From NCBI GenBank assembly GCA_964387825.1, contig CAYLWZ010000003.1, forward strand, positions 2,267 through 66,266: 64,000 nucleotides of DNA. The letters run 5' to 3'. Positions within the stretch are counted from its first letter, which is position 1. Every line of letters begins with the position of its first letter. The stretch comes from an uncultured Candidatus Saccharibacteria bacterium (GTDB lineage: Bacteria; Patescibacteriota; Minisyncoccia; Minisyncoccales; GWA2-38-27). The notes under the pieces were generated by a model, which saw only the letters and a list, made by a program, of their open reading frames with translations, ran no database searches and had not been told where the DNA came from. Both the position numbers and the translations under genes were made by a program. This document shows, piece by piece, positions 1 to 64,000 of this stretch.

Positions 1-1212
1 AAGATTGAATCATCTCTGGGAAAAAATACCACCGAGATTTTAGGAATTATTTTAGCCGGAGCGATTAATCTTGATTCTTCGGACATCCACATTGAACCCG
101 AAAAGGAAAAAATAAAAATGAGATTAAGGGTTGACGGAATGTTAGAAGACATATTGTTTTTTGACCCTAAAATACATCGTCTCCTTCTGTCCCGGATAAA
201 ACTTCTTTCTAAGCTTAAACTAAATGTGACCAACAGGCCACAGGATGGCCGTTTTTCTATCTTAATAGGCGATACATTAATTGAAATCAGGGCTTCTTCC
301 CTGCCCAGCGAACACGGAGAATCAATCGTCCTTAGGGTCTTAAATCCAAAAAAATTAATCGGTTTGGGAAAACTTGGTTTAAGAAAAGACCTTTTTGAAA
401 TCTTTAAAAAAGAAATAAAAAAGCCGAACGGAATGATTATTGTCACCGGACCCACTGGTTCGGGGAAAACAACAACTCTTTACGCCGTTCTAAAAGAACT
501 CAATAGGCCAGAAGTAAAAATTATTACCATTGAAGACCCGATTGAATATGAGTTAGAAGGAATTTCTCAAACCCAAGTTGACCCAAAAAGAGGTTATGAC
601 TTTGCCAACGGATTAAGGGCCCTAATGCGTCAAGACCCTGATATTATCTTAGTGGGAGAAATCAGGGATTTTGAAACAGCAAAAATCGCCCTTCAAGCCG
701 CTTTAACCGGACATCTGGTTTTAAGCACCTTGCATACTAATGACGCTGCTGGAACAATAGCCCGGCTTCAGGCCTTAGGAGAAAATCCGGTCAATATCGC
801 TCCGGCAATAAATATGGCTTTTGCCCAGAGATTAGTCAGAAAAGTTTGCGAAAAGTGCGGCTCCTTAAAAACAATTTCTTCCGAGGAATTAAAAACAATA
901 AAAAAAGCCCTGGAAAGGGTCGGTTTGGATAAGATGGGAATTCCAATGCCAACGGAAAAAACCAAAATTCCTCAAAAAGAAGGATGCGAATACTGTAATT
1001 TTACCGGCTACAAAGGACGCCAAGCAATTTTTGAAAGTTTTTTAGTGGATGAAGAAATAGAAAACCTTATTTTGAAATCACCTTCTATATCTTCTTTAAG
1101 AGAATTAGCCAAAAAAAAGGGAATGGTTTCAATGCGCCAAGACGGATTTTTAAAAGTTCTTGAAGGGGTAACCACGATTGAAGAAGTAGAACGAGTAACT
1201 TCTGAGGACTAA
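1..1212 (+). CDS. pilB: GspE/PilB-family secretion or type IV pilus assembly ATPase (5' end lies outside the window)
   Basis: Frame is open from nt 1 (..AINLDSSDIHIEPEKEKIKMRLRVDG..) into the listed ORF. Walker A GPTGSGKTTT, Asp box DIILVGEIRD, His box LVLSTLHTND, C-terminal CEKCG..CEYCNFTGYKGR zinc motif. Confidence 0.85.
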   Translation, partial: KIESSLGKNTTEILGIILAGAINLDSSDIHIEPEKEKIKMRLRVDGMLEDILFFDPKIHRLLLSRIKLLSKLKLNVTNRPQDGRFSILIGDTLIEIRASSLPSEHGESIVLRVLNPKKLIGLGKLGLRKDLFEIFKKEIKKPNGMIIVTGPTGSGKTTTLYAVLKELNRPEVKIITIEDPIEYELEGISQTQVDPKRGYDFANGLRALMRQDPDIILVGEIRDFETAKIALQAALTGHLVLSTLHTNDAAGTIARLQALGENPVNIAPAINMAFAQRLVRKVCEKCGSLKTISSEELKTIKKALERVGLDKMGIPMPTEKTKIPQKEGCEYCNFTGYKGRQAIFESFLVDEEIENLILKSPSISSLRELAKKKGMVSMRQDGFLKVLEGVTTIEEVERVTSED

Positions 1213-1296
1213 ACCAGCCCCGCTTTTAGCGGGACTGGTCGCCCGATCATTAAATCGCAAAGCGATTTGATGATTTAGGGATAAAAACAAACATAA

Positions 1297-1425
1297 GGCT
1301 GGGGGTTATATAACCTTGCAGGATTTATAAGTTTAGAATCAACGCGAGGTATGGTCTCGTCCCGCTAAAAGCGGAACCAAACCACCCATCCACAGAAAAT
1401 TCCAAACCCCCAGCCCTATAATTGT
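1297..1425. repeat. Intergenic element closed by an 11-bp GC-rich inverted repeat (ggctgggggtt / aacccccagcc) with internal hairpins
   Basis: Perfect 11-bp arms at 1297-1307 and 1415-1425. Internal palindrome ggttatataacc and hairpin cccgc-taaaa-gcgg (1361-1374). Preceded by a 13-bp hairpin at 1246-1274 and hairpin cccgc-tttta-gcggg at 1219-1233. Confidence 0.5.
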
Positions 1426-1476
1426 TTTTACAATAGAATTTTATAATTTTCTATTTCTATTGTATTGTAATACTTT

Positions 1477-2520
1477 ATGAAAAATTTGTCAAGCCCTTCA
1501 AGAAAAGAAGACCCTGTTGCGCCTGAGTTGAGCGAGGAAGATGAAAATCTTGACTTAACTTTAAGGCCAAAAAATTGGATTGATTATATTGGTCAGGAGA
1601 AAGTCAAAAAAAATATTCAGATAATTATTGGAGCGGCTAAAAAAAGAGAGGAAGCGGTTGAACATCTTCTTTTTTACGGAAATTCAGGGTTGGGAAAAAC
1701 CACTTTGTCTTATCTTGTGGCTAGAGAGTTAGGAGCAAATATTCGGACTATCTCTGGACCTGTAATTGAAAAAATTGGAGATTTAGCGGCTATCTTAACT
1801 AATCTTTCAGAAGGCGATATTTTATTTTGCGACGAAATTCACCGCTTAAACAAAACAATAGAAGAATTTCTTTATCCGGTCTTGGAAGATTTCAAACTAA
1901 ATTTGATTTTGGGCAAAGGCCCGATGGCAAGGACAATGGAATTAAAAATTCCCCATTTCACCTTAATCGGCGCTACCACCCGTTTGGCTCTGCTCTCTTC
2001 TCCTTTGCGAAATCGTTTTGGAGCGACTTTTCAGCTCAATTTTTACAAGAATGAGGATATTGAGAAGATTATCCAAAGGTCCAGCAAGCTTTTAGATATA
2101 GAAATAGAATCAAAAGCGGTCAATCTTATCGCCCAGTGCTCTCGTTTTACTCCTCGAGTGGCCAATCGGCTCTTGAAAAGAGCCAGAGATTTTGCCCAGG
2201 TAGAAGGAAACGGAGTAATCACGGAAAAAATCGCTAAGCGAGCTTTGGATTTTTTAGGAATAGACCAACTTGGCCTTGAGGAAGAAGACAGAAAAATTTT
2301 AAAAACGATAATTAAAAAATTCCAAGGAGGACCGGTTGGTCTTCAAACGCTCTCTGCCGCCGCATCTGAAGAAATAGACACTGTTTTAGACGTTTACGAA
2401 CCCTATTTGATGCAACTCGGTTTTATTGAAAGAACTCCTCGCGGCCGAACCGCTACCGAATCCGCCTATCAGCATTTAGGAATAAAACACAAGAGTTCGC
2501 AAAAATTAATACATCTGTAA
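1477..2520 (+). CDS. ruvB: Holliday junction branch migration ATPase RuvB
   Basis: Walker A GNSGLGKTTL, Walker B ILFCDEIHRL, sensor region TTRLALLSSPLRNRFG, C-terminal winged-helix region. Full-length RuvB architecture. Confidence 0.95.
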   Translation: MKNLSSPSRKEDPVAPELSEEDENLDLTLRPKNWIDYIGQEKVKKNIQIIIGAAKKREEAVEHLLFYGNSGLGKTTLSYLVARELGANIRTISGPVIEKIGDLAAILTNLSEGDILFCDEIHRLNKTIEEFLYPVLEDFKLNLILGKGPMARTMELKIPHFTLIGATTRLALLSSPLRNRFGATFQLNFYKNEDIEKIIQRSSKLLDIEIESKAVNLIAQCSRFTPRVANRLLKRARDFAQVEGNGVITEKIAKRALDFLGIDQLGLEEEDRKILKTIIKKFQGGPVGLQTLSAAASEEIDTVLDVYEPYLMQLGFIERTPRGRTATESAYQHLGIKHKSSQKLIHL

Positions 2521-2590
2521 GAAGCTTGCGCGCGCGTTCTCCGGAAGGCACACGCTTTTCAAAGGCATGTACTACTATAAAATTAAAATA

Positions 2591-2728
2591 ATGAAAATAA
2601 AAGCGCTTCTGTTTATTTTTGTTTCCGCCCCTCGCCGTTCAAGGGGCTTTTTCATCTTTAATTATCAACGAAATTGCCTGGATGGGAACAAAAAATTCGC
2701 CAAACGACGAATGGATTGTCCCTACAAA
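2591..2728 (+). pseudogene. Frame-disrupted N-terminal remnant of a lamin-tail-domain (LTD) secreted protein
   Basis: Signal-peptide-like MKIKALLFIFVSAP in one frame. A second frame reads LIINEIAWMGTKNSPNDEWI, matching VVINEIAWMGTETNSSDEWV of the intact LTD gene at 4474. Homology stops abruptly after DEWI at the 21-bp direct repeat. Confidence 0.6.
2708..2728 (+). repeat. Left copy of 21-bp direct repeat cgaatggaYtgtccctacaaa
   Basis: cgaatggattgtccctacaaa here versus cgaatggactgtccctacaaa at 4367-4387 (20/21 identical). Confidence 0.7.
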
Positions 2729-2870
2729 ACAACATTTTCTGTGTTCGTAACTACCTGTTTAGTGCCCAAAAATGAAGTTAAGAAAAAGGATTTGGTAAGA
2801 ATTTAATTTTAGAAGTTCGATCCTTACCACCAAATGTCTAGGGTATTTTTGCAATAAGAAGTAAGGAGTC

Positions 2871-2900
2871 TTGACAAAGATATATCTAATTGGATATAAT
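2871..2900 (+). promoter_or_regulatory. Sigma-70-like promoter upstream of the toxin-antitoxin module
   Basis: TTGACA (2871-2876), 18-nt spacer, TATAAT (2895-2900), about 40 nt upstream of the ATG at 2942. Confidence 0.55.
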
Positions 2901-2941
2901 GTCTACAGGGTCAGCCAACTACACAACTAACAAGGTAAAGC

Positions 2942-3367
2942 ATGGAGGTTGTTTATTATTATGATGCAAACGCAGGATACTGCCCAGTTAAAACTTATCT
3001 TGCCAAATATAGAATAACCAAGAAAGATACTATTAAGAAAAAAAATTATAAAATTAAAATATTAAGTAATGTAAATGCGAAGATTGAACATGTCGTCCAA
3101 AATTGCGGAAACCCAACACCACCCATTTCTTCCAAATTAAGTGGTTATGACTATTTTGAAATTAAACATAGAAAAGATACAAATATTCTTATCAGAATTT
3201 TTTATTTTCGCTACGAGAATAAAACAGTGCTTTTAAATGCGCTCGAGAAGCCAGATAATTACGATACTAAGAAGGAAAAACGTAAGATAGATAAACAATT
3301 AGAAATTACAAAAGAATATAAAAATAAATTTATAAAGAACCCCAAATTATATGAAAAATATAAATAA
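2942..3367 (+). CDS. RelE/HigB-superfamily toxin, phage Gp49-like family
   Basis: YFEIKHRKDTNILIRIFYFRYENKTVLLNALEKP matches the ..ELR...yRi.Yf....ivlLh.f.K.. core of Gp49-like/HigB toxins. Overlaps the following HTH gene. Confidence 0.7.
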   Translation: MEVVYYYDANAGYCPVKTYLAKYRITKKDTIKKKNYKIKILSNVNAKIEHVVQNCGNPTPPISSKLSGYDYFEIKHRKDTNILIRIFYFRYENKTVLLNALEKPDNYDTKKEKRKIDKQLEITKEYKNKFIKNPKLYEKYK

Positions 3368-3752
3368 GAAAAATAAGAATATAGATGCGATGGATGAAGC
3401 TAGAGAGAAAAAGAAATTTCAAGAATATACAAAAGACGCCAATTTAAGAATACGACTTGCTGTTGAGGTTTATAATGCTCGAAGGAGCTTAGATATTAGT
3501 CAACAAAAATTAGCTAAAGAAATTAGTTCTACGCAAAAAGTAGTATCCAAGATAGAAAATGCCGATGTAAATATAGGAATAGATTTACTTTTTAGAATTA
3601 GTGAAAAGCTAAACTTTAACTCTTCTATACTAGGAAGAATTTTTGCTCAGGACATACAAGTTTTATTTTTCCCTCTCAGGGAAAGTGCGGACAGTTCTCT
3701 ATCAGAGACAAAAAAGAAAAATTCGATATTAAATAATTCCGTAATAATATGA
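3351..3752 (+). CDS. XRE-family helix-turn-helix antitoxin-like protein
   Basis: HTH_3-type motif LDISQQKLAKEISSTQKVVSKIENADVNIGIDLLFRISEKLN. 17-nt overlap with the upstream toxin gene. Confidence 0.7.
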   Translation: MKNINKKNKNIDAMDEAREKKKFQEYTKDANLRIRLAVEVYNARRSLDISQQKLAKEISSTQKVVSKIENADVNIGIDLLFRISEKLNFNSSILGRIFAQDIQVLFFPLRESADSSLSETKKKNSILNNSVII

Positions 3753-4210
3753 AACATATTTGGACAGTAATTTGTGAAAAATCGTCTGTAGATAAAGAAA
3801 CTAATCTTTTGAGCATGTTTAACTGTATTGAGCAGATGAATTTGACACTGGATAAGGAGAAAGTATTTAAAAAAGAGGGGCTGATTGTTAAAGTAGATTT
3901 ACAATTGGTTAGCTTTTGGATTATAGAAAATCACAATAAAGAAAATATTTTGGAATTTAAAGTGGAAATAATAAGTCCTGACGGAAATTCTCTTAGTTCT
4001 TATATTAATAAAGTTAATATTGCTAAAGGGATTTTGAGGTTCAGAAATATAGTGAACATACGAACATTTAAAATTGCGGGGGAAGGTAGGTATAAAATCA
4101 AAATGATGTACAAAAAAGAAAAAGGGAAAGATTTTATTCCTGTTGCCGAATTACCCTTGGATGTTAAAATCTTATATAAATTACCTGATTTTTCAAAGAA
4201 ATATAAATAA
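3749..4210 (+). CDS. Hypothetical protein, third gene of the toxin-antitoxin operon
   Basis: ATGA start/stop overlap with the HTH gene. No motif recognised; alternating hydrophobic pattern suggests a beta-rich fold. Confidence 0.45.
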   Translation: MKHIWTVICEKSSVDKETNLLSMFNCIEQMNLTLDKEKVFKKEGLIVKVDLQLVSFWIIENHNKENILEFKVEIISPDGNSLSSYINKVNIAKGILRFRNIVNIRTFKIAGEGRYKIKMMYKKEKGKDFIPVAELPLDVKILYKLPDFSKKYK

Positions 4211-4292
4211 CTTTATTTTACCAAATAGGTTCTAACATCCCTCCTTCGTTAAAACTACGGCCGGGCAAGCCGTCCGTCCCCCGGAGTCATTG

Positions 4293-4337
4293 GCCCGAGA
4301 GTACTTGTCCTAAGCTTGCCGAAGGATTCTCTCGGGC
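4293..4337 (+). terminator. GC-rich hairpin (gcccgagag / ctctcgggc) followed by TTTT
   Basis: 9-bp perfect stem, 27-nt loop, then ttttag. Embedded in a GC-rich structured stretch (about 4236-4340) that is atypical for this AT-rich DNA. Confidence 0.45.
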
Positions 4338-4366
4338 TTTTAGTTATAATTTAACGAGAACGATTC

Positions 4367-4387
4367 CGAATGGACTGTCCCTACAAA
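4367..4387 (+). repeat. Right copy of 21-bp direct repeat cgaatggaYtgtccctacaaa
   Basis: See 2708-2728. The two copies bracket a 1.6-kb three-gene segment. Confidence 0.7.
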
Positions 4388-4473
4388 TAAACTAAGAATT
4401 TCAGCATCTTTGCCACAACTTATATCCTCCCAAGAGAAAAAGTCCTTAGAAAATACTAATTTTAGATAATATA

Positions 4474-5730
4474 GTGCTAAAAACCCTAAAAATAGTCATT
4501 ATATCTCTATTTCTCTTATTTCCTTTCTATTCAGTCTTTTCTGCCGAATCATTAAGCGTTGTTATCAATGAAATAGCTTGGATGGGAACGGAAACCAATA
4601 GTTCTGATGAATGGGTAGAGTTATACAATAATACTAATCAAGATATTAATCTTGCAGAATGGGGCTTGTATGAAGCCGGGGGGACAACCTTGATTGAATC
4701 TTTAACCGGAGTAATTAAAGAAAAATCTTATTATCTTATTGAAAGAACAGATGATACAACAATAAGTGATATCCCGGCTAGCCAAGAACCAAGTAGCTGG
4801 GGAGGTTATGGTCTTAAAAATAGTGGGGAACATTTACAGCTTTTGGATAATAATTCTCAAGTAATTGACGAAGTTAATTGTTCGGAAAGTTGGTTTGCTG
4901 GTGATAATAAAACTAAAAAGACGATGGAAAAAATAAGCCCTTCTCTTCCTGGGAATGGTTCTTCAAATTGGCAAACAAGCCAGAATGCAGGCGGGACACC
5001 AAAGGACGAAAACAGCCAAATCCAACAACAACTTTCTGAACCTGAACCCGAACCCGAAACACAGCCAGTTAAAGAACAACGAGAAGAACAAAAAGAAGAA
5101 CCGATGCCTATTATTTATCCTTCTGGCATTTTAATAAACGAATTAGTTCCATCGCCCGAAGGAAAAGATGAGTTGGAGGAATGGTTGGAGTTGAAAAATA
5201 CGGACAACCAAGAAGTTGATATTTCTGGCTGGAAAATACAGGACACTATAGGTTCTACCAAAACTTATATTTTTCCTGAAGGAACAAAAATTAAAGCTAA
5301 TGGCTATTTAGTTCTTGCTCGTCCGGTTAGTAAAATTACTCTAAATAATAGTGGTGATGGATTACAATTAATACAGCCGAATGGAAATATATTAGACAAT
5401 GTAACTTATGGAAAGGCATTACTTGGTCAATCATATAATCGCACAGAATCTGGTTGGAATTGGAGTACTATTTTAACCCCGGGTGAAAAAAACGCTATCC
5501 CCGAAAAAGAACCTTCCTTTATTGAATCTTCAAAGGATAAGAAACTAAAAACAGAGAGCGGGTCTCTGTCAACAGAGAGCGGGTTTCTTAAAAAGGAGAC
5601 AGCCACCATCAAAGAGAAAATCCCTCGTCTTTTTAATTCCTCCTTCCCTTTAATAATTGCCTCTCTTGTCGCCGCTCTCTCGGCAATAATAATTTTAATT
5701 CTCAAAAGAGGACTTAAAAACAACCTTTAA
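4474..5730 (+). CDS. Secreted, C-terminally membrane-anchored protein with two lamin-tail domains
   Basis: GTG start, signal peptide. LTD motifs VINEIAWMGT..DEWVELYN..LKNSGEHLQLLD and ILINELVPSP..EEWLELKN..LNNSGDGLQLIQ. Acidic PEPEPEPETQP linker. C-terminal TM helix PLIIASLVAALSAIIILIL. Confidence 0.8.
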   Translation: MLKTLKIVIISLFLLFPFYSVFSAESLSVVINEIAWMGTETNSSDEWVELYNNTNQDINLAEWGLYEAGGTTLIESLTGVIKEKSYYLIERTDDTTISDIPASQEPSSWGGYGLKNSGEHLQLLDNNSQVIDEVNCSESWFAGDNKTKKTMEKISPSLPGNGSSNWQTSQNAGGTPKDENSQIQQQLSEPEPEPETQPVKEQREEQKEEPMPIIYPSGILINELVPSPEGKDELEEWLELKNTDNQEVDISGWKIQDTIGSTKTYIFPEGTKIKANGYLVLARPVSKITLNNSGDGLQLIQPNGNILDNVTYGKALLGQSYNRTESGWNWSTILTPGEKNAIPEKEPSFIESSKDKKLKTESGSLSTESGFLKKETATIKEKIPRLFNSSFPLIIASLVAALSAIIILILKRGLKNNL

Positions 5731-5762
5731 TTTCTTTTAGAAATTGCGCGAAGACAGAATTT

Positions 5763-7091
5763 TTAGGGATTTTTCGGAATTGAAATTAATACTTTATCTT
5801 CCAAATAATCTATTATGCCAATATATCCATTCAGAGCATGAGCAACCGAATCCGTCCTGATATATTTATTTTCCTTGTTCCAAAAAATACCGCCGATTGC
5901 TCTTTCAGGATTTTTGAGAAGAGAGATATTATCTTTTGAATAAGTATATTGGATAAGCCATCTTATTGTGTTAACAACAGCATTTTTATATTTTTCGCAA
6001 TCGTTTTTTTTCTCTTCAAGGCAAAATTCATAAACGCTTGCCATTACCTCGCCTATCCAGCCGTTTCCGCTAGTTGAATAAGCGCCGTCTATGCGTCCGT
6101 AATTTAAAACATCATTAGGGTCTTTTGTTTGATGCGAGATAATTTGAGCGCTTAATTCAAAAACTATATCTTTATAATAATTATCTTTTTTCGTTTTGTA
6201 AAAATCCATCAAAGACATTACTACCCAGGAATTTGAAATTGGGTTTTTGGAGCGATACTCTCCTATAATATAATTTCTTCCTGCGTCTTCATACTTTTTA
6301 GTAAAGTATTGAGCAATCTTTTCTGCCGCTTTGTAATATTCTTCGTTGCCGGTAACCGTATAAATTCGGGAAAGGGCAGAAAGAACCTCGCCATTATAAA
6401 GGATAGATTCTTTTGTATCATGAACCCACTTCCCTTCTTCGTTATATCTTATGTACGATTTCATGCTTCCGTTCGCTTTTTGCATAGTCGTCAGCCAATC
6501 AGCGGCTAATTCGGCAGACTCTAAATACTTTCTGTTATCAGTTAATTTGTACAGTTTTAGCAGAGTATATATGGTTTTTGAGGTCGTGCCAACCACAAAT
6601 TTCTTTTCTTTTTCCTTGTTGCCTAAATAATACGAATAGTAAAAAGCGCCATACCCTTTGCTTCCTTTCTCTTTGTTCTGCATAGAAAGAATAAATTCGG
6701 CGCATTTAAGCGCTTGATTCAAAAGCAAATCGTCTTTTTCTAAATCATAAAGCTCTAAAAGAGTAAAAGTAAGAGTTGACGTATAGGTGGTATGTAATCT
6801 ATTTTCAAAAGTGTCATTTAGAGCATAATAATATTTATGGACTCCGTTTTCTTCTTTATCTATCATTTTAAATAGATATTCTTTCCCTTGTTCAATCTTC
6901 TGCTCAATCATCTCTTTGTCTAACTTACGGACTATTAACGCCCCGTTAATAAGTTCTTTTTGCTTTTCATTAATCTCTATGGAGGACGAAAATTGTTTTT
7001 CGGGAAATAAAAATTTATAACCGACTACCCCCGCGCCCAGAATTAAAATAGCCAAAACCCAATAAAACAGTTTTTTATTTCTTTTTGCCAT
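5763..7091 (-). CDS. Membrane-anchored hypothetical protein, possibly an alpha/alpha-toroid (prenyltransferase/terpene-cyclase-like repeat) fold
   Basis: N-terminal TM helix. Repeated Q..(D/N)G-type motifs (MQNKEKGSKGYGAF, MQKANGSM, HQTKDPND..GRIDGAY). Weak motif-level inference only. Confidence 0.4.
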   Translation of the reverse strand: MAKRNKKLFYWVLAILILGAGVVGYKFLFPEKQFSSSIEINEKQKELINGALIVRKLDKEMIEQKIEQGKEYLFKMIDKEENGVHKYYYALNDTFENRLHTTYTSTLTFTLLELYDLEKDDLLLNQALKCAEFILSMQNKEKGSKGYGAFYYSYYLGNKEKEKKFVVGTTSKTIYTLLKLYKLTDNRKYLESAELAADWLTTMQKANGSMKSYIRYNEEGKWVHDTKESILYNGEVLSALSRIYTVTGNEEYYKAAEKIAQYFTKKYEDAGRNYIIGEYRSKNPISNSWVVMSLMDFYKTKKDNYYKDIVFELSAQIISHQTKDPNDVLNYGRIDGAYSTSGNGWIGEVMASVYEFCLEEKKNDCEKYKNAVVNTIRWLIQYTYSKDNISLLKNPERAIGGIFWNKENKYIRTDSVAHALNGYIGIIDYLEDKVLISIPKNP

Positions 7092-7198
7092 TTAACTATA
7101 TTAGCACTTAAAGCAAAATTGCCAACAAAGAGCGCGCCATTCTTGTTTTATACTCTCCAATGAGATAAAATAAATAAAACTAAAGAAAAAATTTTATT

Positions 7199-7933
7199 AT
7201 GTCGGGGCACAGTCATTGGCATTCAATTAAATATCAAAAAGGCGCGGCCGATGCTAAAAAGAGTAAGGCCTTTTCCAAAATAACCCGGCTCATCGCCGTT
7301 GCTGCCAGAGAAGGAGGAAGCGACCCTGGCGTTAACTCCAAATTAAGATTGGCCATTGAACAGGCAAAATCGCTCAATATGCCAAAGGATAAGATTGAGC
7401 AAGCAATAAAACGGGGGACAGGAGAACTGACCAGTGAAAAATTAGAAGAATTTACTTTGGAATCTTATGGACCCGGAGGAATCGCCATTATTATTGAAGT
7501 AATCACCGACAATAAAAACCGAACGCTCAGTGAAATTAAACAAATTTTAAATCAAAATAACGGAAAGATGGCCAACGAGGGTTCTGTAAGGTGGCTCTTT
7601 GAACGAAAAGGAATAATTACAGTGAACAACGAACAGCGAACAACGAACAGTGAATGGCGAGAAAAACTGGAATTGGCCGCGATTGAGGCAGAGGCAGAAG
7701 ATATCTCTTGGCAAAATGATATTCTTGATATTTACACTAAACCAAACGAATTGGAAAAAGTAAAAAAGAGCTTAGAAGAAAAAGGGGTCAAAATAGACTC
7801 TTCTTCTCTCGGCTGGTCCCCTAAAGAAACAATAGATACAGAAGAAACAAAAAAAGAAACTTGCCGAAAACTCTTTGAATCATTAGATGAAAACGAGGCG
7901 GTGCAAGACATATACTCAAACCTTAAAAATTAA
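7199..7933 (+). CDS. yebC: YebC/PmpR-family transcriptional regulator
   Basis: Diagnostic N-terminus MSGHSHWHSIKYQKGAADAKKSKAFSK and full-length family architecture. Contains a heptamer-array insertion at 7622-7656. Confidence 0.9.
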   Translation: MSGHSHWHSIKYQKGAADAKKSKAFSKITRLIAVAAREGGSDPGVNSKLRLAIEQAKSLNMPKDKIEQAIKRGTGELTSEKLEEFTLESYGPGGIAIIIEVITDNKNRTLSEIKQILNQNNGKMANEGSVRWLFERKGIITVNNEQRTTNSEWREKLELAAIEAEAEDISWQNDILDIYTKPNELEKVKKSLEEKGVKIDSSSLGWSPKETIDTEETKKETCRKLFESLDENEAVQDIYSNLKN

Positions 7934-8035
7934 TTGTTAAATTGTTAATTATTAAAAAGAACTTAACATTGTAACAATAAGCGACCCCGTCTTGGCGAGA
8001 GAGCGGTAACAATTTAACAATTTAACAATTTAACA
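7932..8035. repeat. Inverted octamer arrays (aattgtta x2 / taacaatt x3) enclosing ~56 nt between yebC and ruvC
   Basis: attgttaaattgttaa (left) is the exact reverse complement of ttaacaatttaacaat (right). The arrays abut the yebC stop codon and the ruvC start codon. Confidence 0.7.
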
Positions 8036-8536
8036 ATGATTATAATGGGCATTGATCCCGGCACTGCCACGACGGGATTTTCAATCATTAACAAAACAAA
8101 GAAAGGCATTAAAGTCCTTGATTATGGATGTATTATTACCAGTCCGGATTTATCTCCGGGAGAACGTTTAAAAATAATAAATAACGAACTTAACAAGTTA
8201 ATTAAAAAATATCGACCGGAAATAATGGCCGTTGAAAGTTTATACTTTTTTAAAAATTTTAAAACAGCTATGCCAGTAAGTCAGGCAAAAGGAGTAATTT
8301 TGCTTACTGCCGCCAAGAAAAAAATCCCGGTTTATGAATATACTCCTCTCCAAATGAAAATGGCTATTGCCGGCTATGGCAGGGCGGAAAAAAAACAGGT
8401 CCAGAAAATGATCCAATCCCTATTTAATTTAGAGGCAAAGCCAAAAGACAAAAATAAAAGAAAGGACGACGCAACAGACGCCTTAGGCATTGCTTTCTGT
8501 TACGTCCTCCAATCAAGAAACGCCACTGTTAAATAA
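8036..8536 (+). CDS. ruvC: Crossover junction endodeoxyribonuclease RuvC
   Basis: N-terminal GIDPGTATTGFSII catalytic Asp motif, AVESLYF, C-terminal DDATDALGIAFC motif. Confidence 0.9.
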   Translation: MIIMGIDPGTATTGFSIINKTKKGIKVLDYGCIITSPDLSPGERLKIINNELNKLIKKYRPEIMAVESLYFFKNFKTAMPVSQAKGVILLTAAKKKIPVYEYTPLQMKMAIAGYGRAEKKQVQKMIQSLFNLEAKPKDKNKRKDDATDALGIAFCYVLQSRNATVK

Positions 8537-8559
8537 AAACCCGGGTGGACACGGGTAAA

Positions 8560-8618
8560 CCCCGTTAGAGATTCTGAGAACAGGGATAAATTAAAGAAAG
8601 AGAGTATCTCTAACAGGG
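8560..8618. terminator. Hairpin repeat family E (ccccgttagagat ... atctctaacaggg) between convergent ruvC and tyrS
   Basis: 12-13-bp stem. Loop start tctgagaacaggga is conserved with the copy at 11790-11848. Confidence 0.55.
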
Positions 8619-8639
8619 TAAATTATTTTTATGGCAATC

Positions 8640-9824
8640 TTATAGTAATTTGGCGAATCTTCTTCTGCCAACTTGCAATATCGTTCCTTTTTCGGGAATT
8701 ATAACTGCTTTCCAATCACTCTGAATTTTCCCGTCTATTTTTACTCCCTTCTGTAATATTAATCTTTTTGCTTCTGATTTTGAGACGGCTAATTTTGTTT
8801 CAACCAATAAGTTTAAAATGGAAATTTCTTTTTTCCCGGTCCTAAACGCCGGAATTTTTGAAGGCGTTTCTTTTTTCTTAAAAATCTTTTCAAATTCCTT
8901 CTCCGCTTTCTGAGCCGCTTTCTCTCCATGATAAATTTCAACGATTTTTTCAGCCAGCTCTATTTTTAAGTACTTCGGGTTCTTTTTGCTCTCTCTAATC
9001 TTTTTTATTTCAGGCAAAGAGGTGTTTGTAAGCAACTCAAAATAGTTAAAAATAAGATTGTCTGGAATAGACATAATTTTCCCGTACATCTCATCGGTAG
9101 AATCCTCAATCCAAACGCAATTACCGGATGTCTTGCTCATTTGTTTTCCGTCAATCCCGGTAATCATAGGAAAGGTCAAAACAAATTTTTCTTTATCTTC
9201 CATTTTTTTCTCCAGTTCTCTACCAATAAGCATATTAAAAACTTGGTCGGTTCCCCCTATTTCTAAATCAACGCCTAAATGGACGGAATCGTATCCTTGA
9301 AGCAAGGGATATAAAATTTCGTGGGTCCAAACCGTTCCTCCTTCTTTAATTCTTCTTCGGAAAGTGTCTCTTTGAAAAAGTTTTATTGCCGAAATATTGG
9401 AAGCAATATCAATAATGTCTTCCAATTTTAATTTTGAAAGCCATTCTCCGTTATATTTAATCTTTATTTTCGAAAAATCCAAAATTTTTGCCGCCTGTTT
9501 TTTCCAGGTTCTAATATTTCTCAGAATTTCCTCTTTAGAGATTTTCTTCCTCGCTTCTTTTTTTAAAGAAGGATCGCCGGCCAAAACTGTTCCTGTCCCA
9601 ACCACTAAAAAGGTTTCGCATCCTAAATCCGCGAACTCTTGAAGTTTCTTTAAGCCGATGGTGTGGCCAAGATGAAGCTTAGATGCCGTAGGGTCAATCC
9701 CAAAATAAAGCCGTATCCTCTTTTTTTGCATTATTTCTTTTAGTTCGGCTTTGCTGGGAAAAATTTGTTCTACCCCTTTTGTCAAAACTTCTTCAATTTT
9801 TTGAGATTTACTCTTTATTTCCAT
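8640..9824 (-). CDS. tyrS: Tyrosine--tRNA ligase
   Basis: HIGH motif (KLHLGHTIG), KMSKS motif (KMSKTSGN), C-terminal S4 RNA-binding domain (SKSEAKRLILQKGVKIDG). Confidence 0.88.
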   Translation of the reverse strand: MEIKSKSQKIEEVLTKGVEQIFPSKAELKEIMQKKRIRLYFGIDPTASKLHLGHTIGLKKLQEFADLGCETFLVVGTGTVLAGDPSLKKEARKKISKEEILRNIRTWKKQAAKILDFSKIKIKYNGEWLSKLKLEDIIDIASNISAIKLFQRDTFRRRIKEGGTVWTHEILYPLLQGYDSVHLGVDLEIGGTDQVFNMLIGRELEKKMEDKEKFVLTFPMITGIDGKQMSKTSGNCVWIEDSTDEMYGKIMSIPDNLIFNYFELLTNTSLPEIKKIRESKKNPKYLKIELAEKIVEIYHGEKAAQKAEKEFEKIFKKKETPSKIPAFRTGKKEISILNLLVETKLAVSKSEAKRLILQKGVKIDGKIQSDWKAVIIPEKGTILQVGRRRFAKLL

Positions 9825-9863
9825 ACATTTTTATCGTAGAATAAAAATATAAAATTGTAAACA

Positions 9864-11798
9864 ATGGCAGAAAGAATTTTTTATCGAAAAATTTATAAAA
9901 AAAAGAAAAGAAAAAAGATATTTATCCGAATTCTTATTTTTTTCAGCGTTTGCCTGTCGTTTTTTATTTTCTTCCCGCTGTCTGTATTTTTTTATTACGC
10001 CAAAGACCTTCCCCGGCCAGAGGATTTTAACGAAAGACAGCCCATACAATCAACTAAAATCTACGACCGGAGCGGTAAAGTCCTTCTTTACGAACTCTAT
10101 GGCGAGGAAAAAAGAGAAATTATTCCCTTTGACCAGATACCCGAACACCTAAAAGAGGCGGTAATCGCCACCGAAGACGCTAACTTTTACAGGCATTATG
10201 GAATAGATTTTGACGGAATTATTCGCGCTGTTAAACTTGATTTAAAAATAAGAAAATTAACTTACGGCGGTTCTACTATTTCCCAACAGCTTATCCGTTC
10301 CACTTTTCTAAGCACGGAAAAAACTGTGAAAAGAAAAATAAGAGAAATTATTTTAACTTTAGAATTAGAAAGACGCTATTCAAAAGAGCAGATTTTAGGA
10401 TGGTATTTAAACCAGGTTCCTTTTGGCCCCAACATTTACGGAGTTGAAACCGCATCAAAGACCTATTTTAATAAATCGGCTAAAGACATCTCTATAAGCG
10501 AAGCCGCTGTTCTGGCCGCATTAATTAAAGCTCCCAGTTATTATTCAAACAACGAACATAGGGACGAATTAATAGAGAGAAGAAACTATGTGCTTAAACG
10601 AATGGAACAGGAAGGATTCTTAAACCAAGAAGAATCTGAAAAAGCGGAAAAAGAAAAATTAATTCTTGCCGAAAATTTACAGTCAATTAAAGCGCCACAT
10701 TTCATTCTTTATATTGAAGAATATCTTTTCAAAGAATACGGCAAAGATTTTTTAGAACAAGGAGGATTTAAAATCTATACTTCTTTGAACTGGGACCTTC
10801 AGCAAATAGCGGAAAAAACCGTCAAAGAAGGAGCGGAAAGAAATAAAATGTATAATGCCTATAACGCCGCTTTAGTTGCGATTAATCCAAAAACCGGCGA
10901 AATCTTGGCTATGGTCGGTTCAAAGGACTGGTACGCTTCAGAATCGGAAGGATGCAATGAAAAAACAGGGAAATGCAAGTTTGACCCAAAAGTTAATGTT
11001 GTTACCTATAGAATAGGGCGACAACCCGGCTCTTCCTTTAAACCCTTTGTTTACGCCACCGCTTTCCAAAATGGATATGATGATAAATATATTGTTATTG
11101 ATGAAAAAACTAATTTTGGAATCTGGGGCGGGAAACCTTATGTTCCTGGAAACTATGACGGTAGATTCAGAGGACCGGTAACCTTAAGGCAGGCACTGGC
11201 TCAATCCTTAAACGTTCCTTCTGTTAAAGTATTGGTTTATCTGGCCGGTATATCAAAAAGCATAGAAAACGCTAAAAAATTCGGAATTACCACTTTAAGC
11301 AAACCCGATTCTTTTTACGGCCCTTCAATTGTTCTGGGAGGAGGAGAGGTTAGATTGCTTGATATGGTTTCTGCTTATAGCGTATTCCCAAACGAAGGAT
11401 TAAAAATTCCCCCCGTTTCTATATTAAAAATTGAGGACTCCAAAGGAAATATTATTGAAGAATCAAAAATAAATCCTAAAAGGGTCTTGGAAAAAGAACC
11501 AGCCCGGTTAATTAATGACATTCTTTCCGACAACAAAGCCCGAACGCCAATGTTTGGTAGCCATTCGCCTCTTTATTTTGAAAATTACGAGGTAGCCGCT
11601 AAAACAGGGACAACTGATAGTTTTCGCGACGCTTGGACTATTGGATACACGCCTTCCCTGACAGTAGGGGTCTGGGCGGGAAACAACGACAACAGTCCGA
11701 TGCGAGAATATCCGGCAGTAACTATAGCCGGGCATCTCTGGAAAATTTTTATGCTAAAAGCTCTCCCGAAATTTCCAAAAGAAAATTTACCCCGTTAG
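9864..11798 (+). CDS. Class A penicillin-binding protein (glycosyltransferase GT51 + transpeptidase)
   Basis: N-terminal TM helix. GT51 motifs EDANFYRHYGID and GGSTISQQL. Transpeptidase SSFKP (SxxK) and KTGTT. Confidence 0.9.
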   Translation: MAERIFYRKIYKKKKRKKIFIRILIFFSVCLSFFIFFPLSVFFYYAKDLPRPEDFNERQPIQSTKIYDRSGKVLLYELYGEEKREIIPFDQIPEHLKEAVIATEDANFYRHYGIDFDGIIRAVKLDLKIRKLTYGGSTISQQLIRSTFLSTEKTVKRKIREIILTLELERRYSKEQILGWYLNQVPFGPNIYGVETASKTYFNKSAKDISISEAAVLAALIKAPSYYSNNEHRDELIERRNYVLKRMEQEGFLNQEESEKAEKEKLILAENLQSIKAPHFILYIEEYLFKEYGKDFLEQGGFKIYTSLNWDLQQIAEKTVKEGAERNKMYNAYNAALVAINPKTGEILAMVGSKDWYASESEGCNEKTGKCKFDPKVNVVTYRIGRQPGSSFKPFVYATAFQNGYDDKYIVIDEKTNFGIWGGKPYVPGNYDGRFRGPVTLRQALAQSLNVPSVKVLVYLAGISKSIENAKKFGITTLSKPDSFYGPSIVLGGGEVRLLDMVSAYSVFPNEGLKIPPVSILKIEDSKGNIIEESKINPKRVLEKEPARLINDILSDNKARTPMFGSHSPLYFENYEVAAKTGTTDSFRDAWTIGYTPSLTVGVWAGNNDNSPMREYPAVTIAGHLWKIFMLKALPKFPKENLPR

Positions 11799-11848
11799 AG
11801 ATTCTGGGGACAGGAAGAAAAGATAAAAAAAGCAAATCTCTAACGGGG
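11790..11848. terminator. Hairpin repeat family E, second copy, overlapping the PBP stop codon
   Basis: ccccgttagagattctggggacagga...atctctaacgggg. The stop codon TAG of the PBP gene lies inside the left arm. Confidence 0.55.
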
Positions 11849-11965
11849 CTTACCCCCGTTAAATAGTTACGAAGCAAATTTAACTGGGCTTGCCCCGCGC
11901 TCTAATAATAATTTTTATTCTTGTTTCAACTATGATATAATGAAAAAATATGGCAATGTAATTTT

Positions 11966-12388
11966 ATGGCTAAATATTCAAAAGGACAACTCCAAGAGCT
12001 CTATGACGAACTTCCTGAGGAATTAAAAAAAGCTATTTTTTCAGGAAGAGTGTCTTACGATATTTATAATATCTGCAAGGAAAACGGTATAAAAAACGAA
12101 ATTAAAATATCGCAAATTTCTGAAGATATCGGCCATCTCTTTCTTGGATTGATTGCTCCTGAAGAATTCAAAAAAACATTAGAAAAAGAAATTGGATTGA
12201 AAAAAGAAACAGCCAAAAATGTTTATTTCGGAATAACAAAACTTATCTTTCTACCCTTAAAAAAGGAGTTGGAGGGGCTTTATAAAATAAAAATTGAAAT
12301 AGAAGAGGACCAAAAAACCGCTCAACTTAAAAAATCCTTAGAGAAAAAGTCGGTAAAAAAAGATGTTTACAGAGAACCAACCGAGTAG
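11966..12388 (+). CDS. Hypothetical protein
   Basis: Clean ORF with Lys/Glu-rich C-terminus; no motif recognised. Confidence 0.4.
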   Translation: MAKYSKGQLQELYDELPEELKKAIFSGRVSYDIYNICKENGIKNEIKISQISEDIGHLFLGLIAPEEFKKTLEKEIGLKKETAKNVYFGITKLIFLPLKKELEGLYKIKIEIEEDQKTAQLKKSLEKKSVKKDVYREPTE

Positions 12389-12416
12389 TTTGTAGTTTGT
12401 ATTTAGTATCTTGTAT
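12389..12416. repeat. Heptamer tandem array (tttgtag tttgtat ttagtat cttgtat), left flank of the four-helix-bundle gene
   Basis: Four 7-nt units. Its reverse complement matches the array at 12788-12808 in 19 of 21 positions. Confidence 0.7.
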
Positions 12417-12801
12417 TCGTGTGGAAAATAAAAAATCTAAAATTAAATCTTTTACCGATTTAAACACTTGGAAAAAAGGACATAAATTGGTCTTAACAAT
12501 TTATAAAATATCAGAAAAATTCCCGAATAAAGAAATGTTTGGATTAACAAGCCAAATGAGGCGTTCTGCTATTTCAATCACCTCTAATATCGCTGAGGGC
12601 TTTAGTAGAAATACCAATAAAGACAAATGCCAATTTTATTCCATATCACAAGGTTCATTAACTGAATTACAAAATCAATTATTAATTGCTCGGGATATTG
12701 GTTATTTAAAAAATGATGAATTTCAAAAAATTGCCGAACAAACAATCGTTATTAATAAACTAATAAACGGGCTAAAAAGAATAAAATATACAAAATACTA
12801 A
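12397..12801 (+). CDS. Four-helix-bundle protein (23S rRNA intervening-sequence protein family)
   Basis: Family signature TSQMRRSAISITSNIAEGFSR and SQGSLTELQNQL. The true start is probably GTG at 12421 (VENKKSKIKSFTDL..), because the listed N-terminus is translated heptamer repeat. Confidence 0.8.
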   Translation: MYLVSCIRVENKKSKIKSFTDLNTWKKGHKLVLTIYKISEKFPNKEMFGLTSQMRRSAISITSNIAEGFSRNTNKDKCQFYSISQGSLTELQNQLLIARDIGYLKNDEFQKIAEQTIVINKLINGLKRIKYTKY

Positions 12802-12808
12802 ATACAAG
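12788..12808. repeat. Heptamer tandem array (atacaaa atactaa atacaag), right flank of the four-helix-bundle gene
   Basis: Inverted partner of 12389-12416; overlaps the stop codon of the gene. Confidence 0.7.
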
Positions 12809-12811
12809 TTT

Positions 12812-13225
12812 ATGCAATTTACTATCCCTCAATTTATTGAAAAAGAACCAAAAATAATCGGGCCTTTTACTTTTAAACAATTTACTTTTATCGGCCTTGC
12901 CGGCGCTATTTGTATTTTTCTTTATTTTACGATTCCTATGTTCCTTTTCGTAATTGCCACAATAATTCTGTTAGGAGGAGCTCTCGCTTTGGCTCTTTTA
13001 AAAATTAAAAAAATTCCTTTGCCCGTTATTATAAAAAACTTTTTTATTTTTCTCTTCAAGCCAAAAATCTATCTCTGGGAAAGAAAAAACTTTATTTCTA
13101 AAATACTAAAAAAAGAAAAAAAAGTTAAAAAACTAAAAGAAACGATTAAAAAAGAATCTCCTTTAAAGCTCGCCTCAGGCGGAAAATTAAAAGAACTATT
13201 CTCTAAGTTAGAAACCAAAAAGTGA
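12812..13225 (+). CDS. PrgI/VirB3-like small membrane protein of a T4SS-like module
   Basis: N-terminal MQFTIPQFIEKEPKIIGPFTFKQFTFIG followed by two TM helices, as in PrgI-family proteins. Sits upstream of the VirB4-like ATPase. Confidence 0.55.
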   Translation: MQFTIPQFIEKEPKIIGPFTFKQFTFIGLAGAICIFLYFTIPMFLFVIATIILLGGALALALLKIKKIPLPVIIKNFFIFLFKPKIYLWERKNFISKILKKEKKVKKLKETIKKESPLKLASGGKLKELFSKLETKK

Positions 13226-13285
13226 ATTTTCAACAATAAGGTTCGTATCCTACGCCCTAAGATTTAGCAATATAGTAATGTATTT

Positions 13286-13915
13286 ATGCAAATTCCTACT
13301 CAAAACTTTTTAGAGTTTGACCAAATCAGAAACGGCGTTATTATCCTAAAAAACAAAGGATTGAGAATGATTCTAATGGTTTCTTCTTTAAATTTTGCTC
13401 TAAAATCAGAAGAAGAACAGAACGCTATTATATATCAATTCCAGAATTTTTTAAATTCTCTGGATTTTTCCTGCCAAATTCTCGTTCAATCAAGACAACT
13501 TAATATTACCGGCTATCTGGACAATCTGAAAAAAATTGAAGAAGGAGAAACAAACGAATTACTCCAAATACAAATCGGCGAATACAGAAAATTCATTAAC
13601 CAAATAATGACCGGCGGTTCGGTTATGCAAAAAACCTTTTATGTGATAGTTCCTTTTTCTGTTACGGAAATACGAACGACCCAAGGGAAAAAGAAATTAC
13701 CCGGCATTTCTAATATAACCGAGGAAGCTTTCCAAAGAGCAAAAACCCAGCTTCTTCAACGGGTAGAATTTGCCTCTTTAGGATTAAGGGCTTGCGGGCT
13801 CAAATCCGTTCCCTTAAATAACTTAGAGCTCATAGAGCTTTTTTGGGCGCTCTACCACCAATCAGAGGCAGAACAGGGTTATTATCCCGAGTTCCCGCCG
13901 GAATTAAGCAGATAA
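13286..13915 (+). CDS. Hypothetical protein, T4SS-module associated by position
   Basis: Lies between the PrgI-like and VirB4-like genes in the same orientation; no motif recognised. Confidence 0.4.
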   Translation: MQIPTQNFLEFDQIRNGVIILKNKGLRMILMVSSLNFALKSEEEQNAIIYQFQNFLNSLDFSCQILVQSRQLNITGYLDNLKKIEEGETNELLQIQIGEYRKFINQIMTGGSVMQKTFYVIVPFSVTEIRTTQGKKKLPGISNITEEAFQRAKTQLLQRVEFASLGLRACGLKSVPLNNLELIELFWALYHQSEAEQGYYPEFPPELSR

Positions 13916-13932
13916 CATAAGGTTAAGTATTT

Positions 13933-16900
13933 ATGAAAATTTCTTTGTTTGATATTTTTAAAAAAAAGGCGAAAATTTCCGAAGAACCTTTTCAAAAAGA
14001 GCCATTAAGGATCGCTGATATTGTTTCTCCTTCTTATATTGAGGTCAAACAAAATTACATCAAGATGGGAGAAAGCTTTACTAAAAGTTACTTCGTTTTT
14101 TCTTATCCAAGATATTTAAATACCGGCTGGCTCTCCCCGATAATCAATCTCAATATACCGATGGATATTTCTTTCTATTTTCATCCGGTCTCCAGTGAAA
14201 AAATTTTAAAAAAATTGAGAAAAAGAGTCACCGAGGTTCAAGCTGAGTTATCAGAAAGAGAAGAAAAAGGATTAATTAAAGACCCGACATTGGAAACCGC
14301 CTTTCAGGACTTAGAAGAACTTAGAAATAAACTCCAAACTGCCCAAGAAAGAATGTTCCATTTCAGTTTATATATCACAGTTTACAGTAAAACAGAAAAA
14401 AAATTAGACGACATAGAAACTAGTTTGAGGTCTATATTGGAATCCCGTTTGATTTATATTAAACCGGCCCTTTATCAGCAGAAAGAAGGATTTACCTGCA
14501 CCTCTCCTTATAATCTGGACGTCCTAACAGTTTCTAACTTGATGAATACCGCTCCTCTTTCAAGCACTTTTCCTTTTGTTTCCCCTGATTTAAGCTCAAA
14601 CGAAGGGATTCTTTACGGAATCAATAAGCATAACAATTCCCTTGTTTTATTTGACCGTTTTACTTTGCCTAACGCCAATTCGGTAATTTTTGCCACTTCC
14701 GGCGCCGGGAAAAGCGTAAGAGGAGACAGTCCTGTTTTGATAAAAGATAAAAAAGGGGAAATTCAACTTACGAAAATCGGCTCCTTAATTGAAAATACAA
14801 TAAAAAAACAGGGACTTGTTCAAATTGACGAAGAATTAGAAGGAACAATTAATCCGAAAATTAAAGTTTTTAGCTTTAATAAAAACTTTAAAGGAGAATG
14901 GTCTAAAGTAACCGTAGCCGCCAGAAAAAAAGCGCCTAATTTTTTCTATGAAATTAAGACCAAAAGCGGCAGAGAAATTACTGCTACTGCCGACCATAAT
15001 ATATTAATTTTTAAAAACGGAAAAATAATTGCCGCTAAAAGTTCTGAAATAAAAAAAGGAGATCATATTCCTCTGCCCCGGAAAATATCTATTAGCCAAA
15101 AACCGTTAAAATATTTAAATCTGTTAAATCTTCTTAAAAATTCAAAAAAAGTTTACATAATCGGCGCGGAAAATTTTCTAAAAAGAAATTATGGAATTCT
15201 CAAGAAGGTTATTATAGACGAAAAATACGACCGCTATCTTTATCGGTATCGCGACAGCCGGCCTGTTCCTATTCAGTATTTTTGGAAAATTTTGAATCTT
15301 CTTAAAATTGATTTTAAAAATCCTGATTTTAAAAATTTGAAAGTTACTTCAAAAAACGGGAAAAGGCAATATTCGTTGCCCGTTAATTTTCCAGTCACGA
15401 CGGCGCTTTTAAAAATCTTGGGGTTTATTGTCGCCGAAGGAACGACAAAAGACAAAATTATTATAATAAGCAACACAAATTCCGAGTTTCTCCAAGGCGC
15501 TAAGTCTGCCTTTGATTCCTTAGGCATCCCTTCTTTTTATATAGACCGAGGCGTTAACAGCGCCAGCCGGGTATTTATAGAGACGGTCAAAACTCTTGGA
15601 GGTTTTGGAAAATCCAAACAAAAAAAAGTTTGTCCTTTTATTTTTAATTTAGAGAAAAGACAAATTGCCTCATATTTGTCGGCTTACTTTGAAGGAAACG
15701 GGGGAGTGGAAAACCACGAAATAACGGCTTGCTCGAAATCTAAAAAATTGATTTCAGAGATTTCTTATCTCCTATATTATTTCGGCATTATTGCCAGAAT
15801 TTCCAAGATTAAAAAGAAAACTCCTTACTGGGAACATAAAAAATCTTATTATAAATTAGTAATTTCAGGGCAAGATAATTTAAAAAAATTTATTAGCGAT
15901 ATTAATTTTATTTCAAAAGAAAAAGAAGATAAGCTTAAACAGACCGTTAAAAAACAAGGAAATACCAATGTTGATGTTGTTCCCGGAATACAAAGCATTT
16001 TTAGAGAAATTCAACAATTGTTTGGTTTTCAGTTATATGATATAAAAAATTTCCGGGCGCTAAAAAACGGGACGTTTAACCCTTCTCCCGAATTGCTTAA
16101 AATAATAATACTGAAAATCAAAGAAAGAGTGCAATACTTTAAAGATTTGACTTCTACTTTTGGGATTTTAAGCAAACTTCCTGAATTATCTGAAATCGTC
16201 AATCTTGGCAAAAACAATAAAGAGTTAAATAGAAAATTATGGCAAACATTAGGACAAAGCTGGCGAGTAATGAAAAACGAAGAAGTAAGACCGGGTTCTA
16301 TTAATGCCTTCAGGGCAATTGAAACTATCTCAGGCGAAAAATATCAACTCCAAGAAATTAAAGAAGTAATTCATTCAGGATTTAAAGAAACAGGATTGGC
16401 AATAAAATACCTTAACCGTTCCTTACAACCTGCCCTAACTTATCGTTTCCAAAACAACACCGATTATAAAATGATACAAACTGCGGCTCAATTTATCTGG
16501 CAAAATTACCAAAAAATACTGAATAACGGAATTCCCCAAGTTGAAAAAAAATTAGAGCAACTCAAAGCATTGGCCGAATCTAACCTTTTTTGGGACCCAA
16601 TTATAAAAATTAAAAAAATTAAGAATAAAAAAGAAAAATATGTCTACGATTTAACCGTTGACAACGAGGTCTTTCTAACAGGCGAAGGGGGAATGTTTGT
16701 CCATAATTCTTATACGGTTAAATTAGAAGCGCTGAGATATTTGATGTTGAATATAGATTGTATAATCATAGACCCGGAGAATGAATATAAATTTCTGGTT
16801 GACGCGGTTGGCGGCTCTTTCTTTAATGTTTCTTTGGCTTCCCCCAGCCATATTAATCCTTTTGATTTGCCCTCTCCAAGAGAAGACGAAAAGCCAGAAG

Positions 16901-17730
16901 ACGTTTTGAGGTCAAATATTATTAATTTAGTGGGATTAACGAGAATTATGCTTGGAGGGCTCACTCCAGAGGAGGACGGCATTATGGACCGGGCAATTAC
17001 AGAAACCTACGCCGCAAAAGACATTACTACGGAAAGCGACTCAAAATTCTGGGGCAAAGAACTTCCTTTCCCCATAATGTCGGACTTAGAAGAAGTCCTC
17101 TCGGGAATGGAGGGAACCGAATCTTTAATCAAACGGCTCCAAAGATTTACCAAAGGAGTTTATTCTAGTTTTTTCAACCAACCTTCTAATATTAACATCA
17201 GTAAAAGATTGGTTGTATTCGGCATCCGCGATATGGAAGACGAACTCCGGCCAATGGCTCTTTTTATAATTTTAAGATACATTTGGAAAACAGTTACTTC
17301 AAAAGCAAAGAAAAGATTATTAATTGTTGACGAGGCATGGTGGATGATGCAAAACGAAGACAGCGCTTCTTTTCTTTTTGGAACAGTAAAAAGAGCGAGA
17401 AAATACTGGCTCGGAGTAACCACTATTACTCAAGACGTCAACGATTTTATGAAGTCAAAATACGGCCAGCCGATAATCACCAATTCTTCTTTAGCCGTTT
17501 TATTAAAACAAAATGCAGCTACCATAGAAACGGTTAAAAAAACCTTTAACTTAACCGATGAAGAAAAAATGACTCTATTGGACACACCGGTAGGAGAAGG
17601 GATATTCTTCGCCGGAACAAAGCATGTTCTAATTAAAGTTGTGGCTTCTTACGCCGAAGACCAAATAATTACTACTTCCCCCGGAGAAATAGCTAAAATA
17701 AAAGAAGCGAAAAAAGAATTAGGAGATTAA
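13933..17730 (+). CDS. VirB4/TraC-like type IV secretion ATPase, interrupted by an intein
   Basis: Walker A FATSGAGK|S is split. After removal of 14713-16707 it reads ..SGAGKSYTVKLEALRYL... Walker B LLIVDEAWWMM. About 600 aa of extein, the usual VirB4 size range. Confidence 0.8.
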   Translation: MKISLFDIFKKKAKISEEPFQKEPLRIADIVSPSYIEVKQNYIKMGESFTKSYFVFSYPRYLNTGWLSPIINLNIPMDISFYFHPVSSEKILKKLRKRVTEVQAELSEREEKGLIKDPTLETAFQDLEELRNKLQTAQERMFHFSLYITVYSKTEKKLDDIETSLRSILESRLIYIKPALYQQKEGFTCTSPYNLDVLTVSNLMNTAPLSSTFPFVSPDLSSNEGILYGINKHNNSLVLFDRFTLPNANSVIFATSGAGKSVRGDSPVLIKDKKGEIQLTKIGSLIENTIKKQGLVQIDEELEGTINPKIKVFSFNKNFKGEWSKVTVAARKKAPNFFYEIKTKSGREITATADHNILIFKNGKIIAAKSSEIKKGDHIPLPRKISISQKPLKYLNLLNLLKNSKKVYIIGAENFLKRNYGILKKVIIDEKYDRYLYRYRDSRPVPIQYFWKILNLLKIDFKNPDFKNLKVTSKNGKRQYSLPVNFPVTTALLKILGFIVAEGTTKDKIIIISNTNSEFLQGAKSAFDSLGIPSFYIDRGVNSASRVFIETVKTLGGFGKSKQKKVCPFIFNLEKRQIASYLSAYFEGNGGVENHEITACSKSKKLISEISYLLYYFGIIARISKIKKKTPYWEHKKSYYKLVISGQDNLKKFISDINFISKEKEDKLKQTVKKQGNTNVDVVPGIQSIFREIQQLFGFQLYDIKNFRALKNGTFNPSPELLKIIILKIKERVQYFKDLTSTFGILSKLPELSEIVNLGKNNKELNRKLWQTLGQSWRVMKNEEVRPGSINAFRAIETISGEKYQLQEIKEVIHSGFKETGLAIKYLNRSLQPALTYRFQNNTDYKMIQTAAQFIWQNYQKILNNGIPQVEKKLEQLKALAESNLFWDPIIKIKKIKNKKEKYVYDLTVDNEVFLTGEGGMFVHNSYTVKLEALRYLMLNIDCIIIDPENEYKFLVDAVGGSFFNVSLASPSHINPFDLPSPREDEKPEDVLRSNIINLVGLTRIMLGGLTPEEDGIMDRAITETYAAKDITTESDSKFWGKELPFPIMSDLEEVLSGMEGTESLIKRLQRFTKGVYSSFFNQPSNINISKRLVVFGIRDMEDELRPMALFIILRYIWKTVTSKAKKRLLIVDEAWWMMQNEDSASFLFGTVKRARKYWLGVTTITQDVNDFMKSKYGQPIITNSSLAVLLKQNAATIETVKKTFNLTDEEKMTLLDTPVGEGIFFAGTKHVLIKVVASYAEDQIITTSPGEIAKIKEAKKELGD
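14713..16707 (+). mobile_element. Intein (665 aa) with LAGLIDADG homing-endonuclease domain, inserted in the VirB4 P-loop
   Basis: N-terminal splicing block SVRGDSPVLI, block B TxxH (TADH), LAGLIDADG motifs LGFIVAEGT and YLSAYFEGNGG, block F YVYDLTVDNEVFLT, terminal FVHN followed by +1 Ser. Confidence 0.85.
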
Positions 17731-17731
17731 T

Positions 17732-18082
17732 ATGCCAGAAAAAACGCCTACAATCCAAACTAAACCTGCTCCCGAACCTGCTCCCGAGAAACTAAAAAAA
17801 AACAAAAAAGGAGGATGGTTTAGTAAAATTCCCACCGATATTCTCCTTTCGCCAGGAGGAATAATTCTAATTTTTTTCGCCGTCATAATGGAAATTATTG
17901 ACATTATTCCTATTCCCTTTGTTGACCAGTTATGGGAACTGCCTTTGGAAATTATCTTTATGTTATTATTAGTTATAATAGCCAAAGTTTCTATTAAAAG
18001 CTGCGTAATCCCTTTTCTTATTGAACGCATTCCTATTATCAACGATATTGCCCCCACCTGGATAATCCGAATGTTTACGTAG
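17732..18082 (+). CDS. Small membrane protein (T4SS-module associated by position)
   Basis: Starts 1 nt after the VirB4 stop. Pro/Ala-rich N-terminus, then 2-3 hydrophobic helices. Confidence 0.45.
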   Translation: MPEKTPTIQTKPAPEPAPEKLKKNKKGGWFSKIPTDILLSPGGIILIFFAVIMEIIDIIPIPFVDQLWELPLEIIFMLLLVIIAKVSIKSCVIPFLIERIPIINDIAPTWIIRMFT

Positions 18083-18114
18083 ATAATTCAGTAACGAAAA
18101 TTTTTAAAAAAAAA

Positions 18115-18145
18115 ACAAAAAAAGGAGCTTAGCTCCTTTTTTTGT
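18115..18145. terminator. Bidirectional intrinsic terminator
   Basis: aaaaaaaggagc-tta-gctccttttttt between convergent genes; A-run and T-run on either side. Confidence 0.75.
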
Positions 18146-18160
18146 TTCAAAGAATTTAAT

Positions 18161-18622
18161 TTAAGGTTTTGGCTTAATAACTATTCTTCTTTCTGGTTCC
18201 TGCCCGACGCTCTCGCTGATAATGTCAGAAATCTCGGCTAATTCTAAATGAATAATTCTCCTCTCGTAGGCCAGCATCGGCTCTAACGTCTTTTCTTTTT
18301 TCACTGAAGAAACCTCTTCAGCCGCATCCCGAGCTATTTCTTTTAAATATTCTGTCTTTCTTTTTTTATAACTATCAATATCCATATCCAGAAAAAAATT
18401 TTCTAAAAATCTTCTTTTTAATATTACCTTTAGAAGGTGTTGAATTTCGCTTAAGACACGGCCATTTTTGCCAATTAACACTTTTGGCTCTTCGCTTTTC
18501 AATCTCAAAAAAACCGTTTCTCCTTCAATAAATAAATCTTTGACCTCAATCCAAAAACCGGTTTTTTCAAAAAAATCCTGAACTATTTTTTCTATTTCTT
18601 TTAGTTTTTCTTCTGGTATCAT
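18161..18622 (-). CDS. jag: Jag/KhpB-like RNA-binding protein (KH + R3H domains)
   Basis: KH-like LIGKNGRVLSEIQHLL and R3H region ERRIIHLEL. Conserved position downstream of yidC. Confidence 0.75.
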   Translation of the reverse strand: MIPEEKLKEIEKIVQDFFEKTGFWIEVKDLFIEGETVFLRLKSEEPKVLIGKNGRVLSEIQHLLKVILKRRFLENFFLDMDIDSYKKRKTEYLKEIARDAAEEVSSVKKEKTLEPMLAYERRIIHLELAEISDIISESVGQEPERRIVIKPKP

Positions 18623-19359
18623 GTTGATGATTTTTTAAAAATAAAATATTGCTGGATAATAGTGAATAAAGTGACTACTATCCAATAAAGGCCAATAGCC
18701 GAGGGTAAGCGAAAAAGAATTATTATCGTAAAGGCGGGCATAAAATATAGCATCTGTTTTTGCATTTGGCCGGAAAAACCAGAACTTTGCTTCTCTTTAG
18801 TTTTAGTTTTAGGAGAAACCATTTTGACTTGAAAAAACTGAAAAATTCCCGCCAAAACAGCTAAAACTAAATTTGGCTTGGCGAGATTTATAATACCTAA
18901 AAAAAAGGCGTTAATTAAACCAGGGTCAGGAACAAAACTATAAAGAAGCATCATTTGTTCCGGCTGGAATCCTTTCCAAAAAACCCGATACATAGCAATT
19001 AGGATCGGCAGCTGGATAAGCAACGGCAAACAGCCGGAAAAAGGGTTTATTTTTTCCTTTTTGTACAAGGCCATCGTTGCTTTTGTCTGTTCCTCTTTAT
19101 TGTCTTTATATTTTGCCTGAATCTCTTTTATTTTCGGCTGAATTTCAGAAAGGGCTTTTTGTGATTTAACCCCCTGTGTTCCCAAAGGATATAAAATAAA
19201 CTTAATTAGAATTGTTAAAATAATTATCGCTATGCCAAAATCATGGCCGGGAATATATTCATAAATTAAAATCAAGCCGTTCAATAACGGCTGGTATAAA
19301 ACTACATTAAAAATAGTGATAAAAAAACTCATGGTAAATCTATTCCCCCGTCGCTCCAA
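18619..19359 (-). CDS. yidC: YidC/Oxa1-family membrane protein insertase
   Basis: Short YidC architecture: [24 protein letters not shown] motif, multiple TM helices, basic C-terminus. Located in the yidD-yidC-jag context. Confidence 0.88.
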
Positions 19360-19538
19360 GGATTACACCTTAATACTCTTTTAAATCCTCTCCACGACCC
19401 CTTAACAACCCCGTACTTTTTAATTGATAAATAAGAATATTGGGAACAGCTTGGATAAAAACGGCAATGGTCGCCTAAACTAGGGGATATAAAGAATTGG
19501 TAGAACTTAATGCTTTTCAAAATCAGTTTTTTATACAT
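19329..19538 (-). CDS. yidD: Membrane protein insertion efficiency factor YidD
   Basis: Signature [16 protein letters not shown].....R.LRC.PW..GG.D. Confidence 0.9.
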
Positions 19539-19569
19539 AACTTTTTTTAATTTGAGTTTCCTAAATTTA

Positions 19570-19732
19570 CCTTGAATTACGAAATGTTTTTTAGGATAAA
19601 ATTATTTAGTTTTGTTCAGATGGTCGTCAAATTTTTTGAAGCGATATTGGAAAAATATCGTTGAGGAAAATTTGGCGGGCAGATGGGCAAAAATAAAAAT
19701 TTTAGGCAAAAACTGCATTTCGTAATTCAAGG
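19570..19732. repeat. 17-bp perfect inverted repeat (ccttgaattacgaaatg / catttcgtaattcaagg) enclosing 129 nt between rnpA and yidD
   Basis: Arms at 19570-19586 and 19716-19732. The right arm overlaps the rnpA stop codon. Internal hairpin cgatatt..aatatcg. Confidence 0.7.
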
Positions 19733-20080
19733 TAGGTTAATCAGTTTTGCTTTTTTGAAAAGGGCATACAAGGTTTCTTTTATTGATTGGAAATTATTTT
19801 CTTCAAATCCGGGTAAAATTATTATTGCCACGTCAACCCCTTTTTTAATTTCGGGCAAACTGTCTTTAATCGCTTCCCTTAATCTCCTTTTTATTTTATT
19901 TCTAACAACCGACTTTTTAGAAATTTTCTTGCTTACTATAAATCCAAAACGGCTCTGCTTTAAATTATTACTGCCAATTTTTATATATACCTTAAATGAG
20001 GACAGGCTGTATTTTTTCCCTCTGTTAAAAAGATTCTTAAAATCTTTTTCTTTGTTCAATCTGTTGCTCTTAGGAAGCAT
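19727..20080 (-). CDS. rnpA: Ribonuclease P protein component
   Basis: N-terminal LPKSNRLNKEKDFKNLF, RNR-like basic motif VVRNKIKRRLRE. Positioned downstream of rpmH. Confidence 0.88.
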   Translation of the reverse strand: MLPKSNRLNKEKDFKNLFNRGKKYSLSSFKVYIKIGSNNLKQSRFGFIVSKKISKKSVVRNKIKRRLREAIKDSLPEIKKGVDVAIIILPGFEENNFQSIKETLYALFKKAKLINLP

Positions 20081-20131
20081 AATTTAAAATTATACATTTT
20101 AGCCCTTTTATCAGCGCGTAAAAGGCGGAAT

Positions 20132-20266
20132 TTAAATTGCAATTTTTTTCCTTTTTTTTCTTCTCCTTTTTATTAATATCTGCCTGCCTGTCTTAGTTTT
20201 TTGGCGACCTCTAAAACCATGGGTTCTTTTTCTCTTCTTTTTTTTTGGTTTATAGGTAATTGACAT
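20132..20266 (-). CDS. rpmH: 50S ribosomal protein L34 (44 aa, below the ORF-track size cut-off)
   Basis: Manual translation MSITYKPKKKKRKRTHGFRGRQKTKTGRQILIKRRRKKRKKIAI matches the L34 consensus (..YqP...kR.r.HGFR.Rm.T..GR.vl..RR.KGRk.L). Canonical rpmH-rnpA order. Confidence 0.9.
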   Translation of the reverse strand: MSITYKPKKKKRKRTHGFRGRQKTKTGRQILIKRRRKKRKKIAI

Positions 20267-20585
20267 ATATTTCAAAATAAAAAATTAAATATGAATAAGT
20301 TTCTCGCAAGCGAGAGAAAAAATAAAAAATAAATATTTAGAAATTCAAAATTCTTTCTTAATAATTATTCTAATATTAAATCAAATTTAAGTCAATTCTC
20401 TCATAATATTAATTTATTAAAAAAAGAAAGCGAAGAATCCACAGAATATCCACTTATTATTAACAAAACATAGATTTTCCCTTCATTTTCTTTATAATTT
20501 GACATGTGCTACAATTACAGATAAGGAAAAAAGTTGATTATAGTCCCATAATAAAAAATATAATAAAAAATTAAAAAATAAAATC
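20267..20585. promoter_or_regulatory. rpmH-dnaA divergent intergenic region: candidate oriC segment / dnaA promoter with DnaA-box-like sites
   Basis: gaatccaca (20435-20443) and atatccact (20446-20454) each match TTATCCACA at 7/9. Extremely AT-rich. Classic rnpA-rpmH | dnaA-dnaN arrangement. Confidence 0.5.
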
Positions 20586-21935
20586 GTGATTAACGAAGAA
20601 CTCTGGCAATCGGTTCTTGCCCAAATCCAGTTGAATATATCCCAAGTAAATTTTGCGACTTGGTTTAAAAATACAGAAATTATTTCCCAAAAAAAAGAGA
20701 AAGTGGTTATTTCTGTCCCCAATTCTTTTGTAAAAGAATGGCTAGAAAATAAATACAACACGGATATTTTTAAAATTATCCATAAGTTCAATGATAAGAT
20801 TAAAGAAATTGAATATACTATAGGAAAACCAAAGCTAAAAATCTTCAAAAAGAATCCTGTGGTATCGCCGGAAACAGACCAGCTTGAATTCCAGCAATTT
20901 AAAATAGATAAAAACAGCAATCTTAATCCCCGCTATATTTTTGATTCATTTGTCGTCGGTTCGTTTAACGAGCTACCCCACGCCGCTGCCATTGCCGTTG
21001 CAAAAAATCCCGGTTTTGTTTATAACCCTTTGTTTATTTATGGAGGAACAGGATTAGGAAAAACCCATATTTTACAAGCAATCGGCAACGAGGTAATTAA
21101 AAATTTTAAAAAAAAGAAAATACAATATATTCCCTCTGAAAGATTTACCTCTGAGGTAGTTTCTGCGATTAGAAATCATCAGATGGAATTATTTAAAGCA
21201 AAATATAAAGACGTGGATGTTTTAATTATTGACGACATTCAGTTTATAGCCGGTAAAGAGAAAACTCAGGAAGAATTTTTTAATGTTTTTAACGTTTTAT
21301 ACGAAAGTAACAAACAAATTATTCTCTCTTCAGACCGACCTCCCCGGGCCATACAATCATTGGCCGAAAGGTTAAAATCAAGATTTGAAGGAGGAATGAT
21401 AGCGGATATAAGTATCCCTGATTTAGAAACAAGAATAGCAATTTTAAAAACAAAAGCTCAGGAAAAGAAAGTAGATTTTTCAACCGAGACTTATGAATAT
21501 GTCGCTTCTATAATACAAAAAAACATTAGGGAATTAGAAGGCGCCTTAAATCATTTAATTGTTTACCAAAAACTTAACAATCAAAAACCGGATATTGAAA
21601 TTGTAAAAAATATTTTTAAAAATTTATTTTCCGTTAAACAACCAATAGTTACTCCTAAAAAAATCATTCAAGAAGTTGCTGATTTTTATGAAATTAAAGA
21701 AAAAGATATTTTATCTAAATCAAGAAAAAAAGAGATTGTTGGGCCGCGCCAAGTGGCAATGTATCTCTTAAGAGAAGAATTAAAAAACTCTTTTCCTTTT
21801 ATTGGGAGAAAGTTTAACGGCAGAGACCATACCACTGCTATTCATTCTTATAAAAAAATTTTAAATGAAATAATAAAAAATAAAAGATTAGAAGGGGAAA
21901 TAGAATTAATAAAAGAAAAAATCTTAACCGGGTAA
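20586..21935 (+). CDS. dnaA: Chromosomal replication initiator protein DnaA
   Basis: GTG start. Walker A GGTGLGKTHIL, Walker B LIIDDIQF, sensor SDRPP, C-terminal DNA-binding helix region HTTAIHSYKKI. Confidence 0.95.
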   Translation: MINEELWQSVLAQIQLNISQVNFATWFKNTEIISQKKEKVVISVPNSFVKEWLENKYNTDIFKIIHKFNDKIKEIEYTIGKPKLKIFKKNPVVSPETDQLEFQQFKIDKNSNLNPRYIFDSFVVGSFNELPHAAAIAVAKNPGFVYNPLFIYGGTGLGKTHILQAIGNEVIKNFKKKKIQYIPSERFTSEVVSAIRNHQMELFKAKYKDVDVLIIDDIQFIAGKEKTQEEFFNVFNVLYESNKQIILSSDRPPRAIQSLAERLKSRFEGGMIADISIPDLETRIAILKTKAQEKKVDFSTETYEYVASIIQKNIRELEGALNHLIVYQKLNNQKPDIEIVKNIFKNLFSVKQPIVTPKKIIQEVADFYEIKEKDILSKSRKKEIVGPRQVAMYLLREELKNSFPFIGRKFNGRDHTTAIHSYKKILNEIIKNKRLEGEIELIKEKILTG

Positions 21936-22163
21936 TTAATTTAAGCACTTGTTATTAATTCTGTGTCTTATTAGTTGAAAAACATATAATAATATTAGGA
22001 AAAATAAAAACATCAACATATTAAGAGTTTATTCCTTTAAAAGGTCATACAATAAAACACAATTTTTTAAATTAAACACAATATAAAAAATATTACTTAT
22101 CCCCTTTATTAATAATAATAATAATTTTAATTATATTAAAATTTAAAACTACTAAATTAAAAT
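21936..22163. other. Very AT-rich dnaA-dnaN spacer (candidate DNA-unwinding element of oriC)
   Basis: Runs such as ttattaataataataataattttaattatattaaaatttaaaa. Only degenerate box-like sites (ttaaacaca, taaaacaca). Confidence 0.35.
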
Positions 22164-23294
22164 ATGAAATCAATTATTTTACAAGGAAAATTAAAAGAAG
22201 GATTAAATATAACAGAAAGAGTTTCCTTTAATTCATTAACTCTTCCTATTTTAAATAATATTTTAATCAGCACTGAGAAAAATTTTCTCAAGTTATCGGC
22301 TACTGATTTAGAAATAGGAATAAATTGGTGGATTTTAGCAAAAATTGAAAAAGAAGGAGAAAGTGTTGTCCCGTCGCATGTTTTTTTTGATTTTATAAAT
22401 CTTCTTCCTAATAAAAAAGTAAATCTTGAATTTAAAGAAAGTAATTTATTAATTGAGTGTGATAATTATAAAACTAAAATAAAAACCCTAAAAACAGAAG
22501 ATTTTCCTATTATTCCTAAAATTACAAAAGATAAATTTATTTCTATTAAAGGTTCTTATTTTTCTCGTGCGTTAGATCAAATTAAAGATATAATTATACC
22601 ATCAACAACTAGGCCAGAAATATCAGGTATTTATATTTTATTTCAAAAAGATTTAATTACACTTACGGCAACCGATAGTTTTAGATTAGGGGAAAAGAAA
22701 ATTTTCTTAAAAAATCAATCTTCTTTAGATGAGGATTATTCTTTAATTATTCCTCAAAAAACAGCAAAAGAAATCATAAATATATTCAACAACAAAGAAG
22801 ATAATATGAAAATATATTTTTCTCCAAACCAAATAATGTTTGAATATTTATTAAAAGAAACACCCCATCCTCAGGTTCAGCTTATTTCCAGATTAATAGA
22901 AGGCGAATACCCGGATTATAAAGAAATTATTCCTAAAAAATATACCACTAAATTGGTATTAAAAAGAGATGAGTTTATAAACCAAATAAAAAGCGCTAGT
23001 TTATTTAGCGGGAAAATAAATGAGGTAAAAATAAAATCCGACCCTAAAAATAAAAAAATAGAAATATTTAGCCAAAGCCCGGAAATCGGAGAATACCAGT
23101 CCTTTATAACGGGAGAAATTAAAGGAGAAATAGTGGATGTTTCTTTTAATCATAGATTTTTATTGGACGGGCTTTCTAATATAAAGAGCTCAGAAATTAT
23201 TTTTGAATTAAACGGCGATTCAGGGCCCGGTGTTTTAAGGCCGGTTGGCGACGACAGTTATCTTTACGTAGTAATGCCGATTAAAGGGAGCTAA
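22164..23294 (+). CDS. dnaN: DNA polymerase III beta sliding clamp
   Basis: Three-domain length (376 aa), family-typical segments LSATDLEIGI and TATDSFRLGEK, position after dnaA. Confidence 0.9.
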   Translation: MKSIILQGKLKEGLNITERVSFNSLTLPILNNILISTEKNFLKLSATDLEIGINWWILAKIEKEGESVVPSHVFFDFINLLPNKKVNLEFKESNLLIECDNYKTKIKTLKTEDFPIIPKITKDKFISIKGSYFSRALDQIKDIIIPSTTRPEISGIYILFQKDLITLTATDSFRLGEKKIFLKNQSSLDEDYSLIIPQKTAKEIINIFNNKEDNMKIYFSPNQIMFEYLLKETPHPQVQLISRLIEGEYPDYKEIIPKKYTTKLVLKRDEFINQIKSASLFSGKINEVKIKSDPKNKKIEIFSQSPEIGEYQSFITGEIKGEIVDVSFNHRFLLDGLSNIKSSEIIFELNGDSGPGVLRPVGDDSYLYVVMPIKGS

Positions 23295-23301
23295 ATTAAA
23301 T

Positions 23302-23329
23302 ATTAGATATTAGATATTGGATATTGGAT
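23302..23329. repeat. Heptamer tandem array (attagat x2, attggat x2) just after the dnaN stop
   Basis: Four consecutive 7-nt units read directly. Confidence 0.7.
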
Positions 23330-23445
23330 TATCGGGGCTTGTCCTCGATAATTTTTTTAATTTTATTATCAAGACAATTTAGGAATATTATATTATATCG
23401 GGTTAACGGGTCTGCTTTATTTCGCCGAGATATTTTTAATTTTAC

Positions 23446-23474
23446 TTGACAAATTTGTTCTAATGTAATATAAT
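23446..23474 (+). promoter_or_regulatory. Consensus sigma-70-like promoter
   Basis: TTGACA (23446-23451), 17-nt spacer, TATAAT (23469-23474), upstream of the ORF at 23564, which has the Shine-Dalgarno sequence aaaggagg. Confidence 0.65.
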
Positions 23475-23563
23475 GTAAATAATTAAAAAGAAAAAATCTC
23501 TGGAGTTTTCCAGAGGTTTAAGCAATTTAACAATTTAATATTAAAAGAAAGGAGGTAAATAAA

Positions 23564-23863
23564 ATGTTTACAATAGAGGTAGAGAAAAAAGGAAAGGATG
23601 AAGAATTTACGTTTAAAGATTTGGAAATGTTTCATCAAGAATGTTATGGAGGGAGAATAGAAATAACGCGAAGTAAACTGGGTGGTTCCCCTCCTGCGGG
23701 TTATCATTTAACCTGCCAAAGATGTAAGTGCGAAAAAGAGATAAACATTGATCCCGACGCGGTAGAGATTGTTAAAACAGCGATTGACAAGAAAGAAAGA
23801 AAATTAGAATTATCTAAGGCGCCTTATGTCAATCAACCGGATAATATTATTAAGATAATTTAG
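23564..23863 (+). CDS. Hypothetical small protein
   Basis: Strong SD (aaggaggt) 8 nt upstream. Contains CQRCKC. No family recognised. Confidence 0.45.
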   Translation: MFTIEVEKKGKDEEFTFKDLEMFHQECYGGRIEITRSKLGGSPPAGYHLTCQRCKCEKEINIDPDAVEIVKTAIDKKERKLELSKAPYVNQPDNIIKII

Positions 23864-23936
23864 AAAGAGGCATAGAGAGAAATTAATTTTTTTTTAGCTT
23901 CTCTCTATAATAACGATTTAAAAGGAGGAAAAGAAA

Positions 23937-24911
23937 ATGCAGAAAGCGAAATTATTGATGAAAGTAATTATCTTCATATTGGTTTTTTGTCTTTTGGGAA
24001 TATTATTATTGCTGTCGCTGTTGTCACAACAGTGGTTGCAAGCAACGGGATTTGGAATAGGAATGATTGTTTTTCTTTTTGGGCTCAGACAAGCTCGCGA
24101 AGAAGAACGGCTTGTGGTTGAGTTTTGGGGCCGTTTTTGGGGGATAAAAGGACCGGGTCCTTGTTGGATTATTTTTCTAATTATGAGAGTCCGGGCAATT
24201 GTTTCTATTTGGGAGCAAGACGTGGATCTTTTTCCCGAAAAGCCGAATATAGATTTTAGAGGAGGAGGTACCGCGCAGTTAGTAAATCCGAAGGCCTGGC
24301 TAAAGGTTGAGGATATATATTCCGCCGTTTATAATGTTGCTGATTGGCGGAAAGCAGTGAGGGCGAGAACAGAGAACTTGATGAGGGATTTTTTAAGCAA
24401 CCAGAGCGTGGAAGAGGTGATAGACCAAGAGTCTATTCATCCTTGGTGGCAATTAATAAAAGAAGAACTTGGAGGAAAAACGAACTCCGAAAATCCTGAG
24501 CAAGAAATTTTAGATAGTTGGGGAATTAAAATTACCAAGATTACTATTGAGGATTTTCAATGGAGCGAGGAGGTGGTGAAGACCCGGAAGGATGTTTTTG
24601 AAGCGCAAAGAGATATAGAACGACAGAAGAATTTAGCTGACGCGGCAGTGCATAAGGCGCATCAACAAGCACTTCAATCAGGTGGCGTTCACGGGGAAAT
24701 TGTACGGCTTCTTACGGCGAAGCCATACAACTATACTCACGAAAAAGCTGAGAATATTGCTTCTCGTCTTGTTGAGTATTATAAGGGGGCTGAGACAGGA
24801 ACACTCCGCGATTGGCGTGGAGGAGCGCTTGAGTCCGTAATTGAACGTTTTATTCAAGCGTTTAACTTAACAAAAAAGGAGGGGGAAAATAAAAAAGAAG
24901 TAATAAATTAA
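23937..24911 (+). CDS. SPFH/band-7 (prohibitin/stomatin-like) domain membrane protein
   Basis: N-terminal TM helices, then an SPFH-like core (ERLVVEFWGRFWGIKGPG...VEDIYSAVYNV...SWGIKITKITIEDF) and a coiled-coil tail. Confidence 0.55.
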   Translation: MQKAKLLMKVIIFILVFCLLGILLLLSLLSQQWLQATGFGIGMIVFLFGLRQAREEERLVVEFWGRFWGIKGPGPCWIIFLIMRVRAIVSIWEQDVDLFPEKPNIDFRGGGTAQLVNPKAWLKVEDIYSAVYNVADWRKAVRARTENLMRDFLSNQSVEEVIDQESIHPWWQLIKEELGGKTNSENPEQEILDSWGIKITKITIEDFQWSEEVVKTRKDVFEAQRDIERQKNLADAAVHKAHQQALQSGGVHGEIVRLLTAKPYNYTHEKAENIASRLVEYYKGAETGTLRDWRGGALESVIERFIQAFNLTKKEGENKKEVIN

Positions 24912-24918
24912 AATAAAA

Positions 24919-24942
24919 AGGGAGTTCTTAAAGGAACTCCCT
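24919..24942. terminator. Bidirectional terminator hairpin
   Basis: agggagttc-ttaaag-gaactccct flanked by A- and T-runs, between convergent genes. Confidence 0.7.
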
Positions 24943-24970
24943 TATTTCTTTTCTGTTTATTTTAAAGATA

Positions 24971-27166
24971 TTATCCTCCCCCTGTATCACGAGGGCCGCC
25001 TTTTCTTGCCCCTGACTCTCCTGTGTCTTTATATTCCCTTGCTGTCTTTTCTTTTGTCGGAGGCTTGATTTTCATTTGTTCGCCGGTAGTAGGCATAGGC
25101 GGCATGTATTTTCCTTTTCTCCAGCCCTCTCCTGTAAATCCGGGATATTCTAAGGCCTTAAAATAACCATCAAGGTCGTTATGTTTCTTTTTAAAAGATT
25201 CGTGGAATTTTTCCCAGGCCTTGTCAAGATGTGGTCCTTTGTTGTCTTTAGCGCCTATTGCTGTGGCTTTATCTTCCAGGTTCTCGCTTTTAGATAATTC
25301 ATCATTTATATATTCTGAGAAGATTGTGTCAATTGAACCAAGGGCGGTTTCCTGGGCTTTTTTAACCTGTTTTAAAGCGTTCCAATCTCCCCGGCCTTTT
25401 TCCATATATGTCTCTATCACATTTTTGTCTTCCGCCACTTCTTTTTCCCAATGGGCAACATGGGGGGACCTTGATTCTTTAGTCGCTTCCGCAACTGCTT
25501 CTTTTCCCGCTTGTTTTCCTGTCATTGACCCATATCCACCCGCCCATTTTTTACCGGCTACTAATTGGGCCAAACGAGGGTCTCTTCTCAAGACATTACT
25601 AGTTAACATTCCTCCTCCTTGGGCTATTTCTAAGGGCCTTATTATTCTTTTTTTGAAATTGTCGTCCTCCAAAATTTGCTGGTCGGTAAGTTGTTTTGTC
25701 GCCTCGTCTTTTTCGTCTTTTGTTAATTGGCCCGGCTTCTTTCCTATTTTCTCCCCATAATTTTTATAAGCCAATTCTTTGAACGGTTTTAATTGTCTTG
25801 CTTCTTTAAACAAATCCTCGGCATCTCCTCTTTCTAAAACTTCCATTAAATTGCCGGTAGCGTCGACTTGGGTGTCCGCTCCTTTTAAAATTCTGTGAGC
25901 CAGAGTTCCGGAGGAGTAGGATTTTGTTTTTTCTTGGGCTTGTTTTATAGCCGGTGTCATCTGGCCGTATTTTCTCACCGCTTCAGGTAAGAACCATCTG
26001 GCGACAGGGATTTTTTCCGCTACTCGGGATATCTTCCCCACCTTTTCTTTCGTCTTTATTTTTTCCAGGGCCGGTCTTATACCGCGTCGAGCTATATTTC
26101 CTCCTGTCCATTTTACCGCTTTTGTCCCTTTTGTCTTGGCGAAATTTATTACAGACGAAGCACCCATAGCGGAAGTGGCAAGCCCGAAGATAAAACCGAG
26201 GTCAAGAAGGGCGATAGTCACGAAGTAAGGAAAAACCTTGTCAAGAAGGCTGGCCGTGCTTGTTTCCAGCCCCGGCAAGGTCATTTGTCCTTGAAAGACG
26301 CTATTTATTTCGTTAAAAGAAGCCATTGCCAAATAGAGAAAAAAAGCCAGAGGTATGCCGATAATTGACCATTGAATTAACTGCTCCCACCATTTGTCCC
26401 AGAATTTTTTAGTTGCCGGGAGAATCCAAGCCACAAAAGCCAGAGGAGACAGAATAACTAAAACCCAAATAGCAATGTATCGCAATAAAAAAATAACGGC
26501 CAGAAGAAGAAAGATAAAAGCAATATTAAAATTCAACACTATCATCACTATTCCTTTTGTCAGTATTGATGTTTTCGTTGCTATGTCCCCGATAAAAAGT
26601 TTAAATAAATCGTTAGAGATAGAGCTTACATCAAGGCCTGTTAAAACGCCGGAAACCCCTTCCTTGATTCCGACCAAAAAATAATTCATCACAATGTTTG
26701 AGGCGTCAACTATCAGTCCGCAGACAATCGGAGCGAAATTTACCAGTAAGGCGATAAAAATTAAACGCGCCAGGGTTTTCTCGGTAGCGTATTCTTTTAA
26801 TCGCAAAGCGATAGAGAGAGCGATGAAAACTAAAGCGGCCACTAACCCTAAATTCACAAAGTTTTTGGTAATGTCTAAACCAATTCTGATAATTTCATTA
26901 TTGCTTGGATTGGTGTAGCTTAGGGTGATAAAACCAGGACCGGTTACCCAATCAAGTAAAGCGCCGGCAATCCATGCGCTGATATTGCTGATTAAGGCGA
27001 TTATCCCGATAACGATTCCGATAAAACTGGTGGGGATGCCTAAAACAGCATTTACTACTGATTCTCCTACGTAAGCAGAAGAAATAAGCGGGAAAGAAAG
27101 GAAAAGAAAAACAGCGGTTGAAACAAGAAACAAGTGATTAAGATGATATTTTTTAAAATAATTCAT
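24971..27166 (-). CDS. Polytopic membrane protein, VirB6/TrbL-like candidate, with long hydrophilic C-terminal tail
   Basis: About 8-10 predicted TM helices in the first ~400 aa, then a Lys/Glu/Gly-rich tail. Last gene of the pilin-domain operon. Assignment is by architecture and context only. Confidence 0.45.
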   Translation of the reverse strand: MNYFKKYHLNHLFLVSTAVFLFLSFPLISSAYVGESVVNAVLGIPTSFIGIVIGIIALISNISAWIAGALLDWVTGPGFITLSYTNPSNNEIIRIGLDITKNFVNLGLVAALVFIALSIALRLKEYATEKTLARLIFIALLVNFAPIVCGLIVDASNIVMNYFLVGIKEGVSGVLTGLDVSSISNDLFKLFIGDIATKTSILTKGIVMIVLNFNIAFIFLLLAVIFLLRYIAIWVLVILSPLAFVAWILPATKKFWDKWWEQLIQWSIIGIPLAFFLYLAMASFNEINSVFQGQMTLPGLETSTASLLDKVFPYFVTIALLDLGFIFGLATSAMGASSVINFAKTKGTKAVKWTGGNIARRGIRPALEKIKTKEKVGKISRVAEKIPVARWFLPEAVRKYGQMTPAIKQAQEKTKSYSSGTLAHRILKGADTQVDATGNLMEVLERGDAEDLFKEARQLKPFKELAYKNYGEKIGKKPGQLTKDEKDEATKQLTDQQILEDDNFKKRIIRPLEIAQGGGMLTSNVLRRDPRLAQLVAGKKWAGGYGSMTGKQAGKEAVAEATKESRSPHVAHWEKEVAEDKNVIETYMEKGRGDWNALKQVKKAQETALGSIDTIFSEYINDELSKSENLEDKATAIGAKDNKGPHLDKAWEKFHESFKKKHNDLDGYFKALEYPGFTGEGWRKGKYMPPMPTTGEQMKIKPPTKEKTAREYKDTGESGARKGGPRDTGGG

Positions 27167-27180
27167 AAAAATATTCAGCG

Positions 27181-28467
27181 CTACAAAACTTTCCCTTTAA
27201 CGACAAACATTGAATTAATACAGGACCAACAATTCTTGATTTCTTTTTGTTCAGTTTCCTTTAAAACAAACCAACACGAACTACCGCATCTGCCGATTGG
27301 CTGGTCAAGAAGGTTTGGGTCGCTATTATGAATAATTTCGCATTTATCTCCCTTAAATTGGTCGTCGGAAAAAAGAACGGCGAAATAGGAACCTACCGGG
27401 TCAATTTTAATTGACCTCGGTCCTTGAGAGTAATCTTCTTCTTCGGTGGGAATCATATTCACGGCTTTTAAATCGTCTTTTGATTCCTTTGTATATAGTT
27501 CAGTTCCCTGCGGTTTACAGGAAAAATATCCGGGAGATGTTACGTCCTTAGGACAAAGGGTGGGTTCGTTGTAATGAAGGCATTGGTATAAAATTACTCC
27601 CTCATATCCTTCTGGCTCAAGGTTTGGTTTTTGAAAAAAAGTGATTGAACGGCTGGTTCCGAATTCGTCAAAACTGTAACCAATGGTTTCATTATTTTCA
27701 GAATAAATATTGGCTAATTTGCACTTGCCCTGGAAATTATTTTTTTCGTGAAAAATTATCCCAAAATTATATTCCCAATCTGTCCCACTTTTTTGAGGAA
27801 TTATGAAAAAAGTATCATCATTAAGGTCAAAAGTAAAGTTTTTCAGATTTCCCGAGGAGTTTACCTTAAAACAAGTTCCTATTCCGTTCTCTTTTTTATC
27901 CATCACTCTTCTTAGGTCTTTGACTGCTTGTTTAACCGCGTTTGCGCTCCCGGATGTATAGTTCCCGATAATGACGTCTATATTAGATATTTTATAATCA
28001 CAGAGATAAATTCCCGGAGTAACAACTGGCATAATAGCGGCTGGTTCCGGCGCTTCAAAGACAGTTAATTTAGGATTAATAGTATTGAAAAGAAGGACAG
28101 AAGATAAAAGTATCAGGGCTCCCAGAAGAGAGGAGGATATTCCTTTTTTTGCTTCGGAAAGTTTTTCCGGATTACCGGCCGAGGAAAGGTATTGAATGCC
28201 GTTATAAATCATAACTCCGAATACAATAAAGCCAATAATGAAAATAGAAAAATTAAAAATATATTTTATATAATCGGGCAGTCCGCTGGAAACGGTGGTG
28301 GGCGTGACCGTTCCGGGAATATTGGGATAGGCTATTTCCAATGTGCTGGTGTTAGCGCTGGCTTTAAGGCAATAAGGGGTCAGAAGTAATAAAAAGATGG
28401 CGGCAATTATTAAAATTCCCTTGACAGAATATATGTTCTCTTTTTTCTTTCTTTTCCCGCCTTTCAT
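27181..28467 (-). CDS. T4SS-pilin-like domain protein with Cys-containing C-terminal extension
   Basis: Signal peptide, then LPDYIKYIFNFSIFIIGFIVFGVMIYNGIQYLSSAGNPEKLSEAKKGISSSLLGALILLSSVLLFNTINP: two TM helices around a G-N-P loop, as in TrbC/VirB2-type pilins. About 300 aa of extra domain. Confidence 0.55.
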   Translation of the reverse strand: MKGGKRKKKENIYSVKGILIIAAIFLLLLTPYCLKASANTSTLEIAYPNIPGTVTPTTVSSGLPDYIKYIFNFSIFIIGFIVFGVMIYNGIQYLSSAGNPEKLSEAKKGISSSLLGALILLSSVLLFNTINPKLTVFEAPEPAAIMPVVTPGIYLCDYKISNIDVIIGNYTSGSANAVKQAVKDLRRVMDKKENGIGTCFKVNSSGNLKNFTFDLNDDTFFIIPQKSGTDWEYNFGIIFHEKNNFQGKCKLANIYSENNETIGYSFDEFGTSRSITFFQKPNLEPEGYEGVILYQCLHYNEPTLCPKDVTSPGYFSCKPQGTELYTKESKDDLKAVNMIPTEEEDYSQGPRSIKIDPVGSYFAVLFSDDQFKGDKCEIIHNSDPNLLDQPIGRCGSSCWFVLKETEQKEIKNCWSCINSMFVVKGKVL

Positions 28468-28479
28468 TTTTCTTAGAAA

Positions 28480-31260
28480 TTATTGCAAAATTTCATTAAT
28501 GTTTTCAGAGGCCTTGCTGATTTTATTGTTTACAATATCATTAATTTTTTCTAAATTATCTCCAATTTTATCCATTGGATAAGGATTTCCGCCGGAAGGG
28601 GCTTTTCCTTCAAAACTGGCGTAGTTTCCTAAAGAACTTAAACTTATAGTAAGAGAAGGAATCTGAAAACCTGGCAGATTGATTTCCACTTTTTTTGTAT
28701 AACTTAATTTATCCAAAGGAATAGAGGGAAGCTTCATAGTAATAGGATTGCCAAAGTTGATTTGTTTTAAGTCCTCTGGCCAGGGGATGTTGATTTCTGT
28801 GGGGATTTGAGACAACAGATCATTAATTTTTTCTGTCGGTATAGGGATTTCTCCCCCCGAGATTTTTAATCTTTGCTCTTCTAACACCGTTTTTATTTCC
28901 GCTTTTTCTTTTATGTATTTGGCTATAGCTTCCGAAATTACTTCATTATAGATTTGGGCTAATTCGTTAAGTTTGTTTTGTAACGGTTCAATGGCTTCAT
29001 TCATTTTGTCTCTGATTTTGTCTATTTTTTCTTTTATTCCCGAGGCATCTAAAGAATCTTTTATATCTTGACAGAACTTATTTACGCTTATATATTCATT
29101 GTTGCATAAATCGGGAATTTCGGGAAATTTAGGCCAGTAAAAATGATATTTTGGAAAACATTTAGTTAAAGGGACAAAAGAGAGACTAGCGCTAATGCAT
29201 CCGCTGGGAATAGGAATAAAAGACAGTAAGTACCCCAAAAGAAGATTGAAAGCGTTTATCTTTACGCCTTCCATCTCTAAGATGATTTTTGGTTTAGGCA
29301 GCTTGATTTCCGGCAGTTCTATCTCTGCGTTAAGAAGATTGCTTAAATTGAACGGGGGGATATTGATCGGCAGAGAAGGAAGATTAATCTTATTTATTTT
29401 TATTTTCAAGCCTATGTCAGAGGGTATGGAAATTTGAGGAACTTCAATTGTTGGTATAGAAAGATAAGGATAAGGGATTTTTACATTTATAGAAGGGATA
29501 AGATTTTTACAATTGTCTAAATTACAAAGTTCCAGGTCGGGAGTGATTAAGTCCTCAAAAATGAAATCGGGAAGACAAACTTTGAAGAAAGGAGAAAAAC
29601 TGAAATCAGGAAGGTCAATGTCGGGAATTTTTATGTCTGGAAGTTCTATTTTCGGAAAAGTGGGAAACAACGAAAGAGGGCAATCCATCCTAACTCCTGT
29701 TCCTGTGTTGTCATAAAAGGTCTGGGCAGGAATGGTAGTAGAGGGGTCTTGATATGTCTGGGAACCCGGATTTTTAAATTCTCCGGTAAAAAGAGGAAGG
29801 AATTTACAAGGAGCAGGCGCTTCTTTTTCCTCGCCCGCTGATTGAGCGTCTTCTTTTATCTGAGAACATTTATCTTCTAAAGTATTTAAAACCAGAGATA
29901 TGCTTTCGGGTGTGGCGTTGCAAACTTCTTCGCCTGGAGGTCCTGAGCATACTGTGTCAATATAACAATCTCTGGGGGCTGTTTCTCCTTCTTCTTGAAA
30001 CAAATTTATACATTCTGTCTGATACGCTCTATGATTTTTAAGGGTGCCCGACATTCCTAAGAAAGCGCATACAGCGGTTGGTTCTTCACAGTCAATAGGG
30101 TGTTCTGATCTAAGGCATTCGAAATATTCTTGCCAAACGGCATTGCAAGTACTCACAATATATAAATGAACGCTTTCTACGTAGAGGCATTGAACGCTAG
30201 CTATCCCAAATTGGTTTTTTGCTTGAGGGATTGCTTGACACTGTTCGGATAACCAGGAAAATGTCTGAGAATACCATTCAATTTCAACATAATGACTAGG
30301 GGATACTTCTCCTGTTGACCCTTCCCCAGAAGAGGCCGGATTTAATTGAGGGCAGGAGAATTTTAAACTGGGAAGTTTGGGCATTTCGGGAGAAGAAGGG
30401 TTAATGACAACTGGTTCATTTAAAGGTGTTTCTCCTATAGGAATATCAATATTAGGCAGGCGAATTTTAATGTTTTTTAAATTAGCAAGGTCTGCCAATT
30501 TTATTTTGTCCGGCAGATTAATCCCAAGTTTAATTTTTATTTCTCCTAAATCTAATTTTTCTAAAGTTATTCCTACATTAAATATGATTTTAATCGGTTC
30601 TTGTTGGCCTGGCAAAAGGCAGGCTATAAGTTCAATAATTGTTCCTTCTCCCCAATTTGCGCCGCCTCGCTTTTCAACAGAGTATAGGTCATTGTTTAAG
30701 AATCCAACATTATTTAGGGCTGAGGTAATAATATTTTCAGTAGATGATTCGTCAATAAAACCAAGCAAATCGTTTAGATTGATTTTTAATTTTAGCGCTT
30801 CGTCTGTCCTTAAAGTTTTCAATTCCGCTTCCAGACCGCTTTCTTTTTCTTTGACAAGAAGTTCTCTTAAGCGAGAAATTTCGTCAATTTTATTTTTAAT
30901 TGCTAATTGAGTTTTTTCAATTTCTTCTCTGTTTGGACAAGCTTCTCCAAAAGCTTCGGGAGAGCCGGGCTTAGTATCTCCTGTCCCCTCTCTTTCAATT
31001 TTGGACTTGGCGTTTGAGCAGTCGCATTCCTCCGTCAAATCTTTCAATTTTTCACTATAATAAGCCAAATCTTTACTGGCTTGATTTATCTCGGAAACAG
31101 CGTATTTTAATCTTTCTGGATAACGGGGGGTATATCCTACTCCTTGCGCGGAGACAGTGTTTTTAAATCCAATGCTAAAAGGAAGAGCCGAACTAGACAA
31201 AAAAATTAAAAGTAAAACAATAACAACGATTTTTTTCCCTTTTTTTAAAAATTTGTTCAT
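28480..31260 (-). CDS. Large secreted Cys-rich protein with L-P-x-I/P-x-I repeat region
   Basis: Start moved to MNKFLKKGKK (31260), because the listed 18-aa extension is translated octamer repeat. Signal peptide, many Cys, degenerate repeats (IELPDIKIPDIDLPDF, IEVPQISIPSDI, INLPSLPINIPPFNL). Confidence 0.5.
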   Translation of the reverse strand: MNKFLKKGKKIVVIVLLLIFLSSSALPFSIGFKNTVSAQGVGYTPRYPERLKYAVSEINQASKDLAYYSEKLKDLTEECDCSNAKSKIEREGTGDTKPGSPEAFGEACPNREEIEKTQLAIKNKIDEISRLRELLVKEKESGLEAELKTLRTDEALKLKINLNDLLGFIDESSTENIITSALNNVGFLNNDLYSVEKRGGANWGEGTIIELIACLLPGQQEPIKIIFNVGITLEKLDLGEIKIKLGINLPDKIKLADLANLKNIKIRLPNIDIPIGETPLNEPVVINPSSPEMPKLPSLKFSCPQLNPASSGEGSTGEVSPSHYVEIEWYSQTFSWLSEQCQAIPQAKNQFGIASVQCLYVESVHLYIVSTCNAVWQEYFECLRSEHPIDCEEPTAVCAFLGMSGTLKNHRAYQTECINLFQEEGETAPRDCYIDTVCSGPPGEEVCNATPESISLVLNTLEDKCSQIKEDAQSAGEEKEAPAPCKFLPLFTGEFKNPGSQTYQDPSTTIPAQTFYDNTGTGVRMDCPLSLFPTFPKIELPDIKIPDIDLPDFSFSPFFKVCLPDFIFEDLITPDLELCNLDNCKNLIPSINVKIPYPYLSIPTIEVPQISIPSDIGLKIKINKINLPSLPINIPPFNLSNLLNAEIELPEIKLPKPKIILEMEGVKINAFNLLLGYLLSFIPIPSGCISASLSFVPLTKCFPKYHFYWPKFPEIPDLCNNEYISVNKFCQDIKDSLDASGIKEKIDKIRDKMNEAIEPLQNKLNELAQIYNEVISEAIAKYIKEKAEIKTVLEEQRLKISGGEIPIPTEKINDLLSQIPTEINIPWPEDLKQINFGNPITMKLPSIPLDKLSYTKKVEINLPGFQIPSLTISLSSLGNYASFEGKAPSGGNPYPMDKIGDNLEKINDIVNNKISKASENINEILQ

Positions 31261-31266
31261 ATTTGC

Positions 31267-31300
31267 AATTCGTATGTTCGTGCTAATTCGTAAATTCGTA
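31267..31300. repeat. Octamer tandem array (aattcgta-like units) between two pilin-operon genes
   Basis: aattcgta tgttcgtg ct aattcgta aattcgta read directly. Confidence 0.65.
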
Positions 31301-31303
31301 AGG

Positions 31304-33631
31304 TTAAAATTCATTAGAGCCGCAACTATAAACTCCTCCGATATCTATATGGGCATAAGGGAGCGTGTCTAAAACATAAGCCCCGGGCGAACATTCTTTG
31401 GCTGCTTCTATTATCTTTTTTAAATAATTTTTTTGGAAATCCGAAGAAACGTCAAATTCCAGGGCGTAAGATTTATGGTCGTAACGGCAATAAGTTCCTC
31501 CGTAATGGGCGGAAACTTGTTCTTGGCGATAGTTTATCTCGTAGGGATATGAACACCCTTCCTGTTCTTCGTGTCCTGCTTCCCAGTCGCAGGTCCCTTG
31601 ATAGAGTTTTTTGTCAGAAATAGAAGCGATTTTTCCTATAATTTCATCATCTTCTAATCCTTCTTGTTGCTGGGTTTTGTCTAAATTTGCCCGCATACAA
31701 GAAAGGAGTTGCTTTAAAGGTTCAGAGGCGTCTTCATATTGATTATAGTATTTTACGTCATAACTACAAAGCCATCCTTTTGGGCAGTTGTCTTCCGATG
31801 GCAAAGGTTGGAATTCTTCGGCCGGGACAATATAAGAAGGCGGTTTTTCGGTCGGAGGAAGAATCTCTCCTGTTTCTTCGGCAAGAGAACAGCAGTAAAA
31901 GTTTCTGGGATGGCAGGAATTGATAATTTGATTATCAGACCCGTAATTTCCCTTAACGTCTTCACAGGACAGCAAAGCCCAATCAGGGTTATCAATATCA
32001 GAACTATGGCATAATCCGGCCGATACGCTGAGATTATTTAAATTGTAGGGGTTTTCTTTATCGTTCAAGTAGAAAGAAACCATGGACAAAGTTTGTTTTA
32101 TTTCTTTGATTGCGTCAAAAATTTTATCCTCGGTTTTTTTTATTTCTTTTGATTTTTTCTCAATGTCATCTGTCGGGCAGGCGTCTCCATTGCAACTGCC
32201 AATTACCTGAGTGCATCTTGTCAGGCAGCTGGGGACGCAAATAGTGCAAGGAATTGGCACGCAGCACATAAAACATAGGTTGGGGACACAATTGCAAGAA
32301 ATATTACAGTTCTTTTTATTGCATTGTGAGACCAGTTCGGTCATTTCCTGTATTTCTTTTGTTTCTTCCTCTATTAGAAGAAAAACCCTATTTAAATTGA
32401 CAATATTAATAATTGCTAATTCTCGGAGATTATCTAATATTTCCCCTATTGGCAATTCAACGGGGCAATTGATTTTTTCAATTCCGCTTAGTTGTTCGGG
32501 AATTTCTTGGGGAGTTAATTCTTCAGAGCGAACATCTATTTTTTCCGGAAAATAGGGATAGTCGTAAACAGTTCCTCCGCTTGAGCAATAGAAAGTAAGA
32601 GGGTCTCCTCGGGAGGGCCAGTAACTGGAAATTTTAGTTATCTGATTTCCCGTTTGTTCAAAATCTTTTTGCGTGGATAGATAGTCATTAAGAGTTTTCA
32701 TATCTTTGTTTTCGTTTTGACAGGCAATAACTCTCCCTTCCACTATTTGAAACTTTCTAAGGCCTTCTCTTAAAATATCTTTTTGTTCTTTGATTTTTTT
32801 TTGGTAATCTAAAAAAGTTTTTATTTTTTCTCCGTTTATTTCCAAAATCTTATTTATTTTTGCTCTCGGGGAATCTTCTTCTACGCTATTGCCTTGGTCT
32901 TTCTGGCAAACATCGCCTACGCAGGCAACGGGCAAGCCGGTCGCCGGCTTAGTGCATAAAGGGGTAAGATTTCCGCAGTGGCATTCATCGGTTAAGGTTC
33001 CTAAGTATTTATTTAGGCCAGAAATTCGGTTGAAAGTGTTGTCTGTCAATTCAGAATCGTCTACTTGTTCCTCTTTTTCAAGAAAATTTTGGAAATCCGT
33101 AATCACTTGTTTAAAATTGTTGATTTTTGTTTCTCCCCAAAGTCCCTCTTTCGCCGCTTGCCCCAAAGGAAGTTCTTCCATAATCAAGGAAGGACTTTCT
33201 ATTGTCAGGGGCGTTGATGTCTCTGCCTCTCCCGGAATGATTGCGTTTAAAGGAGGGAGATTGAAAGTCAATAATCCGGGATTAATAATATGTAATATTA
33301 TGTAAGAAGAAAGCAAAATAACTAATCCTATCGTTCCCCCGAAAATTTCTTCCCTTGCTTCTTTCATTTTAGCAGGGTTGCCAGTTGAGATTAAATAAAG
33401 AACGCCTCCCCATATTAAAACGGCAAGGGCGATGACGCCGGAAATCATAATAGCAAAATTAAAAACATATTTCAGGTATTCGGGCAGAGTAGTATCGCTT
33501 CCCAGCGTCTGTCCGAAAATTTCCGGATAATTGATTTCTAACTGGGATGCTTTAATGAAAGAAGCAAGAAAGAGAAGAAAGGAGAAAACAAAGAGAAAGC
33601 CCAAGAATTTTTTTTTACTTTTCCACAACAT
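31304..33631 (-). CDS. Giant T4SS-pilin-like domain protein with extremely Cys-rich central region
   Basis: N-terminal LPEYLKYVFNFAIMISGVIALAVLIWGGVLYLISTGNPAKMKEAREEIFGGTIGLVILLSSYIILHIINP is a paralogue of the 27181 gene N-terminus. Central CNKKNCNISCNCVPNLCFMCCVPIPCTICVPSCLTRCTQVIGSCNGDACP. Confidence 0.55.
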   Translation of the reverse strand: MLWKSKKKFLGFLFVFSFLLFLASFIKASQLEINYPEIFGQTLGSDTTLPEYLKYVFNFAIMISGVIALAVLIWGGVLYLISTGNPAKMKEAREEIFGGTIGLVILLSSYIILHIINPGLLTFNLPPLNAIIPGEAETSTPLTIESPSLIMEELPLGQAAKEGLWGETKINNFKQVITDFQNFLEKEEQVDDSELTDNTFNRISGLNKYLGTLTDECHCGNLTPLCTKPATGLPVACVGDVCQKDQGNSVEEDSPRAKINKILEINGEKIKTFLDYQKKIKEQKDILREGLRKFQIVEGRVIACQNENKDMKTLNDYLSTQKDFEQTGNQITKISSYWPSRGDPLTFYCSSGGTVYDYPYFPEKIDVRSEELTPQEIPEQLSGIEKINCPVELPIGEILDNLRELAIINIVNLNRVFLLIEEETKEIQEMTELVSQCNKKNCNISCNCVPNLCFMCCVPIPCTICVPSCLTRCTQVIGSCNGDACPTDDIEKKSKEIKKTEDKIFDAIKEIKQTLSMVSFYLNDKENPYNLNNLSVSAGLCHSSDIDNPDWALLSCEDVKGNYGSDNQIINSCHPRNFYCCSLAEETGEILPPTEKPPSYIVPAEEFQPLPSEDNCPKGWLCSYDVKYYNQYEDASEPLKQLLSCMRANLDKTQQQEGLEDDEIIGKIASISDKKLYQGTCDWEAGHEEQEGCSYPYEINYRQEQVSAHYGGTYCRYDHKSYALEFDVSSDFQKNYLKKIIEAAKECSPGAYVLDTLPYAHIDIGGVYSCGSNEF

Positions 33632-33635
33632 TAAA

Positions 33636-34520
33636 TTATTTTAACACTTTGGCCAACTTAATCCAGTCCTGAATAGTTAATGTTTCGGCTCTTTGGGATG
33701 GCTGGATGTTATTTTTTATCAACAGGGAGTTAATCTTTTTTTTGTTTAATTTTAATTCATTTGACAAATTACTGGCAAGTTGTTTTCTGGGATAGGAAAA
33801 ACCGGCTCTGACAATCCTGAAAAATTTATCGCGAACCTGCCCGCATTGGCTATAGCGTTGCAGGCGGGAGCGAGGCGAAACAGGGATACGAAGCTGACGG
33901 GCTTGCCCGCCATGCTTCCCGCTAAAAGCGGGATGTAGGCGGGGGACTATTTTTATTATAGCCGAATCAATCTTTGGTTGAGGCCAAAAAGATTTTTTTG
34001 AGATGTAACCAAGAATTTTTGGTTTACTGTAAGATTGAACAGCGATAGCCAGAAAGTTTGTTTTTGGAGGCCGGGCGCATATTTTTTGGGCGACCTCCTT
34101 TTGGATTATTAAAATCATTTCTTTCGGCGGTTTTTTGCTTTCTAAAAATTTTCTTATTACCGGAGTAGCGATATAAAAAGGCAGATTAGCGATGATCTTG
34201 TAACTTGTAGCTTGTAACTTATAACGCAATATGTCTTCGTTGATAATTTCAATATTAGGAAGCCCTTTTAATATTTTCTTAAGAATTTCGCACATCTTTC
34301 GGTCTTTTTCTATTGCAATTACTTTCCTTACTTTCTCGGCTATTTCTTTTGTTAGGGAGCCAAGACCCGGACCGATTTCTAAGACAGTGTCTTTTTTTTG
34401 GAGAGCGGCTGCCTTGATGACTTTTTTGACAACTTTTTTGTCAATTAGAAAAGTTTGTCCCAGCCCTTTTGACGGCAGAATATGATATTCTTTTAATTTT
34501 CTTTTTAAAGAATAAAGCAT
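33636..34520 (-). CDS. rsmA: 16S rRNA (adenine1518/1519-N6)-dimethyltransferase RsmA/KsgA, carrying two in-frame repeat insertions
   Basis: GQTFLIDKKVV, SAM-binding VLEIGPGLGSLT, IIANLPFYIATPVI, C-terminal FSYPRKQL. ORF remains intact through a GC-rich insert (33831-33946) and a heptamer array (34197-34224). Confidence 0.88.
   Translation of the reverse strand: MLYSLKRKLKEYHILPSKGLGQTFLIDKKVVKKVIKAAALQKKDTVLEIGPGLGSLTKEIAEKVRKVIAIEKDRKMCEILKKILKGLPNIEIINEDILRYKLQATSYKIIANLPFYIATPVIRKFLESKKPPKEMILIIQKEVAQKICARPPKTNFLAIAVQSYSKPKILGYISKKSFWPQPKIDSAIIKIVPRLHPAFSGKHGGQARQLRIPVSPRSRLQRYSQCGQVRDKFFRIVRAGFSYPRKQLASNLSNELKLNKKKINSLLIKNNIQPSQRAETLTIQDWIKLAKVLK
33831..33946. repeat. GC-rich ~115-bp insertion inside rsmA, kept in frame
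   Basis: Encodes HPAFSGKHGGQARQLRIPVSPRSRLQRYSQCGQVR. Shares acctgcccgcattg..agcgttgcaggcggg with 55462-55498 and cccgctaaaagcgg with 1361-1374. Confidence 0.7.
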
Positions 34521-34639
34521 ATATTTACGGAGGTCTATTTTCAGAGGTCGCGCCTCCGAAAATCTTAACGGCTGTGGAAAAGTTCCTTGACCTTTATTCT
34601 TAGAATGATAATATAAAACCTACGAGGCTAAACAATATT

Positions 34640-35728
34640 ATGAGCGCGGACGAATCTGATTCTCATCTTAAAAAAATTAATAAAAAGGCGAATATATTTT
34701 TTAGAAAACACTCTATTTTTTTAGGAGTAGTTTTAATTAGTGCCTTATTATTAGGATTAGTTGTTGTTTCCGGAAAGAAAATAACGTCTCTTTCTTCCCG
34801 GGATTTTTATTCTTCAAACGCCTCCGAAGAAAAGATTCCTTCTAATAAAAATACATTTATAAGTTCTGCCAGAAATTTTTTGAGCGATTTTTCGGAGATG
34901 AGCTTTCTCCAGAATGATAGTTTGGTTGGTGTCTCTTCGCCCGTAATGATTACTTCTAAGGTTTTAGGAAGTATAGGCATAGGCATAGGCATAGAAACAA
35001 GGCAGGAGATTATTAAGTATAAAGTTAAGGCGGACGATACTCTTTCTTCTCTCGCCGCTAAATTTAATATCTCTCTAGAGACGATTTTATGGGCCAATGA
35101 TATAAAGAAGTCAATAATTAAAATAGGCCAGGAAATTACTATCTTGCCGGTTTCCGGGGTTCTTTACACGGTCAAGAAAAATGATACTCTGGGCGCTATC
35201 GCCGAGCAGCATAAAGCGGAAATAAAGGATATTATCGCTTTTAACGGGATTTCAGAAGAAGGAAATGTTTTTATTGGAGACCCTTTAATTATCCCCGGAG
35301 GGCAGATGCCTAAAAAAGTTTCCCAAATTGCCCAAACCCCGGTGGCTAATTCTTATTTCATTTTCCCTTGCGAAGGAAGGATAAGCCAAGGGCTTCATTA
35401 TTATAACGCCATTGATGTTGCCAATAATTGCGGAAAGCCAGTGGTAGCGGCTTCCGGCGGCATTGTCCAAATGGCTGGCTGGATAAAGATTGGAGGAAAA
35501 AGAGTGACAATTTTACATTCAAACGGAGTGGCTACTTATTACGGACATTTGTCAACAATTTTGGTTGGTCCTGGCCAGAATGTGAGTACGGGCGAGGTTA
35601 TTGGATATATCGGCAATACCGGATATACTTTAGGGGCTACAGGGTGTCATCTCCATTTTGCGGTTATCGGAGCAAGAAATTTTTTAGCTAACTATTCTGT
35701 AGGAAATTATATTCGCTGGAAGAAATAA
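34640..35728 (+). CDS. LysM-domain M23-family peptidoglycan metallopeptidase
   Basis: TM anchor, two LysM repeats (YKVKADDTLSSLAAKFNISLETILWAN; YTVKKNDTLGAIAEQH), M23 motifs HYYNAIDV and GCHLHFAV. Confidence 0.88.
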   Translation: MSADESDSHLKKINKKANIFFRKHSIFLGVVLISALLLGLVVVSGKKITSLSSRDFYSSNASEEKIPSNKNTFISSARNFLSDFSEMSFLQNDSLVGVSSPVMITSKVLGSIGIGIGIETRQEIIKYKVKADDTLSSLAAKFNISLETILWANDIKKSIIKIGQEITILPVSGVLYTVKKNDTLGAIAEQHKAEIKDIIAFNGISEEGNVFIGDPLIIPGGQMPKKVSQIAQTPVANSYFIFPCEGRISQGLHYYNAIDVANNCGKPVVAASGGIVQMAGWIKIGGKRVTILHSNGVATYYGHLSTILVGPGQNVSTGEVIGYIGNTGYTLGATGCHLHFAVIGARNFLANYSVGNYIRWKK

Positions 35729-35768
35729 GTGGAAAGTAGAAGGTAGAAGGTAATAAGTGGTAAGTATG
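35727..35768. repeat. Heptamer tandem array, six units (aagtgga aagtaga aggtaga aggtaat aagtggt aagtatg)
   Basis: Read directly; starts inside the stop codon of the M23 peptidase gene. Confidence 0.7.
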
Positions 35769-35806
35769 AAAGCGCCTTATTAGGGTTGCTTTTTAAATTA
35801 CTGAAA

Positions 35807-37396
35807 TTAGTTTTCTCTAATTCTATACATTAAACCCTCTGCTATATGGTTATAGTTGATTTTTTCTGAATTCTCCAAATCAGCGATTGTCCTGGCTACC
35901 TTTAAAACTCGGTGAAAGCCGCGGGCTGAAAGTTTGCCTGAATCAACAAAGCGCTTCAGGATACTCTCGCTTTTTTGGTCAATTTTGCAGTATTTTTTGA
36001 TTTGAGGAATTTGCATTTCCGAGTTGGTAAAAATTTTGTTTTCTTCTTGTCTTGCCCCGAATTTATTGAGGGGGTCGTTAAAAAACCTCTCTTTTTGGAT
36101 TTGGCGGGCTTTTTCTGTTCTTTCTTTTATTTTGGCGCTGGAATTTTCTTCGTCAATAGAGGTTAATTTTTCAAATTTTAACTGAGGTACTTTGATTGAA
36201 ATATCAATTCGGTCTGTAAGGGGTCCGGATAGCTTTCTGCGATAACCGGCAATCTGCGATTGAGTGCAGGTGCAATCTCTTTGCGGGTCGCCGTAATAGC
36301 CGCAGGGGCAGGGATTTGCCGCTGCGATTAAAGTAAATCGGGCGGGAAAAGTTAGATGGTTCCTGGCTCTCAAAATAGTGATTTTTCCTTCCTCCATCGG
36401 CTGGCGCAAAGATTCCAGGACATCGCGATGAAATTCCGGGAATTCGTCTAAAAAAAGAATTCCCCTGTGCGCCAAAGTTATCTCTCCCGGCTTGGGCGGG
36501 TTGCCTCCCCCGATTAAGGCCGGCTCAGAGCTTGTATGGTGAGGGGAACGAAACGGCCGATAGCTTATTAAAGGTTTTTCTTCTGGCAGGAGACCGGCAA
36601 TACTGTAGATTTTGGTGACTTCTAATATCTCTTCAAAAGATAGGTCGGGCAAAATAGAAGGGAGCGATTTGGCCAATAAGCTTTTCCCGGCTCCCGGGGG
36701 ACCTTCCATAATTAAATTATGGCCGCCGGCAGCGCTGATTTCCAGCGCCCTTTTTGAACTCTCCTGTCCTTTAATCCAACCGAGGTCTACTGGATAATTT
36801 GGTTTTTCCAAAAAGTTTTTAATATCGGTTTCAAACGGTTTTGCCTTGATTCTTCCTTCTAAATGAGAGATAACCTCTCTTAGCGTTCCTAAACCGATTA
36901 TTCTAATTTTTTCGGAATTTTTTTCGTTTTTTCCCAGAGACGAAATCAAAGCCGCTTCTGGACCGTTTTCTTTTGGCAAAATTATTTCTTTCCATCCTTT
37001 TTCCTGAGTGGCCAGAGCAAGAGAAAGAGCTCCTTTAACCGGCCTTAACTTGCCGTCTAAAGCAAGTTCGCCGCTAAAGATTTTGCCTTCCGGGTTAAAC
37101 CTGATTTGGCTTGAGGCGGAAAGATATCCTAATGCAATCGGTAGGTCGTATAGAGAGCCCTCTTTTTTCAGGTCGGCCGGGGCTAAACTTACCAGGACTC
37201 TTTGGGATTGCTGATGAGGCGACCGGAATCCCGAGCTTTTTATGGCCGCTCCCACTCTTTCTTTTGATTCTTCCACCGCTTTATCCGGCAATCCGACGAT
37301 TTCAAAATGTCTTAATCCGCGGGTAACGTCTGTTTCTATCTCAATGATTCGGGCGTTTAGTCCAGCGATGGCGGCAGAAAATATTTTTGAAGGCAT
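35807..37396 (-). CDS. comM: YifB/ComM-family Mg-chelatase-like AAA+ ATPase
   Basis: N-terminal Lon-like domain, Walker A GPPGAGKSLL, Walker B ILFLDEFPEF, Cys cluster CPCGYYGDPQRDCTC typical of the family. Confidence 0.9.
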   Translation of the reverse strand: MPSKIFSAAIAGLNARIIEIETDVTRGLRHFEIVGLPDKAVEESKERVGAAIKSSGFRSPHQQSQRVLVSLAPADLKKEGSLYDLPIALGYLSASSQIRFNPEGKIFSGELALDGKLRPVKGALSLALATQEKGWKEIILPKENGPEAALISSLGKNEKNSEKIRIIGLGTLREVISHLEGRIKAKPFETDIKNFLEKPNYPVDLGWIKGQESSKRALEISAAGGHNLIMEGPPGAGKSLLAKSLPSILPDLSFEEILEVTKIYSIAGLLPEEKPLISYRPFRSPHHTSSEPALIGGGNPPKPGEITLAHRGILFLDEFPEFHRDVLESLRQPMEEGKITILRARNHLTFPARFTLIAAANPCPCGYYGDPQRDCTCTQSQIAGYRRKLSGPLTDRIDISIKVPQLKFEKLTSIDEENSSAKIKERTEKARQIQKERFFNDPLNKFGARQEENKIFTNSEMQIPQIKKYCKIDQKSESILKRFVDSGKLSARGFHRVLKVARTIADLENSEKINYNHIAEGLMYRIREN

Positions 37397-37405
37397 ACCT
37401 TTATT

Positions 37406-37433
37406 TATGAATTATGAATTACGAATTAAGAAT
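37406..37433. repeat. Heptamer tandem array (tatgaat x2, tacgaat, taagaat) just upstream of comM
   Basis: Four consecutive 7-nt units read directly. Confidence 0.7.
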
Positions 37434-37628
37434 ACAATAAAAAAATCCCAATTCCCAAATTCTAACAACTAATTAATTTTGAATAATAAGTTAATTAGTT
37501 GCTTAACTTAGTTGCTTAACCCGGTTAAGCAACTAAGCAATTTTATGGAATATATTGTTATAGTATATCTTAAACATTGTTAATGTCGAGATAAAGAGCG
37601 CGAAACAGGGTTTTATTAAAAATAAAAG

Positions 37629-37667
37629 GCGTTGAGAATGACAAGTTTGATTCCCAACGCTTTTTTT
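37629..37667. terminator. Terminator hairpin downstream of the 37666 ORF
   Basis: gcgttgagaat...attcccaacgc (one mismatch) followed by ttttttt, with an A/T-rich flank on the other side. Confidence 0.6.
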
Positions 37668-37992
37668 AGAAAGAACTTTCTGTAATTTTTCTTTTCCATA
37701 TCTCAATTACCTCCTCTGTCTTTTCAAGTAATTTTTCCTTTTCCCTTCTTTCTTTTCCGTCTATATTGATAAGGTTCAGATACTTATTAAGTCCCAAGAC
37801 CAACTCTCTAACCAAACCAATTATTTGTTCTAAGGTTAATTCGCCAAATATGGTTTCGCCTTTCTTAATAGTTTTCTCTTTATCCAAGCTTTCAAGGAGC
37901 TGAATCCATTCTTGGATATCCATTTCCAGTTCTTCTATCTGCCTCCAAAAATTATCCTGGCCGATATCTTTTTTAACAATCATCTTAACCAC
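37666..37992 (-). CDS. Hypothetical protein (helical, Glu/Lys-rich)
   Basis: Clean ORF downstream of the TrmB-like regulator; no motif recognised. Confidence 0.4.
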   Translation of the reverse strand: MVKMIVKKDIGQDNFWRQIEELEMDIQEWIQLLESLDKEKTIKKGETIFGELTLEQIIGLVRELVLGLNKYLNLINIDGKERREKEKLLEKTEEVIEIWKRKITESSF

Positions 37993-38059
37993 CCCCTTTC
38001 TATTATCAAATATTAAAGAACTATTTGAAAAGAGCTAAATTAATTTAAGCCGTATTTTT

Positions 38060-38788
38060 TTATTGTGATTTCCAAATTAGAAGAAAAAAGGATTTAATCA
38101 GGTTAATTACCGCCTTGTTTTCAATAAGCAGATAGTTTTTTGAGGAAGGCAGAATAATGATTTTATCACAAATAACAATAGTTCCTTTAAAGCGAAAAGA
38201 GCTCTGGTCAAAGAGTTTTCTTTGCAAATAAGCGAATGAAGATTTATTTTTTGTCAGAGAAAGTTCCTTGACCTGGATTTTCCCTAATCTTTTTTTGATT
38301 TTTTGGTATGTTTTTTCTCTTTGTATGCTTGGCCAAATTTTCTCGTCGGTTGTTAAGATATAAATTTTTCTGGAAAGAGTAGTTGAAAAATCATCAAGTA
38401 AAACTTCTAAGCCAGTTTTGTTTTGGTAAACTTTTATTCCTTTTTCATCGTTTAAATAATATTTAGTTCTCAAAACGGCGATAATGCGAATAAACTCTCT
38501 TTCTCTCTCTTCCAATTCTTTCTTCCGCCTTTTTAAAATTCCCAAAAGATAATCCGGCGACTGGGCGGTGAAGTACTTTTTGCCTTTTTCTTTTGTTTGG
38601 CTAATCAATTCTTTTTTTTCCAGACCCTTGATAGTCCCATAAGCGGTTGGTCGGCTAATCTGGGCTTTTTTAGCGATATTCTGAACCGAAGTATAGCCCA
38701 ATTCAAGGGCAGCCAAATAAACCCGCGCTTCTTTCTCGGTCAACCCCAATTTTCTTAATTCTAAAGGCAAAGTTGCCGTATTTTTCAT
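38060..38788 (-). CDS. TrmB-family transcriptional regulator
   Basis: N-terminal winged HTH LGLTEKEARVYLAALELGYTSVQNIAKKAQISRPTAYGTIKGLEKKELI is typical of TrmB. Confidence 0.75.
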   Translation of the reverse strand: MKNTATLPLELRKLGLTEKEARVYLAALELGYTSVQNIAKKAQISRPTAYGTIKGLEKKELISQTKEKGKKYFTAQSPDYLLGILKRRKKELEEREREFIRIIAVLRTKYYLNDEKGIKVYQNKTGLEVLLDDFSTTLSRKIYILTTDEKIWPSIQREKTYQKIKKRLGKIQVKELSLTKNKSSFAYLQRKLFDQSSFRFKGTIVICDKIIILPSSKNYLLIENKAVINLIKSFFLLIWKSQ

Positions 38789-38823
38789 ATATTTAATATC
38801 TAATTACTTATATTAGAGTAAGG

Positions 38824-38895
38824 GGAAAAATAGGGTCAGCTCTGTTTTTTCTTAGAAAAAACAGTTGGAGAAAATAGAGCTGACCCTATTTTTCC
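38824..38895. repeat. Palindromic repeat family C (ggaaaaatagggtcagctct ... agagctgaccctatttttcc)
   Basis: 20-bp perfect arms with an inner hairpin ctgtttttt-ctta-gaaaaaacag. Abuts the stop codon of the 38895 gene. The left half recurs at 41395-41425. Confidence 0.75.
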
Positions 38896-39224
38896 TACTT
38901 TCCCTTAGAAATACTGAAATAAGTTTTAAAATCCAACGCTGCGATTATAGCTAATGGGACAGAAACCCCCAACAAAAAATATTGTATTCCAGGAACAAAT
39001 ATCGGCGAACTCCCAATAAACAAACCTGTTAATATTCCACCCATTGCGATGAAACTTTGTGCCAACGCACCCTTTAATATTCCGTGTACATTCGTTGTCA
39101 TTAAAACCGCAATACAGAAGATAGCAAACGGCATAAAAAAGTTTGGAAAAGCATTATTTACGACACATATAATACCAATTCCAAGACTAAGGACTGCGGC
39201 TATACTATATAAAACAATTCTCAT
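38895..39224 (-). CDS. Small integral membrane protein
   Basis: Three to four hydrophobic helices; last gene of the minus-strand operon 41239-38895. Confidence 0.45.
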   Translation of the reverse strand: MRIVLYSIAAVLSLGIGIICVVNNAFPNFFMPFAIFCIAVLMTTNVHGILKGALAQSFIAMGGILTGLFIGSSPIFVPGIQYFLLGVSVPLAIIAALDFKTYFSISKGK

Positions 39225-39251
39225 ATTTTTGATCGATAATTTTTATTAATT

Positions 39252-39578
39252 TTATTTAACCTTTTGATATCTTTCGATATCTTGTTTAAGTTTTTTTTCA
39301 AAAATAGGTCCTAATCCTATATCATAAGAATCGGCAATGGCTATCAACGGGACAATTACATCGGTGATTTCTTTCCCCAGTTCTTCTTTTGCCGATTCAA
39401 TATCCATTTTGCCCTTTCTAGACCCGAGCTCCATTCTTACTAAAACATCGGACACTTCACCTAATTCTTCTTGCGCCTTTAAACAACGAACCAGGTTAGG
39501 ATTAGAAAAATTTCCCATTTTTTTAACAATGAAGCTATCAACTTCTTTTATTGTTTTTTGGAGTTCTTCTATTGTCAT
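39252..39578 (-). CDS. MazG-like nucleotide pyrophosphohydrolase
   Basis: EELGEVSDVL and LGKEITDVIVPLIAIADSY metal-binding helix motifs (E..E / E..D pattern) of all-alpha NTP pyrophosphatases. Confidence 0.6.
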   Translation of the reverse strand: MTIEELQKTIKEVDSFIVKKMGNFSNPNLVRCLKAQEELGEVSDVLVRMELGSRKGKMDIESAKEELGKEITDVIVPLIAIADSYDIGLGPIFEKKLKQDIERYQKVK

Positions 39579-40636
39579 ATTATTTGTCCTCCTTTGTTGT
39601 CTGCCTCTAAGACTAAAATTTGGTAATTATATTTATTATAAATATTTTTTATAATATCTGTTTTATTTTTGGAAGTTAATGCGATTAAACCCGGACCCAC
39701 AGAACTCATAAAAGCCATTTCTGCTCCGGCTTGTTTAAGTTCTAATAAGCACTCTAATGGTTTGACCGAACCAAAGGCAAGGATAGCTGGTACGCCCTTT
39801 GTCCCAGCAATTAACATTTCCCAGGAAAGAATTCCAACTTGTTTAAAGTTTTTTGCCTTAAGATCTGGGATCATTTTCATCAATGTCCAGTGACAAATTT
39901 TTGCTGAATTAATCCTATCATGAAAGCTCCATCTTTCCAAGATAGGCAGTTCAATGTCGGATTCTACCACACCCTTTGCCTCAAGAGGAGGAATTCCAAC
40001 TATTACTTTGTAATTATTAGGAATTTCTTCTCTCAATACCAACTCTGCTTCAGCAGTCGTTATTATAAAACCACCCTTTAAAGAAATCCAACCAGACATT
40101 CCGGTTGATTGTCCGGGATAAAGATTACCATCTTTTCCCTCTTCAACATAATTAAATGCTTCAATTTTAACTATTTCTCTTTCATTAAACGGGTTACCCA
40201 AAGCAATATTGATTATATTTACTAGAGCACAGGTGAGACTAGCAGTACTGCCAAGACCCATATGAGGATATGAATTTGGTTCGGCCTCTATTTCAAAACC
40301 ACCCTCATAATCAGTTATTTTTTTTATAATAATTGCGAAATGATTTAGTAGAGCACTGTTTTCTTCATTTTTGAAAACAATTTTGGATTCTTTTATTAAT
40401 TTTAATTTTATTTTTGAGTACAACCCTATTCCAAATCCTATGCTTCCTGAATTACAATGCTTTCCGCCTAAATTCGACCTCATTTCAGTAAAATCCAAGA
40501 TGCAAGAATTTACCCTGCTTGGTGATTGATAATGAAATTCTTTACCGAAAATGGGATTTGTTTTCCTAGGCAAATTACTTAAATCACTCCATAAGAGAGA
40601 CCCCATTTTTACGAGTGGTAATTTTGGTTTTTCCAT
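39575..40636 (-). CDS. GHMP-kinase-superfamily protein, beta-ribofuranosylaminobenzene-5'-phosphate-synthase-like
   Basis: N-terminal SRVNSCILDF..GGKHCNSGSIGFGI resembles the R.H..L.D..G..GR..GG.G motif. GHMP phosphate-binding loop PHMGLGSTASLTCAL. ATGA-type overlap with the MazG-like gene. Confidence 0.5.
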   Translation of the reverse strand: MEKPKLPLVKMGSLLWSDLSNLPRKTNPIFGKEFHYQSPSRVNSCILDFTEMRSNLGGKHCNSGSIGFGIGLYSKIKLKLIKESKIVFKNEENSALLNHFAIIIKKITDYEGGFEIEAEPNSYPHMGLGSTASLTCALVNIINIALGNPFNEREIVKIEAFNYVEEGKDGNLYPGQSTGMSGWISLKGGFIITTAEAELVLREEIPNNYKVIVGIPPLEAKGVVESDIELPILERWSFHDRINSAKICHWTLMKMIPDLKAKNFKQVGILSWEMLIAGTKGVPAILAFGSVKPLECLLELKQAGAEMAFMSSVGPGLIALTSKNKTDIIKNIYNKYNYQILVLEADNKGGQII

Positions 40637-40714
40637 ATTATTTTAATTAGCTTTAATTATATAAATTTTATTATTTTAAAGAAAAGGGCGAAAAATTATA
40701 CTTCCTTTCGCCCT

Positions 40715-41239
40715 TTAATAGATATTAACCAATAATAAACGAAACCTTTTTGCTATTCCTTGCAGTCTTTTGAGAGAACCATTATTCTCAATTGTAATGT
40801 CGGCCATCGCGAGTATTTCTTCTAATTCCGTGATGTGTGTTTCATCCTGTTCAATACGGATAAATGCGTCATTATCAGTTCCGTCTCGCAGATTTAACCT
40901 ATCGCTTCTCATCGAAACCTTAGCTTCAATTTTGACAATAAGAACATCTGAGTAGAGCTCCTTAAGGCGCTTCACTTCTTGCAAAGACCTTGGGCCATCA
41001 ACAATAAGGAACTTTTTACTTTTTAGCGCCTCCAAAATATTGGGAATTTGCCAATACGGATTGACTATGTAGCGTTGATGCAGAATGGACTGCATGGTAT
41101 CGTGATTGACTGGCAATCTATTGTTTCTTAATTCCTTTTTTACTTGACTGCTTATTTCATAGTGATTTTCGAGACAGTTTATCTCTTTGATGAATGTGCT
41201 TTTCCCCGCTCCTGATCTACCAACGAAAATTATCAGCAT
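40715..41239 (-). CDS. P-loop nucleoside/nucleotide kinase-like protein
   Basis: Walker A at the extreme N-terminus (IIFVGRSGAGKST); size and layout match small NMP/dephospho-CoA-kinase-like enzymes. Confidence 0.5.
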   Translation of the reverse strand: MLIIFVGRSGAGKSTFIKEINCLENHYEISSQVKKELRNNRLPVNHDTMQSILHQRYIVNPYWQIPNILEALKSKKFLIVDGPRSLQEVKRLKELYSDVLIVKIEAKVSMRSDRLNLRDGTDNDAFIRIEQDETHITELEEILAMADITIENNGSLKRLQGIAKRFRLLLVNIY

Positions 41240-41271
41240 AATTTACTCCTTCCTTATTTAATTGTTAATCT

Positions 41272-41361
41272 TCAATATTGGTCCAAGCCGTCCTTAGGCC
41301 AATATTGAATAATACCACATACTAGCACTTTGTCAATTAAAAATCCTGAAACCAATATTGG
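41272..41361. promoter_or_regulatory. Three copies of the 10-bp palindrome CCAATATTGG upstream of the minus-strand kinase operon (candidate operator)
   Basis: tcaatattgg 41272-41281, ccaatattga 41299-41308, ccaatattgg 41352-41361. The first lies 33 nt upstream of the start codon at 41239. Confidence 0.45.
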
Positions 41362-41394
41362 GAAATTTGCTCCAGAGACAGAAAGTAAAAATAT

Positions 41395-41504
41395 AAAAAT
41401 AGGGTCAGCTCTGTTTTTTCTTAGCTAAAAATGGTGTCAGATCTATTTTTTCTAGCGAGGCAATAATCAAACCAGTAAGGAAAAATAGACCTGACACCAT
41501 TTTT
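41395..41504. repeat. Composite repeat: half-copy of family C plus complete hairpin of family D (aaaaatggtgtcagatctattttt ... aaaaatagacctgacaccattttt)
   Basis: 41395-41425 is identical to the left arm plus inner half-hairpin of 38824. 24-bp arms with one mismatch at 41427-41450 / 41481-41504. Confidence 0.7.
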
Positions 41505-41580
41505 CCTCTTAATTCGGGCTCATTTTGCGTTGGAATCAAGTTTCATTCGGGGGTCTTCTTGTATTGTACAAGACTTTAAT

Positions 41581-41608
41581 TTGACAAGGTTTTTAGAAAG
41601 CGTATAAT
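41581..41608 (+). promoter_or_regulatory. Sigma-70-like promoter of hicBA
   Basis: TTGACA (41581-41586), 16-nt spacer, TATAAT (41603-41608), 9 nt before the hicB ATG region. Confidence 0.55.
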
Positions 41609-41616
41609 AAAATTAT

Positions 41617-41841
41617 ATGGCAAGGCAATTTACAGCAAATTATAAGAAAAGCGGAAAATGGTTTTTGGGATGGGTAGAAGAGATTCCAGGGGTCAATACT
41701 CAAGGAAGAACTCTTAGAGAGACAAAACAAAACCTTAAAGAGGCTCTTTTGCTAATCCTTGAGACGAATAGAATTATTAGCAAGGGAGAAATTGCCAAAG
41801 GAAAGATTATTCGGGAACCGCTTTCAATTTCTGTAAAATGA
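41617..41841 (+). CDS. hicB: HicB-family antitoxin
   Basis: FTANYKKSGKWFLGWVEEIPGVNTQGRTLRETKQNLKEALLLILE is the typical HicB/UPF0150 N-terminal fold sequence. ATGA overlap with hicA. Confidence 0.75.
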   Translation: MARQFTANYKKSGKWFLGWVEEIPGVNTQGRTLRETKQNLKEALLLILETNRIISKGEIAKGKIIREPLSISVK

Positions 41842-42032
41842 AGCGGAAAAACTTAATTAAACACATTATTAAAAATAGATGTATTTTTATTAGGGAAGGC
41901 GCGAGACATAGCGTCTTTTTTAATTCTCAAACGAGGCGGAGTTCTACTGTTCCTCGGCATAATGTAATTGATAATTTTTTAGCAAGGAAAATTTGCCAAG
42001 ATCTTGGCATAGAATTACCTTCTAAAAAGTAA
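41838..42032 (+). CDS. hicA: HicA-family mRNA interferase toxin
   Basis: ..CIFIREGARHSVFFNSQTRRSSTVPRHNVIDNFLARKICQDLGI matches the HicA pattern (G.H......g....vP.H.ei...l...I.k.lgi). Confidence 0.75.
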   Translation: MKRKNLIKHIIKNRCIFIREGARHSVFFNSQTRRSSTVPRHNVIDNFLARKICQDLGIELPSKK

Positions 42033-42112
42033 TCAATAAACGAAAAAATAGTGAGAAATAATATATCGAAAATTAGTATTTAACTATTAATAATTTTATC
42101 AAAAATAAAAAT

Positions 42113-42466
42113 ATGACTCAAAAACAAATCACTATTAGAGAAATTCAAAAATGGGAAAGGAATTTCTGTAAGAAGAAAGGCATTACTTTTAATAAAAACG
42201 AGCAAATGAGGATAGCTTTATTAAAACTAATGGAAGAAGTGGGAGAAACGGCCAAAGCTGTTTTGGAGAAGAAATGGGACGAGGTTTTGGCGGAAGTCGC
42301 TGATGTTATAGTTTTTGCTTCCAAGGTGGCGAATATCACAGAAGACAATTATACTAAAGATAAATTAGAGAATGTTATAGTCCGTAAGATGAATTATTCC
42401 GAAAGGAGGAACTATGACGCGAAAATAAGAAAATTTGACAAACCAAAGAACTCGGAATTTAAATAA
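42113..42466 (+). CDS. MazG-like nucleotide pyrophosphohydrolase (second paralogue)
   Basis: LMEEVGETAKAV and LAEVADVIVFASKVANI motifs. Confidence 0.6.
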   Translation: MTQKQITIREIQKWERNFCKKKGITFNKNEQMRIALLKLMEEVGETAKAVLEKKWDEVLAEVADVIVFASKVANITEDNYTKDKLENVIVRKMNYSERRNYDAKIRKFDKPKNSEFK

Positions 42467-42585
42467 CAGAAAAATTTCCAGATAACTAATAATTGTTTTT
42501 ACGGTTGTATTTTACGTCGAACGATTATTTTTTTAAGGACACAATAAATGCCGATCAAGGGAATATATTATTAATAAATAAAAAT

Positions 42586-43605
42586 ATGAAATTATCCGAT
42601 CAAAAATTAAAAGTCGGGGTTGTAGGTCTTGGCCATCAATCTCTGGAAGACCATATTCCGGCTATCAAAGACTCTCCAGACGTTGAGCTATTTGGAGTAG
42701 TGGAACCAGAAAGAGATAAATTAAGTCTTTTTTTAAAAGAAAATAAAAAAGTTAAAGGATATACTAGTTTTGATAAATTAATAAAAAATCAAAAGTTAGA
42801 TTTTGTTATAATCGCTCTTCCCCATCATCTCTATTATGAAATCATTAAAAAAGCGATTAAAAATAAAATCCATATTTTAAAAGAGAAACCTTTTGCTATC
42901 TCCCTAAGACAGGCTAAAGAATTAGAAGAAATGGCTCGAAAAAACAAGGTTCAAATTATGGTCACCCTACAGCGGAGATTCAATCCAATCTATTCAACTT
43001 TTTTTCAACTTATTGATAAAATTGGAAAACCATTTTTTGTTGAAGCCAAATATACATTCTTCACTGATAAATCTCACGAAGGATGGCGTGGCAAGAAAGA
43101 ATTAGCCGGCGGAGGATGTTTAATTGACATGGGGTACCATATTATTGATCTTTTGATGTGGTATTTTGGTCTTCCAGACGAGATATTTGCTGAGATGTCC
43201 TGTTGGGCAAAAGAAGGCGCTGTATATGATGCTGAAGACACGACAGAGGTGATATTTAGGTATTCAAGGAAAAAAATCTGGGGATCCCTTCTTGTTTCAA
43301 GGGTGATTCCCCCAAAGCAAGAGTATATCAACGTATTTGGCACTAGAGGGATTATTCATCTTGAGCGGGGAAGAATTGAACGCCTTTCTCCTTCGGGAGA
43401 ATTACAAGAATCCCTCCAAAGGAAACACTCTTGGCCTTCTGCGGCTCAAGATCAATTAGAATATTTCATAAAAGTAATTCGTGGAGAGAAAGAAAACATT
43501 AATAATCCCGAATTTCATTTTCGTCATCTGGCTTTTATTGAGGCGGCTTACGAATCAACTAAATTACATCGATATGTTAATCCCAAAAAATTACTTAATT
43601 TATGA
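42586..43605 (+). CDS. Gfo/Idh/MocA-family NAD(P)-dependent sugar oxidoreductase
   Basis: Start moved to MKLSDQKLKVGVVGLGHQS (Rossmann GxGxxG). EKP motif (ILKEKPFA). The listed upstream extension lacks similarity to this family. Confidence 0.8.
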   Translation: MKLSDQKLKVGVVGLGHQSLEDHIPAIKDSPDVELFGVVEPERDKLSLFLKENKKVKGYTSFDKLIKNQKLDFVIIALPHHLYYEIIKKAIKNKIHILKEKPFAISLRQAKELEEMARKNKVQIMVTLQRRFNPIYSTFFQLIDKIGKPFFVEAKYTFFTDKSHEGWRGKKELAGGGCLIDMGYHIIDLLMWYFGLPDEIFAEMSCWAKEGAVYDAEDTTEVIFRYSRKKIWGSLLVSRVIPPKQEYINVFGTRGIIHLERGRIERLSPSGELQESLQRKHSWPSAAQDQLEYFIKVIRGEKENINNPEFHFRHLAFIEAAYESTKLHRYVNPKKLLNL

Positions 43606-44870
43606 AAAAACAAAAATCTAAATTAGCTATTTTAGGTGGGTTAAAAACTATTATTCAAAAAGAAGCACATTTTATGTGGCCCCCAATCACTAAACAGATA
43701 GAAAAAATAGTGATCCAACAACTTCATCAAAGTATTTCTATTTATGACCGTAGTGGGATTTTTAAAGAATTTGAAGATAGTTTTGCAGAATATCATAAAA
43801 AAAGATATGCTCTTTTGTGTAGTTCTGGGACGCTAGCTATTCATTCAATGTTTATTGCGGCTGGATTCAAACAAGGAGACGAAGTAATTTGTCCTGCCTA
43901 TACTTTTTTCGCCACAGTCACTCCTCTTTTGTTTACTGGAGCTAAGCCAATATTATGCGACATTGATGAAAACGGGAATATTGACCCAGAAGAAATTAAG
44001 AGAAAAATTACTCCGAAAACAAAAGGAGTAATTATCACTCATATGTGGGGAGTTCCTTGCCAAATGGATGAAATTGTAAAAATATGTAAAAAAAACAAAT
44101 TATTTTTATTAGAGGACTGTTCTCATGCCCATGGAGCAAAATATAAGGGAAAAGTCATTGGCTCTTTCGGCGATCTATCGGCTTGGAGTATCCAGGGAGC
44201 AAAAAATGTTACTGGCGGAGAAGGAGGTATTTTACTAACTAGTAATAAAGAGTTCTATTATCGAGCCTTACTTTTAGGACACTATAATAAACGCTGCAAA
44301 CAAGAAATTCCTAAAAATCATCCCTTTTATAAATATGCAGTTACGGGAATGGGATTAAAATATCGAGCACATCCTTTATCCGTTACAATAGCATATGAAA
44401 TTTTTAAAAATTTAGAAAAATATTTAGAAATAAAGAGATTATTTGCAAAGAAGATAATAAACGAACTTAAAAATCTTCCAGGGATCTCCCTACCTTCATC
44501 ATTTTTTGATTCTAAAATTAAACCTTCTTGGTATGCTTTTGTCTTTCAGTATAAAAAAGAAAAGCTCAAAAATCTTCCTGTTGAGAAATTTTTTGAGGCC
44601 TTGCAATCCGAAGGACTGGAAGAAATAGATAGGCCATGCTCTACTTGTCCATTAAATCTTTTACCTCTTTTTCAGACTCCTGAAAAGTTATTCCCTATTT
44701 ATAAAAAATATCCATTCTCTTATCGGCCGGGAGATTTTCCAAGAGCAGAAAAATTTTACCATAACGCTATTAAATTGCCTGTTTGGGGGCAAAAAGGGAA
44801 TTTGAGACTTGTAAAATTATATATTCAGGGAATAAAAAAAGTAATTAAAAATTTTACCGACCTTCTATGA
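43602..44870 (+). CDS. DegT/DnrJ/EryC1/StrS-family PLP-dependent sugar aminotransferase
   Basis: Family layout: SSGTLAIHSMFIAAG, DEVICPAYTFFATV, LLEDCSHAHGAKYKG, candidate PLP-Lys region SIQGAKNVTGGEGG. ATGA overlap with the oxidoreductase gene. Confidence 0.8.
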   Translation: MKKQKSKLAILGGLKTIIQKEAHFMWPPITKQIEKIVIQQLHQSISIYDRSGIFKEFEDSFAEYHKKRYALLCSSGTLAIHSMFIAAGFKQGDEVICPAYTFFATVTPLLFTGAKPILCDIDENGNIDPEEIKRKITPKTKGVIITHMWGVPCQMDEIVKICKKNKLFLLEDCSHAHGAKYKGKVIGSFGDLSAWSIQGAKNVTGGEGGILLTSNKEFYYRALLLGHYNKRCKQEIPKNHPFYKYAVTGMGLKYRAHPLSVTIAYEIFKNLEKYLEIKRLFAKKIINELKNLPGISLPSSFFDSKIKPSWYAFVFQYKKEKLKNLPVEKFFEALQSEGLEEIDRPCSTCPLNLLPLFQTPEKLFPIYKKYPFSYRPGDFPRAEKFYHNAIKLPVWGQKGNLRLVKLYIQGIKKVIKNFTDLL

Positions 44871-45313
44871 ATAAAAAAATAATCCAAAGAGTAGTTTTGG
44901 CAGGGGTTATCTTTAAAGATAATAAGGTTTTAATTTTACAAAGAAATAAAAGTGAAAAAGTTTTTCCTAATATGTGGGAACTTCCTGGCGGAAAAAGAGA
45001 ATTTTTGGAATCATCAAGGAATTGCTTGGTACGAGAAATAAAAGAAGAAACAGGCCTTGAAAACATAGAGATTATAATGCCTTTTTCTGTTTTTGATTAT
45101 CAAATTGGAAAAGAAGAAGAGATTAAGGATTCTACCCAAATAAACTTTTTAGTTAAGATAAAAGGAATTGAAGAAGTAAAATTAAGTAGCGAACATCAAA
45201 ACCTTGCTTGGATTGAAAGAAAAGAAATTAGCCAACGTAAATTATCAAAAAACACACAAAAAGTTATCCAGATAGCTTTCAAGTTAATCAAAAACTTTAA
45301 CGGGAAAATTTAA
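44867..45313 (+). CDS. NUDIX hydrolase
   Basis: Nudix box GGKREFLESSRNCLVREIKEETGL (GX5EX7REUXEEXGU). Confidence 0.85.
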   Translation: MNKKIIQRVVLAGVIFKDNKVLILQRNKSEKVFPNMWELPGGKREFLESSRNCLVREIKEETGLENIEIIMPFSVFDYQIGKEEEIKDSTQINFLVKIKGIEEVKLSSEHQNLAWIERKEISQRKLSKNTQKVIQIAFKLIKNFNGKI

Positions 45314-45345
45314 TAAAAAGAGTATTCCCTGTTAGGTGCCCAGTC

Positions 45346-45494
45346 GAAAAAATAAAGTGGCCGATAAAATTAAAAGTAGCCACTTTTTATTTTTGTCAGC
45401 AGTTGCTTTACAAGAGCGTAATGTGGGATAATCGCTTAGTTGAATTCAAATTAAGCGATTTTTTGTTGTTTTTTGGGATTAGGGATAACTTTTA
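45346..45494 (+). repeat. Copy A of a ~125-150-nt non-coding module (promoter-like element overlapping a terminator-like hairpin)
   Basis: Shares tttttatttttgtcagcagttgctttacaagagcgtaatgtgggataatcgctt.gttg..ttcaaattaagcgattttttgttgttttttg with 48429-48556. TTGCTT-18 nt-GATAAT with TG extension. Hairpin aatcgctta/taagcgatt plus T-run. Confidence 0.7.
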
Positions 45495-45583
45495 TTTGAC
45501 AAAATTTCTAAAACATATTAAAAAGAAAATAGATATTTGACAATTAAATAATCCTAAAAAAGAAAAGAAAGGAGGTGAGAGAA

Positions 45584-46702
45584 ATGAAAGAAGATATTAA
45601 ACATTATCTTGAAAAAAGCGAAGATAGTCATTGGTTTTCTGTACAAATCAAGCCCGTAGGGAGTATGTGTAATTTGAGGTGTAGATATTGTTATGCAAAA
45701 CCCTATCCATATTCAAAAGAGAAAGTAATGTCAAAAAAAGTACTTGAGCGTGTTGTTCAACAGTGTTTACAAGATTCTTTTTACCCAACCTTTAGTTGGC
45801 ATGGAGGAGAGCCGACCCTTGCGGGATACGATTTTTTCCAATACGCTATGGAATTAATGGAAGAGTATAAATACTCTGACCAAAAGGTAAGAAATTTAAT
45901 TCAAACTAATGCCACAAAAATTACGCCAGGATTAGCTAAATTGTTTAGGCAATATAATTTTGGAGTAAGTGTTAGTTTGGATGGCCCAGAACATGTACAC
46001 GGAATTAATCGAATACTAATAGATGGCGAAAACTCATTCTCTGAGGTTATGCAAGGAATCAAAATTCTTCGAGAATTTGGAGTCGACCCTTCTGTTATCT
46101 GTACTGTTTCCAAAGAAACACTACCTTTCGCGGCAGAAACCTTTAATTTTCTGGTTTCGCAAGGATTTAAAAGAATAAAATATAGTCCAGTATTTGATTC
46201 GGCAAAAGATGAATTTAGCATCACAAACGACGAGTGGTTCGAGTATTTAAAAACAGTCTTTTATCAATGGTTTGAGATCGGAGATCCAGCAATTCAAGTG
46301 CGTGATCTAGACGAAGTGATTGTTTGGCTATCAGAAAAAACGTTGAACCTTTGCTCGGTTGACAGAACCTGTTTACATTGGGTTTCAATTAATCCTACTG
46401 GAGAGATTTATCCATGCGAATACCTAAAGGAGAGGTATTATTACGGGAATATCACTCAAATGGAACTTAGTGATGTTTTTTATGCTTCTGCATTCCAGGA
46501 GTTTAAGAAAGTTTATGAAACTATTCCTTTGAAATGTCAACGATGTGAATTTTTTAAGTTATGTGGTAATGGTTGTCCAGCAACAAGAATAAGAGATGGG
46601 AAGATTTCATCAAATGGCATTTACGCTTTTTGCGAGGAAAGACAATCTTTGTTCTGTGAAATTAAAAAAGTGTTTAACGCTACACTGAAAGGAGGTGATT
46701 AA
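45584..46702 (+). CDS. Radical SAM enzyme with C-terminal SPASM domain (anSME/peptide-maturase family)
   Basis: ATG at 45584 with GGAGG 8 nt upstream. CX3CX2C cluster CNLRCRYC, GGEPTL, QTNATK, SLDGP; SPASM-type Cys motifs CEYL...CQRCEFFKLCGNGC. Confidence 0.85.
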   Translation: MKEDIKHYLEKSEDSHWFSVQIKPVGSMCNLRCRYCYAKPYPYSKEKVMSKKVLERVVQQCLQDSFYPTFSWHGGEPTLAGYDFFQYAMELMEEYKYSDQKVRNLIQTNATKITPGLAKLFRQYNFGVSVSLDGPEHVHGINRILIDGENSFSEVMQGIKILREFGVDPSVICTVSKETLPFAAETFNFLVSQGFKRIKYSPVFDSAKDEFSITNDEWFEYLKTVFYQWFEIGDPAIQVRDLDEVIVWLSEKTLNLCSVDRTCLHWVSINPTGEIYPCEYLKERYYYGNITQMELSDVFYASAFQEFKKVYETIPLKCQRCEFFKLCGNGCPATRIRDGKISSNGIYAFCEERQSLFCEIKKVFNATLKGGD

Positions 46703-46703
46703 G

Positions 46704-46814
46704 ATGAAGAAGCGGGAATTTATCCTGACGGTACTCGCCAAAGTGGCGAAGGAAGCAGAAAACATGAAGCCAGATGACTGGCGAGGACTTCTGCACAATT
46801 GGATAAAGTGTTGA
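46704..46814 (+). CDS. Unannotated 36-aa peptide, candidate RiPP precursor
   Basis: ATG 1 nt after the rSAM stop, preceded by GGAGGTG (46691-46697). MKKREFILTVLAKVAKEAENMKPDDWRGLLHNWIKC. Locally GC-rich. Followed by a hairpin. Confidence 0.55.
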   Translation: MKKREFILTVLAKVAKEAENMKPDDWRGLLHNWIKC

Positions 46815-46828
46815 TTAATACCTTTATC

Positions 46829-46865
46829 GTTGCGGGAAATTTCTTATTGGAATATTTCCCGCAAC
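46829..46865 (+). terminator. 12-bp hairpin after the peptide ORF (weak T-run)
   Basis: gttgcgggaaat / atttcccgcaac with a 13-nt loop; no strong U-tract, so terminator function is uncertain. Confidence 0.4.
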
Positions 46866-46972
46866 ACTACTTAATGCAATGCGATAATAAATGTTCAGTA
46901 TTGGATTAAAATTTGGTTATATTTTTCTAATCTGTTAAACTAAAGATAGCTAAAATAGGAAGGAGATCAAAA

Positions 46973-47734
46973 ATGAAAAAAGAAACTAACTTACAAAAAT
47001 CTTGGGATGAAATGTCGCTATATTATCAGAAAAAATATAGCGACTCTTTAATGTTTTACGAAAAGACAATCCATCTAAAGCTTTTCGGGAAGATAAAGGA
47101 CAAGAAACTTCTTGATCTTGGTTGCGGTGGAGGGCAAACTTCTATTTTTTTTGCCGAACAAGGAGCTATAGTCACGGGAGTTGATTTTTCGAAAAGACAA
47201 ATAGATTTTGCGAGAATTTTAGCAAAGAAAAAAAGAACAAACAAGGTTTTATTTCAACAAGGCAATATGGAAAACCTATCTATGTTTAAGGATTGTAGTT
47301 TCGATTTGGTTAACTCCAGCCACACTATTCATTACGTTAAAAACATACAGAGATGTTTTAACGAGATCTTCCGAGTACTTAAACCGAAAGGAAAATTTGT
47401 TTTTAGCGTTTCACATCCTTTAAATCATATCGTTGAAAAAGAAAATGATCAATTTGTAATAAAAAGAAGTTATTTCCAGAAAGGGAGGTATAGGTGGGAT
47501 TGGGAATATCCGGCAGAAGGACTAAAATATTCTATGTATCTGTTTATAAGAAAAGTAGATGATTATTTTATTGCTTTGAGAAAATCTAGTTTTATTATTG
47601 AAGACCTGTTAGAACCCAAAACTTATTTGGACAAGAACAGCCCATGGCGTGAGCAGAATAGTTCAAAGGAAGAAATGATTCCTGGGGCATTAATTTTCGG
47701 GGCTAAAAAACCCTCCCAAAAGGCAAAAACCTAA
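46973..47734 (+). CDS. Class I SAM-dependent methyltransferase
   Basis: Motif I LLDLGCGGGQTSIFFA, acidic post-I VTGVDFS, motif II/III region FDLVNSSHTIHY / LKPKGKFVFSV. Confidence 0.85.
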   Translation: MKKETNLQKSWDEMSLYYQKKYSDSLMFYEKTIHLKLFGKIKDKKLLDLGCGGGQTSIFFAEQGAIVTGVDFSKRQIDFARILAKKKRTNKVLFQQGNMENLSMFKDCSFDLVNSSHTIHYVKNIQRCFNEIFRVLKPKGKFVFSVSHPLNHIVEKENDQFVIKRSYFQKGRYRWDWEYPAEGLKYSMYLFIRKVDDYFIALRKSSFIIEDLLEPKTYLDKNSPWREQNSSKEEMIPGALIFGAKKPSQKAKT

Positions 47735-47737
47735 CCT

Positions 47738-47778
47738 AAAGAGCAGTTATCAAAATAAGATTCCTGCTCTTTTTTATT
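47738..47778 (+). terminator. Intrinsic terminator of the methyltransferase gene
   Basis: aaagagcag ... ctgctcttt followed by tttttatttc. Confidence 0.65.
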
Positions 47779-47870
47779 TCTTTATCTGAAAAAAATAAAA
47801 AAATTATTAAGTTATGAACTATTATATATTACTTTATTTTTTGGTAGGCGTATTGTAAAAAGTAGGAAAA

Positions 47871-47924
47871 GTAGGGACGTTTCCGACTTTTCTCACTTAA
47901 TTTAAAAGTCGAAAACGTCCCTAC
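47871..47924. repeat. Palindromic repeat family B (gtagggacgtttccgactttt ... aaaagtcgaaaacgtccctac)
   Basis: 21-bp arms with one mismatch. Flanked by further (a)gtagg/cctac(t) units. Second copy at 54022-54084. Confidence 0.7.
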
Positions 47925-48037
47925 TTTCTCTACTTTCCTATTTTCCGTCCCTACTTTTCTGCCGGTATATTTGCAATGCCAGTGATTGTAGAATTCTATA
48001 AGGAAGGAGTCCAGAATGTATCTGGCATTATGTAAAG

Positions 48038-48067
48038 AAGGGCATTCTTTAAAATCAGAATGCCCTT
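48038..48067 (-). terminator. Hairpin immediately downstream of the minus-strand Zn-ribbon gene
   Basis: aagggcattct / agaatgccctt, 11-bp stem, 2 nt from the stop codon at 48069. Confidence 0.55.
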
Positions 48068-48068
48068 T

Positions 48069-48317
48069 TTATCCTTTAATATACACTTTTCCTTGAATTA
48101 TTTTGTTGGCTGGCCGATTGTGATACAAGGCTTCTCTTGCAAAAGTTTGTTTGCATTTCGGACACTTTAAGTCTCCTGCCGTGTTATCTTTAATAATTTT
48201 GTCTTTGTAGCATTTTACCAAATGTCCTATTCCTTCTTTTCTGTATTTGTAGAGTAAAGTTCCACAATTGGCACAAAAAACTTTTATCGTGTATGCTCGG
48301 ATTTTTTTTCTTGCCAT
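48069..48317 (-). CDS. Small zinc-ribbon protein (hypothetical)
   Basis: Two CxxC pairs (CANCG, CPKCK). Good SD (aaggaggt) upstream. No family recognised. Confidence 0.5.
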   Translation of the reverse strand: MARKKIRAYTIKVFCANCGTLLYKYRKEGIGHLVKCYKDKIIKDNTAGDLKCPKCKQTFAREALYHNRPANKIIQGKVYIKG

Positions 48318-48428
48318 ATAAATTACCTCCTTATGGTTTTTAAATGTATTTTTTATAGAGCCTATGAAATTACGCTCTATCTGTCAACTATTTAGCCAGA
48401 CGCACTTTTTAAGCAAAACCGGACTAAA

Positions 48429-48556
48429 GAAAAATAAAGTGGTCACTTTTTATTTTTGTCAGCAGTTGCTTTACAAGAGCGTAATGTGGGATAATCGCTT
48501 GGTTGGGTTCAAATTAAGCGATTTTTTGTTGTTTTTTGAGCTTGTGGATAACTTTT
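48429..48556 (+). repeat. Copy B of the non-coding promoter/hairpin module
   Basis: See 45346-45494. The listed ORF 48364..48594 is just this repeat translated. Confidence 0.7.
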
Positions 48557-48640
48557 GTCGGAAAACACTTGACAAATGTTTTAGAGTAGAGTAACCTATG
48601 AACAGAGCGTGGAAAAGTAAAAAATAGATAACGCCAAAAT

Positions 48641-48745
48641 ATGGACAATAAAATTTTACTAATTATTGCCATAATAACGATACCAATATCATTAACCTTT
48701 TTGGTTTGGTTAATCAGCAGATATTACCGGAGGAAACAAAAGTAG
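48641..48745 (+). CDS. Possible 34-aa single-TM peptide
   Basis: MDNKILLIIAIITIPISLTFLVWLISRYYRRKQK: hydrophobic helix plus basic tail. Weak ribosome-binding site. Its 3' two-thirds lie inside the 155-bp direct repeat. Confidence 0.3.
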   Translation: MDNKILLIIAIITIPISLTFLVWLISRYYRRKQK

Positions 48746-48840
48746 TTTGTCAGAAATTGGCAAGTCGAATAAAGAGGATTGTATCTAATCTTTTTTCTTC
48801 GGTTCGGCAATTAAAAAAACCGAATGGTTCTTTAAAAATA
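48686..48840 (+). repeat. Left copy of ~155-bp direct repeat flanking the GNAT/CYTH cassette
   Basis: Near-identical to 50399-50551 (by eye, one substitution and one 1-nt indel). Contains hairpin ttcggtt..aaccgaa. Confidence 0.8.
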
Positions 48841-48909
48841 AAAAACTTTTAAGTATAAATGGTGTCGGATCTGAATTTTTTTAAAGACGTTGAATTATAA
48901 GATAATAAA

Positions 48910-49884
48910 ATGATTAAAATATCTACAATAAAAGTAAGTAATATCTGGGAGAACGATAAAAGAGTAAAAGAAATAAGAGAGAAACTTTTGCCTAAAATAA
49001 AAAAATGTAAAGAGTGGTTTGATTCTCAAGACTTAGAGCATCAAATACTTTTTAGATTAACGACTTATCATAATTGGAAACCTAAATTAGAAGAAGTTTT
49101 TCAGGAACAAAAACATATTATATTAGAAAGAATGAAAAATGCGAGAGTGAATCCTAAAAAACTATTCTGTTTTGGGAGAGAACGAACAGGTGCTTGGCAA
49201 ATGCAATGGGGAAAAGATAAGAATAATTTATATTGTATTAATAATGATAATCGCAAAAGAGAAATCTTTTTTAGAGAAATTACATTAGAAGATGAAAAAG
49301 AAGCAGCAAGAAGCATTATTAATGATTATCATTATATTCACTGGTCAAGATGTAATAAAGAGAAAGGAATGATATTCGGGTTTTTTGTTAAAGGGCATAA
49401 ATTACCATTCGCAATAGAAGAAATAGAACCTTGCGACATTTCAAGAAACTATAAAAAAGCTATATTGATGATGGCTGATATCAATTATCATACTACTTGC
49501 GAATTAACAAGATTTTATTCAGTCCCTAATACTCCTAAAAATATGATAAGTTTATTAGATAAAATGGTTGGAAGGGAGTTAAAATATAGAGGATATGAAT
49601 GGATGATGACAGCGATGATGCCTGCTTTTGCTAAAACTAAGAGTTCAACGATTGCTGGGGGGATAGATATTCCTTTATTTGCCAAAGAATTGAAACTTGA
49701 ATTCTTTAAAAGAAAAGATAATTATTATGAAGTTTGTGTCGATAGAAAAAAAGAAAAATTAAATAAAAAAACAATTGGTTCCGTTTGGAAATTATCTCCT
49801 GTTATTGAGATGATTAAATCTTTAAAACCAGAATTAAAACCAAACTTAAAAAAGAATATGTATTACTATGTTGAAAAGAATTGA
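48910..49884 (+). CDS. Hypothetical protein with C-terminal GNAT-fold, Mom-like acyltransferase motifs
   Basis: Motif order IINDYHYIHW .. MIFGFFVKG .. CELTRFYSVPNTPKNMISLLDKMVGRELK .. EWMMTAMMP resembles HY....fG.....G....EL.R......pkN..S......l....lvSyaD of Mom-like/GNAT enzymes. Motif-level inference only. Confidence 0.35.
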   Translation: MIKISTIKVSNIWENDKRVKEIREKLLPKIKKCKEWFDSQDLEHQILFRLTTYHNWKPKLEEVFQEQKHIILERMKNARVNPKKLFCFGRERTGAWQMQWGKDKNNLYCINNDNRKREIFFREITLEDEKEAARSIINDYHYIHWSRCNKEKGMIFGFFVKGHKLPFAIEEIEPCDISRNYKKAILMMADINYHTTCELTRFYSVPNTPKNMISLLDKMVGRELKYRGYEWMMTAMMPAFAKTKSSTIAGGIDIPLFAKELKLEFFKRKDNYYEVCVDRKKEKLNKKTIGSVWKLSPVIEMIKSLKPELKPNLKKNMYYYVEKN

Positions 49885-50389
49885 AACAGAGTATAAGTTT
49901 AGGATTAAAAATAAGGATACTTTTTTCAAAAAGATAGAGAAATTTTATATAAAAAATGCTTATTTAGAAAGTTGTAATTTTGTAATAGATGAAATATATG
50001 GAAAGAAAAGAAATCGTTATAAAGTTAGGAAAAGAACATATTATGATTTATTTCATTTTGCAATTAATACTGAAATAGAGAGAACAAAAAATATAAATGG
50101 ATTTTCAAAAGAAGAAAAAGCGTTAGAAGAAATACCTAAAGGATTTAAATTAGAAAATTCCTACAATAAAGTAAGAAATGTTTTTAGTGCCGATGGTTGT
50201 TCTATATCAATAGATTTTTATATCATAGGAGTATTTTGCGAAATAGAAGGAGAATTGAAGGACATAAAAAAAGTTGCTAAAAAATTAGGATTTAATCCAA
50301 AAGATAATATAAAAGAAGGGATAGATGAAATCTTCTGTAAAGAAATGAAAAAGAAAAATGCTGTACCTCCAGTACATTGGGGATTTTAA
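49868..50389 (+). CDS. CYTH-domain protein (CyaB-like adenylyl cyclase / triphosphate tunnel metalloenzyme family)
   Basis: N-terminal EXEXK signature (RIETEYKFRI), basic RKRTYY, C-terminal ISIDFYIIGVFCEIEGE (..D...g.G.f.EiE). Overlaps the upstream gene by 17 nt. Confidence 0.65.
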   Translation: MLKRIETEYKFRIKNKDTFFKKIEKFYIKNAYLESCNFVIDEIYGKKRNRYKVRKRTYYDLFHFAINTEIERTKNINGFSKEEKALEEIPKGFKLENSYNKVRNVFSADGCSISIDFYIIGVFCEIEGELKDIKKVAKKLGFNPKDNIKEGIDEIFCKEMKKKNAVPPVHWGF

Positions 50390-50398
50390 TTATTACAG

Positions 50399-50551
50399 AT
50401 ATCATTAACCTTTTTGGTTTGGTTAATCAGCAGATATTACCGGAGAAAACAAAAGTAGTTTGTCAGAAATTGGCAAGTCGAATAAAGAGGATTGTATCTA
50501 ATCTTTTTTCTTCGGTTCGGCAATTAAAAAACCGAATGGTTCTTTAAAAAT
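50399..50551 (+). repeat. Right copy of ~155-bp direct repeat
   Basis: See 48686-48840. The duplicated peptide tail is in frame with the CYTH stop codon. Confidence 0.8.
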
Positions 50552-50589
50552 AATAAATAAACTTTTAATTTAATAAGGGGGTGAGAAAG

Positions 50590-51714
50590 ATGGAAGAGAG
50601 AAATTTTGCGTTTTTAGCACATAGAGTGGAATCTTGGAATTGGCTTTTAAACTTTGGAATGTTTAATCATTTGCATCGTAGACCGAAATTGCATTGGTTG
50701 TGGATTTGGATGGCTCCTATTTATTGGACTGTTTCGGCTGTTTCCTTGTTTTTAAGGAAAGGACATGAAACTGTTGATAGTTTCCAGTTTTTTGGGATGA
50801 AAAGCCAGACTATTCTCCTTCGTAATTACGCTTGGCATTTTCTTTTTTGGAGAGCCAGAAAGAGTATAAGAAAACGTATTCTGAAGGCGGTGCTTTCTGC
50901 GCAAAAGGAAAATCAAGTCATTGGCCTAGGCGCCTTGATAAAAGCGGAATGGCTTACAAAAGGAGGACGATGGATTGTGGATAAACTTGGAAATAGTCTT
51001 CATGCGGTTCTTGTCCACGGAGACACTTTGACGGCAGCGACCTGTCTCAAGCGGATTGATATGCTGACTAAAAAATATGAGATCAGTTCTCCTATATTTA
51101 TTACCGGGGCTACTTCAAAGATAGGACGGGCAATTGTTCTTACCTTGGCCAAAAACAGGATATTAGTAAAAATGTACACGAGCAGTAAAAAGAGGTTTTT
51201 GGCGATAAAAAGAGAAGCCGGCGAATTCGACAAGTATATAATCATGTCTGTTTCTTTGGACGAAGGAAAGGACTGTCAAATCTGGCTTACTGGTAAGTCT
51301 CGGCCTGCCGGAAGAAAGTTGCTTCAAGCAATTCCCAAAAATGTTATTGTGGTAAATTTCTCTGTGCCGAATCCCTTGGGTGAAAACAACGAATGTCCTC
51401 GGAAAGACCTGTTGGTAGTAGATGGAGGATTATTGGCATATGATCCTGCTGTTACGGATTTACATTTTACAATGCGACTCAAGCCTGGTCTTACATACGC
51501 CTGTCATGCGGCCACAGCTGTTCACGCCCATAAGAGGTGGACACATCATGAGGTTGATAATGTTAATTTAAAAATGCTACGGCCAACCTGGGAGGCGGCT
51601 CAGGGGCTTGGTTTCTTCTTGCCCGCTATTCCAGAAATGGATTTATCTCAAGCAAGAGATCAAAGGCCATTTTGGAAAAAGTTGGCAGATATGCCAGCAT
51701 CAATTGTTCTTTAA
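50590..51714 (+). CDS. NAD(P)-dependent oxidoreductase resembling long-chain acyl-ACP reductase (AAR-like)
   Basis: FAFLAHRVESW.., VIGLGALIKAEW, HGDTLTAATCL, Rossmann FITGATSKIGRAIV, VVDGG and ACHAATAVHA line up in order with my recollection of cyanobacterial AAR (FGLIGHLTSLE, ALGGFTSII, TGNTHTAYV, VVGATGDIGSAV, LIDGGYP, ACFAEAML). Confidence 0.5.
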   Translation: MEERNFAFLAHRVESWNWLLNFGMFNHLHRRPKLHWLWIWMAPIYWTVSAVSLFLRKGHETVDSFQFFGMKSQTILLRNYAWHFLFWRARKSIRKRILKAVLSAQKENQVIGLGALIKAEWLTKGGRWIVDKLGNSLHAVLVHGDTLTAATCLKRIDMLTKKYEISSPIFITGATSKIGRAIVLTLAKNRILVKMYTSSKKRFLAIKREAGEFDKYIIMSVSLDEGKDCQIWLTGKSRPAGRKLLQAIPKNVIVVNFSVPNPLGENNECPRKDLLVVDGGLLAYDPAVTDLHFTMRLKPGLTYACHAATAVHAHKRWTHHEVDNVNLKMLRPTWEAAQGLGFFLPAIPEMDLSQARDQRPFWKKLADMPASIVL

Positions 51715-51719
51715 AATGT

Positions 51720-51758
51720 CCCCTGTAAATGTTTTAATAATTTACAGGGGCTTTTTTC
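51720..51758 (+). terminator. Strong intrinsic terminator
   Basis: cccctgtaaat / atttacagggg 11-bp stem followed by cttttttcg. Confidence 0.8.
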
Positions 51759-51806
51759 GTCTTGAATTTACTTTGACAGTTTTTATTGGAATGATAAAAT
51801 AATAAT

Positions 51807-53969
51807 ATGATAATAACTCTGCCAATAATTCTGCCCTTGATAAGCGCTGTATTAGTTTTCGGCTTAGGTGTTTTTGTTTATTTCAAGAATAAAAAATCAC
51901 TGCTTAATATTATTTTCGGCTTGCATTCGTTAGTAATCACTGTCTGGTTGTTTGGCACTTTTATGATGTTTTTGAGCAAAGATGCCGAAGAAATGGCGAT
52001 TTTTTGGGACAGGTTTATTTATATAGGAGTAGTTTTTATTCCTATTTTTTTATACCATTTTAGTATCGTTTATTGTAATATAAAAACTCAAGATAAGATC
52101 ATTGTTTTAGGTTATCTTTTATCTTTTATCTTTTTAATATTAAGCCGTACGGATTATTTTGTCAGCGGTTTATTTAAATATCAGTGGGGTGTTCACACCC
52201 AAGCCAGATTATTTCATCATATTTTCCTTGCTTATTTTGCTTCCTATGTTTTTCTTTGGTTTTATAACGTCTATCAATATTATCGCAAGATAACAAGTTC
52301 ATTAGCCAAACAACAGACCAAATATGTTTTTTTAGCTTTTCTTTTGTTGTTTACTATTGGTCCACTTGCTTATCTTCCTGCTTATGGTATTGGGATTTAT
52401 CCCTTTGCTTATGTTTCAGGATTACTCTTTACCATTATCCTTGCTTACGCCATTCTTAGATACCGGTTGATGGATATTCGGGTGGCGATTAAGAGAACCA
52501 CGGTTTTTTCGGCAATAGTTGTTGTCATTACAGCTGCGTATACTTTAGCAGCTTTTTTGTTGGGCTGGGTTATTTTCGGCGGCGTTTATACTTTTAGAAC
52601 TCAAATCATTACCGGCTTGATTGTCGCTTTTCTGGTGGCAATTGGTTTTAGACCCCTTTACGACTGGATAAGGAGAACGACCGACACATTTCTATTTAAA
52701 GGCGAGTACAGGCCCCAAGAGTTAATGGCTGATGTTTCCGATGTTTTGTCACGGACATTGGATTTGGATACGGTCATTGACACTTTAAAAAAGCAAATCA
52801 GCCGGGCTTTGCGAATAGAGAATATGCGGGTAATTATATTGGAAGAAGACAGCGCGCCCTGGAGAGGATATTCGTCCAAGGAAAAACGGGATGCTCTTAG
52901 ACAAATCATCGCTTATTTCAAAAAGCAGAGAGAAACAGTGGTTTTGGAAGAAATCAAGAGAAAGCAAGCCGAGAAGGTCAAATTTGAGAAAAGTTTTCTT
53001 TTAATCGCAGAATTAGAAAAGCTTAAAATGGCTTTAATGGTTCCTTTATTTCTTAAGGAAAAATTAGTCGGCTTGTTTCTTTTATCGTTTAAAAAGTCAG
53101 GCGATATGTTTACCAACGAAGACATTAAAACATTGGAAGGTATTGCTTCTCAGGCGGCTATCGCTATTGAGAATGCCCGGCTTTACGAGAAAATGAAGGA
53201 TTTTTCCAAGACACTCCAAAAAGAGGTTAAACGTCAGACCAAGAATTTGAAAGAAGCCAATATTCGCCTCCGGCAATTAGATAAAGCCAAATCAGAATTT
53301 GTCTCTCTTGCTTCTCATCAATTAAGGACGCCTTTAACTGCCATCAAAGGGTATATTTCCATGCTTTTGGAAGGCACTTGGGGGAACCTTAAAGAGGAGC
53401 AGAAAAAGCCCTTGAAAAAGGTGTATTTAAGCAACGAGCGGTTAATTAAATTAGTTGAGGACTTGCTGACTGTTTCTCGGATTGAATCAGGCCGTTTAAA
53501 ATTTGATTTTCGGCCATTGGACTTAGACAAATTAGTTGAAAGTATGGTTAAAGAACTTAATCAGATAGCAAAAAGCAAAGGGCTTTACTTGAAATATATC
53601 AAACCTAAAAAACCGTTTCCAAAAGTTAAGGCGGATTCCTTGAAAATCAGGCAGGTTATCCAGAACTTGATTGAAAACAGTATCCTTTATACTGAGAAAG
53701 GAGGGGCGACTATTCGGTTTCAAGCGGAAAAAGACAAGGTGATATTCAGCGTTGAAGACACAGGAATCGGTATTTCTCTCCAGGACCAGGCAGTTCTTTT
53801 TGAAAAATTCTCTCGCGGCAAAGGAATGGCTAAGATATATACCGAAGGAACCGGCCTTGGGCTATATTTGGCCGCTAAATTAGTTAAAGCCCATCATGGC
53901 AGAATTTGGGTGAAATCTGCGGGAAAAAACAAAGGAAGCACCTTTTACGTAGAACTGCCGGTGGGATAG
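51807..53969 (+). CDS. Sensor histidine kinase (N-terminal ~7-TM domain, GAF-like region, HisKA, HATPase_c)
   Basis: H-box SEFVSLASHQLRTPLTAIKGY, N box QNLIENSILYT, G1 VEDTGIGI, G2 GTGLGLYLA. Seven or more N-terminal hydrophobic helices. Confidence 0.9.
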   Translation: MIITLPIILPLISAVLVFGLGVFVYFKNKKSLLNIIFGLHSLVITVWLFGTFMMFLSKDAEEMAIFWDRFIYIGVVFIPIFLYHFSIVYCNIKTQDKIIVLGYLLSFIFLILSRTDYFVSGLFKYQWGVHTQARLFHHIFLAYFASYVFLWFYNVYQYYRKITSSLAKQQTKYVFLAFLLLFTIGPLAYLPAYGIGIYPFAYVSGLLFTIILAYAILRYRLMDIRVAIKRTTVFSAIVVVITAAYTLAAFLLGWVIFGGVYTFRTQIITGLIVAFLVAIGFRPLYDWIRRTTDTFLFKGEYRPQELMADVSDVLSRTLDLDTVIDTLKKQISRALRIENMRVIILEEDSAPWRGYSSKEKRDALRQIIAYFKKQRETVVLEEIKRKQAEKVKFEKSFLLIAELEKLKMALMVPLFLKEKLVGLFLLSFKKSGDMFTNEDIKTLEGIASQAAIAIENARLYEKMKDFSKTLQKEVKRQTKNLKEANIRLRQLDKAKSEFVSLASHQLRTPLTAIKGYISMLLEGTWGNLKEEQKKPLKKVYLSNERLIKLVEDLLTVSRIESGRLKFDFRPLDLDKLVESMVKELNQIAKSKGLYLKYIKPKKPFPKVKADSLKIRQVIQNLIENSILYTEKGGATIRFQAEKDKVIFSVEDTGIGISLQDQAVLFEKFSRGKGMAKIYTEGTGLGLYLAAKLVKAHHGRIWVKSAGKNKGSTFYVELPVG

Positions 53970-54021
53970 TTTGACATAAAGTTAATTTTTGAATAAAATA
54001 AAAATAGAAAAAGTAGAAAAA

Positions 54022-54084
54022 GTAGGGACGTTTCCGACTTTTAAATTAAAAAGAGGAAGCGGAAAAAGTCAAAAACGTCCTTAC
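54022..54084. repeat. Palindromic repeat family B, second copy, between the kinase and response-regulator genes
   Basis: gtagggacgtttccgactttt ... aaaagtcaaaaacgtccttac. Confidence 0.65.
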
Positions 54085-54095
54085 TCTTCTTTCTT

Positions 54096-54500
54096 ATGGC
54101 TGACTTAGGAAAAAATATTTTGCTTATTGAAGACGATTTGCCGATAATTGATGTCTACAAAACCGCTTTTGCCAAAGCCAGCCATTTTGAAGTGAAAGTG
54201 ATAATCTCGGGCAGAGAAGCTCTAAAAGAAGTAAAAAAGATACGGGATGGCAAAGCCGAAAAGCCGGATTTGGTTCTGCTTGACCTTATCCTGCCTGATA
54301 TAAACGGCATTGAGGCCTTAAAAGAAATAAGGCGATATAAGGAAACTAAAAATATCCCTGTCTTTATCCTGACTAATTATCAAAGCGAGAAATTAGAAAA
54401 AAAGGGACGCGAATTTAAAGCCGAAGAATATATCATCAAGACAAATTGCCTGCCCAGTCGGCTGGTGAAATTAATTAAAGAAAGATTAAGCGAAGAATAA
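54096..54500 (+). CDS. Single-domain response regulator (CheY-like receiver)
   Basis: ILLIEDD, phospho-acceptor context DLVLLDLILPDINGIE, conserved T (PVFILTN) and K (IIKT). Confidence 0.88.
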   Translation: MADLGKNILLIEDDLPIIDVYKTAFAKASHFEVKVIISGREALKEVKKIRDGKAEKPDLVLLDLILPDINGIEALKEIRRYKETKNIPVFILTNYQSEKLEKKGREFKAEEYIIKTNCLPSRLVKLIKERLSEE

Positions 54501-54593
54501 AGAGAAAAATAAGTTTTACATAGATGGCTTCCAAGATAAATATTTTTATGGTGCAATACCAAAAGATACCAATATAATATAAATGTAAAAAGT

Positions 54594-54914
54594 ATGAAAC
54601 AAGAGGTATTAGAAAAGCGAATAAGAGAAAATTTAGAAATTCAGGCCAAAAAAATGGCTTTATTGTTATATGATTCAACTATGCCTGATGATATCAAAGA
54701 GGCCTGGATTGCTTTATTGCCCTGGATGTCCTTAGGACAGATGGATAAGTTGCTTAATATCCTGGAAGCGAAATATTTAGACGGACAGACCAAAGATATT
54801 GATGAGAAATATAAAGATAAACTGAAGGAAGTGGCGGAGAAATTTGAAAAAGAGCAATACGAGAATGATAAAAAATTATTAGAGCAAATCAATAAATTAA
54901 AAAAGATATTATGA
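54594..54914 (+). CDS. Hypothetical coiled-coil protein
   Basis: ATGA overlap with the following large gene; no motif recognised. Confidence 0.4.
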   Translation: MKQEVLEKRIRENLEIQAKKMALLLYDSTMPDDIKEAWIALLPWMSLGQMDKLLNILEAKYLDGQTKDIDEKYKDKLKEVAEKFEKEQYENDKKLLEQINKLKKIL

Positions 54915-57577
54915 AAGGAGCAAGCGCTGAAAAATTTGAGAACCAAGAAGAGGAGCCGAAAGAAGAGTTGGAAACGGAAAAAGAGCAAGAAATAGAAGAA
55001 ACTCCTAAATTGGGTTTCGCGAAATTAGGTGTAAACGAAGAATTATTGGAGAGAACCGCTAAGGGGCTTGACGAAGAACAGGTAAACGTCATAGAAAAGA
55101 AATTATTAAAATGGCAGGATAGAAAAAAGGAGGGAAGTTTGAGAAAGGGAGAGGAGAATATTGAAGAGTTGATGGGAGAATGGAAAACAATACAAGAACG
55201 GAAGAGAGAAAGAGAGCGGTTAAAAAAGGGAGGGATGGCTTGGCAGATAGGTAAAACTATGTTGAGCACGGTCGGTTCTATTGCCGGTGTCAAAAGTTTT
55301 TACGATGTCCCGGAATATTTTAGAGAAAGGTTTAATGTCCGGGGAATGTTCGGGAAAGGCAAAGGAGTTGAGGGCTCTATAGAAGAATTGTTGTCTGCTT
55401 CGCAGCAAGCGCGGGAGGGATTTGGAGAGCCGGAAGAAAAAACAGAACATAATGAACCGAGACCTGCCCGCATTGCTACGCAAAGCGTTGCAGGCGGGCC
55501 TGAAACAAGGAAAGCCATTGAAGATTTAAACAAAAGATTAAAATTGACCAAAGAAGGCAGTCAAAAGGGTTCAGGGCAAAGAAAGTTAATCGCTAAGTTG
55601 CTGATGGAAAACAGGCAAAAAGAAAAATGGAGCAAAGAGGAAAGAAGCGGAGAAATAACCAAGATATTGGACGAATATACTACTACTAAAATAACCGGTG
55701 TTCAAGCTGCCCGCGAGGCGTTGAATAGTTTTTTCGTCGCTTCCGGCGCTTACGGCTTACGGGGCATTTCTTACGGCCTGATGGATGGGGTGGAACGGGC
55801 GTCAAGATTAAAGAAAGAGGCAAAAAAGCAGGGGGAAAAGGCGCGCTTATTTAGAGATGTTATCGCCGGAGGGGTCAAAGACACTTTTTTAGGGGCTTTT
55901 GGAAAAGGCAAAGAAAAAACAAAAAAAGAAAAGGCCTTGTCAGTCGTTAAATCTTGGGGCAGGATAGTCAGATATTTGGGCATAGCGGCTATGGTTGAGT
56001 GGCATCCGGAAACAGCCGGCAATGCGATTGATAAAGCCATTGACGCTTTTGAAGGCAAGGTTAGTTTTGGCGATGTGGCTGAGAATTTTAAGGGCAATAT
56101 TGAACGGTTGGCCGGATTTTACGGCGGGTTGATTAAAAAAGGACTGGATTGGACCGGCGTGTCAAAAGTATGGACAGGCGAAGGAGAAGAAGGATTGGGG
56201 GGAGAAGTGATAACAATGCCAATAACAAAAGAGGGAGTAATTCCCGAGGCGCCGGAAGCAGAAATGCCTCCTGAGGCGCCGGCAGCGGAGCCGTTTCAGA
56301 TAGCCGAAAACGTGAGTGTTAAGAAAGGAGATTCAATTTGGACCGTTGCCGAAAAATATCTAAGAGGCAATAAAACTTACGAGGAATTAAGCAAAGTCGG
56401 CGATAAAGATGCGGCCGAGGCGTTAGAGACATATAATATTGACAGAGTTAAGGATACTATTTTGGCCCATCCTCAGAATTATGGCTTGCCGGAGGACATT
56501 GACGTTGATAAGTTAACCGTTGGACAGCTTAAGGAAATTAACTGGGAAAAAGCGTTTAGCAACACTTATCCGGAAGGCAAGGGCCTGACCGTCGGACTGC
56601 CCAAAGAGAATATTGAAAATATTGTTAAAAACAATGAAACTTTAAGGACGTTTTTCCAGGAGCATCCAGACGCTCCCCGGACTGGCGAGAATTATGAAGC
56701 GATAATAAAGGGAAGCGGTATGACCGAGGCAGGAGAAGAGGTATCCTTTGAAGAAGCAAAAAAGTTAGAAGAAATAACCAATTTAACAAGAACCTATCAG
56801 GCTAAGGGAATTCTCTTAGGGCGCGGATTAACGCTGGGCGAAACAGAGGTCTGGCTGAATAAAGACCCAAGTCTGGAGAAAATATTAAGCGAAATACCCA
56901 AAGACGAAAATAAGGCCTGGGAAATATGGAGAGGAGATGAAACACCTGACTTGCCTCATCATGGGATGTATAGCAGCAGAGAATTTGGCCGGCAATTAGA
57001 CCTGGCTCAATGGCTTCGGGAGCAGAACCCGACTGGAGCGGAAATGAAAATGGGCATTAAAGAATATTTGGAGAAAGTTGAGCCAACGGCCGGGGTGAAT
57101 AGAGTAGGGGTTGCGGAAGTTCTTCCTTCCTCGGGAAAAATAGAGGGAGGGTTGTCCAAAGAAGGATTGCCGTTAGACCAAGAAGCAGCCAAGTCTTCAT
57201 TGGCAGAACAAATAAACGCATTAAGAGAAATGAAAGCCGAGACCATAGCAGCGGAGAATTCTGGTTTGACTTCAAGCGAATATGAAGCAATCAAAGATGT
57301 AAAAGTTGGTAAATTACTTAAGGAGATTTCCTCAAAAGATAAGGCCTGGGAAATATGGAGAGGGGATAAAATACCCGACTTGCCTCATTATGGGACGTAT
57401 GGCAGCAGAGAATTTGGCCGGCAGATTAAATTAGCCGAATATCTTCGCAAAGCATTACCCTTGATTGACAAAAGCCCTGAAGCCAAGGGCATGGCCATTA
57501 AAGATATTTTAGGAACAATTATTAGGCCAGAAGGCGAGGCGGGAAAAGGAGTTATTCATAACATTGATTTGCCGTAA
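54911..57577 (+). CDS. Large hypothetical protein with internal ~40-aa duplication and a LysM-like segment
   Basis: KAWEIWRGDETPDLPHHGMYSSREFGRQLDLAQWLRE and KAWEIWRGDKIPDLPHYGTYGSREFGRQIKLAEYLRK. VSVKKGDSIWTVAEKYL. Carries the GC-rich motif at 55462-55498 in frame (PRPARIATQSVAGGP). Confidence 0.5.
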   Translation: MKGASAEKFENQEEEPKEELETEKEQEIEETPKLGFAKLGVNEELLERTAKGLDEEQVNVIEKKLLKWQDRKKEGSLRKGEENIEELMGEWKTIQERKRERERLKKGGMAWQIGKTMLSTVGSIAGVKSFYDVPEYFRERFNVRGMFGKGKGVEGSIEELLSASQQAREGFGEPEEKTEHNEPRPARIATQSVAGGPETRKAIEDLNKRLKLTKEGSQKGSGQRKLIAKLLMENRQKEKWSKEERSGEITKILDEYTTTKITGVQAAREALNSFFVASGAYGLRGISYGLMDGVERASRLKKEAKKQGEKARLFRDVIAGGVKDTFLGAFGKGKEKTKKEKALSVVKSWGRIVRYLGIAAMVEWHPETAGNAIDKAIDAFEGKVSFGDVAENFKGNIERLAGFYGGLIKKGLDWTGVSKVWTGEGEEGLGGEVITMPITKEGVIPEAPEAEMPPEAPAAEPFQIAENVSVKKGDSIWTVAEKYLRGNKTYEELSKVGDKDAAEALETYNIDRVKDTILAHPQNYGLPEDIDVDKLTVGQLKEINWEKAFSNTYPEGKGLTVGLPKENIENIVKNNETLRTFFQEHPDAPRTGENYEAIIKGSGMTEAGEEVSFEEAKKLEEITNLTRTYQAKGILLGRGLTLGETEVWLNKDPSLEKILSEIPKDENKAWEIWRGDETPDLPHHGMYSSREFGRQLDLAQWLREQNPTGAEMKMGIKEYLEKVEPTAGVNRVGVAEVLPSSGKIEGGLSKEGLPLDQEAAKSSLAEQINALREMKAETIAAENSGLTSSEYEAIKDVKVGKLLKEISSKDKAWEIWRGDKIPDLPHYGTYGSREFGRQIKLAEYLRKALPLIDKSPEAKGMAIKDILGTIIRPEGEAGKGVIHNIDLP

Positions 57578-57600
57578 TAAATAAATTCTATGAAAAAAAG

Positions 57601-57630
57601 ACCCCGAGAAGAGAAATTCTTCTCGGGGTT
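57601..57630. terminator. Bidirectional terminator between convergent genes
   Basis: ccccgagaag / cttctcgggg 10-bp stem flanked by aaaaaaag and tttgttgtttattttttt. Confidence 0.8.
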
Positions 57631-57636
57631 TGTTGT

Positions 57637-58218
57637 TTATTTTTTTGCCGCTAATGCCGCTGGATTGCGGCAGCCGATAATGGCTACCCTGCGGTTATTT
57701 TTATAACCGCCGAAACGGGATGTTTCTCCTCCGGAGACCGTTAGGACCCCGGTTAAGTAAAGACCCTTATTTTTCAGATAGATTTTAACCGACTCGGCCC
57801 TTCGTAGGGCTAAGGATTGGTTATACCCGCTTTTCCCCCGAACATCGGCGTAGCCGACGATCTTTTTGATACTTACACCCTCTTTTTTAAGCGCCTCTAT
57901 TAAGACATCTAGTTGCTCCTTTACCTTTTCCGGCAAAGTGGAACTGTCGGTTGAAAAAGAGGCGGTCCAGAGAGCGTAAATCTGAGGAGCGGCAAAGGCC
58001 GTTTTGTCCTCAATTTCTCCGAGCCGGGGTCTAATCTTATTGATGGTGGCTCGCAGCCAGGAGATTTTTACTTCATGGCTTTTGATGACTTTCTCATCAA
58101 GAGTCAATCTCCCTTCAATCCTATTCAATCTGGTTTCTATCTTCTGAAACCTGCTTGTGCTGGCGCATCCAGCCGTCAGCAAAATCACTCCTATTACTAC
58201 TACCATCATTTTTCTCAT
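57637..58218 (-). CDS. OmpA-family peptidoglycan-binding lipoprotein
   Basis: Lipobox LLTAGC. OmpA_C motif GYADVRGKSGYNQSLALRRAESVKIYL. Confidence 0.85.
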   Translation of the reverse strand: MRKMMVVVIGVILLTAGCASTSRFQKIETRLNRIEGRLTLDEKVIKSHEVKISWLRATINKIRPRLGEIEDKTAFAAPQIYALWTASFSTDSSTLPEKVKEQLDVLIEALKKEGVSIKKIVGYADVRGKSGYNQSLALRRAESVKIYLKNKGLYLTGVLTVSGGETSRFGGYKNNRRVAIIGCRNPAALAAKK

Positions 58219-58516
58219 CTTTTCTATCCTCCTTATAAATTAAAGTTTTTAAAAAACTAATTTTACAAGATTTTGCAAGGCAAAACCTTACGCCTTTGTT
58301 CTTTTTCCTAAGAATAACATATTATATGAATTTTGTCAACTTATCAGGGGCTAATTAATCCCCCATTAACTATTTTGCTCTTTTACGTTGCGGTTATGCC
58401 GATTCATTTATATTCTCCTGTTTTCCTGTTGCCGCCTTTTGAAAATTAGGCTGTGAAAAATATTGTTGTCTGTCTGTTTTCATTATGATATACTTAAATC
58501 AAGAGCGTTGAATAAT

Positions 58517-58996
58517 ATGGAAGAAAAATCTTCTGACAAATATCAGGAACCGATTAAAAATAAACAAGAATCTTCTGTTTCGGAGGAGGAGATTCAAACA
58601 GAAAAAGAAAAACCTTTTTCAAATAAAGAGGAAATTTTAGAATTGGAAAAAAAATTGGCGGAGAAAAAAACAGAAGCGATAGAGGATGAAAAAATTGAGA
58701 AAGAACAAAACAAAGGAAGAGAGCCGGCGAAAAAAGAAGAGGGAGAAAAAGAATCTGCTTCAACCACGCCTCCCGTTTCGGCTCAAACTAAAGAAACAGT
58801 TAAACGGCTTAAAAGTTTAGACCGGACAAGCCAGGTCAAAGCGCTTTGCGGTTTAGCTTTTGAAAAAGGGTTGGGTTTTGCCATTGAAGAAGCCAGGCGC
58901 CTGAACAGCCCTTATATTTTAGATGAATTCCATGACAAATTGGTTGACGAATTCTATAAAAAATTAATTGAGGAAAACAAATTAAAACGATTTTGA
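58517..58996 (+). CDS. Hypothetical Glu/Lys-rich protein
   Basis: Start moved to MEEKSSDKYQ (58517). Low-complexity acidic N-terminal half, helical C-terminal ~60 aa. Confidence 0.4.
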   Translation: MEEKSSDKYQEPIKNKQESSVSEEEIQTEKEKPFSNKEEILELEKKLAEKKTEAIEDEKIEKEQNKGREPAKKEEGEKESASTTPPVSAQTKETVKRLKSLDRTSQVKALCGLAFEKGLGFAIEEARRLNSPYILDEFHDKLVDEFYKKLIEENKLKRF

Positions 58997-59016
58997 AATA
59001 TTAGCATTATAGTATT

Positions 59017-59760
59017 ATGTATGAAGGAGAAGAAAGAATGCCAATTGAACAGCCAGTAGAAGAAATTGAAGAAGAAAAATCAGAGTCAATGTCTCCGGAA
59101 AATTTCGAGGGCTTGAAAAAATTTGTCAAAGAAACCTATCAAGATAAAGGGCCTAATCCGGAATTAATAGAAAAATTTAATGAGCATAATGAAGCGGTTT
59201 TGGATTATGCCCGGCAATTGGCTTCTCAGGAAGAAATAAGCCCTCAGGAGTCATCCGCTCTGAAAGCAGCTGTTATTTTGCATGATGTTTCTAAATTTGA
59301 CGCGCCTCTTGTTAAACACGGCTGGGAAAGCGCCAAGATAGCCGAAGAAAAATTAAAAGAGATGGGAAAAGACAAAGAATTTATTAAGGCGGTTAAATCG
59401 GCTATTGAACGGCATATGGGGCCTATTCCCGGATTTATGGATGAGGAAGCAAAAAAGTGGGAAGAAAAAACCGGTGAAAAAATAGAGTTTCCCAGACCGG
59501 AAACAGAAGTTGACAAAATACTTTATGACGCTGATATGCTTTGTTTGATAGATAAAAAGGGAATAGAAAAAATATTGCGTCTTAGAAAAGATGTTGAGCA
59601 ATTTATTAAAGAAGACAAAGAAAGGGCGGAAAAAGAAGGTATCACCCAGGAAGAAGCCGCTCTCCAGTCGGCTTTGAAGAGTGCCCGGCAGGCGGCAGAA
59701 TCTCTCTACACCGAATCAGCCCGAAAGAAAGCAGAACAACTTTTAAAATTGAGAGAGTAG
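59017..59760 (+). CDS. HD-domain phosphohydrolase
   Basis: H..HD motif context AAVILHDVSKF, later ERHMG and YDADML. Confidence 0.7.
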   Translation: MYEGEERMPIEQPVEEIEEEKSESMSPENFEGLKKFVKETYQDKGPNPELIEKFNEHNEAVLDYARQLASQEEISPQESSALKAAVILHDVSKFDAPLVKHGWESAKIAEEKLKEMGKDKEFIKAVKSAIERHMGPIPGFMDEEAKKWEEKTGEKIEFPRPETEVDKILYDADMLCLIDKKGIEKILRLRKDVEQFIKEDKERAEKEGITQEEAALQSALKSARQAAESLYTESARKKAEQLLKLRE

Positions 59761-59787
59761 AACAATCGCCTCGCTGCGAAAAATATT

Positions 59788-59948
59788 AAACCTAATGCGT
59801 AATAATTTTTCGTTACGAAACGCAGAAATTTTGAGCGAAAATTATGAAGAACGAGGAAACGTATATGATAATATACGTTGACGAGTTCTGAACAATTTGC
59901 AGCCAAAATTTCAAAGTTGAGTAGAAAGGATTATTACGCATTAGGTTT
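59788..59948. repeat. 19-bp perfect inverted repeat (aaacctaatgcgtaataat / attattacgcattaggttt) enclosing 123 nt
   Basis: Arms at 59788-59806 and 59930-59948. Internal palindrome aacgtatat-gat-aatatacgtt. Lies just upstream of the coupling-protein gene. Confidence 0.7.
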
Positions 59949-59969
59949 ATTATTCAACACCCTCAAATT

Positions 59970-62447
59970 ATGAATTTTGAGCCTGACCAAATCTTCCTAT
60001 TGGTTACTTTTCTTTTATCTGTAGGAATTATTGCTTTAGCCGGCTGGTTTCTAATCCGCTTTTTGCGTGGGAAAGGGAAAATTTCCAGAGCTCTTAATAT
60101 GAGCTTGTTTTTAGTTACCCTGCCTAAGAAGGTAAAAAAAGGAGAAGGCGAAGCGCCTAAATCTGAAAAGGAAATTATCTCAATAATGGAGCAACTCTAT
60201 GCCAGTTTAAGTAATATTAAAGAAGGCAAAAATATCTTCATTTACGGCCGTCCCTATTTGGTTTTTGAGATAGCCACTCCCCAAAATGGCCAAGAAATAT
60301 CTTTTTATATATCTGTTCCTCGGGACCACGAAGATGTTGTTGAAAAACAAATCCATGGTTTTTATCCCGAGGCCTTGATTGAGAGAGCCGAGGATTATAA
60401 TATTTTTAATCCTCAAGGGCCGGCAGCCGGCGCTTATTTGAAATTAGTCAGAGACCCTGTTTTGCCCTTTAAAACCTATCAGAATTTAGAAAGCGACCCC
60501 CTTAACGGAATTACTAACGCTTTGAGCAAATTGGAAGAAAAAGGAGAAGGAGCGGCTATTCAGATTGTTTTTAGTCCCAATCTAACAGAATGGCAGAAAT
60601 CAGCCCTGGACATCGCCAAAGAAATACAGGAAGGAAAAAATTATTCTCAGGCCAAATCAGCGGCTGGGGGCAATTGGTTTTTTCGTTTAATTAAAGAGTT
60701 GAGCCAAGGCGTTGGTTCGTCTTCAAAAAGTCAGCAATTGTCCGAGCAAAAACAGCCAATTATCACTCCGGGACAGGAAGAAATCGTTAAGAGTTTAGAG
60801 GGAAAAGCCGCTAAAGTCGGATTTGACGTCAATTTAAGATTATTGGTTTCGGCCGGAAATAAGTTGAGGGCCGAACAGATACTTAGCCATTTAGAAGCGG
60901 CTTTTGTCCAGTTTAACGCTCCTCGTTTAAATCAGTTAAAATCAATTCGCCTGAAAGAGAAACGGGCTTTGAAAAAACTTATTTATAATTTTTCTTTTCG
61001 GCTCTTTAACAGAAAAGAGAAAATGCTTTTGAATACCGAAGAATTGACAAGTTTATTTCATTTCCCGACCGCCAATATTGAAACGCCTAAAATTAAATTT
61101 CTCAGAGCCGAGTCGGCTCCTCCGCCAGCCGATTTGCCGAAAGAGGGTATAATTTTAGGCAGGAGTTTTTACAGGGGAATAGAAACAATAGTTCGCATTC
61201 AGAAGAACGATAGGCGCCGCCATCTTTATGTCATCGGCCAAACCGGGACGGGCAAGTCCGCTTTTTTACGCAACATGATTATTCAAGACATTAGAAACGG
61301 AGAAGGCGTCGGTCTTTTAGACCCTCACGGAGATTTGGTTGAAGGAATTCTCGGTTTGATTCCAAAGGAGCGGTTTGAGGACGTGGTTGTTCTTGACCCG
61401 GCTAATTTAGAACGGCCGCTTGGCTTAAATATGCTGGAATACGACCCTAAATATCCGGAACAGAAAACGTTTGCCGTCAATGAACTGATGAATATTTTTA
61501 ATAAAATTTATGATTTAAAACAAACAGGAGGACCGATGTTTGAGCAATATACCCGTAACGCCCTTTTGCTTTTAATGGATGATCCGGCGGAAAAATTTAC
61601 TTTAATGGAAGTGCCAAAAGTTTTGGCGGATAAAGAATTCCGCGTTCATCTTTTGGCTAAATGCCAGAATATTGTCGTCAAAGATTTCTGGGAAAAAGAA
61701 GCGGAAAAAGCCGGCGGCGAGGCGGCTTTGGCCAATATAGTTCCTTATATCACTTCCAAATTCAATGTTTTTATTGCTAATGATTATATGAGGCCGATTA
61801 TCGGGCAGTCGGAGAGTTCTGTTAATTTCCGCAAGATTATTGATGAACGGAAAATTCTTTTGATTAATCTAAGCAAAGGCCGTTTGGGCGATATAAACAG
61901 CTCTTTGCTTGGTTTGATTGTAACCTGCAAGCTGTTGATGGCCGCTTTTTCTCGGATTGATATGCCCGAAGAAGAACGCCAGGATTTTTACCTTTATATG
62001 GACGAATTTCAAAATTTCGCCACTGACAGTATTGCCACTATTCTTTCCGAAGCCCGAAAATACCGGCTTTGCTTGACCATTGCCCATCAATTTATTGGCC
62101 AGTTGGATGATAAAATCCGCGGCGCGGTTTTTGGCAACGTCGGTTCAATAACCAGTTTCCGGGTCGGAGCCGAAGATGCCGAATCTCTGGCTAAGCAATT
62201 TTCTCCTGTTTTTGATGTTCAGGACTTGATTAACATTGATAATTTTAACGCTCATATTAAATTGATGATTAACAATAAAACCTCCAGGCCTTTTAATTTT
62301 TCCACTTATCTTCCGGATAAAGAGGATTTGGCTATTGCCCGGGCAACCAAAGAGCTTTCTCAGTTGAAATACGGCCGGGATAAAAATCTGGTAGAAAAAG
62401 AAATTTCCGAGCGTTGGCAGACCGCTGCTTTTAGAAAATTTAATTAG
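59970..62447 (+). CDS. VirD4/TraD-like type IV secretion coupling ATPase (FtsK/HerA superfamily)
   Basis: N-terminal TM helix, Walker A VIGQTGTGKSAF, Walker B FYLYMDEFQNF, TIAHQ sensor-like motif. About 825 aa, as for T4CPs with an extra N-domain. Confidence 0.6.
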   Translation: MNFEPDQIFLLVTFLLSVGIIALAGWFLIRFLRGKGKISRALNMSLFLVTLPKKVKKGEGEAPKSEKEIISIMEQLYASLSNIKEGKNIFIYGRPYLVFEIATPQNGQEISFYISVPRDHEDVVEKQIHGFYPEALIERAEDYNIFNPQGPAAGAYLKLVRDPVLPFKTYQNLESDPLNGITNALSKLEEKGEGAAIQIVFSPNLTEWQKSALDIAKEIQEGKNYSQAKSAAGGNWFFRLIKELSQGVGSSSKSQQLSEQKQPIITPGQEEIVKSLEGKAAKVGFDVNLRLLVSAGNKLRAEQILSHLEAAFVQFNAPRLNQLKSIRLKEKRALKKLIYNFSFRLFNRKEKMLLNTEELTSLFHFPTANIETPKIKFLRAESAPPPADLPKEGIILGRSFYRGIETIVRIQKNDRRRHLYVIGQTGTGKSAFLRNMIIQDIRNGEGVGLLDPHGDLVEGILGLIPKERFEDVVVLDPANLERPLGLNMLEYDPKYPEQKTFAVNELMNIFNKIYDLKQTGGPMFEQYTRNALLLLMDDPAEKFTLMEVPKVLADKEFRVHLLAKCQNIVVKDFWEKEAEKAGGEAALANIVPYITSKFNVFIANDYMRPIIGQSESSVNFRKIIDERKILLINLSKGRLGDINSSLLGLIVTCKLLMAAFSRIDMPEEERQDFYLYMDEFQNFATDSIATILSEARKYRLCLTIAHQFIGQLDDKIRGAVFGNVGSITSFRVGAEDAESLAKQFSPVFDVQDLINIDNFNAHIKLMINNKTSRPFNFSTYLPDKEDLAIARATKELSQLKYGRDKNLVEKEISERWQTAAFRKFN

Positions 62448-62470
62448 GCGTCCGGAAAAATATTAGCAGG

Positions 62471-62527
62471 AAAAATGGTGTCAGGTCTGAATTTTTTTTC
62501 CCATTTTTCATCCGACACCATTTTTTT
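62471..62527. terminator. Palindromic repeat family D copy acting as terminator of the coupling-protein gene
   Basis: aaaaatggtgtc...gacaccattttttt. Same arm sequence as 41427/41481, with a half-site at 48857-48880. Confidence 0.6.
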
Positions 62528-62592
62528 AAAAGGGTAAGCGTAAAAACGTTTTGCCCTTTTCTTTTTTTAAAATTTTTGCTAATATTAAGTTA

Positions 62593-63012
62593 ATGAAAAA
62601 AACATTTCCAATTATTTTTTTCTTTTTTTTGTTTTCTTTTTTATTGCCGTCTCTCATTAAAGCCGATGGGCTTGTTCCTTGTGATATTTCGGGTCCAAAC
62701 GCCTGCACATTTTGTGATTTTTTTGTGATGATAGACAGAATTATTGATTTTCTTTTAATCAAGATTGTCCCGGCTTTAGCCGCTTTGATGATAGCAATCG
62801 GAGGACTTATTTATATTTTTTCCCGGTCTGACCCGAAAATGCTTTCCTGGGCTAAAGATTTGTTTACCTCGGTAGTTTACGGTCTTTTAATAATTTATGG
62901 CGCTTTCGTTATCATCGGACTATTTTTCTGGTTTATTGGCTTAAATACTTGGACCAATGATATTTATCATAATTGGTGGGAGAACGGAATTTTTGAAATT
63001 AACTGTCATTAG
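62593..63012 (+). CDS. Small T4SS-pilin-like (TrbC/VirB2-type) protein
   Basis: Start moved to MKKTFPIIFF (signal peptide ..LIKADG). Two hydrophobic helices around the SRSDPKM loop (IVPALAALMIAIGGLIYIFSRSDPKMLSWAKDLFTSVVYGLLIIYGAFVIIGL). Confidence 0.55.
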   Translation: MKKTFPIIFFFFLFSFLLPSLIKADGLVPCDISGPNACTFCDFFVMIDRIIDFLLIKIVPALAALMIAIGGLIYIFSRSDPKMLSWAKDLFTSVVYGLLIIYGAFVIIGLFFWFIGLNTWTNDIYHNWWENGIFEINCH

Positions 63013-63038
63013 ACTGTAGAATTCTAATTATGAATAAC

Positions 63039-63112
63039 GCCCCTATAGCTCAATTGGTAGTAGCATATCTCTCTTAAAGATAAGGTTCCAGGTCCGAGTC
63101 CTGGTGGGGGCA
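63039..63112 (+). tRNA. tRNA-Lys (anticodon CUU), no encoded CCA
   Basis: Manual fold: acceptor gccccta/tgggggc (one G-U), D arm gctc-aattggtag-tagc, anticodon stem tatct/agata with loop cuCUUaa, variable aggtt, T arm ccagg-tccgagt-cctgg, discriminator A. Confidence 0.85.
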
Positions 63113-63119
63113 CATTGCT

Positions 63120-63251
63120 AATTTTGAATTTTGAATGAATTTTTAATAATCCAATAACTTAATTCTGAAACAGCTTCATTCTATTTATTAGTTTATTCAA
63201 GATTCTGTCATTATAAATTGGTTCAAAATTCAAAATTCAAAATTCAAAATT
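63120..63251. repeat. Inverted heptamer arrays (aattttg x2 / caaaatt x4) enclosing ~86 nt just downstream of tRNA-Lys
   Basis: aattttgaattttgaa (63120-63135) is the exact reverse complement of ttcaaaattcaaaatt within 63222-63251. Confidence 0.7.
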
Positions 63252-63260
63252 AATTTTATT

Positions 63261-63437
63261 ATGTTAGCCAAAGAAGAAAAAACAAAAGCTGTTCAGAAAA
63301 TTCAAGACGATATTTTTAGGAAAATGTCTGCTGAAAAAAAAATTAGATTAGTTTCGGATTTTTCTTCGTTTTGTTTAAAATTAAATCAGTATGGAAATAG
63401 AAAACCTTTTAATAAAAGTAGCAAGCATTTTACGTAA
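63261..63437 (+). CDS. Possible 58-aa protein upstream of / overlapping the nucleotidyltransferase gene
   Basis: MLAKEEKTKAVQKIQDDIFRKMSAEKKIRLVSDFSSFCLKLNQ..; 47-nt overlap with the next ORF. Could be a partner (antitoxin-like) gene or a chance ORF. Confidence 0.3.
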   Translation: MLAKEEKTKAVQKIQDDIFRKMSAEKKIRLVSDFSSFCLKLNQYGNRKPFNKSSKHFT

Positions 63438-63945
63438 ATTTGATATTCCTTACTTGATTACCGGCGGCATTGCCGTGACAGTTTGGGGAAGACCAAGGGC
63501 CACATTTGACATTGACATTGTTGTTGAATTAAAAAAAGCAAATATTCTTCCTTTATTAAAATCTTTAAGGGCTTTTTCTAAAGCCGGTTATGTGAACGAA
63601 GAGGCGGCGAAACAGGCCCTGAAAGAGAAAGGAGAGTTCAATTTTATTCATCCTGACACCGGTCTGAAAGTGGACTTTTGGGTAAAAAAGGATACAATTT
63701 TTTCAGAAGAGGAGTTTAAAAGAAAGATTGCTAAAAAAATTAAGGAAGAGAAAATTTACTTTATTTCCCCGGAAGACCTGATATTAGAGAAACTTTTGTG
63801 GTATAAACAAAGCTTTTCTACCCGCCAGTTAGAGGATATTGAATCGGTTTTGAGAATTTCCAAAGTTGATTTGAAATATATTGAGAAATGGACTAAAAGA
63901 CAGTCAACATTTAGTATTTTTAAAAAATTAAAAATTAAAAATTAA
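63391..63945 (+). CDS. Nucleotidyltransferase-fold protein (minimal NTase / AbiEii-like family)
   Basis: G[GS]-x(9-13)-DxD pattern: ITGGIAVTVWGRPRATFDIDIVV. Confidence 0.55.
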   Translation: MEIENLLIKVASILRKFDIPYLITGGIAVTVWGRPRATFDIDIVVELKKANILPLLKSLRAFSKAGYVNEEAAKQALKEKGEFNFIHPDTGLKVDFWVKKDTIFSEEEFKRKIAKKIKEEKIYFISPEDLILEKLLWYKQSFSTRQLEDIESVLRISKVDLKYIEKWTKRQSTFSIFKKLKIKN

Positions 63946-64000
63946 AAGTTAAATATTTTCGGAGGTGCGGCCTCGGAAAGTTGACAAAATTAAAATTATG

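What the first reader, a model, noticed from the sequence alone, without database searches (positions are those of the whole stretch)
45346..45494. Duplicated ~125-nt non-coding module (promoter-like element overlapping a terminator-like hairpin) placed in front of both accessory gene sets
Seen:
- 45346-45494 and 48429-48556 share a long block: tttttatttttgtcagcagTTGCTTtacaagagcgtaatgTGgGATAATcgctt.gttg..ttcaaattaagcgattttttgttgttttttg.
- The block contains a TTGCTT-18 nt-GATAAT promoter with an extended -10 TG.
- Overlapping the -10 box is a hairpin (aatcgctta...taagcgatt) followed by a T-run. The substitutions between the copies within the hairpin (A to G; aa to gg) keep pairing possible as G-U.
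- Copy A precedes the rSAM/peptide/methyltransferase genes. Copy B precedes the small peptide and the GNAT/CYTH cassette.

Inference: transcripts arriving from upstream would include the full hairpin and terminate. Transcripts starting at the internal promoter would lack its left arm and read on. That would make this a terminator-promoter insulator module. Alternatively the block encodes a small RNA or is a recombination site shared by mobile cassettes.
Basis: partly seen in the sequence, partly recalled or inferred. Interest (0 to 1): 0.55.

Follow-up and report, generated by a model that had tools for sequence, protein, structure and literature searches.

The report
Repeated cassette-junction control module
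The duplicated ~115-150-nt block is real: it is two copies of an intergenic control region (conserved 20-nt motif, terminator-like hairpin, ordinary promoter) that candidate-phyla-radiation bacteria normally keep once beside a TrmB-type regulator gene, and that sits in front of each gene set in a strain-variable island of accessory genes.

Summary
Bases 45381-45493 and 48444-48556 are 93.8% identical over 113 nt, and these are the only two copies in the window. The block belongs to a family found in several Patescibacteria lineages. In relatives with a simple locus there is one copy, lying between a divergent trmB-family regulator gene and a small-peptide/CER1-like/histidine-kinase operon. Its parts are a conserved 20-nt motif (TGTCRG..TTTACAA), a hairpin plus T-run, a TGTGGATAA box, TTTTGTCGG, and a TTGACA-type promoter (P2). 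In the window and in two other lineages, extra gene cassettes are flanked by direct repeats of this module. Copy B is a mosaic: its 5' half is 96% identical to copy A, and its 3' half is orthologous to the peptide promoter of relatives. The duplication therefore looks like a product of cassette insertion by recombination inside the module. The hairpin is kept through compensatory changes. The "terminator then promoter" reading is broadly right, but the overlap mechanism is unsupported. No recombinase, Rfam family, phage or plasmid match was found. Interest is moderate.

The parts
45354..45394 (+). T1: hairpin (AAAGTGGC..17 nt..GCCACTTT) plus T-run that ends the GFO/DegT/NUDIX operon. Its T-run runs into the module.
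   Evidence: Sequence and fold. A homologous hairpin follows TyrRS in L028.
45394..45413 (+). Copy A, Block 1: the conserved 20-nt motif TGTCAGCAGTTGCTTTACAA.
   Evidence: Exact pattern match. These are the most conserved columns in the 16-sequence family alignment.
45403..45432 (+).
   Evidence: Sequence. Conserved in L044 only. Occurs at the chance rate. Not called by the consensus scan.
45430..45477 (+). Copy A, 12-bp hairpin (45430-45460) followed by the T-run TTTTTTGTTGTTTTTTG. Terminator-like.
   Evidence: Compensatory changes across relatives.
45480..45524 (+). Copy A downstream half: degenerate box TAGGGATAA (45480-88); P2 -35 TTGACA (45496-45501); weak -10 TAAAAA (45519-24). Precedes the rSAM gene, whose ATG is at 45584.
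   Evidence: Sequence. Homologous position to the consensus P2 of relatives. The -10 lacks the final T, so activity is uncertain.
45584..48317 (.). The cassette bracketed by the two copies: rSAM/SPASM (45584-46702 +), 36-aa peptide ORF (46705-46815 +), methyltransferase (46973-47734 +), palindromic element (47859-47936), Zn-ribbon protein (48069-48317 -).
   Evidence: Pfam, ORFs, repeats.
48429..48456 (+). Copy B, remnant of T1 (AAAGTGGTCACTTT plus T-run) lacking 20 nt of the copy-A hairpin. The gene upstream is divergent, so the remnant has no operon to terminate.
   Evidence: Alignment of the copies and sequence.
48457..48476 (+). Copy B, Block 1 (identical to copy A).
48493..48538 (+). Copy B, hairpin (48493-48523) plus T-run.
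48543..48597 (+). Copy B downstream half: TGTGGATAA box (48543-51); TTTTGTCGG (48553-61); palindrome TTGTCG-N9-TGACAA (48555-75); P2 -35 TTGACA (48569-74); -10 TAACCT (48592-97).
   Evidence: It is 78-81% identical to the peptide/CER1 promoter of L036 and L029, and only 57% to copy A.
48641..48745 (+). 34-aa membrane-peptide ORF (MDNKILLIIAIITIPISLTFLVWLISRYYRRKQK), first gene after copy B. It is orthologous to the first ORF after the single module in L029 and L036.
38060..38788 (-). trmB-family regulator gene at the edge of the island. It is the candidate regulator of the module.
   Evidence: tblastn and Pfam TrmB at 2e-14. In L022, L024, L026, L028, L029 and L036 the module lies in the divergent intergenic region directly beside this gene; in L044 it lies about 370 nt away, beyond a 43-aa ORF.
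50590..51714 (+). CER1-like/dehydrogenase-like gene, followed by the histidine kinase (51807-53969) and response regulator (54096-54500). This is the ancestral downstream unit of the module.
   Evidence: Pfam and synteny in L029 and L036.

Best explanation
The block is a copy of a two-part intergenic control module that is conserved in this branch of Patescibacteria.

Ancestral place. The module is the divergent control region between a trmB-family regulator gene and a small-peptide / CER1-like / histidine-kinase / response-regulator operon.

Upstream half. A 20-nt conserved motif (TGTCRG-N3-TTRCTTTACAA) is probably a protein-binding site. About 18 nt further on lies an A-tract/hairpin/T-tract that acts as an intrinsic terminator.

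Downstream half. A TGTGGATAA box and TTTTGTCRG lead into a sigma-70-type promoter, P2. Its -35 (TTGACAAA) is embedded in a palindrome, TTGTCR-N8/9-TGACAA, which looks like an operator.

Spread. In some lineages, accessory cassettes have accumulated between trmB and the operon, each preceded by a copy of the module. In the window, the rSAM/peptide/methyltransferase/Zn-ribbon segment was inserted by recombination within the module, either by single-crossover integration of a circular intermediate or by an equivalent duplicative insertion. This left the upstream half (plus the preceding terminator T1) duplicated at 96% identity. Each copy keeps its own, older-diverged promoter half.

Functional consequence. 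Transcription coming from the left is stopped at T1 and at the module hairpin. It restarts at P2 under the same, probably TrmB-like, regulator.

Shown: the repeat; family membership; single-copy relatives; the mosaic structure of copy B; hairpin conservation; enrichment of the promoter type.
Inferred: termination; P2 activity; the identity of the regulator; the recombination route.
For: 1. Family. Homologous modules with the same order of blocks occur 4-5 times per locus in L008-L017. They occur once or twice in L028, L029, L036 and L044. A blind DNA-pattern scan of GTDB species genomes found them in L022, L024 and L026. An HMM built from 16 copies finds exactly the two window copies, at 75 and 48 bits.

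2. Ancestral context. In all three blind-scan hits the module lies next to a divergent trmB gene. L029 and L036 read trmB | module | 33/34-aa peptide | leader | CER1-like | HK | RR, with P2 = TTGACA-16-TATAAT. The window has the same trmB, peptide, CER1-like, HK and RR genes, with 13 kb of cassettes in between.

3. Insertion signature, seen independently three times. The first case is the window's own pair of copies. In the second, L009 differs from L008 by a 2.3-kb rSAM+GNAT cassette bracketed by about 200-nt module repeats. In the third, L028 differs from L029, which encodes an identical TrmB protein, by a 3.4-kb insert bracketed by module copies sharing an identical stretch of about 45 nt.

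4. Mosaic copy B. Its 5' half is 96% identical to copy A and 65% to L036. Its 3' half is 57% identical to copy A and 78-81% to L036 and L029. Copy B also carries a decayed T1 remnant with nothing upstream to terminate.

5. Hairpin. It is present with a T-run in all members of the W, L044, L029, L036 and L028 types. Pair 3 shows U-A, U.G, C-G and C.A; pair 9 shows A-U, G.U and G-C. Alifold returns only this helix.

6. Promoter type. TTGACA occurs 54 times against 24 expected. TTGACA-N16-18-TAnnnT occurs 11 times against 1.8 expected (0 of 200 simulations reach 11), and P2 of copy B is one of these.

7. No integrase or transposase in the 64-kb window. RuvB and RuvC are present.
Against: - P2 is weak in the window itself. 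Copy A's -10 is TAAAAA, with no final T. Copy B's is TAACCT. Neither passes the consensus scan. P2 is assigned mainly by homology.
- In the single-copy context (L029, L036) the hairpin sits between two divergent promoters, where there is no obvious transcript to terminate. Its role as a terminator is therefore not self-evident. As DNA, the inverted repeat could equally be an operator.
- Block 1 has no demonstrated ligand. The TrmB link rests on synteny only, and in the window and in L008 trmB is kilobases away from the copies.
- The other duplications that flank cassettes (D1 in the window; a 53-nt repeat in L008) are not in the module but in leaders. The module may therefore have no special role in recombination.
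- No empty-site variant was found within the same species.
- There are no transcript data.
Confidence: 0.6

Rival explanations
1. An extended -10 promoter (TTGCTT-18-TGnGATAAT) overlaps the left arm of the hairpin. Incoming transcripts contain the whole hairpin and terminate. Transcripts from the internal promoter start inside the left arm (about 45439-45441) and read through.
For: The geometry is correct in both copies. The same arrangement (TTGCTT-18-TGgCATAAT, running into AATCGC..) is kept in the nearest relative L044 despite six changes in the spacer. Copy A's alternative promoter P2 has a poor -10, so P1 could be what drives the rSAM genes.
Against: The -35 is 3/6. The pattern occurs at the chance rate in this AT-rich window: one independent hit in the module, one in a coding region, 0.8 expected. 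No equivalent -10 exists at the homologous place in the L029, L036, L028 or L008-type modules. The GATAAT doubles as the A-tract that mirrors the T-run, as is usual for bidirectional terminators. Conservation of 11 of 12 hexamer positions between the window and L044 is unremarkable at 82% overall identity.
Confidence: 0.15
2. The module, or its 20-nt motifs TGTCRG-N6/7-TTKACA (which occur at both ends), is a dedicated site-specific recombination site. It would be analogous to integron attC or VCR repeats, used by an unidentified recombinase to capture and excise cassettes.
For: Cassette arrays have one module per junction. Homology between L008 and L017 begins exactly at TTTTGTC of Block 1. 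In L028 the shared core ends at TTTTGTCGG. In L024 trmB itself is bracketed by direct repeats of Block 1. Cassette contents (toxin-antitoxin pairs, GNATs, NUDIX, MazG, methyltransferases) resemble those of chromosomal integrons.
Against: No tyrosine or serine recombinase or transposase in the 64-kb window or in the loci examined. Crossover positions differ between events: inside the module in the window and L028, near the ribosome-binding site in L009, and in leaders for D1 and the L008 53-nt repeat. The repeats are long stretches of homology, not short cores. No R''/R' (RYYYAAC/GTTRRRY) architecture and no whole-site imperfect palindrome. Each cassette has its own promoter.
Confidence: 0.12
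3. The block encodes a small RNA or cis-acting RNA leader. Block 1 plus the hairpin would be the RNA, ending at the T-run.
For: A conserved motif is followed at a near-constant 17-19 nt by a conserved terminator hairpin. Copy A folds better than shuffles, z = -2.9. In some members a -35-like TTGTCA and a -10-like hexamer could start a very short transcript.
Against: No Rfam family: nothing at gathering thresholds, and the best sub-threshold hit is 26.9 bits against a cut-off of 59. Alifold finds no conserved pairing outside the hairpin. Distant members (L022, L024, L026) keep Block 1 but have no hairpin. There is no conserved promoter upstream of Block 1. Copy B folds no better than shuffles, z = -1.2.
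Confidence: 0.08
4. A neutral by-product, or an assembly artefact. The duplication would be a recent, functionless scar, or a chimeric join of two strain variants.
For: Only two copies, 94% identical, and no intraspecific variant seen. Short-k-mer assemblies break in the repeat.
Against: Three JGI assemblies from different samples cross copy A, and one contig (L001) crosses both copies at 100% identity. The module is conserved across Patescibacterial lineages with block-wise conservation and compensatory stem changes, so the sequence itself is under selection.
Confidence: 0.05

Closest known systems
Intergenic 'terminator then promoter' junctions between bacterial transcription units (intrinsic terminator followed by a sigma-70 promoter)
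   Same: A GC-based stem plus T-run, followed within 30-50 nt by a TTGACA-type promoter. This arrangement insulates neighbouring units. The A-tract/T-tract symmetry is like that of bidirectional terminators.
   Different: Here the junction is a conserved, portable sequence family carrying extra conserved motifs (Block 1, TGTGGATAA, TTTTGTCRG). It is reused in front of unrelated cassettes. Its ancestral place is between divergent promoters, where a terminator has no obvious substrate.
Integron cassette arrays with attC sites (e.g. the ~125-nt VCR repeats of Vibrio chromosomal integrons)
   Same: A co-oriented array of small accessory cassettes (toxin-antitoxin pairs, acetyltransferases, NUDIX/MazG, methyltransferases). 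They are separated by related ~100-130-nt repeats with conserved ends and a variable centre. Cassette content differs between strains.
   Different: No integrase. No attC architecture: the two ends are direct, not inverted, repeats of each other, and the hairpin is local. Each cassette has its own promoter. Gains are flanked by long direct repeats of local sequence. Crossover points vary.
Promoter- or terminator-bearing intergenic repeats such as Neisseria Correia elements and other MITE/REP-type repeats (recalled from general knowledge, not tested against their sequences)
   Same: Short non-coding repeats placed between genes that can supply promoters and hairpins and so alter expression of the neighbouring gene.
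   Different: No terminal inverted repeats and no short target-site duplication. Very low copy number: 2 in 64 kb, and one exact pattern match in a complete 689-kb genome. Confined to one island next to trmB.
Divergent regulator/target control regions of winged-helix regulators (TrmB/MarR type), with palindromic operators overlapping the target -35
   Same: The regulator gene is transcribed divergently from the module. A palindrome, TTGTCR-N8-TGACAA, overlaps the -35. A second related site lies about 89 nt upstream (113 nt in the window).
   Different: Binding is untested. The motif does not resemble published TrmB sites that I can recall (e.g. TATCAC-N5-GTGATA). In the window and in L008 the copies are kilobases away from trmB.
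DnaA box (TTATCCACA; reverse complement TGTGGATAA)
   Same: Copy B and eight other family members carry TGTGGATAA, or a one-mismatch variant of it, at a fixed place just upstream of TTTTGTCRG.
   Different: A single box, not enriched in the window. It is degenerate in copy A and absent in L044 and in the L008 hairpin-type copies. No evidence that DnaA binds it.

Membership tests
Intrinsic (Rho-independent) terminator | A GC-containing stem, a short loop, and a run of T immediately 3' of the stem | tested here: met
   12-bp stem, 7-nt loop, TTTTTT directly after the stem in both copies. MFE is -13.5 and -13.1 kcal/mol.
Intrinsic (Rho-independent) terminator | Structure rather than sequence is conserved among homologues | tested here: met
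   Pair 3 shows U-A, U.G, C-G and C.A; pair 9 shows A-U, G.U and G-C, across 7 sequences. Alifold predicts only this helix. The sample is small, so support is modest.
Intrinsic (Rho-independent) terminator | Transcript 3' ends fall in the T-run | not testable with these tools
   No transcript data are available.
   TTGCTT (3/6), 18 nt, TG-G-GATAAT (5/6) in both copies. Below the threshold of the consensus scan.
   3 hits against 0.8 expected, two of them the duplicate. Conserved in L044 only; absent in L029, L036, L028 and the L008 types.
Sigma-70 promoter (P2, TTGACA type) | Consensus -35 and -10 at 16-18 nt, at a homologous position across the family | tested here: met
   Relatives: L029, L036, L028_5 and L008d have TTGACA-16-TATAAT; L044 has TTGACA-18-TATACT; L024, L026 and L022 are similar. 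The promoter type is enriched in the window, 11 against 1.8. Window copies: the -35 is perfect, but the -10 is weak (TAACCT in copy B, TAAAAA in copy A).
Integron (attC cassette array) | An IntI-type tyrosine recombinase with attI next to the array | tested here: not met
   Pfam scans of 50 ORFs of 64 aa or more, including every predicted ORF of 150 aa or more, across the 64-kb window found no integrase, recombinase or transposase. None appears in the precomputed Pfam lists of L008-L017, L028 or L036.
Integron (attC cassette array) | attC architecture: R''(RYYYAAC)-L''...L'-R'(GTTRRRY), forming a whole-site imperfect palindrome | tested here: not met
   Read directly from the sequence and from the alignment. 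The module's ends are direct repeats of each other (TGTCRG-N6/7-TTKACA). Only a local hairpin is present.
Integron (attC cassette array) | Cassettes lack promoters and depend on a common Pc | tested here: not met
   Each junction carries its own TTGACA-type promoter.
MITE / REP-type dispersed repeat | Terminal inverted repeats, a short target duplication, and many dispersed copies | tested here: not met
   Two copies in 64 kb. One exact pattern match in the complete genome CP179887.1. No terminal inverted repeats in the alignment.
Known RNA families (Rfam 15) | A match at or above the family's gathering score | tested here: not met
   Only a tRNA in the whole window. The best sub-threshold hit on the block is the trpB motif, 26.9 bits against 59.
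TrmB/MarR-type operator | Specific binding of the neighbouring regulator to the palindromic sites | not testable with these tools
   Only synteny is available: the module lies directly beside a divergent trmB in L022, L024, L026, L028, L029 and L036, and about 370 nt from it in L044.
DnaA box | A 9-mer TTATCCACA-type site, usually clustered, bound by DnaA | tested here: inconclusive
   A perfect 9-mer at 48543-48551, conserved in 9 of 16 aligned members. It is single, not enriched (15 against 14.8 at one mismatch or fewer), and binding cannot be tested.

The most novel reading that the evidence does not exclude
Patescibacteria possess a gene-cassette capture system that works like an integron but without an integron integrase. 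In this reading, a portable ~110-nt module does three jobs. It is the expression signal (promoter plus operator). It is the insulator (terminator). It is also the recombination substrate. Any cassette flanked by two modules can loop out as a circle and re-enter at any other module. This builds a strain-variable array anchored next to a TrmB-family regulator, which then controls all captured genes.
Probability: 0.25. Interest if true: 0.75.

Novelty: new variant of a known kind. Interest (0 to 1): 0.5.

Why it matters
Candidate-phyla-radiation bacteria have tiny genomes, few regulators and almost no experimentally defined promoters, operators or terminators.

This module offers a concrete, conserved, testable control region with five named parts: a motif, a hairpin, a box, a palindromic -35 and a -10. 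It also comes with an obvious candidate regulator.

It marks a hotspot between trmB and a two-component system. There, strains of the same species differ by whole cassettes, including radical-SAM peptide-modification genes, toxin-antitoxin pairs and acetyltransferases.

If the module is also the vehicle of cassette exchange, it would show how organisms that lack classical integrons and most mobile-element machinery still shuffle accessory genes.

It would also supply a sequence tag for finding such islands, and their peptide natural-product genes, in metagenomes.

If the module turns out to be only a duplicated promoter region, it still explains why assemblies of these genomes break at this locus.

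Tried and rejected
- An exact 22-mer from the core (GAGCGTAATGTGGGATAATCGC) scanned against GTDB species genomes gave 0 hits. The source species is not there.
- The pattern GATAATCGCTTN{8,20}AAGCGATTTTTT scanned against JGI metagenome contigs gave only two chance hits inside a coding region (L004, L005).
- Rfam, at gathering thresholds and at permissive E-values, gave nothing meaningful.
- blastn against the phage and plasmid collections gave no match.
- Literature searches (Patescibacteria with TrmB and promoter; with integron and cassette; CPR with hypervariable island) found nothing relevant.
- Exact-protein look-ups of the 324-aa protein and of P0121 had no record.
- The NUDIX look-up for an empty-site variant in the same species returned only contigs identical to the window.
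- The closest rSAM homologue with an upstream region (P0123; L045-L047) has a different upstream region. There is no Block 1 upstream, though a Block 1-like motif lies downstream of that cassette. It could not test P1.
- L007 (CER1-like protein 72% identical) has only a very diverged module (TGTGGATAA..CTTGACG-16-TAGAAT) that the HMM does not detect.
- MAFFT misaligned the long and short hairpins, so pairs were tabulated from a hand alignment.
- A second upstream promoter register (TTGTCA-17-GATAAN) is present in some members but not in the window or L044, so it was dropped.
- DnaA regulation through TGTGGATAA was considered. It is left open and not adopted, because the box is single and not enriched.
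Full report
**1. The observation**

blastn of copy A against the window returns 45381-45493 = 48444-48556: 113 nt, 93.8% identical, ungapped, E 2e-44. Nothing else scores above noise. A 43-nt core occurs exactly twice and never in 100 shuffles.

The first 58 nt are identical. Three substitutions fall in the hairpin. The T-run is identical. After it the copies diverge, although similarity continues to TTGACAAA. The repeat finder reports 148 nt at 86%. Upstream, 13 more nt match across a 20-nt indel.

Both hairpins (45430-45460 and 48493-48523) are flagged as terminator-like. They fold at about -13 kcal/mol.

Identical DNA occurs in assemblies of several metagenome samples. L001 crosses both copies, and L048 and L050 cross copy A. 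Short-k-mer Logan contigs stop inside the repeat. The tandem arrangement is therefore very probably real.

Three details need correcting:
- Only one of the three hairpin substitutions is in the stem (A-U to G.U). The other two are in the loop.
- 'GNAT/CYTH' for the 324-aa and 173-aa proteins is not confirmed by Pfam.

**2. Context**

The window comes from a Patescibacteria (CPR) genome. Homologues of the CER1-like protein and of the TrmB-like protein are nearly all from Patescibacteria or Paceibacterota MAGs.

The gene order, by coordinate and strand, is as follows:

| Coordinates | Strand | Feature |
|---|---|---|
| 38060-38788 | - | trmB-family regulator |
| to 41239 | - | four more genes |
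| 41617-42032 | + | HicB/HicA |
| 42113-45313 | + | MazG, GFO/IDH/MocA, DegT, NUDIX |
| 45381-45493 | + | **copy A** |
| 45584-47734 | + | rSAM/SPASM, a 36-aa ORF, methyltransferase |
| 47859-47936 | | palindromic element |
| 48069-48317 | - | Zn-ribbon gene |
| 48444-48556 | + | **copy B** |
| 48641-48745 | + | 34-aa membrane-peptide ORF |
| 48910-50389 | + | 324-aa and 173-aa genes |
| 50590-51714 | + | CER1-like |
| 51807-53969 | + | histidine kinase |
| 54096-54500 | + | response regulator |

A second pair of direct repeats, about 170 nt and about 97% identical (about 48686-48860 and 50399-50572), brackets the 324-aa + 173-aa cassette.

No integrase, recombinase or transposase is encoded in the 64 kb; every predicted ORF of 150 aa or more was scanned. 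dnaA/dnaN, RuvB and RuvC are present.

**3. The block belongs to a family**

Two first scans with exact sequence found nothing useful. The breakthrough came from a radical-SAM homologue, 76% identical (P0128), that lies in loci L008-L017. There, a related ~110-nt sequence precedes each of four or five cassettes: a DUF4258/DUF2283 pair; rSAM+methyltransferase+GNAT; a PemK pair; and variable genes.

That sequence shares several features with the window block:
- TTTTTATTTTTGTCAG..TTGCTTTACAA.
- A hairpin with the same base (AATCGC...GCGATTTTT).
- CTTGTGGATAAC-TTTTGTCGG.
- CTTGACAAA.

A degenerate pattern built from these features was scanned blind over GTDB species genomes. It hit three Patescibacteria: L024, a complete Nealsonbacteria genome; L026, Paceibacterota; and L022, labelled Saccharibacteria. 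In each the module lies in the divergent intergenic region beside a trmB-family gene.

An HMM of 16 copies finds exactly two sites in the window, at 75 and 48 bits.

The alignment defines the blocks:
- Block 1: TGTCRG-N3-(T)TRCTTTRCAA, which has the most invariant columns.
- A variable ~50-nt centre, which in the window's clade holds the hairpin plus T-run.
- TGTGGATAA.
- TTTTGTCRG.
- A promoter, P2, whose -35 (TTGACAAA) is the right arm of a palindrome, TTGTCR-N8/9-TGACAA.

Block 1 and the P2 region resemble each other: both read TGTCRG-N6/7-TTKACA. They lie about 89 nt apart in most members and 113 nt apart in the window.

**4. The ancestral, single-copy state**

Relatives whose TrmB is 76-77% identical show the simple locus. 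L029 and L036/L037 read: trmB | module | 33/34-aa peptide | leader | (46 aa) | CER1-like | HK | RR.

Their peptide (MDSKTLLIIVIVAIP...RHYRRKQK) is the orthologue of the window's 34-aa ORF. Their leader is the orthologue of the window's second repeat, D1.

In these loci P2 is of consensus grade, TTGACA-16-TATAAT. trmB has its own near-leaderless promoter on the other strand (TTGACT-17-TATAAT), just beyond Block 1.

**5. Cassette gains are bracketed by module repeats**

This is seen three times independently.

- **L028 against L029.** The two encode an identical TrmB protein. L028 has 3.4 kb (48-aa ORF + rSAM, TyrRS, a 220-aa gene) inserted between two module copies. The copies share an identical stretch of about 45 nt, from GCGGTTTTTT to TTTTGTCGG.
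- **L009 against L008.** L009 has an extra 2.3-kb rSAM+GNAT cassette bracketed by about 200-nt repeats of the module and 5' UTR.
- **The window.** Copy B's 5' half (Block 1 to T-run) is 96% identical to copy A, 82% to L044 and only 65% to L036. Its 3' half is 57% identical to copy A but 78-81% to the peptide promoter of L036 and L029.

Copy B also carries a decayed remnant of the T1 hairpin that ends the NUDIX operon, although its own upstream neighbour is a divergent gene.

Copy B is therefore a mosaic. It is what a crossover inside the module would leave on the right of an inserted segment. The near-identical 'repeat' is T1 plus the upstream half, and each copy keeps a different, older promoter half.

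Other flanking duplications lie in leaders rather than in the module: D1 in the window and a 53-nt repeat in L008. Crossover positions differ between events. Together with the absence of a recombinase, this favours homology-driven recombination, for example integration of circles looped out between repeats. It argues against a site-specific system, though without excluding one.

**6. Which promoter?**

The genome plainly uses canonical promoters. TTGACA occurs 54 times against 24 expected. TTGACA-N16-18-TAnnnT occurs 11 times against 1.8 expected, and none of 200 simulations reaches 11. Eight of the 11 hits lie immediately upstream of a predicted gene, and P2 of copy B is one of them.

Two of those are the duplicate and one lies in a coding region.

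At the homologous place, L029, L036, L028 and the L008-type modules have no such -10. Only L044, the nearest relative of copy A (82% over this half), keeps TTGCTT-18-TGgCATAAT running into the hairpin. At that overall identity, this is not informative.

The GATAAT also serves as the A-tract that mirrors the T-run, as in the other members (GAAAAT, TAAAAT).

One caution applies.

**7. The hairpin**

All members of the window, L044, L029, L036 and L028 clade have a hairpin with an invariant CGC/GCG core followed by six or more T.

In a hand alignment, pair 3 reads U-A (three sequences), U.G (two), C-G and C.A. Pair 9 reads A-U, G.U and G-C. RNAalifold returns this helix and nothing else. This is modest but real evidence for selection on pairing.

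Distant members (L022, L024, L026) lack the hairpin. In the L008 type, each copy keeps either the hairpin or the TGTGGATAA box, not both.

One observation remains unexplained. In the single-copy loci the hairpin lies between two divergent promoters, where nothing obvious needs terminating. It may block spurious or antisense transcription in this AT-rich DNA. Alternatively, as a DNA palindrome, it may be an operator: the half-sites CGCTT/AAGCG are 5 or 15 nt apart, a difference of one helical turn.

**8. How it most likely works**

The module is a portable junction. Incoming transcription is stopped at T1 and at the module hairpin. Transcription restarts at P2. P2, and perhaps the whole module through Block 1, is under a DNA-binding regulator, for which the neighbouring TrmB-family protein is the obvious candidate.

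Because every cassette carries a copy, the copies also provide homology for gaining, losing and exchanging cassettes.

What is shown: the repeat, the family, the synteny, the mosaic structure, hairpin conservation and promoter-type enrichment. What is inferred: termination, P2 activity, the identity of the regulator and the recombination route. I put 0.6 on this overall reading.

Rival probabilities:
- A dedicated recombination site: 0.12.
- An RNA gene: 0.08.
- A scar or artefact: 0.05.

**9. Comparison with known systems**

The module works like an ordinary terminator-promoter junction with an operator, and the array looks like an integron cassette array.

It is not an integron. The tests found no integrase, no attC architecture, cassettes with their own promoters, and long flanking direct repeats (see the membership rows).

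It is not a MITE/REP element: there are no terminal inverted repeats and only one or two copies. It matches no Rfam family, no phage or plasmid sequence, and nothing I could find in the literature.

I rate it a new variant of a known kind, of moderate interest (0.5). The most novel reading still open is an integrase-independent cassette-capture system built on this module. I give that 0.25 probability, and it would deserve about 0.75 interest if true.

Noticed in passing
window 48686-48860 and 50399-50572: A second pair of direct repeats (~170 nt, ~97% identical) brackets the 324-aa + 173-aa cassette. It duplicates the 3' half of the 34-aa peptide ORF plus the leader of the CER1-like gene. The downstream copy keeps only the truncated ORF end.
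   Followed up: partly
window 47859-47936 and 53999-54049: A palindromic element, AAAGTAGGAAAAGTAGGGACGTTTCCGACTTTT. It occurs as a full 33-nt-arm palindrome between the convergent methyltransferase and Zn-ribbon genes. A single arm with a partial tandem copy lies between the histidine kinase and response regulator genes.
   Followed up: no
window 38826-38890, 41389-41507, 48849-48879: Another family of palindromic intergenic repeats (AAAAATAGGGTCAGCTCTGTTTTTTC... and AAAAATGGTGTCAGATCTATTTTTTC...). They lie next to trmB, in the divergent region before HicB, and upstream of the 324-aa gene.
   Followed up: no
window 45354-45394; L028 4777-4890 (minus strand): The terminator hairpin after NUDIX (AAAGTGGCCGATAAAATTAAAAGTAGCCACTTTTTATTTTT) has a close homologue after the TyrRS gene of another species. 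Cassette ends, as well as cassette starts, therefore share sequence.
   Followed up: partly
window 46705-46815; L008 about 7150-7250: A 36-aa ORF follows the radical-SAM/SPASM gene (MKKREFILTVLAKVAKEAENMKPDDWRGLLHNWIKC). Its C-terminal motif DDWRGLL(H/Y)NWIKC is conserved in the 76%-identical cassette. It is a likely precursor peptide for the rSAM enzyme and the methyltransferase.
   Followed up: no
window 13933-17730 and 27181-33631: A TraG-like P-loop ATPase is interrupted by an intein with a LAGLIDADG domain. Two very large proteins carry T4SS-pilin domains. A further TrwB/TraD-like protein lies at 59970-62447.
   Followed up: no
window 20586-23294: dnaA and dnaN lie about 15-25 kb upstream of the island, so the variable island is near the presumed origin region. 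No cluster of TTATCCACA-type boxes was seen near dnaA at one mismatch or fewer.
   Followed up: partly
L006 (= window 50541-52997): A JGI contig of the same population carries a 16-nt deletion that splits the CER1-like gene into two ORFs. This is a frameshift variant coexisting with the intact allele.
   Followed up: no
L024 3745-3812 and 4782-4850: In the complete Nealsonbacteria genome, the trmB gene itself is bracketed by ~55-nt direct repeats of the Block 1 region.
   Followed up: partly
L045 about 3690-3900, against L046 about 800-950: In another lineage the rSAM-methyltransferase-GNAT cassette is flanked by ~150-nt inverted repeats that include a GC-rich hairpin. This suggests an invertible or otherwise mobile segment. 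A Block 1-like motif follows the GNAT gene.
   Followed up: no
L011 9434-9489, against L008 9434-9489: The module hairpin loop is flipped (GCCCGAAAGGGC against GCCCTTTCGGGC) between otherwise near-identical strains. This is the signature of a palindrome-mediated inversion or template switch.
   Followed up: no
window 48369-48379 and 48478-48487: A 10-nt inverted match (AGAGCGTAAT) links the spacer of the Zn-ribbon gene's promoter and the module core of copy B. It is probably chance (about 0.1 expected).
   Followed up: no

Follow-up and report, generated by a model that had tools for sequence, protein, structure and literature searches.

A radical SAM (rSAM)/SPASM enzyme gene, a small open reading frame (ORF), an RNA hairpin and a methyltransferase gene follow one another on the forward strand of the 64,000-nucleotide stretch of Patescibacteria/Parcubacteria DNA that was analysed (the window). 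The features of this segment are as follows.

45571-45577, + strand: ribosome-binding site GGAGGTG of the rSAM gene, read from the sequence, 6 nt before the ATG at 45584
45584-46702, + strand: putative radical SAM/SPASM peptide maturase gene (372 aa; Pfam PF04055 and PF13186)
46691-46697, + strand: ribosome-binding site GGAGGTG of the precursor gene, within the 3′ end of the rSAM gene
46704-46814, + strand: putative precursor peptide gene (36 aa and stop; homologues adjoin orthologous enzymes, logo of 65 peptides)
46829-46865, + strand: conserved RNA hairpin 3′ of the precursor gene (16 pairs without a T-run; from folding and compensatory changes)
46973-47734, + strand: class I SAM methyltransferase gene (253 aa; Pfam Methyltransf_31/_11/_25)
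47740-47775, + strand: terminator-like hairpin GAGCAG...CTGCTC with a T-run, 3′ of the methyltransferase gene, read from the sequence

The rSAM gene stops with TAA at 46700-46702 and the ATG of the small ORF (46704) follows one base after the stop, with its ribosome-binding site inside the rSAM gene, indicating that the two genes are, as judged from this arrangement, translationally coupled. The ORF comprises 36 codons (MKKREFILTVLAKVAKEAENMKPDDWRGLLHNWIKC) and ends with TGA at 46812-46814. Its GC content was 0.47-0.48 versus 0.36 for the window, a richness shared by 7.7% of 111-nt windows, and its GC3 was 0.57 versus 0.23-0.32 in the adjoining genes. Neither a known structured RNA (Rfam gathering thresholds) nor a tRNA (tRNA scan) was found at the GC-rich segment and the codon pattern is that of coding DNA, so that a structured RNA in place of a gene was rejected. 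Immediately 5′ of the rSAM gene lies an aminosugar-type operon (42493-45313) with a DegT aminotransferase and a GFO/IDH/MocA oxidoreductase, which closes with a terminator and is conserved at no orthologous locus. A six-frame motif scan of the whole window found no sulfatase signature (C/S-x-P/A-x-R...TG) in any ORF longer than 35 aa. An earlier note made from the letters of this stretch had described the rSAM ORF with its CNLRCRYC motif, SPASM region and stop, the 36-codon ORF behind its GGAGGTG, the raised GC content, a 12-bp hairpin, the lack of a sulfatase gene and a class I methyltransferase in the same orientation, and all of these descriptions were borne out.

The hairpin after the small ORF has 12 perfect pairs extending to 16 (dG −22.2 kcal/mol), its region folds with z = −5.2, and 6 of the 16 pairs show compensatory changes across four loci (WIN, which is the window, L178, L087 and L086). 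This covariation indicates that the hairpin is a genuine conserved RNA element, which probably stabilises the 3′ end or acts as a partial terminator. The hairpin at 47740-47775 was missed by a consensus terminator scan because its loop exceeds 8 nt. The methyltransferase scored below all NCBIfam cut-offs; orthologues (62-76% identity) lie 3′ of the peptide in L086, L087 and L178-L180, and the rSAM-peptide-methyltransferase block is kept in this nearest subclade while the flanks differ. We regard it as a candidate tailoring enzyme of the nearest subclade only. The further methylation suggested by the earlier note is plausible there, but does not extend to the family at large, most of which has no such gene, the methyltransferase being confined to a shallow subclade. 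The gene may also have a promoter of its own, which counts against its membership of the cassette.

A conserved small ORF ending in W-x-K-C

We collected 65 distinct homologous peptides, 23-53 aa in length, adjoining orthologues of the window enzyme (42-79% identity), and peptide and enzyme co-occur in ~24 independent loci, in line with the conservation at orthologous loci that the earlier note had proposed to look for. In most loci the small ORF starts no more than ~40 nt downstream of the enzyme gene, the exceptions being L174 and L007 (upstream) and L008 (3 kb away); tandem precursor copies occur at L009, and at one locus the Cys is followed by an 18-aa follower. The family is distributed over Patescibacteria (CPR), SR1, Saccharimonas-like bacteria, small Bacilli/Clostridia and alphaproteobacterial MAGs.

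Most of the conservation lies in the C terminus, with the consensus [N/D]-W-R-G-x-[L/I]-x-[N/S]-W-x-K-C-stop. In the logo of the 65 peptides, counting back from the terminal residue as position 0, the last Trp was invariant (W(-3), 65/65), position −1 was Lys in 63 and Arg in the other 2, and the terminal position was Cys in 63 and Asn in the other 2, the Asn-ending variants (WLKN and WARN) keeping W-x-K/R without the Cys. The upstream W-R-G was less strict (W(-10) 59/65, R(-9) 56/65, G(-8) 56/65); its Trp, seven residues from the second, is absent in several lineages. The window peptide accordingly divides into a putative leader (residues 1-24, 46704-46775), for which the family consensus is an N-terminal, amphipathic M-x-K-K-x-F-[VL]-x-x-V-[LI], and a putative core D25-W-R-G-L-L-H-N-W-I-K-C36 (46776-46811), in which W26, W33, K35 and C36 are encoded at 46779-46781, 46800-46802, 46806-46808 and 46809-46811, respectively. 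The earlier note had proposed a test for conservation of a KPDDW...C core; the conserved element is instead the terminal W-x-K-C.

In the core codons, the window differed from L086 by 5 synonymous and 0 nonsynonymous changes and from L087 by 3 and 0, a codon-level signature of purifying selection on the core. Since the small ORF recurs beside orthologous enzymes and its core changes are synonymous only, it is a real gene. Its features, a short ORF co-conserved with the enzyme, a variable leader and a conserved core, are those of a RiPP precursor with its maturase, so that the general idea of the earlier note, a leader-plus-core precursor modified by the adjoining rSAM/SPASM enzyme, gains support from the co-occurrence and the purifying selection. 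That the peptide regulates a downstream gene, in the manner of a leader or arrest peptide, was considered unlikely, as in most loci its gene is the last before a terminator. When 143 anSME-like control loci (942 kb) were searched in six frames, the few W-x-[KR]-C-stop matches included no family peptide.

When 1.84 billion representative proteins were scanned with a profile, 44 representative clusters matched the peptide, none of them named, and no curated family model matched it, in agreement with the earlier statement that no described RiPP resembles it; the peptides also lack source annotation. Gene callers often overlook the small ORF or place a wrong frame on it, which makes the family invisible to annotation-based mining. 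Literature text searches, judged by titles and abstract openings, found no description of the peptide or the enzyme clade, and no match for ABC-F together with radical SAM and a precursor peptide or for Saccharibacteria together with SPASM. Within the databases and literature searched, the peptide and the enzyme clade are thus neither named nor described, and the peptide very probably represents a new family of enzyme-modified peptides (RiPPs).

The enzyme clade and the proposed reaction

The enzyme carries the cluster motif C29-N-L-R-C33-R-Y-C36, whose Cys residues are invariant in an alignment of 39 sequences, as well as CQRCEFFKLCGNGC, and matched Pfam Radical_SAM PF04055 (E = 1.8e-19) and SPASM PF13186 (E = 2.4e-9). 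Its eight SPASM Cys (C257, C263, C278, C318, C321, C327, C331 and C350) are invariant in the same alignment except C257 (at least 90%) and align with the pattern of anSMEcpe, so that both hallmarks of the radical SAM/SPASM superfamily are present, CxxxCxxC with the core domain and SPASM with the Cys set of two auxiliary clusters. An RRE/PqqD-like element, which the earlier note had proposed to search for, is absent from the enzyme, whose rSAM domain begins at about residue 26 of 372.

The best NCBIfam match was anSME TIGR03942 (260 bits versus a cut-off of 349.45), other anSME models giving 189 bits versus 441 and 176 versus 484. Further scores were obtained with DynA (191 bits), PapB (147), DarW (145), GrrM/OscB (139), AmcB (131), DarE (122) and YhhB (118). 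Every curated model scored the enzyme below its cut-off, and those other than anSME and PapB belong to cyclophane or ether-crosslink maturases. An AF2 model of the enzyme (pLDDT 91) was compared with solved structures by Foldseek, in which anSMEcpe (TM 0.82-0.85), ChlB (0.79) and CteB (0.72) ranked first to third. The enzyme is therefore closest to the anaerobic sulfatase maturase and to the triceptide synthase ChlB. Sequence identity was at least 42% inside the enzyme clade versus at most 33% to anSME-like loci, a gap that sets it apart as a clade of its own.

These affinities raise the reading that the small ORF is spurious and that the enzyme matures sulfatases in the ordinary way, or else acts as a sugar dehydrogenase of BtrN type together with the products of the DegT and GFO/IDH/MocA genes directly 5′. 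We disfavour it as scarcely credible. The missed cut-off, the clade gap and the absent sulfatase signature rule out a bona fide sulfatase maturase, a grouping that the earlier note had named as refuting its reading; BtrN similarity amounted to 36 bits over the Fe-S segment only, and the terminator between the units and the non-conserved neighbourhood dispose of the sugar enzyme. The conservation of the ORF, with its synonymous-only core changes, also speaks against a spurious frame.

The best explanation, to which we give about an even chance, is a RiPP-type cassette of two genes, joined here by the methyltransferase gene, that probably makes a Trp-to-Lys cyclophane, with immunity or processing perhaps supplied by partner genes in other lineages. 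What the analysis establishes is that the gene is real and co-conserved with the enzyme, to which class and fold the enzyme belongs, and how often the neighbours recur; that the peptide is the substrate, where and how it is crosslinked, and what the cassette does in the cell are inferred from these features, the type of crosslink by analogy with known enzymes. The 36-aa product of 46704-46814 would be the precursor, with an N-terminal amphipathic leader and a 12-residue C-terminal core, and the co-translated enzyme would bind the leader without an RRE. It would cleave SAM reductively and abstract hydrogen from the carbon of a side chain within the terminal W-x-K-C. The most likely product would be a three-residue cyclophane, formed as the C-beta radical of Lys (or Arg) attacks the indole ring of the invariant Trp, which stands two residues upstream, and the two fully Cys-ligated auxiliary clusters would re-oxidise the intermediate, giving −2 Da. 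This chemistry would be that of the triceptide synthases and of the darobactin Trp-Lys ring. The near-invariant Cys and the first Trp, that of W-R-G, might serve a second modification or recognition, and in the nearest subclade the adjoining methyltransferase may add a methyl group.

Triceptide precursors are recognised by an aromatic-X-X motif, and here Trp and Lys/Arg were each found in 65/65 peptides; this fit of W-x-K/R to the published definition counts for the cyclophane. A W-x-K cyclophane alone, however, leaves the near-invariance of the terminal Cys unexplained, and likewise the conserved first Trp, since the Gly of W-R-G has no C-beta at which a link could form. With 260 bits, the enzyme is also far nearer to the sulfatase maturase than to any characterised cyclophane synthase (116 bits for ChlB).

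In a rival reading, the same cassette would form a thioether in which the sulfur of Cys36 is bonded to carbon in Lys, in Trp or elsewhere in the core, as in sactipeptides or ranthipeptides (PapB, CteB, NxxcB). Cys holds the last core position in 63/65 peptides, PapB and sactisynthase models score the enzyme, CteB is its third closest solved structure, and known rSAM C-S links include one from Asn C-beta to Cys sulfur (PMC11851443). We nevertheless consider a thioether unlikely, because Asn replaces Cys in two lineages that retain W-x-K/R, the core has one Cys only, the enzyme has no RRE, and the scores of all thioether families lie far under their cut-offs. In anSMEcpe, Cys residues supply all ligands of both auxiliary clusters, whereas in CteB one iron is left open for the substrate Cys, and all eight SPASM Cys are conserved here at the anSMEcpe spacing.

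Alternatively, the enzyme could abstract a C-beta hydrogen of Cys36 as sulfatase maturases do, giving a thioaldehyde or formylglycine and thereby a reactive C-terminal aldehyde, or secondary cyclisation or decarboxylation. anSME is by far the nearest family and structure. Glu279, which at least 90% of the family retain, aligns with D277 of anSMEcpe, the Asp that comes directly after the aligned Cys in YPCD and has been proposed as the catalytic base. Against this, L089 and L176 have Ala in place of Glu279 and yet encode peptides ending in WRKC, and the reaction is impossible for the Asn-ending variants. The enzyme scores below the anSME cut-off, the peptide has no sulfatase motif C-x-P-x-R, and at one locus an 18-aa follower comes after the Cys, making this oxidation quite improbable.

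Neighbouring genes and a possible role

At other loci, a ribosomal-protection-like ABC-F ATPase, an S66 peptidase and an alpha/beta hydrolase are recurrent partners. ABC-F occurs in 8-9 lineages, in many cases with 2-22 nt between it and the rSAM start, and S66 in 6 lineages; none of the three occurred in the 143 anSME-like control loci. The ABC-F proteins of L006, L008, L091 and L174 (ABC_tran twice and ABC_tran_Xtn, no membrane domain) scored 403-426 bits versus the NF000355 cut-off of 380, placing them with ARE-type ABC-F proteins, for which a resistance role is predicted. The conserved neighbours include no sulfatase cluster. None of the three partners (the hydrolase being DUF1749-type) was found in the window, and the absence of an exporter or peptidase among the window ORFs scanned counts against the cassette.

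Under the cyclophane cassette, the ABC-F and/or S66 peptidase encoded in the operon elsewhere would provide immunity or processing functions, and their operonic occurrence in many lineages suggests an intracellular, possibly translation-related target. A more specific version, in which the crosslinked peptide acts on the ribosome or translation and ABC-F, perhaps with an MccF/LdcA-like S66, confers self-immunity, has in our view a small but real chance; the literature searched gave no precedent for a RiPP class with ABC-F-type immunity. The modified peptide could also be an intracellular cofactor or effector, such as a PQQ- or mycofactocin-like redox cofactor or a modulator of the ribosome or ABC-F, rather than a secreted antibiotic. 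The precursor of mycofactocin is modified at its extreme C terminus, as would be the case here by analogy; the core is a minimal two genes, most loci, the window included, lack an exporter or leader protease dedicated to the cassette, the family occurs in reduced-genome lineages, and the operonic ATPases resemble translation factors. However, no conserved oxidoreductase or cofactor-using partner was found among the neighbours, the set of accessory genes (C39 peptidase, MFS, ABC exporter, S66) differs between loci in the manner typical of RiPP clusters, and tandem precursors with core variation are more typical of secreted RiPPs, which makes a cofactor or effector rather improbable.

If the Trp-Lys cyclophane is true, triceptide/darobactin-type chemistry would extend into an anSME-proximal clade, in a compact two-gene system that is simple to express, and the recurrent operonic ABC-F and S66 partners provide a testable hypothesis on target and immunity. 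If the peptide acts on the ribosome or on translation, it would represent a RiPP class with ABC-F-type immunity and a natural-product family centred on Patescibacteria and reduced-genome, host-associated bacteria.

Comparison with known systems

SuiB carries an N-terminal RRE. The earlier note had drawn on streptide, a short ribosomal peptide whose Lys and Trp are joined by a C-C bond through the action of an rSAM/SPASM enzyme (PMC11851443). A K-P-D-D-W stretch is present in the window peptide too, but the analogy fails because this Lys is not conserved: Lys stands four before the first Trp in 18 of the 58 peptides that have this Trp, K/R/Q/H/M/A occur there among close relatives, and the first Trp itself is missing in several lineages. 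SuiB is distant from the window enzyme (36 bits, TM 0.63-0.67), which lacks the N-terminal RRE of SuiB/StrB. WgkB (W-G-K, tryglysin) and WprB (W-P-R, with a 'single WxR/K' precursor family) are rSAM enzymes that crosslink three-residue Trp-x-Lys/Arg motifs (PMC11851443). The WgkB model gave the window enzyme 72 bits versus a cut-off of 650. WprB lacks the Aux I cysteines and needs a partner, WprC, whereas the window enzyme retains all eight SPASM Cys and has no WprC-like partner.

PapB and CteB resemble the window enzyme as SPASM enzymes acting on Cys-containing cores (147 bits and TM 0.72), but it falls below the PapB cut-off (340), has no RRE, and its peptides have a single conserved core Cys; the Asn-ending variants argue against a sacti- or ranthipeptide. 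With anSMEcpe (PDB 4K36-4K39; TIGR03942) it shares the nearest sequence family and fold (27-28% identity), a length of ~370 aa, the lack of an RRE, the eight-Cys SPASM pattern and an acidic residue after the third SPASM Cys. It differs in lying under the equivalog cut-off, in a separate clade, without a sulfatase substrate motif in its neighbourhood, and in having as partner a 23-53-aa W-x-K-C peptide, not a C/S-x-P-x-R protein.

The Trp-Lys link of darobactin sits on a W-S-K motif. The enzyme that forms this C-C crosslink is likewise an rSAM/SPASM protein without an RRE (PMC9055067). Among the curated models, DynA scores the window enzyme second best, and the minimal precursor-enzyme core is shared, but the scores (191 bits versus 450 for DynA, 122 versus 650 for DarE) are not at the DarE/DynA level, and the window system has neither an aromatic-X-aromatic ether motif nor a DarBCD-type transporter. 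Daropeptide hosts are Photorhabdus-like Gammaproteobacteria, in contrast to the Patescibacteria and other small-genome bacteria of this family.

Triceptides are defined by an aromatic-X-X motif with a ring-to-C-beta link (PMC11499958; PMC12912966). Their synthases (ChlB 9GM3, XyeB, GrrM/OscB, YhhB, FxsB, AmcB, HtkB) are, like the window enzyme, RRE-less rSAM/SPASM proteins with an anSME-like fold, and a basic third residue of the motif is also found in HtkA (H-T-K) and MicA (Y-S-K, F-T-K). The window peptide differs in having one motif, at the extreme C terminus and followed by a near-invariant Cys, and the NCBIfam 3-CyFE models gave the enzyme 71-139 bits versus cut-offs of 310-450, placing it outside the recognised 3-CyFE families (XyeB, GrrM/OscB, YhhB, FxsB, AmcB). 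ChlB, a triceptide synthase whose crystal structure includes its own precursor's leader, is at 116 bits and TM 0.79 a relative of the window enzyme rather than a member of the same family.

The small gene beside the radical SAM enzyme

On re-reading of the sequence, the enzyme gene, ribosome-binding site, 36-codon ORF, hairpin and methyltransferase gene described in the earlier note were all found to be correct. A housekeeping ComM/YifB protein of the window has its named relatives in Parcubacteria, Nealsonbacteria and Patescibacteria, which places the contig in the candidate phyla radiation.

Features around the small ORF (coordinates; strand; feature; basis)
42493-45313; upstream GFO/IDH/MocA-DegT-NUDIX genes, with terminator-like hairpins at the end
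45571-45577; +; GGAGGTG ahead of the radical SAM (rSAM) gene; sequence
45584-46702; +; rSAM/SPASM enzyme, 372 aa, with CNLRCRYC and SPASM-type CQRCEFFKLCGNGC
46691-46697; +; second GGAGGTG, ahead of the small ORF; sequence
46700-46702; +; enzyme stop TAA; sequence
46704-46814; +; precursor ORF, 36 codons (ATG 46704, stop 46812-46814), MKKREFILTVLAKVAKEAENMKPDDWRGLLHNWIKC; sequence
46829-46865; +; hairpin 3' of the precursor ORF, 16 pairs, -22 kcal/mol, no T-run; folding
46973-47734; +; class I SAM methyltransferase, next after the hairpin; Pfam
48069-48317; -; zinc-ribbon gene, 82 aa, convergent with the methyltransferase

The upstream genes end in terminator-like hairpins and are therefore regarded as a unit separate from the cassette. 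An intergenic direct repeat pair (45373-45520 and 48436-48583, 148 nt, 86-93% identity), which holds a terminator-like hairpin at 45430-45460, brackets the rSAM-peptide-methyltransferase-zinc-ribbon block, and a second pair (48681-48844 and 50394-50557, 164 nt, 91-98% identity) brackets ORFs at 48910-50389, including a 324-aa ORF (48910-49884) that matches only the Mom protein family, and weakly so (E = 0.006, sub-threshold). Both pairs have the appearance of duplicated terminator/promoter modules or of a small mobile element. Between the methyltransferase and zinc-ribbon genes is a 33-nt inverted repeat (47859-47936; 12-nt spacer, arms 91% complementary). Elsewhere in the window are a 1265-aa TraG/VirB4-type P-loop ATPase split by an intein that carries a LAGLIDADG endonuclease domain (13933-17730), a TrwB/T4SS coupling-protein-like ATPase downstream of it (59970-62447), and overlapping small ORFs of 74 and 64 aa (41617-42032), which we take to resemble a HicB/HicA-type antitoxin/toxin pair.

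The small ORF is a gene. More than 120 clusters of enzyme homologues were found at 42-79% identity, and in genome and metagenome scans they make up a clade, identity falling sharply to 33% or less for anSME-like (anaerobic sulfatase-maturating enzyme-like) loci. Homologues of the small ORF were found beside the clade enzymes (loci L005-L010, L084-L089, L091, L093, L164-L186 and others), mostly within about 40 nt of the enzyme stop, upstream of the enzyme in L174 and L007 and 3 kb off in L008; the clade loci lacking it are L004 and L090, whose contigs end too soon, and L092, whose enzyme gene is decayed. Over the last 12 codons only synonymous changes separate close relatives (synonymous/nonsynonymous: 5/0 for window versus L086, 3/0 for window versus L087, 4/0 for L086 versus L087), and the stop codon differs (TGA, TAG, TAA) at a fixed position. 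Among 143 anSME-like control loci outside the clade (942 kb, six frames), ten W-x-[KR]-C-stop matches were found, none of them family-like. That peptide and enzyme are a RiPP-type precursor/maturase pair, as had been proposed, is supported by this recurrence and by the synonymous-only core changes, and we consider it very probable.

A word-index search gave 16 peptide clusters, and 44 came from a full HMMER profile search against 1.84 billion representatives; none of them bears a name, and 14 family peptides searched against NCBIfam models gave no match. In L166-L168 (8084-8194) a 56-aa ORF had been called in the wrong frame across the true peptide MQKQMLLTAIQRIETHVAKQWRGIMVNWMKC, and at several other loci the precursor was not called at all, so the family is under-counted in protein databases. 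Two tandem precursor copies occur in L009 (5063-5281), and in L183 (about 6129-6293) an 18-aa follower extends past WIKC, with an S66 peptidase adjoining.

The precursor ORF is GC-rich as earlier described (0.47 versus 0.36 for the window; only 7.7% of equal-sized segments are equally so), and its GC3 is 0.57 versus 0.23-0.32 in neighbouring genes. The excess may stem from the structure or stability of the mRNA, from the expression level or from a horizontal origin. The 196-nt precursor region has a folding z of -5.2, largely owed to the 3' hairpin; this hairpin is conserved, and 6 of its 16 pairs show compensatory changes.

The enzyme and its neighbours

The predicted domains were borne out by Pfam (Radical_SAM 1.8e-19, SPASM 2.4e-9), while the suggested RRE/PqqD-like element was not: the enzyme carries no N-terminal RRE. 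Every curated NCBIfam model scored below its cut-off, the best being anSME TIGR03942 (260 bits versus 349), followed by DynA 191, PapB 147, TIGR04083 147, DarW 145, GrrM/OscB 139, AmcB 131, DarE 122 and YhhB 118. Compared by sequence with solved structures, the enzyme scored 260 bits against anSMEcpe, 116 against ChlB, 101 against CteB, 68 against TigE and 36 against SuiB, and its AlphaFold2 model (pLDDT 91) gave TM values of 0.82-0.85, 0.79 and 0.72 for the first three. All eight SPASM cysteines are conserved with anSME spacing, a pattern that in anSMEcpe goes with two fully Cys-ligated auxiliary clusters. Glu279 aligns with the anSMEcpe Asp that follows the third SPASM Cys; it is conserved in at least 90% of the family, with Ala in its place in L089 and L176. 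A motif scan of the window found no sulfatase signature, in agreement with the earlier note. That the ORF is spurious, or the enzyme a true anSME or BtrN-like sugar enzyme, is highly improbable. Code 25 was used to translate the SR1 locus L007. The L092 enzyme has an in-frame TGA read through only when TGA is sense (code 25), and its decayed-looking SPASM end makes it possibly a pseudogene.

The invariant unit across loci is enzyme plus peptide, around which the accessory genes vary.

Accessory genes by locus
Two-domain ABC-F ATPase, no membrane domain: L006/L166, L007, L008, L009, L010, L091, L174, L185, possibly L089
S66 LD-carboxypeptidase/MccF-like peptidase: L009, L088, L089, L092, L176, L183
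DUF1749 alpha/beta hydrolase: L005/L164, L169
C39-like peptidase: L176
MFS transporter: L181
ABC exporter: L005

A gap of 2-22 nt often separates the ABC-F gene from the enzyme gene that it precedes, and the ABC-F proteins of L006, L008, L091 and L174 exceed the NF000355 'ribosomal protection-like ABC-F' cut-off (403-426 bits versus 380). ABC-F, S66 peptidase and alpha/beta hydrolase genes are absent from the window, and the flanks of the 143 control loci contain no homologue of these or of the methyltransferase. The operonic ABC-F gene, and less strongly the S66 peptidase gene, may point to a translation-related target with self-protection, a reading that we consider unlikely; that the product is an intracellular cofactor or effector, not an antibiotic, is likewise unlikely. 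The window methyltransferase has orthologues in the nearest subclade alone (L086, L087, L178-L180; fragments in L088). L178-L180 retain the rSAM-peptide-hairpin-methyltransferase block between flanks that both differ from those of the window, an argument for counting the gene as part of the cassette within this subclade. Class I methyltransferases non-orthologous to it occur in L008 and L166. In L179 (2690-4801), of the closest subclade, an unrelated second radical SAM gene (481 aa) and a GNAT acetyltransferase gene are inserted directly upstream of the cassette.

The conserved peptide end and candidate chemistry

Conservation among 65 distinct peptides of 23-53 aa (last core residue numbered 0, counted back)
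-10: Trp, 59/65
-9: Arg, 56/65
-8: Gly, 56/65
-3: Trp, 65/65
-1: Lys, 63/65 (2 Arg)
0: Cys, 63/65 (2 Asn)

Judged from these alignments, constraint falls on the terminal W-x-K-C, and the leader consensus is M-x-K-K-x-F-[VL]-x-x-V-[LI]. The first Trp is wholly absent in several lineages (L010, L089, L176, L181). Of the KPDDW...C core proposed earlier, the terminal Cys held up and the Lys did not: close relatives have K, R, Q, H, M or A at its position, and Lys occurs in only 18 of the 58 peptides having the first Trp. A streptide-type K-x-x-x-W crosslink is for this reason not supported. In place of W-x-K-C, the peptides of L093 (1707-1823) and L172 (Berkelbacteria; 7078-7197) end in W-L-K-N and W-A-R-N.

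By analogy, the chemistry we favour, at about even chances, would be a three-residue Trp-to-Lys/Arg cyclophane on W-x-K. This is because the Asn-ending variants retain W-x-K/R and not Cys, because the enzyme and ChlB, a triceptide synthase solved with the leader of its own precursor, are both RRE-less and anSME-like, and because the next-best curated models are mostly cyclophane- or ether-crosslink maturases. In addition, W-x-K fits the triceptide definition (PMC11499958; PMC12912966), and darobactin contains a Trp-Lys C-C link (PMC9055067). Such a cyclophane does not account for the near-invariant Cys or the conserved W-R-G. A thioether at the Cys is considered less likely, the Cys-less peptides having kept W-x-K/R, and anSME-type oxidation of the Cys less likely again, the enzyme resembling anSME best and yet below cut-off.

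Comparison with known systems

The cassette would fall among rSAM/SPASM-modified RiPPs, a known kind. No curated NCBIfam model is matched at its cut-off by the enzyme clade or by the peptide family; literature text searches returned nothing on the peptide motif or the ABC-F/rSAM/precursor combination. The enzyme differs from anSME in its sub-threshold TIGR03942 score and the peptides differ from streptide in their variable Lys, whereas the RRE-less architecture is common to ChlB and the window enzyme. A 'single WxR/K' precursor family is mentioned for the WprB cluster (PMC11851443); however, WprB-type enzymes are described as being without the Aux I cysteines, which the window enzyme retains, so that the two families are unlikely to be identical.
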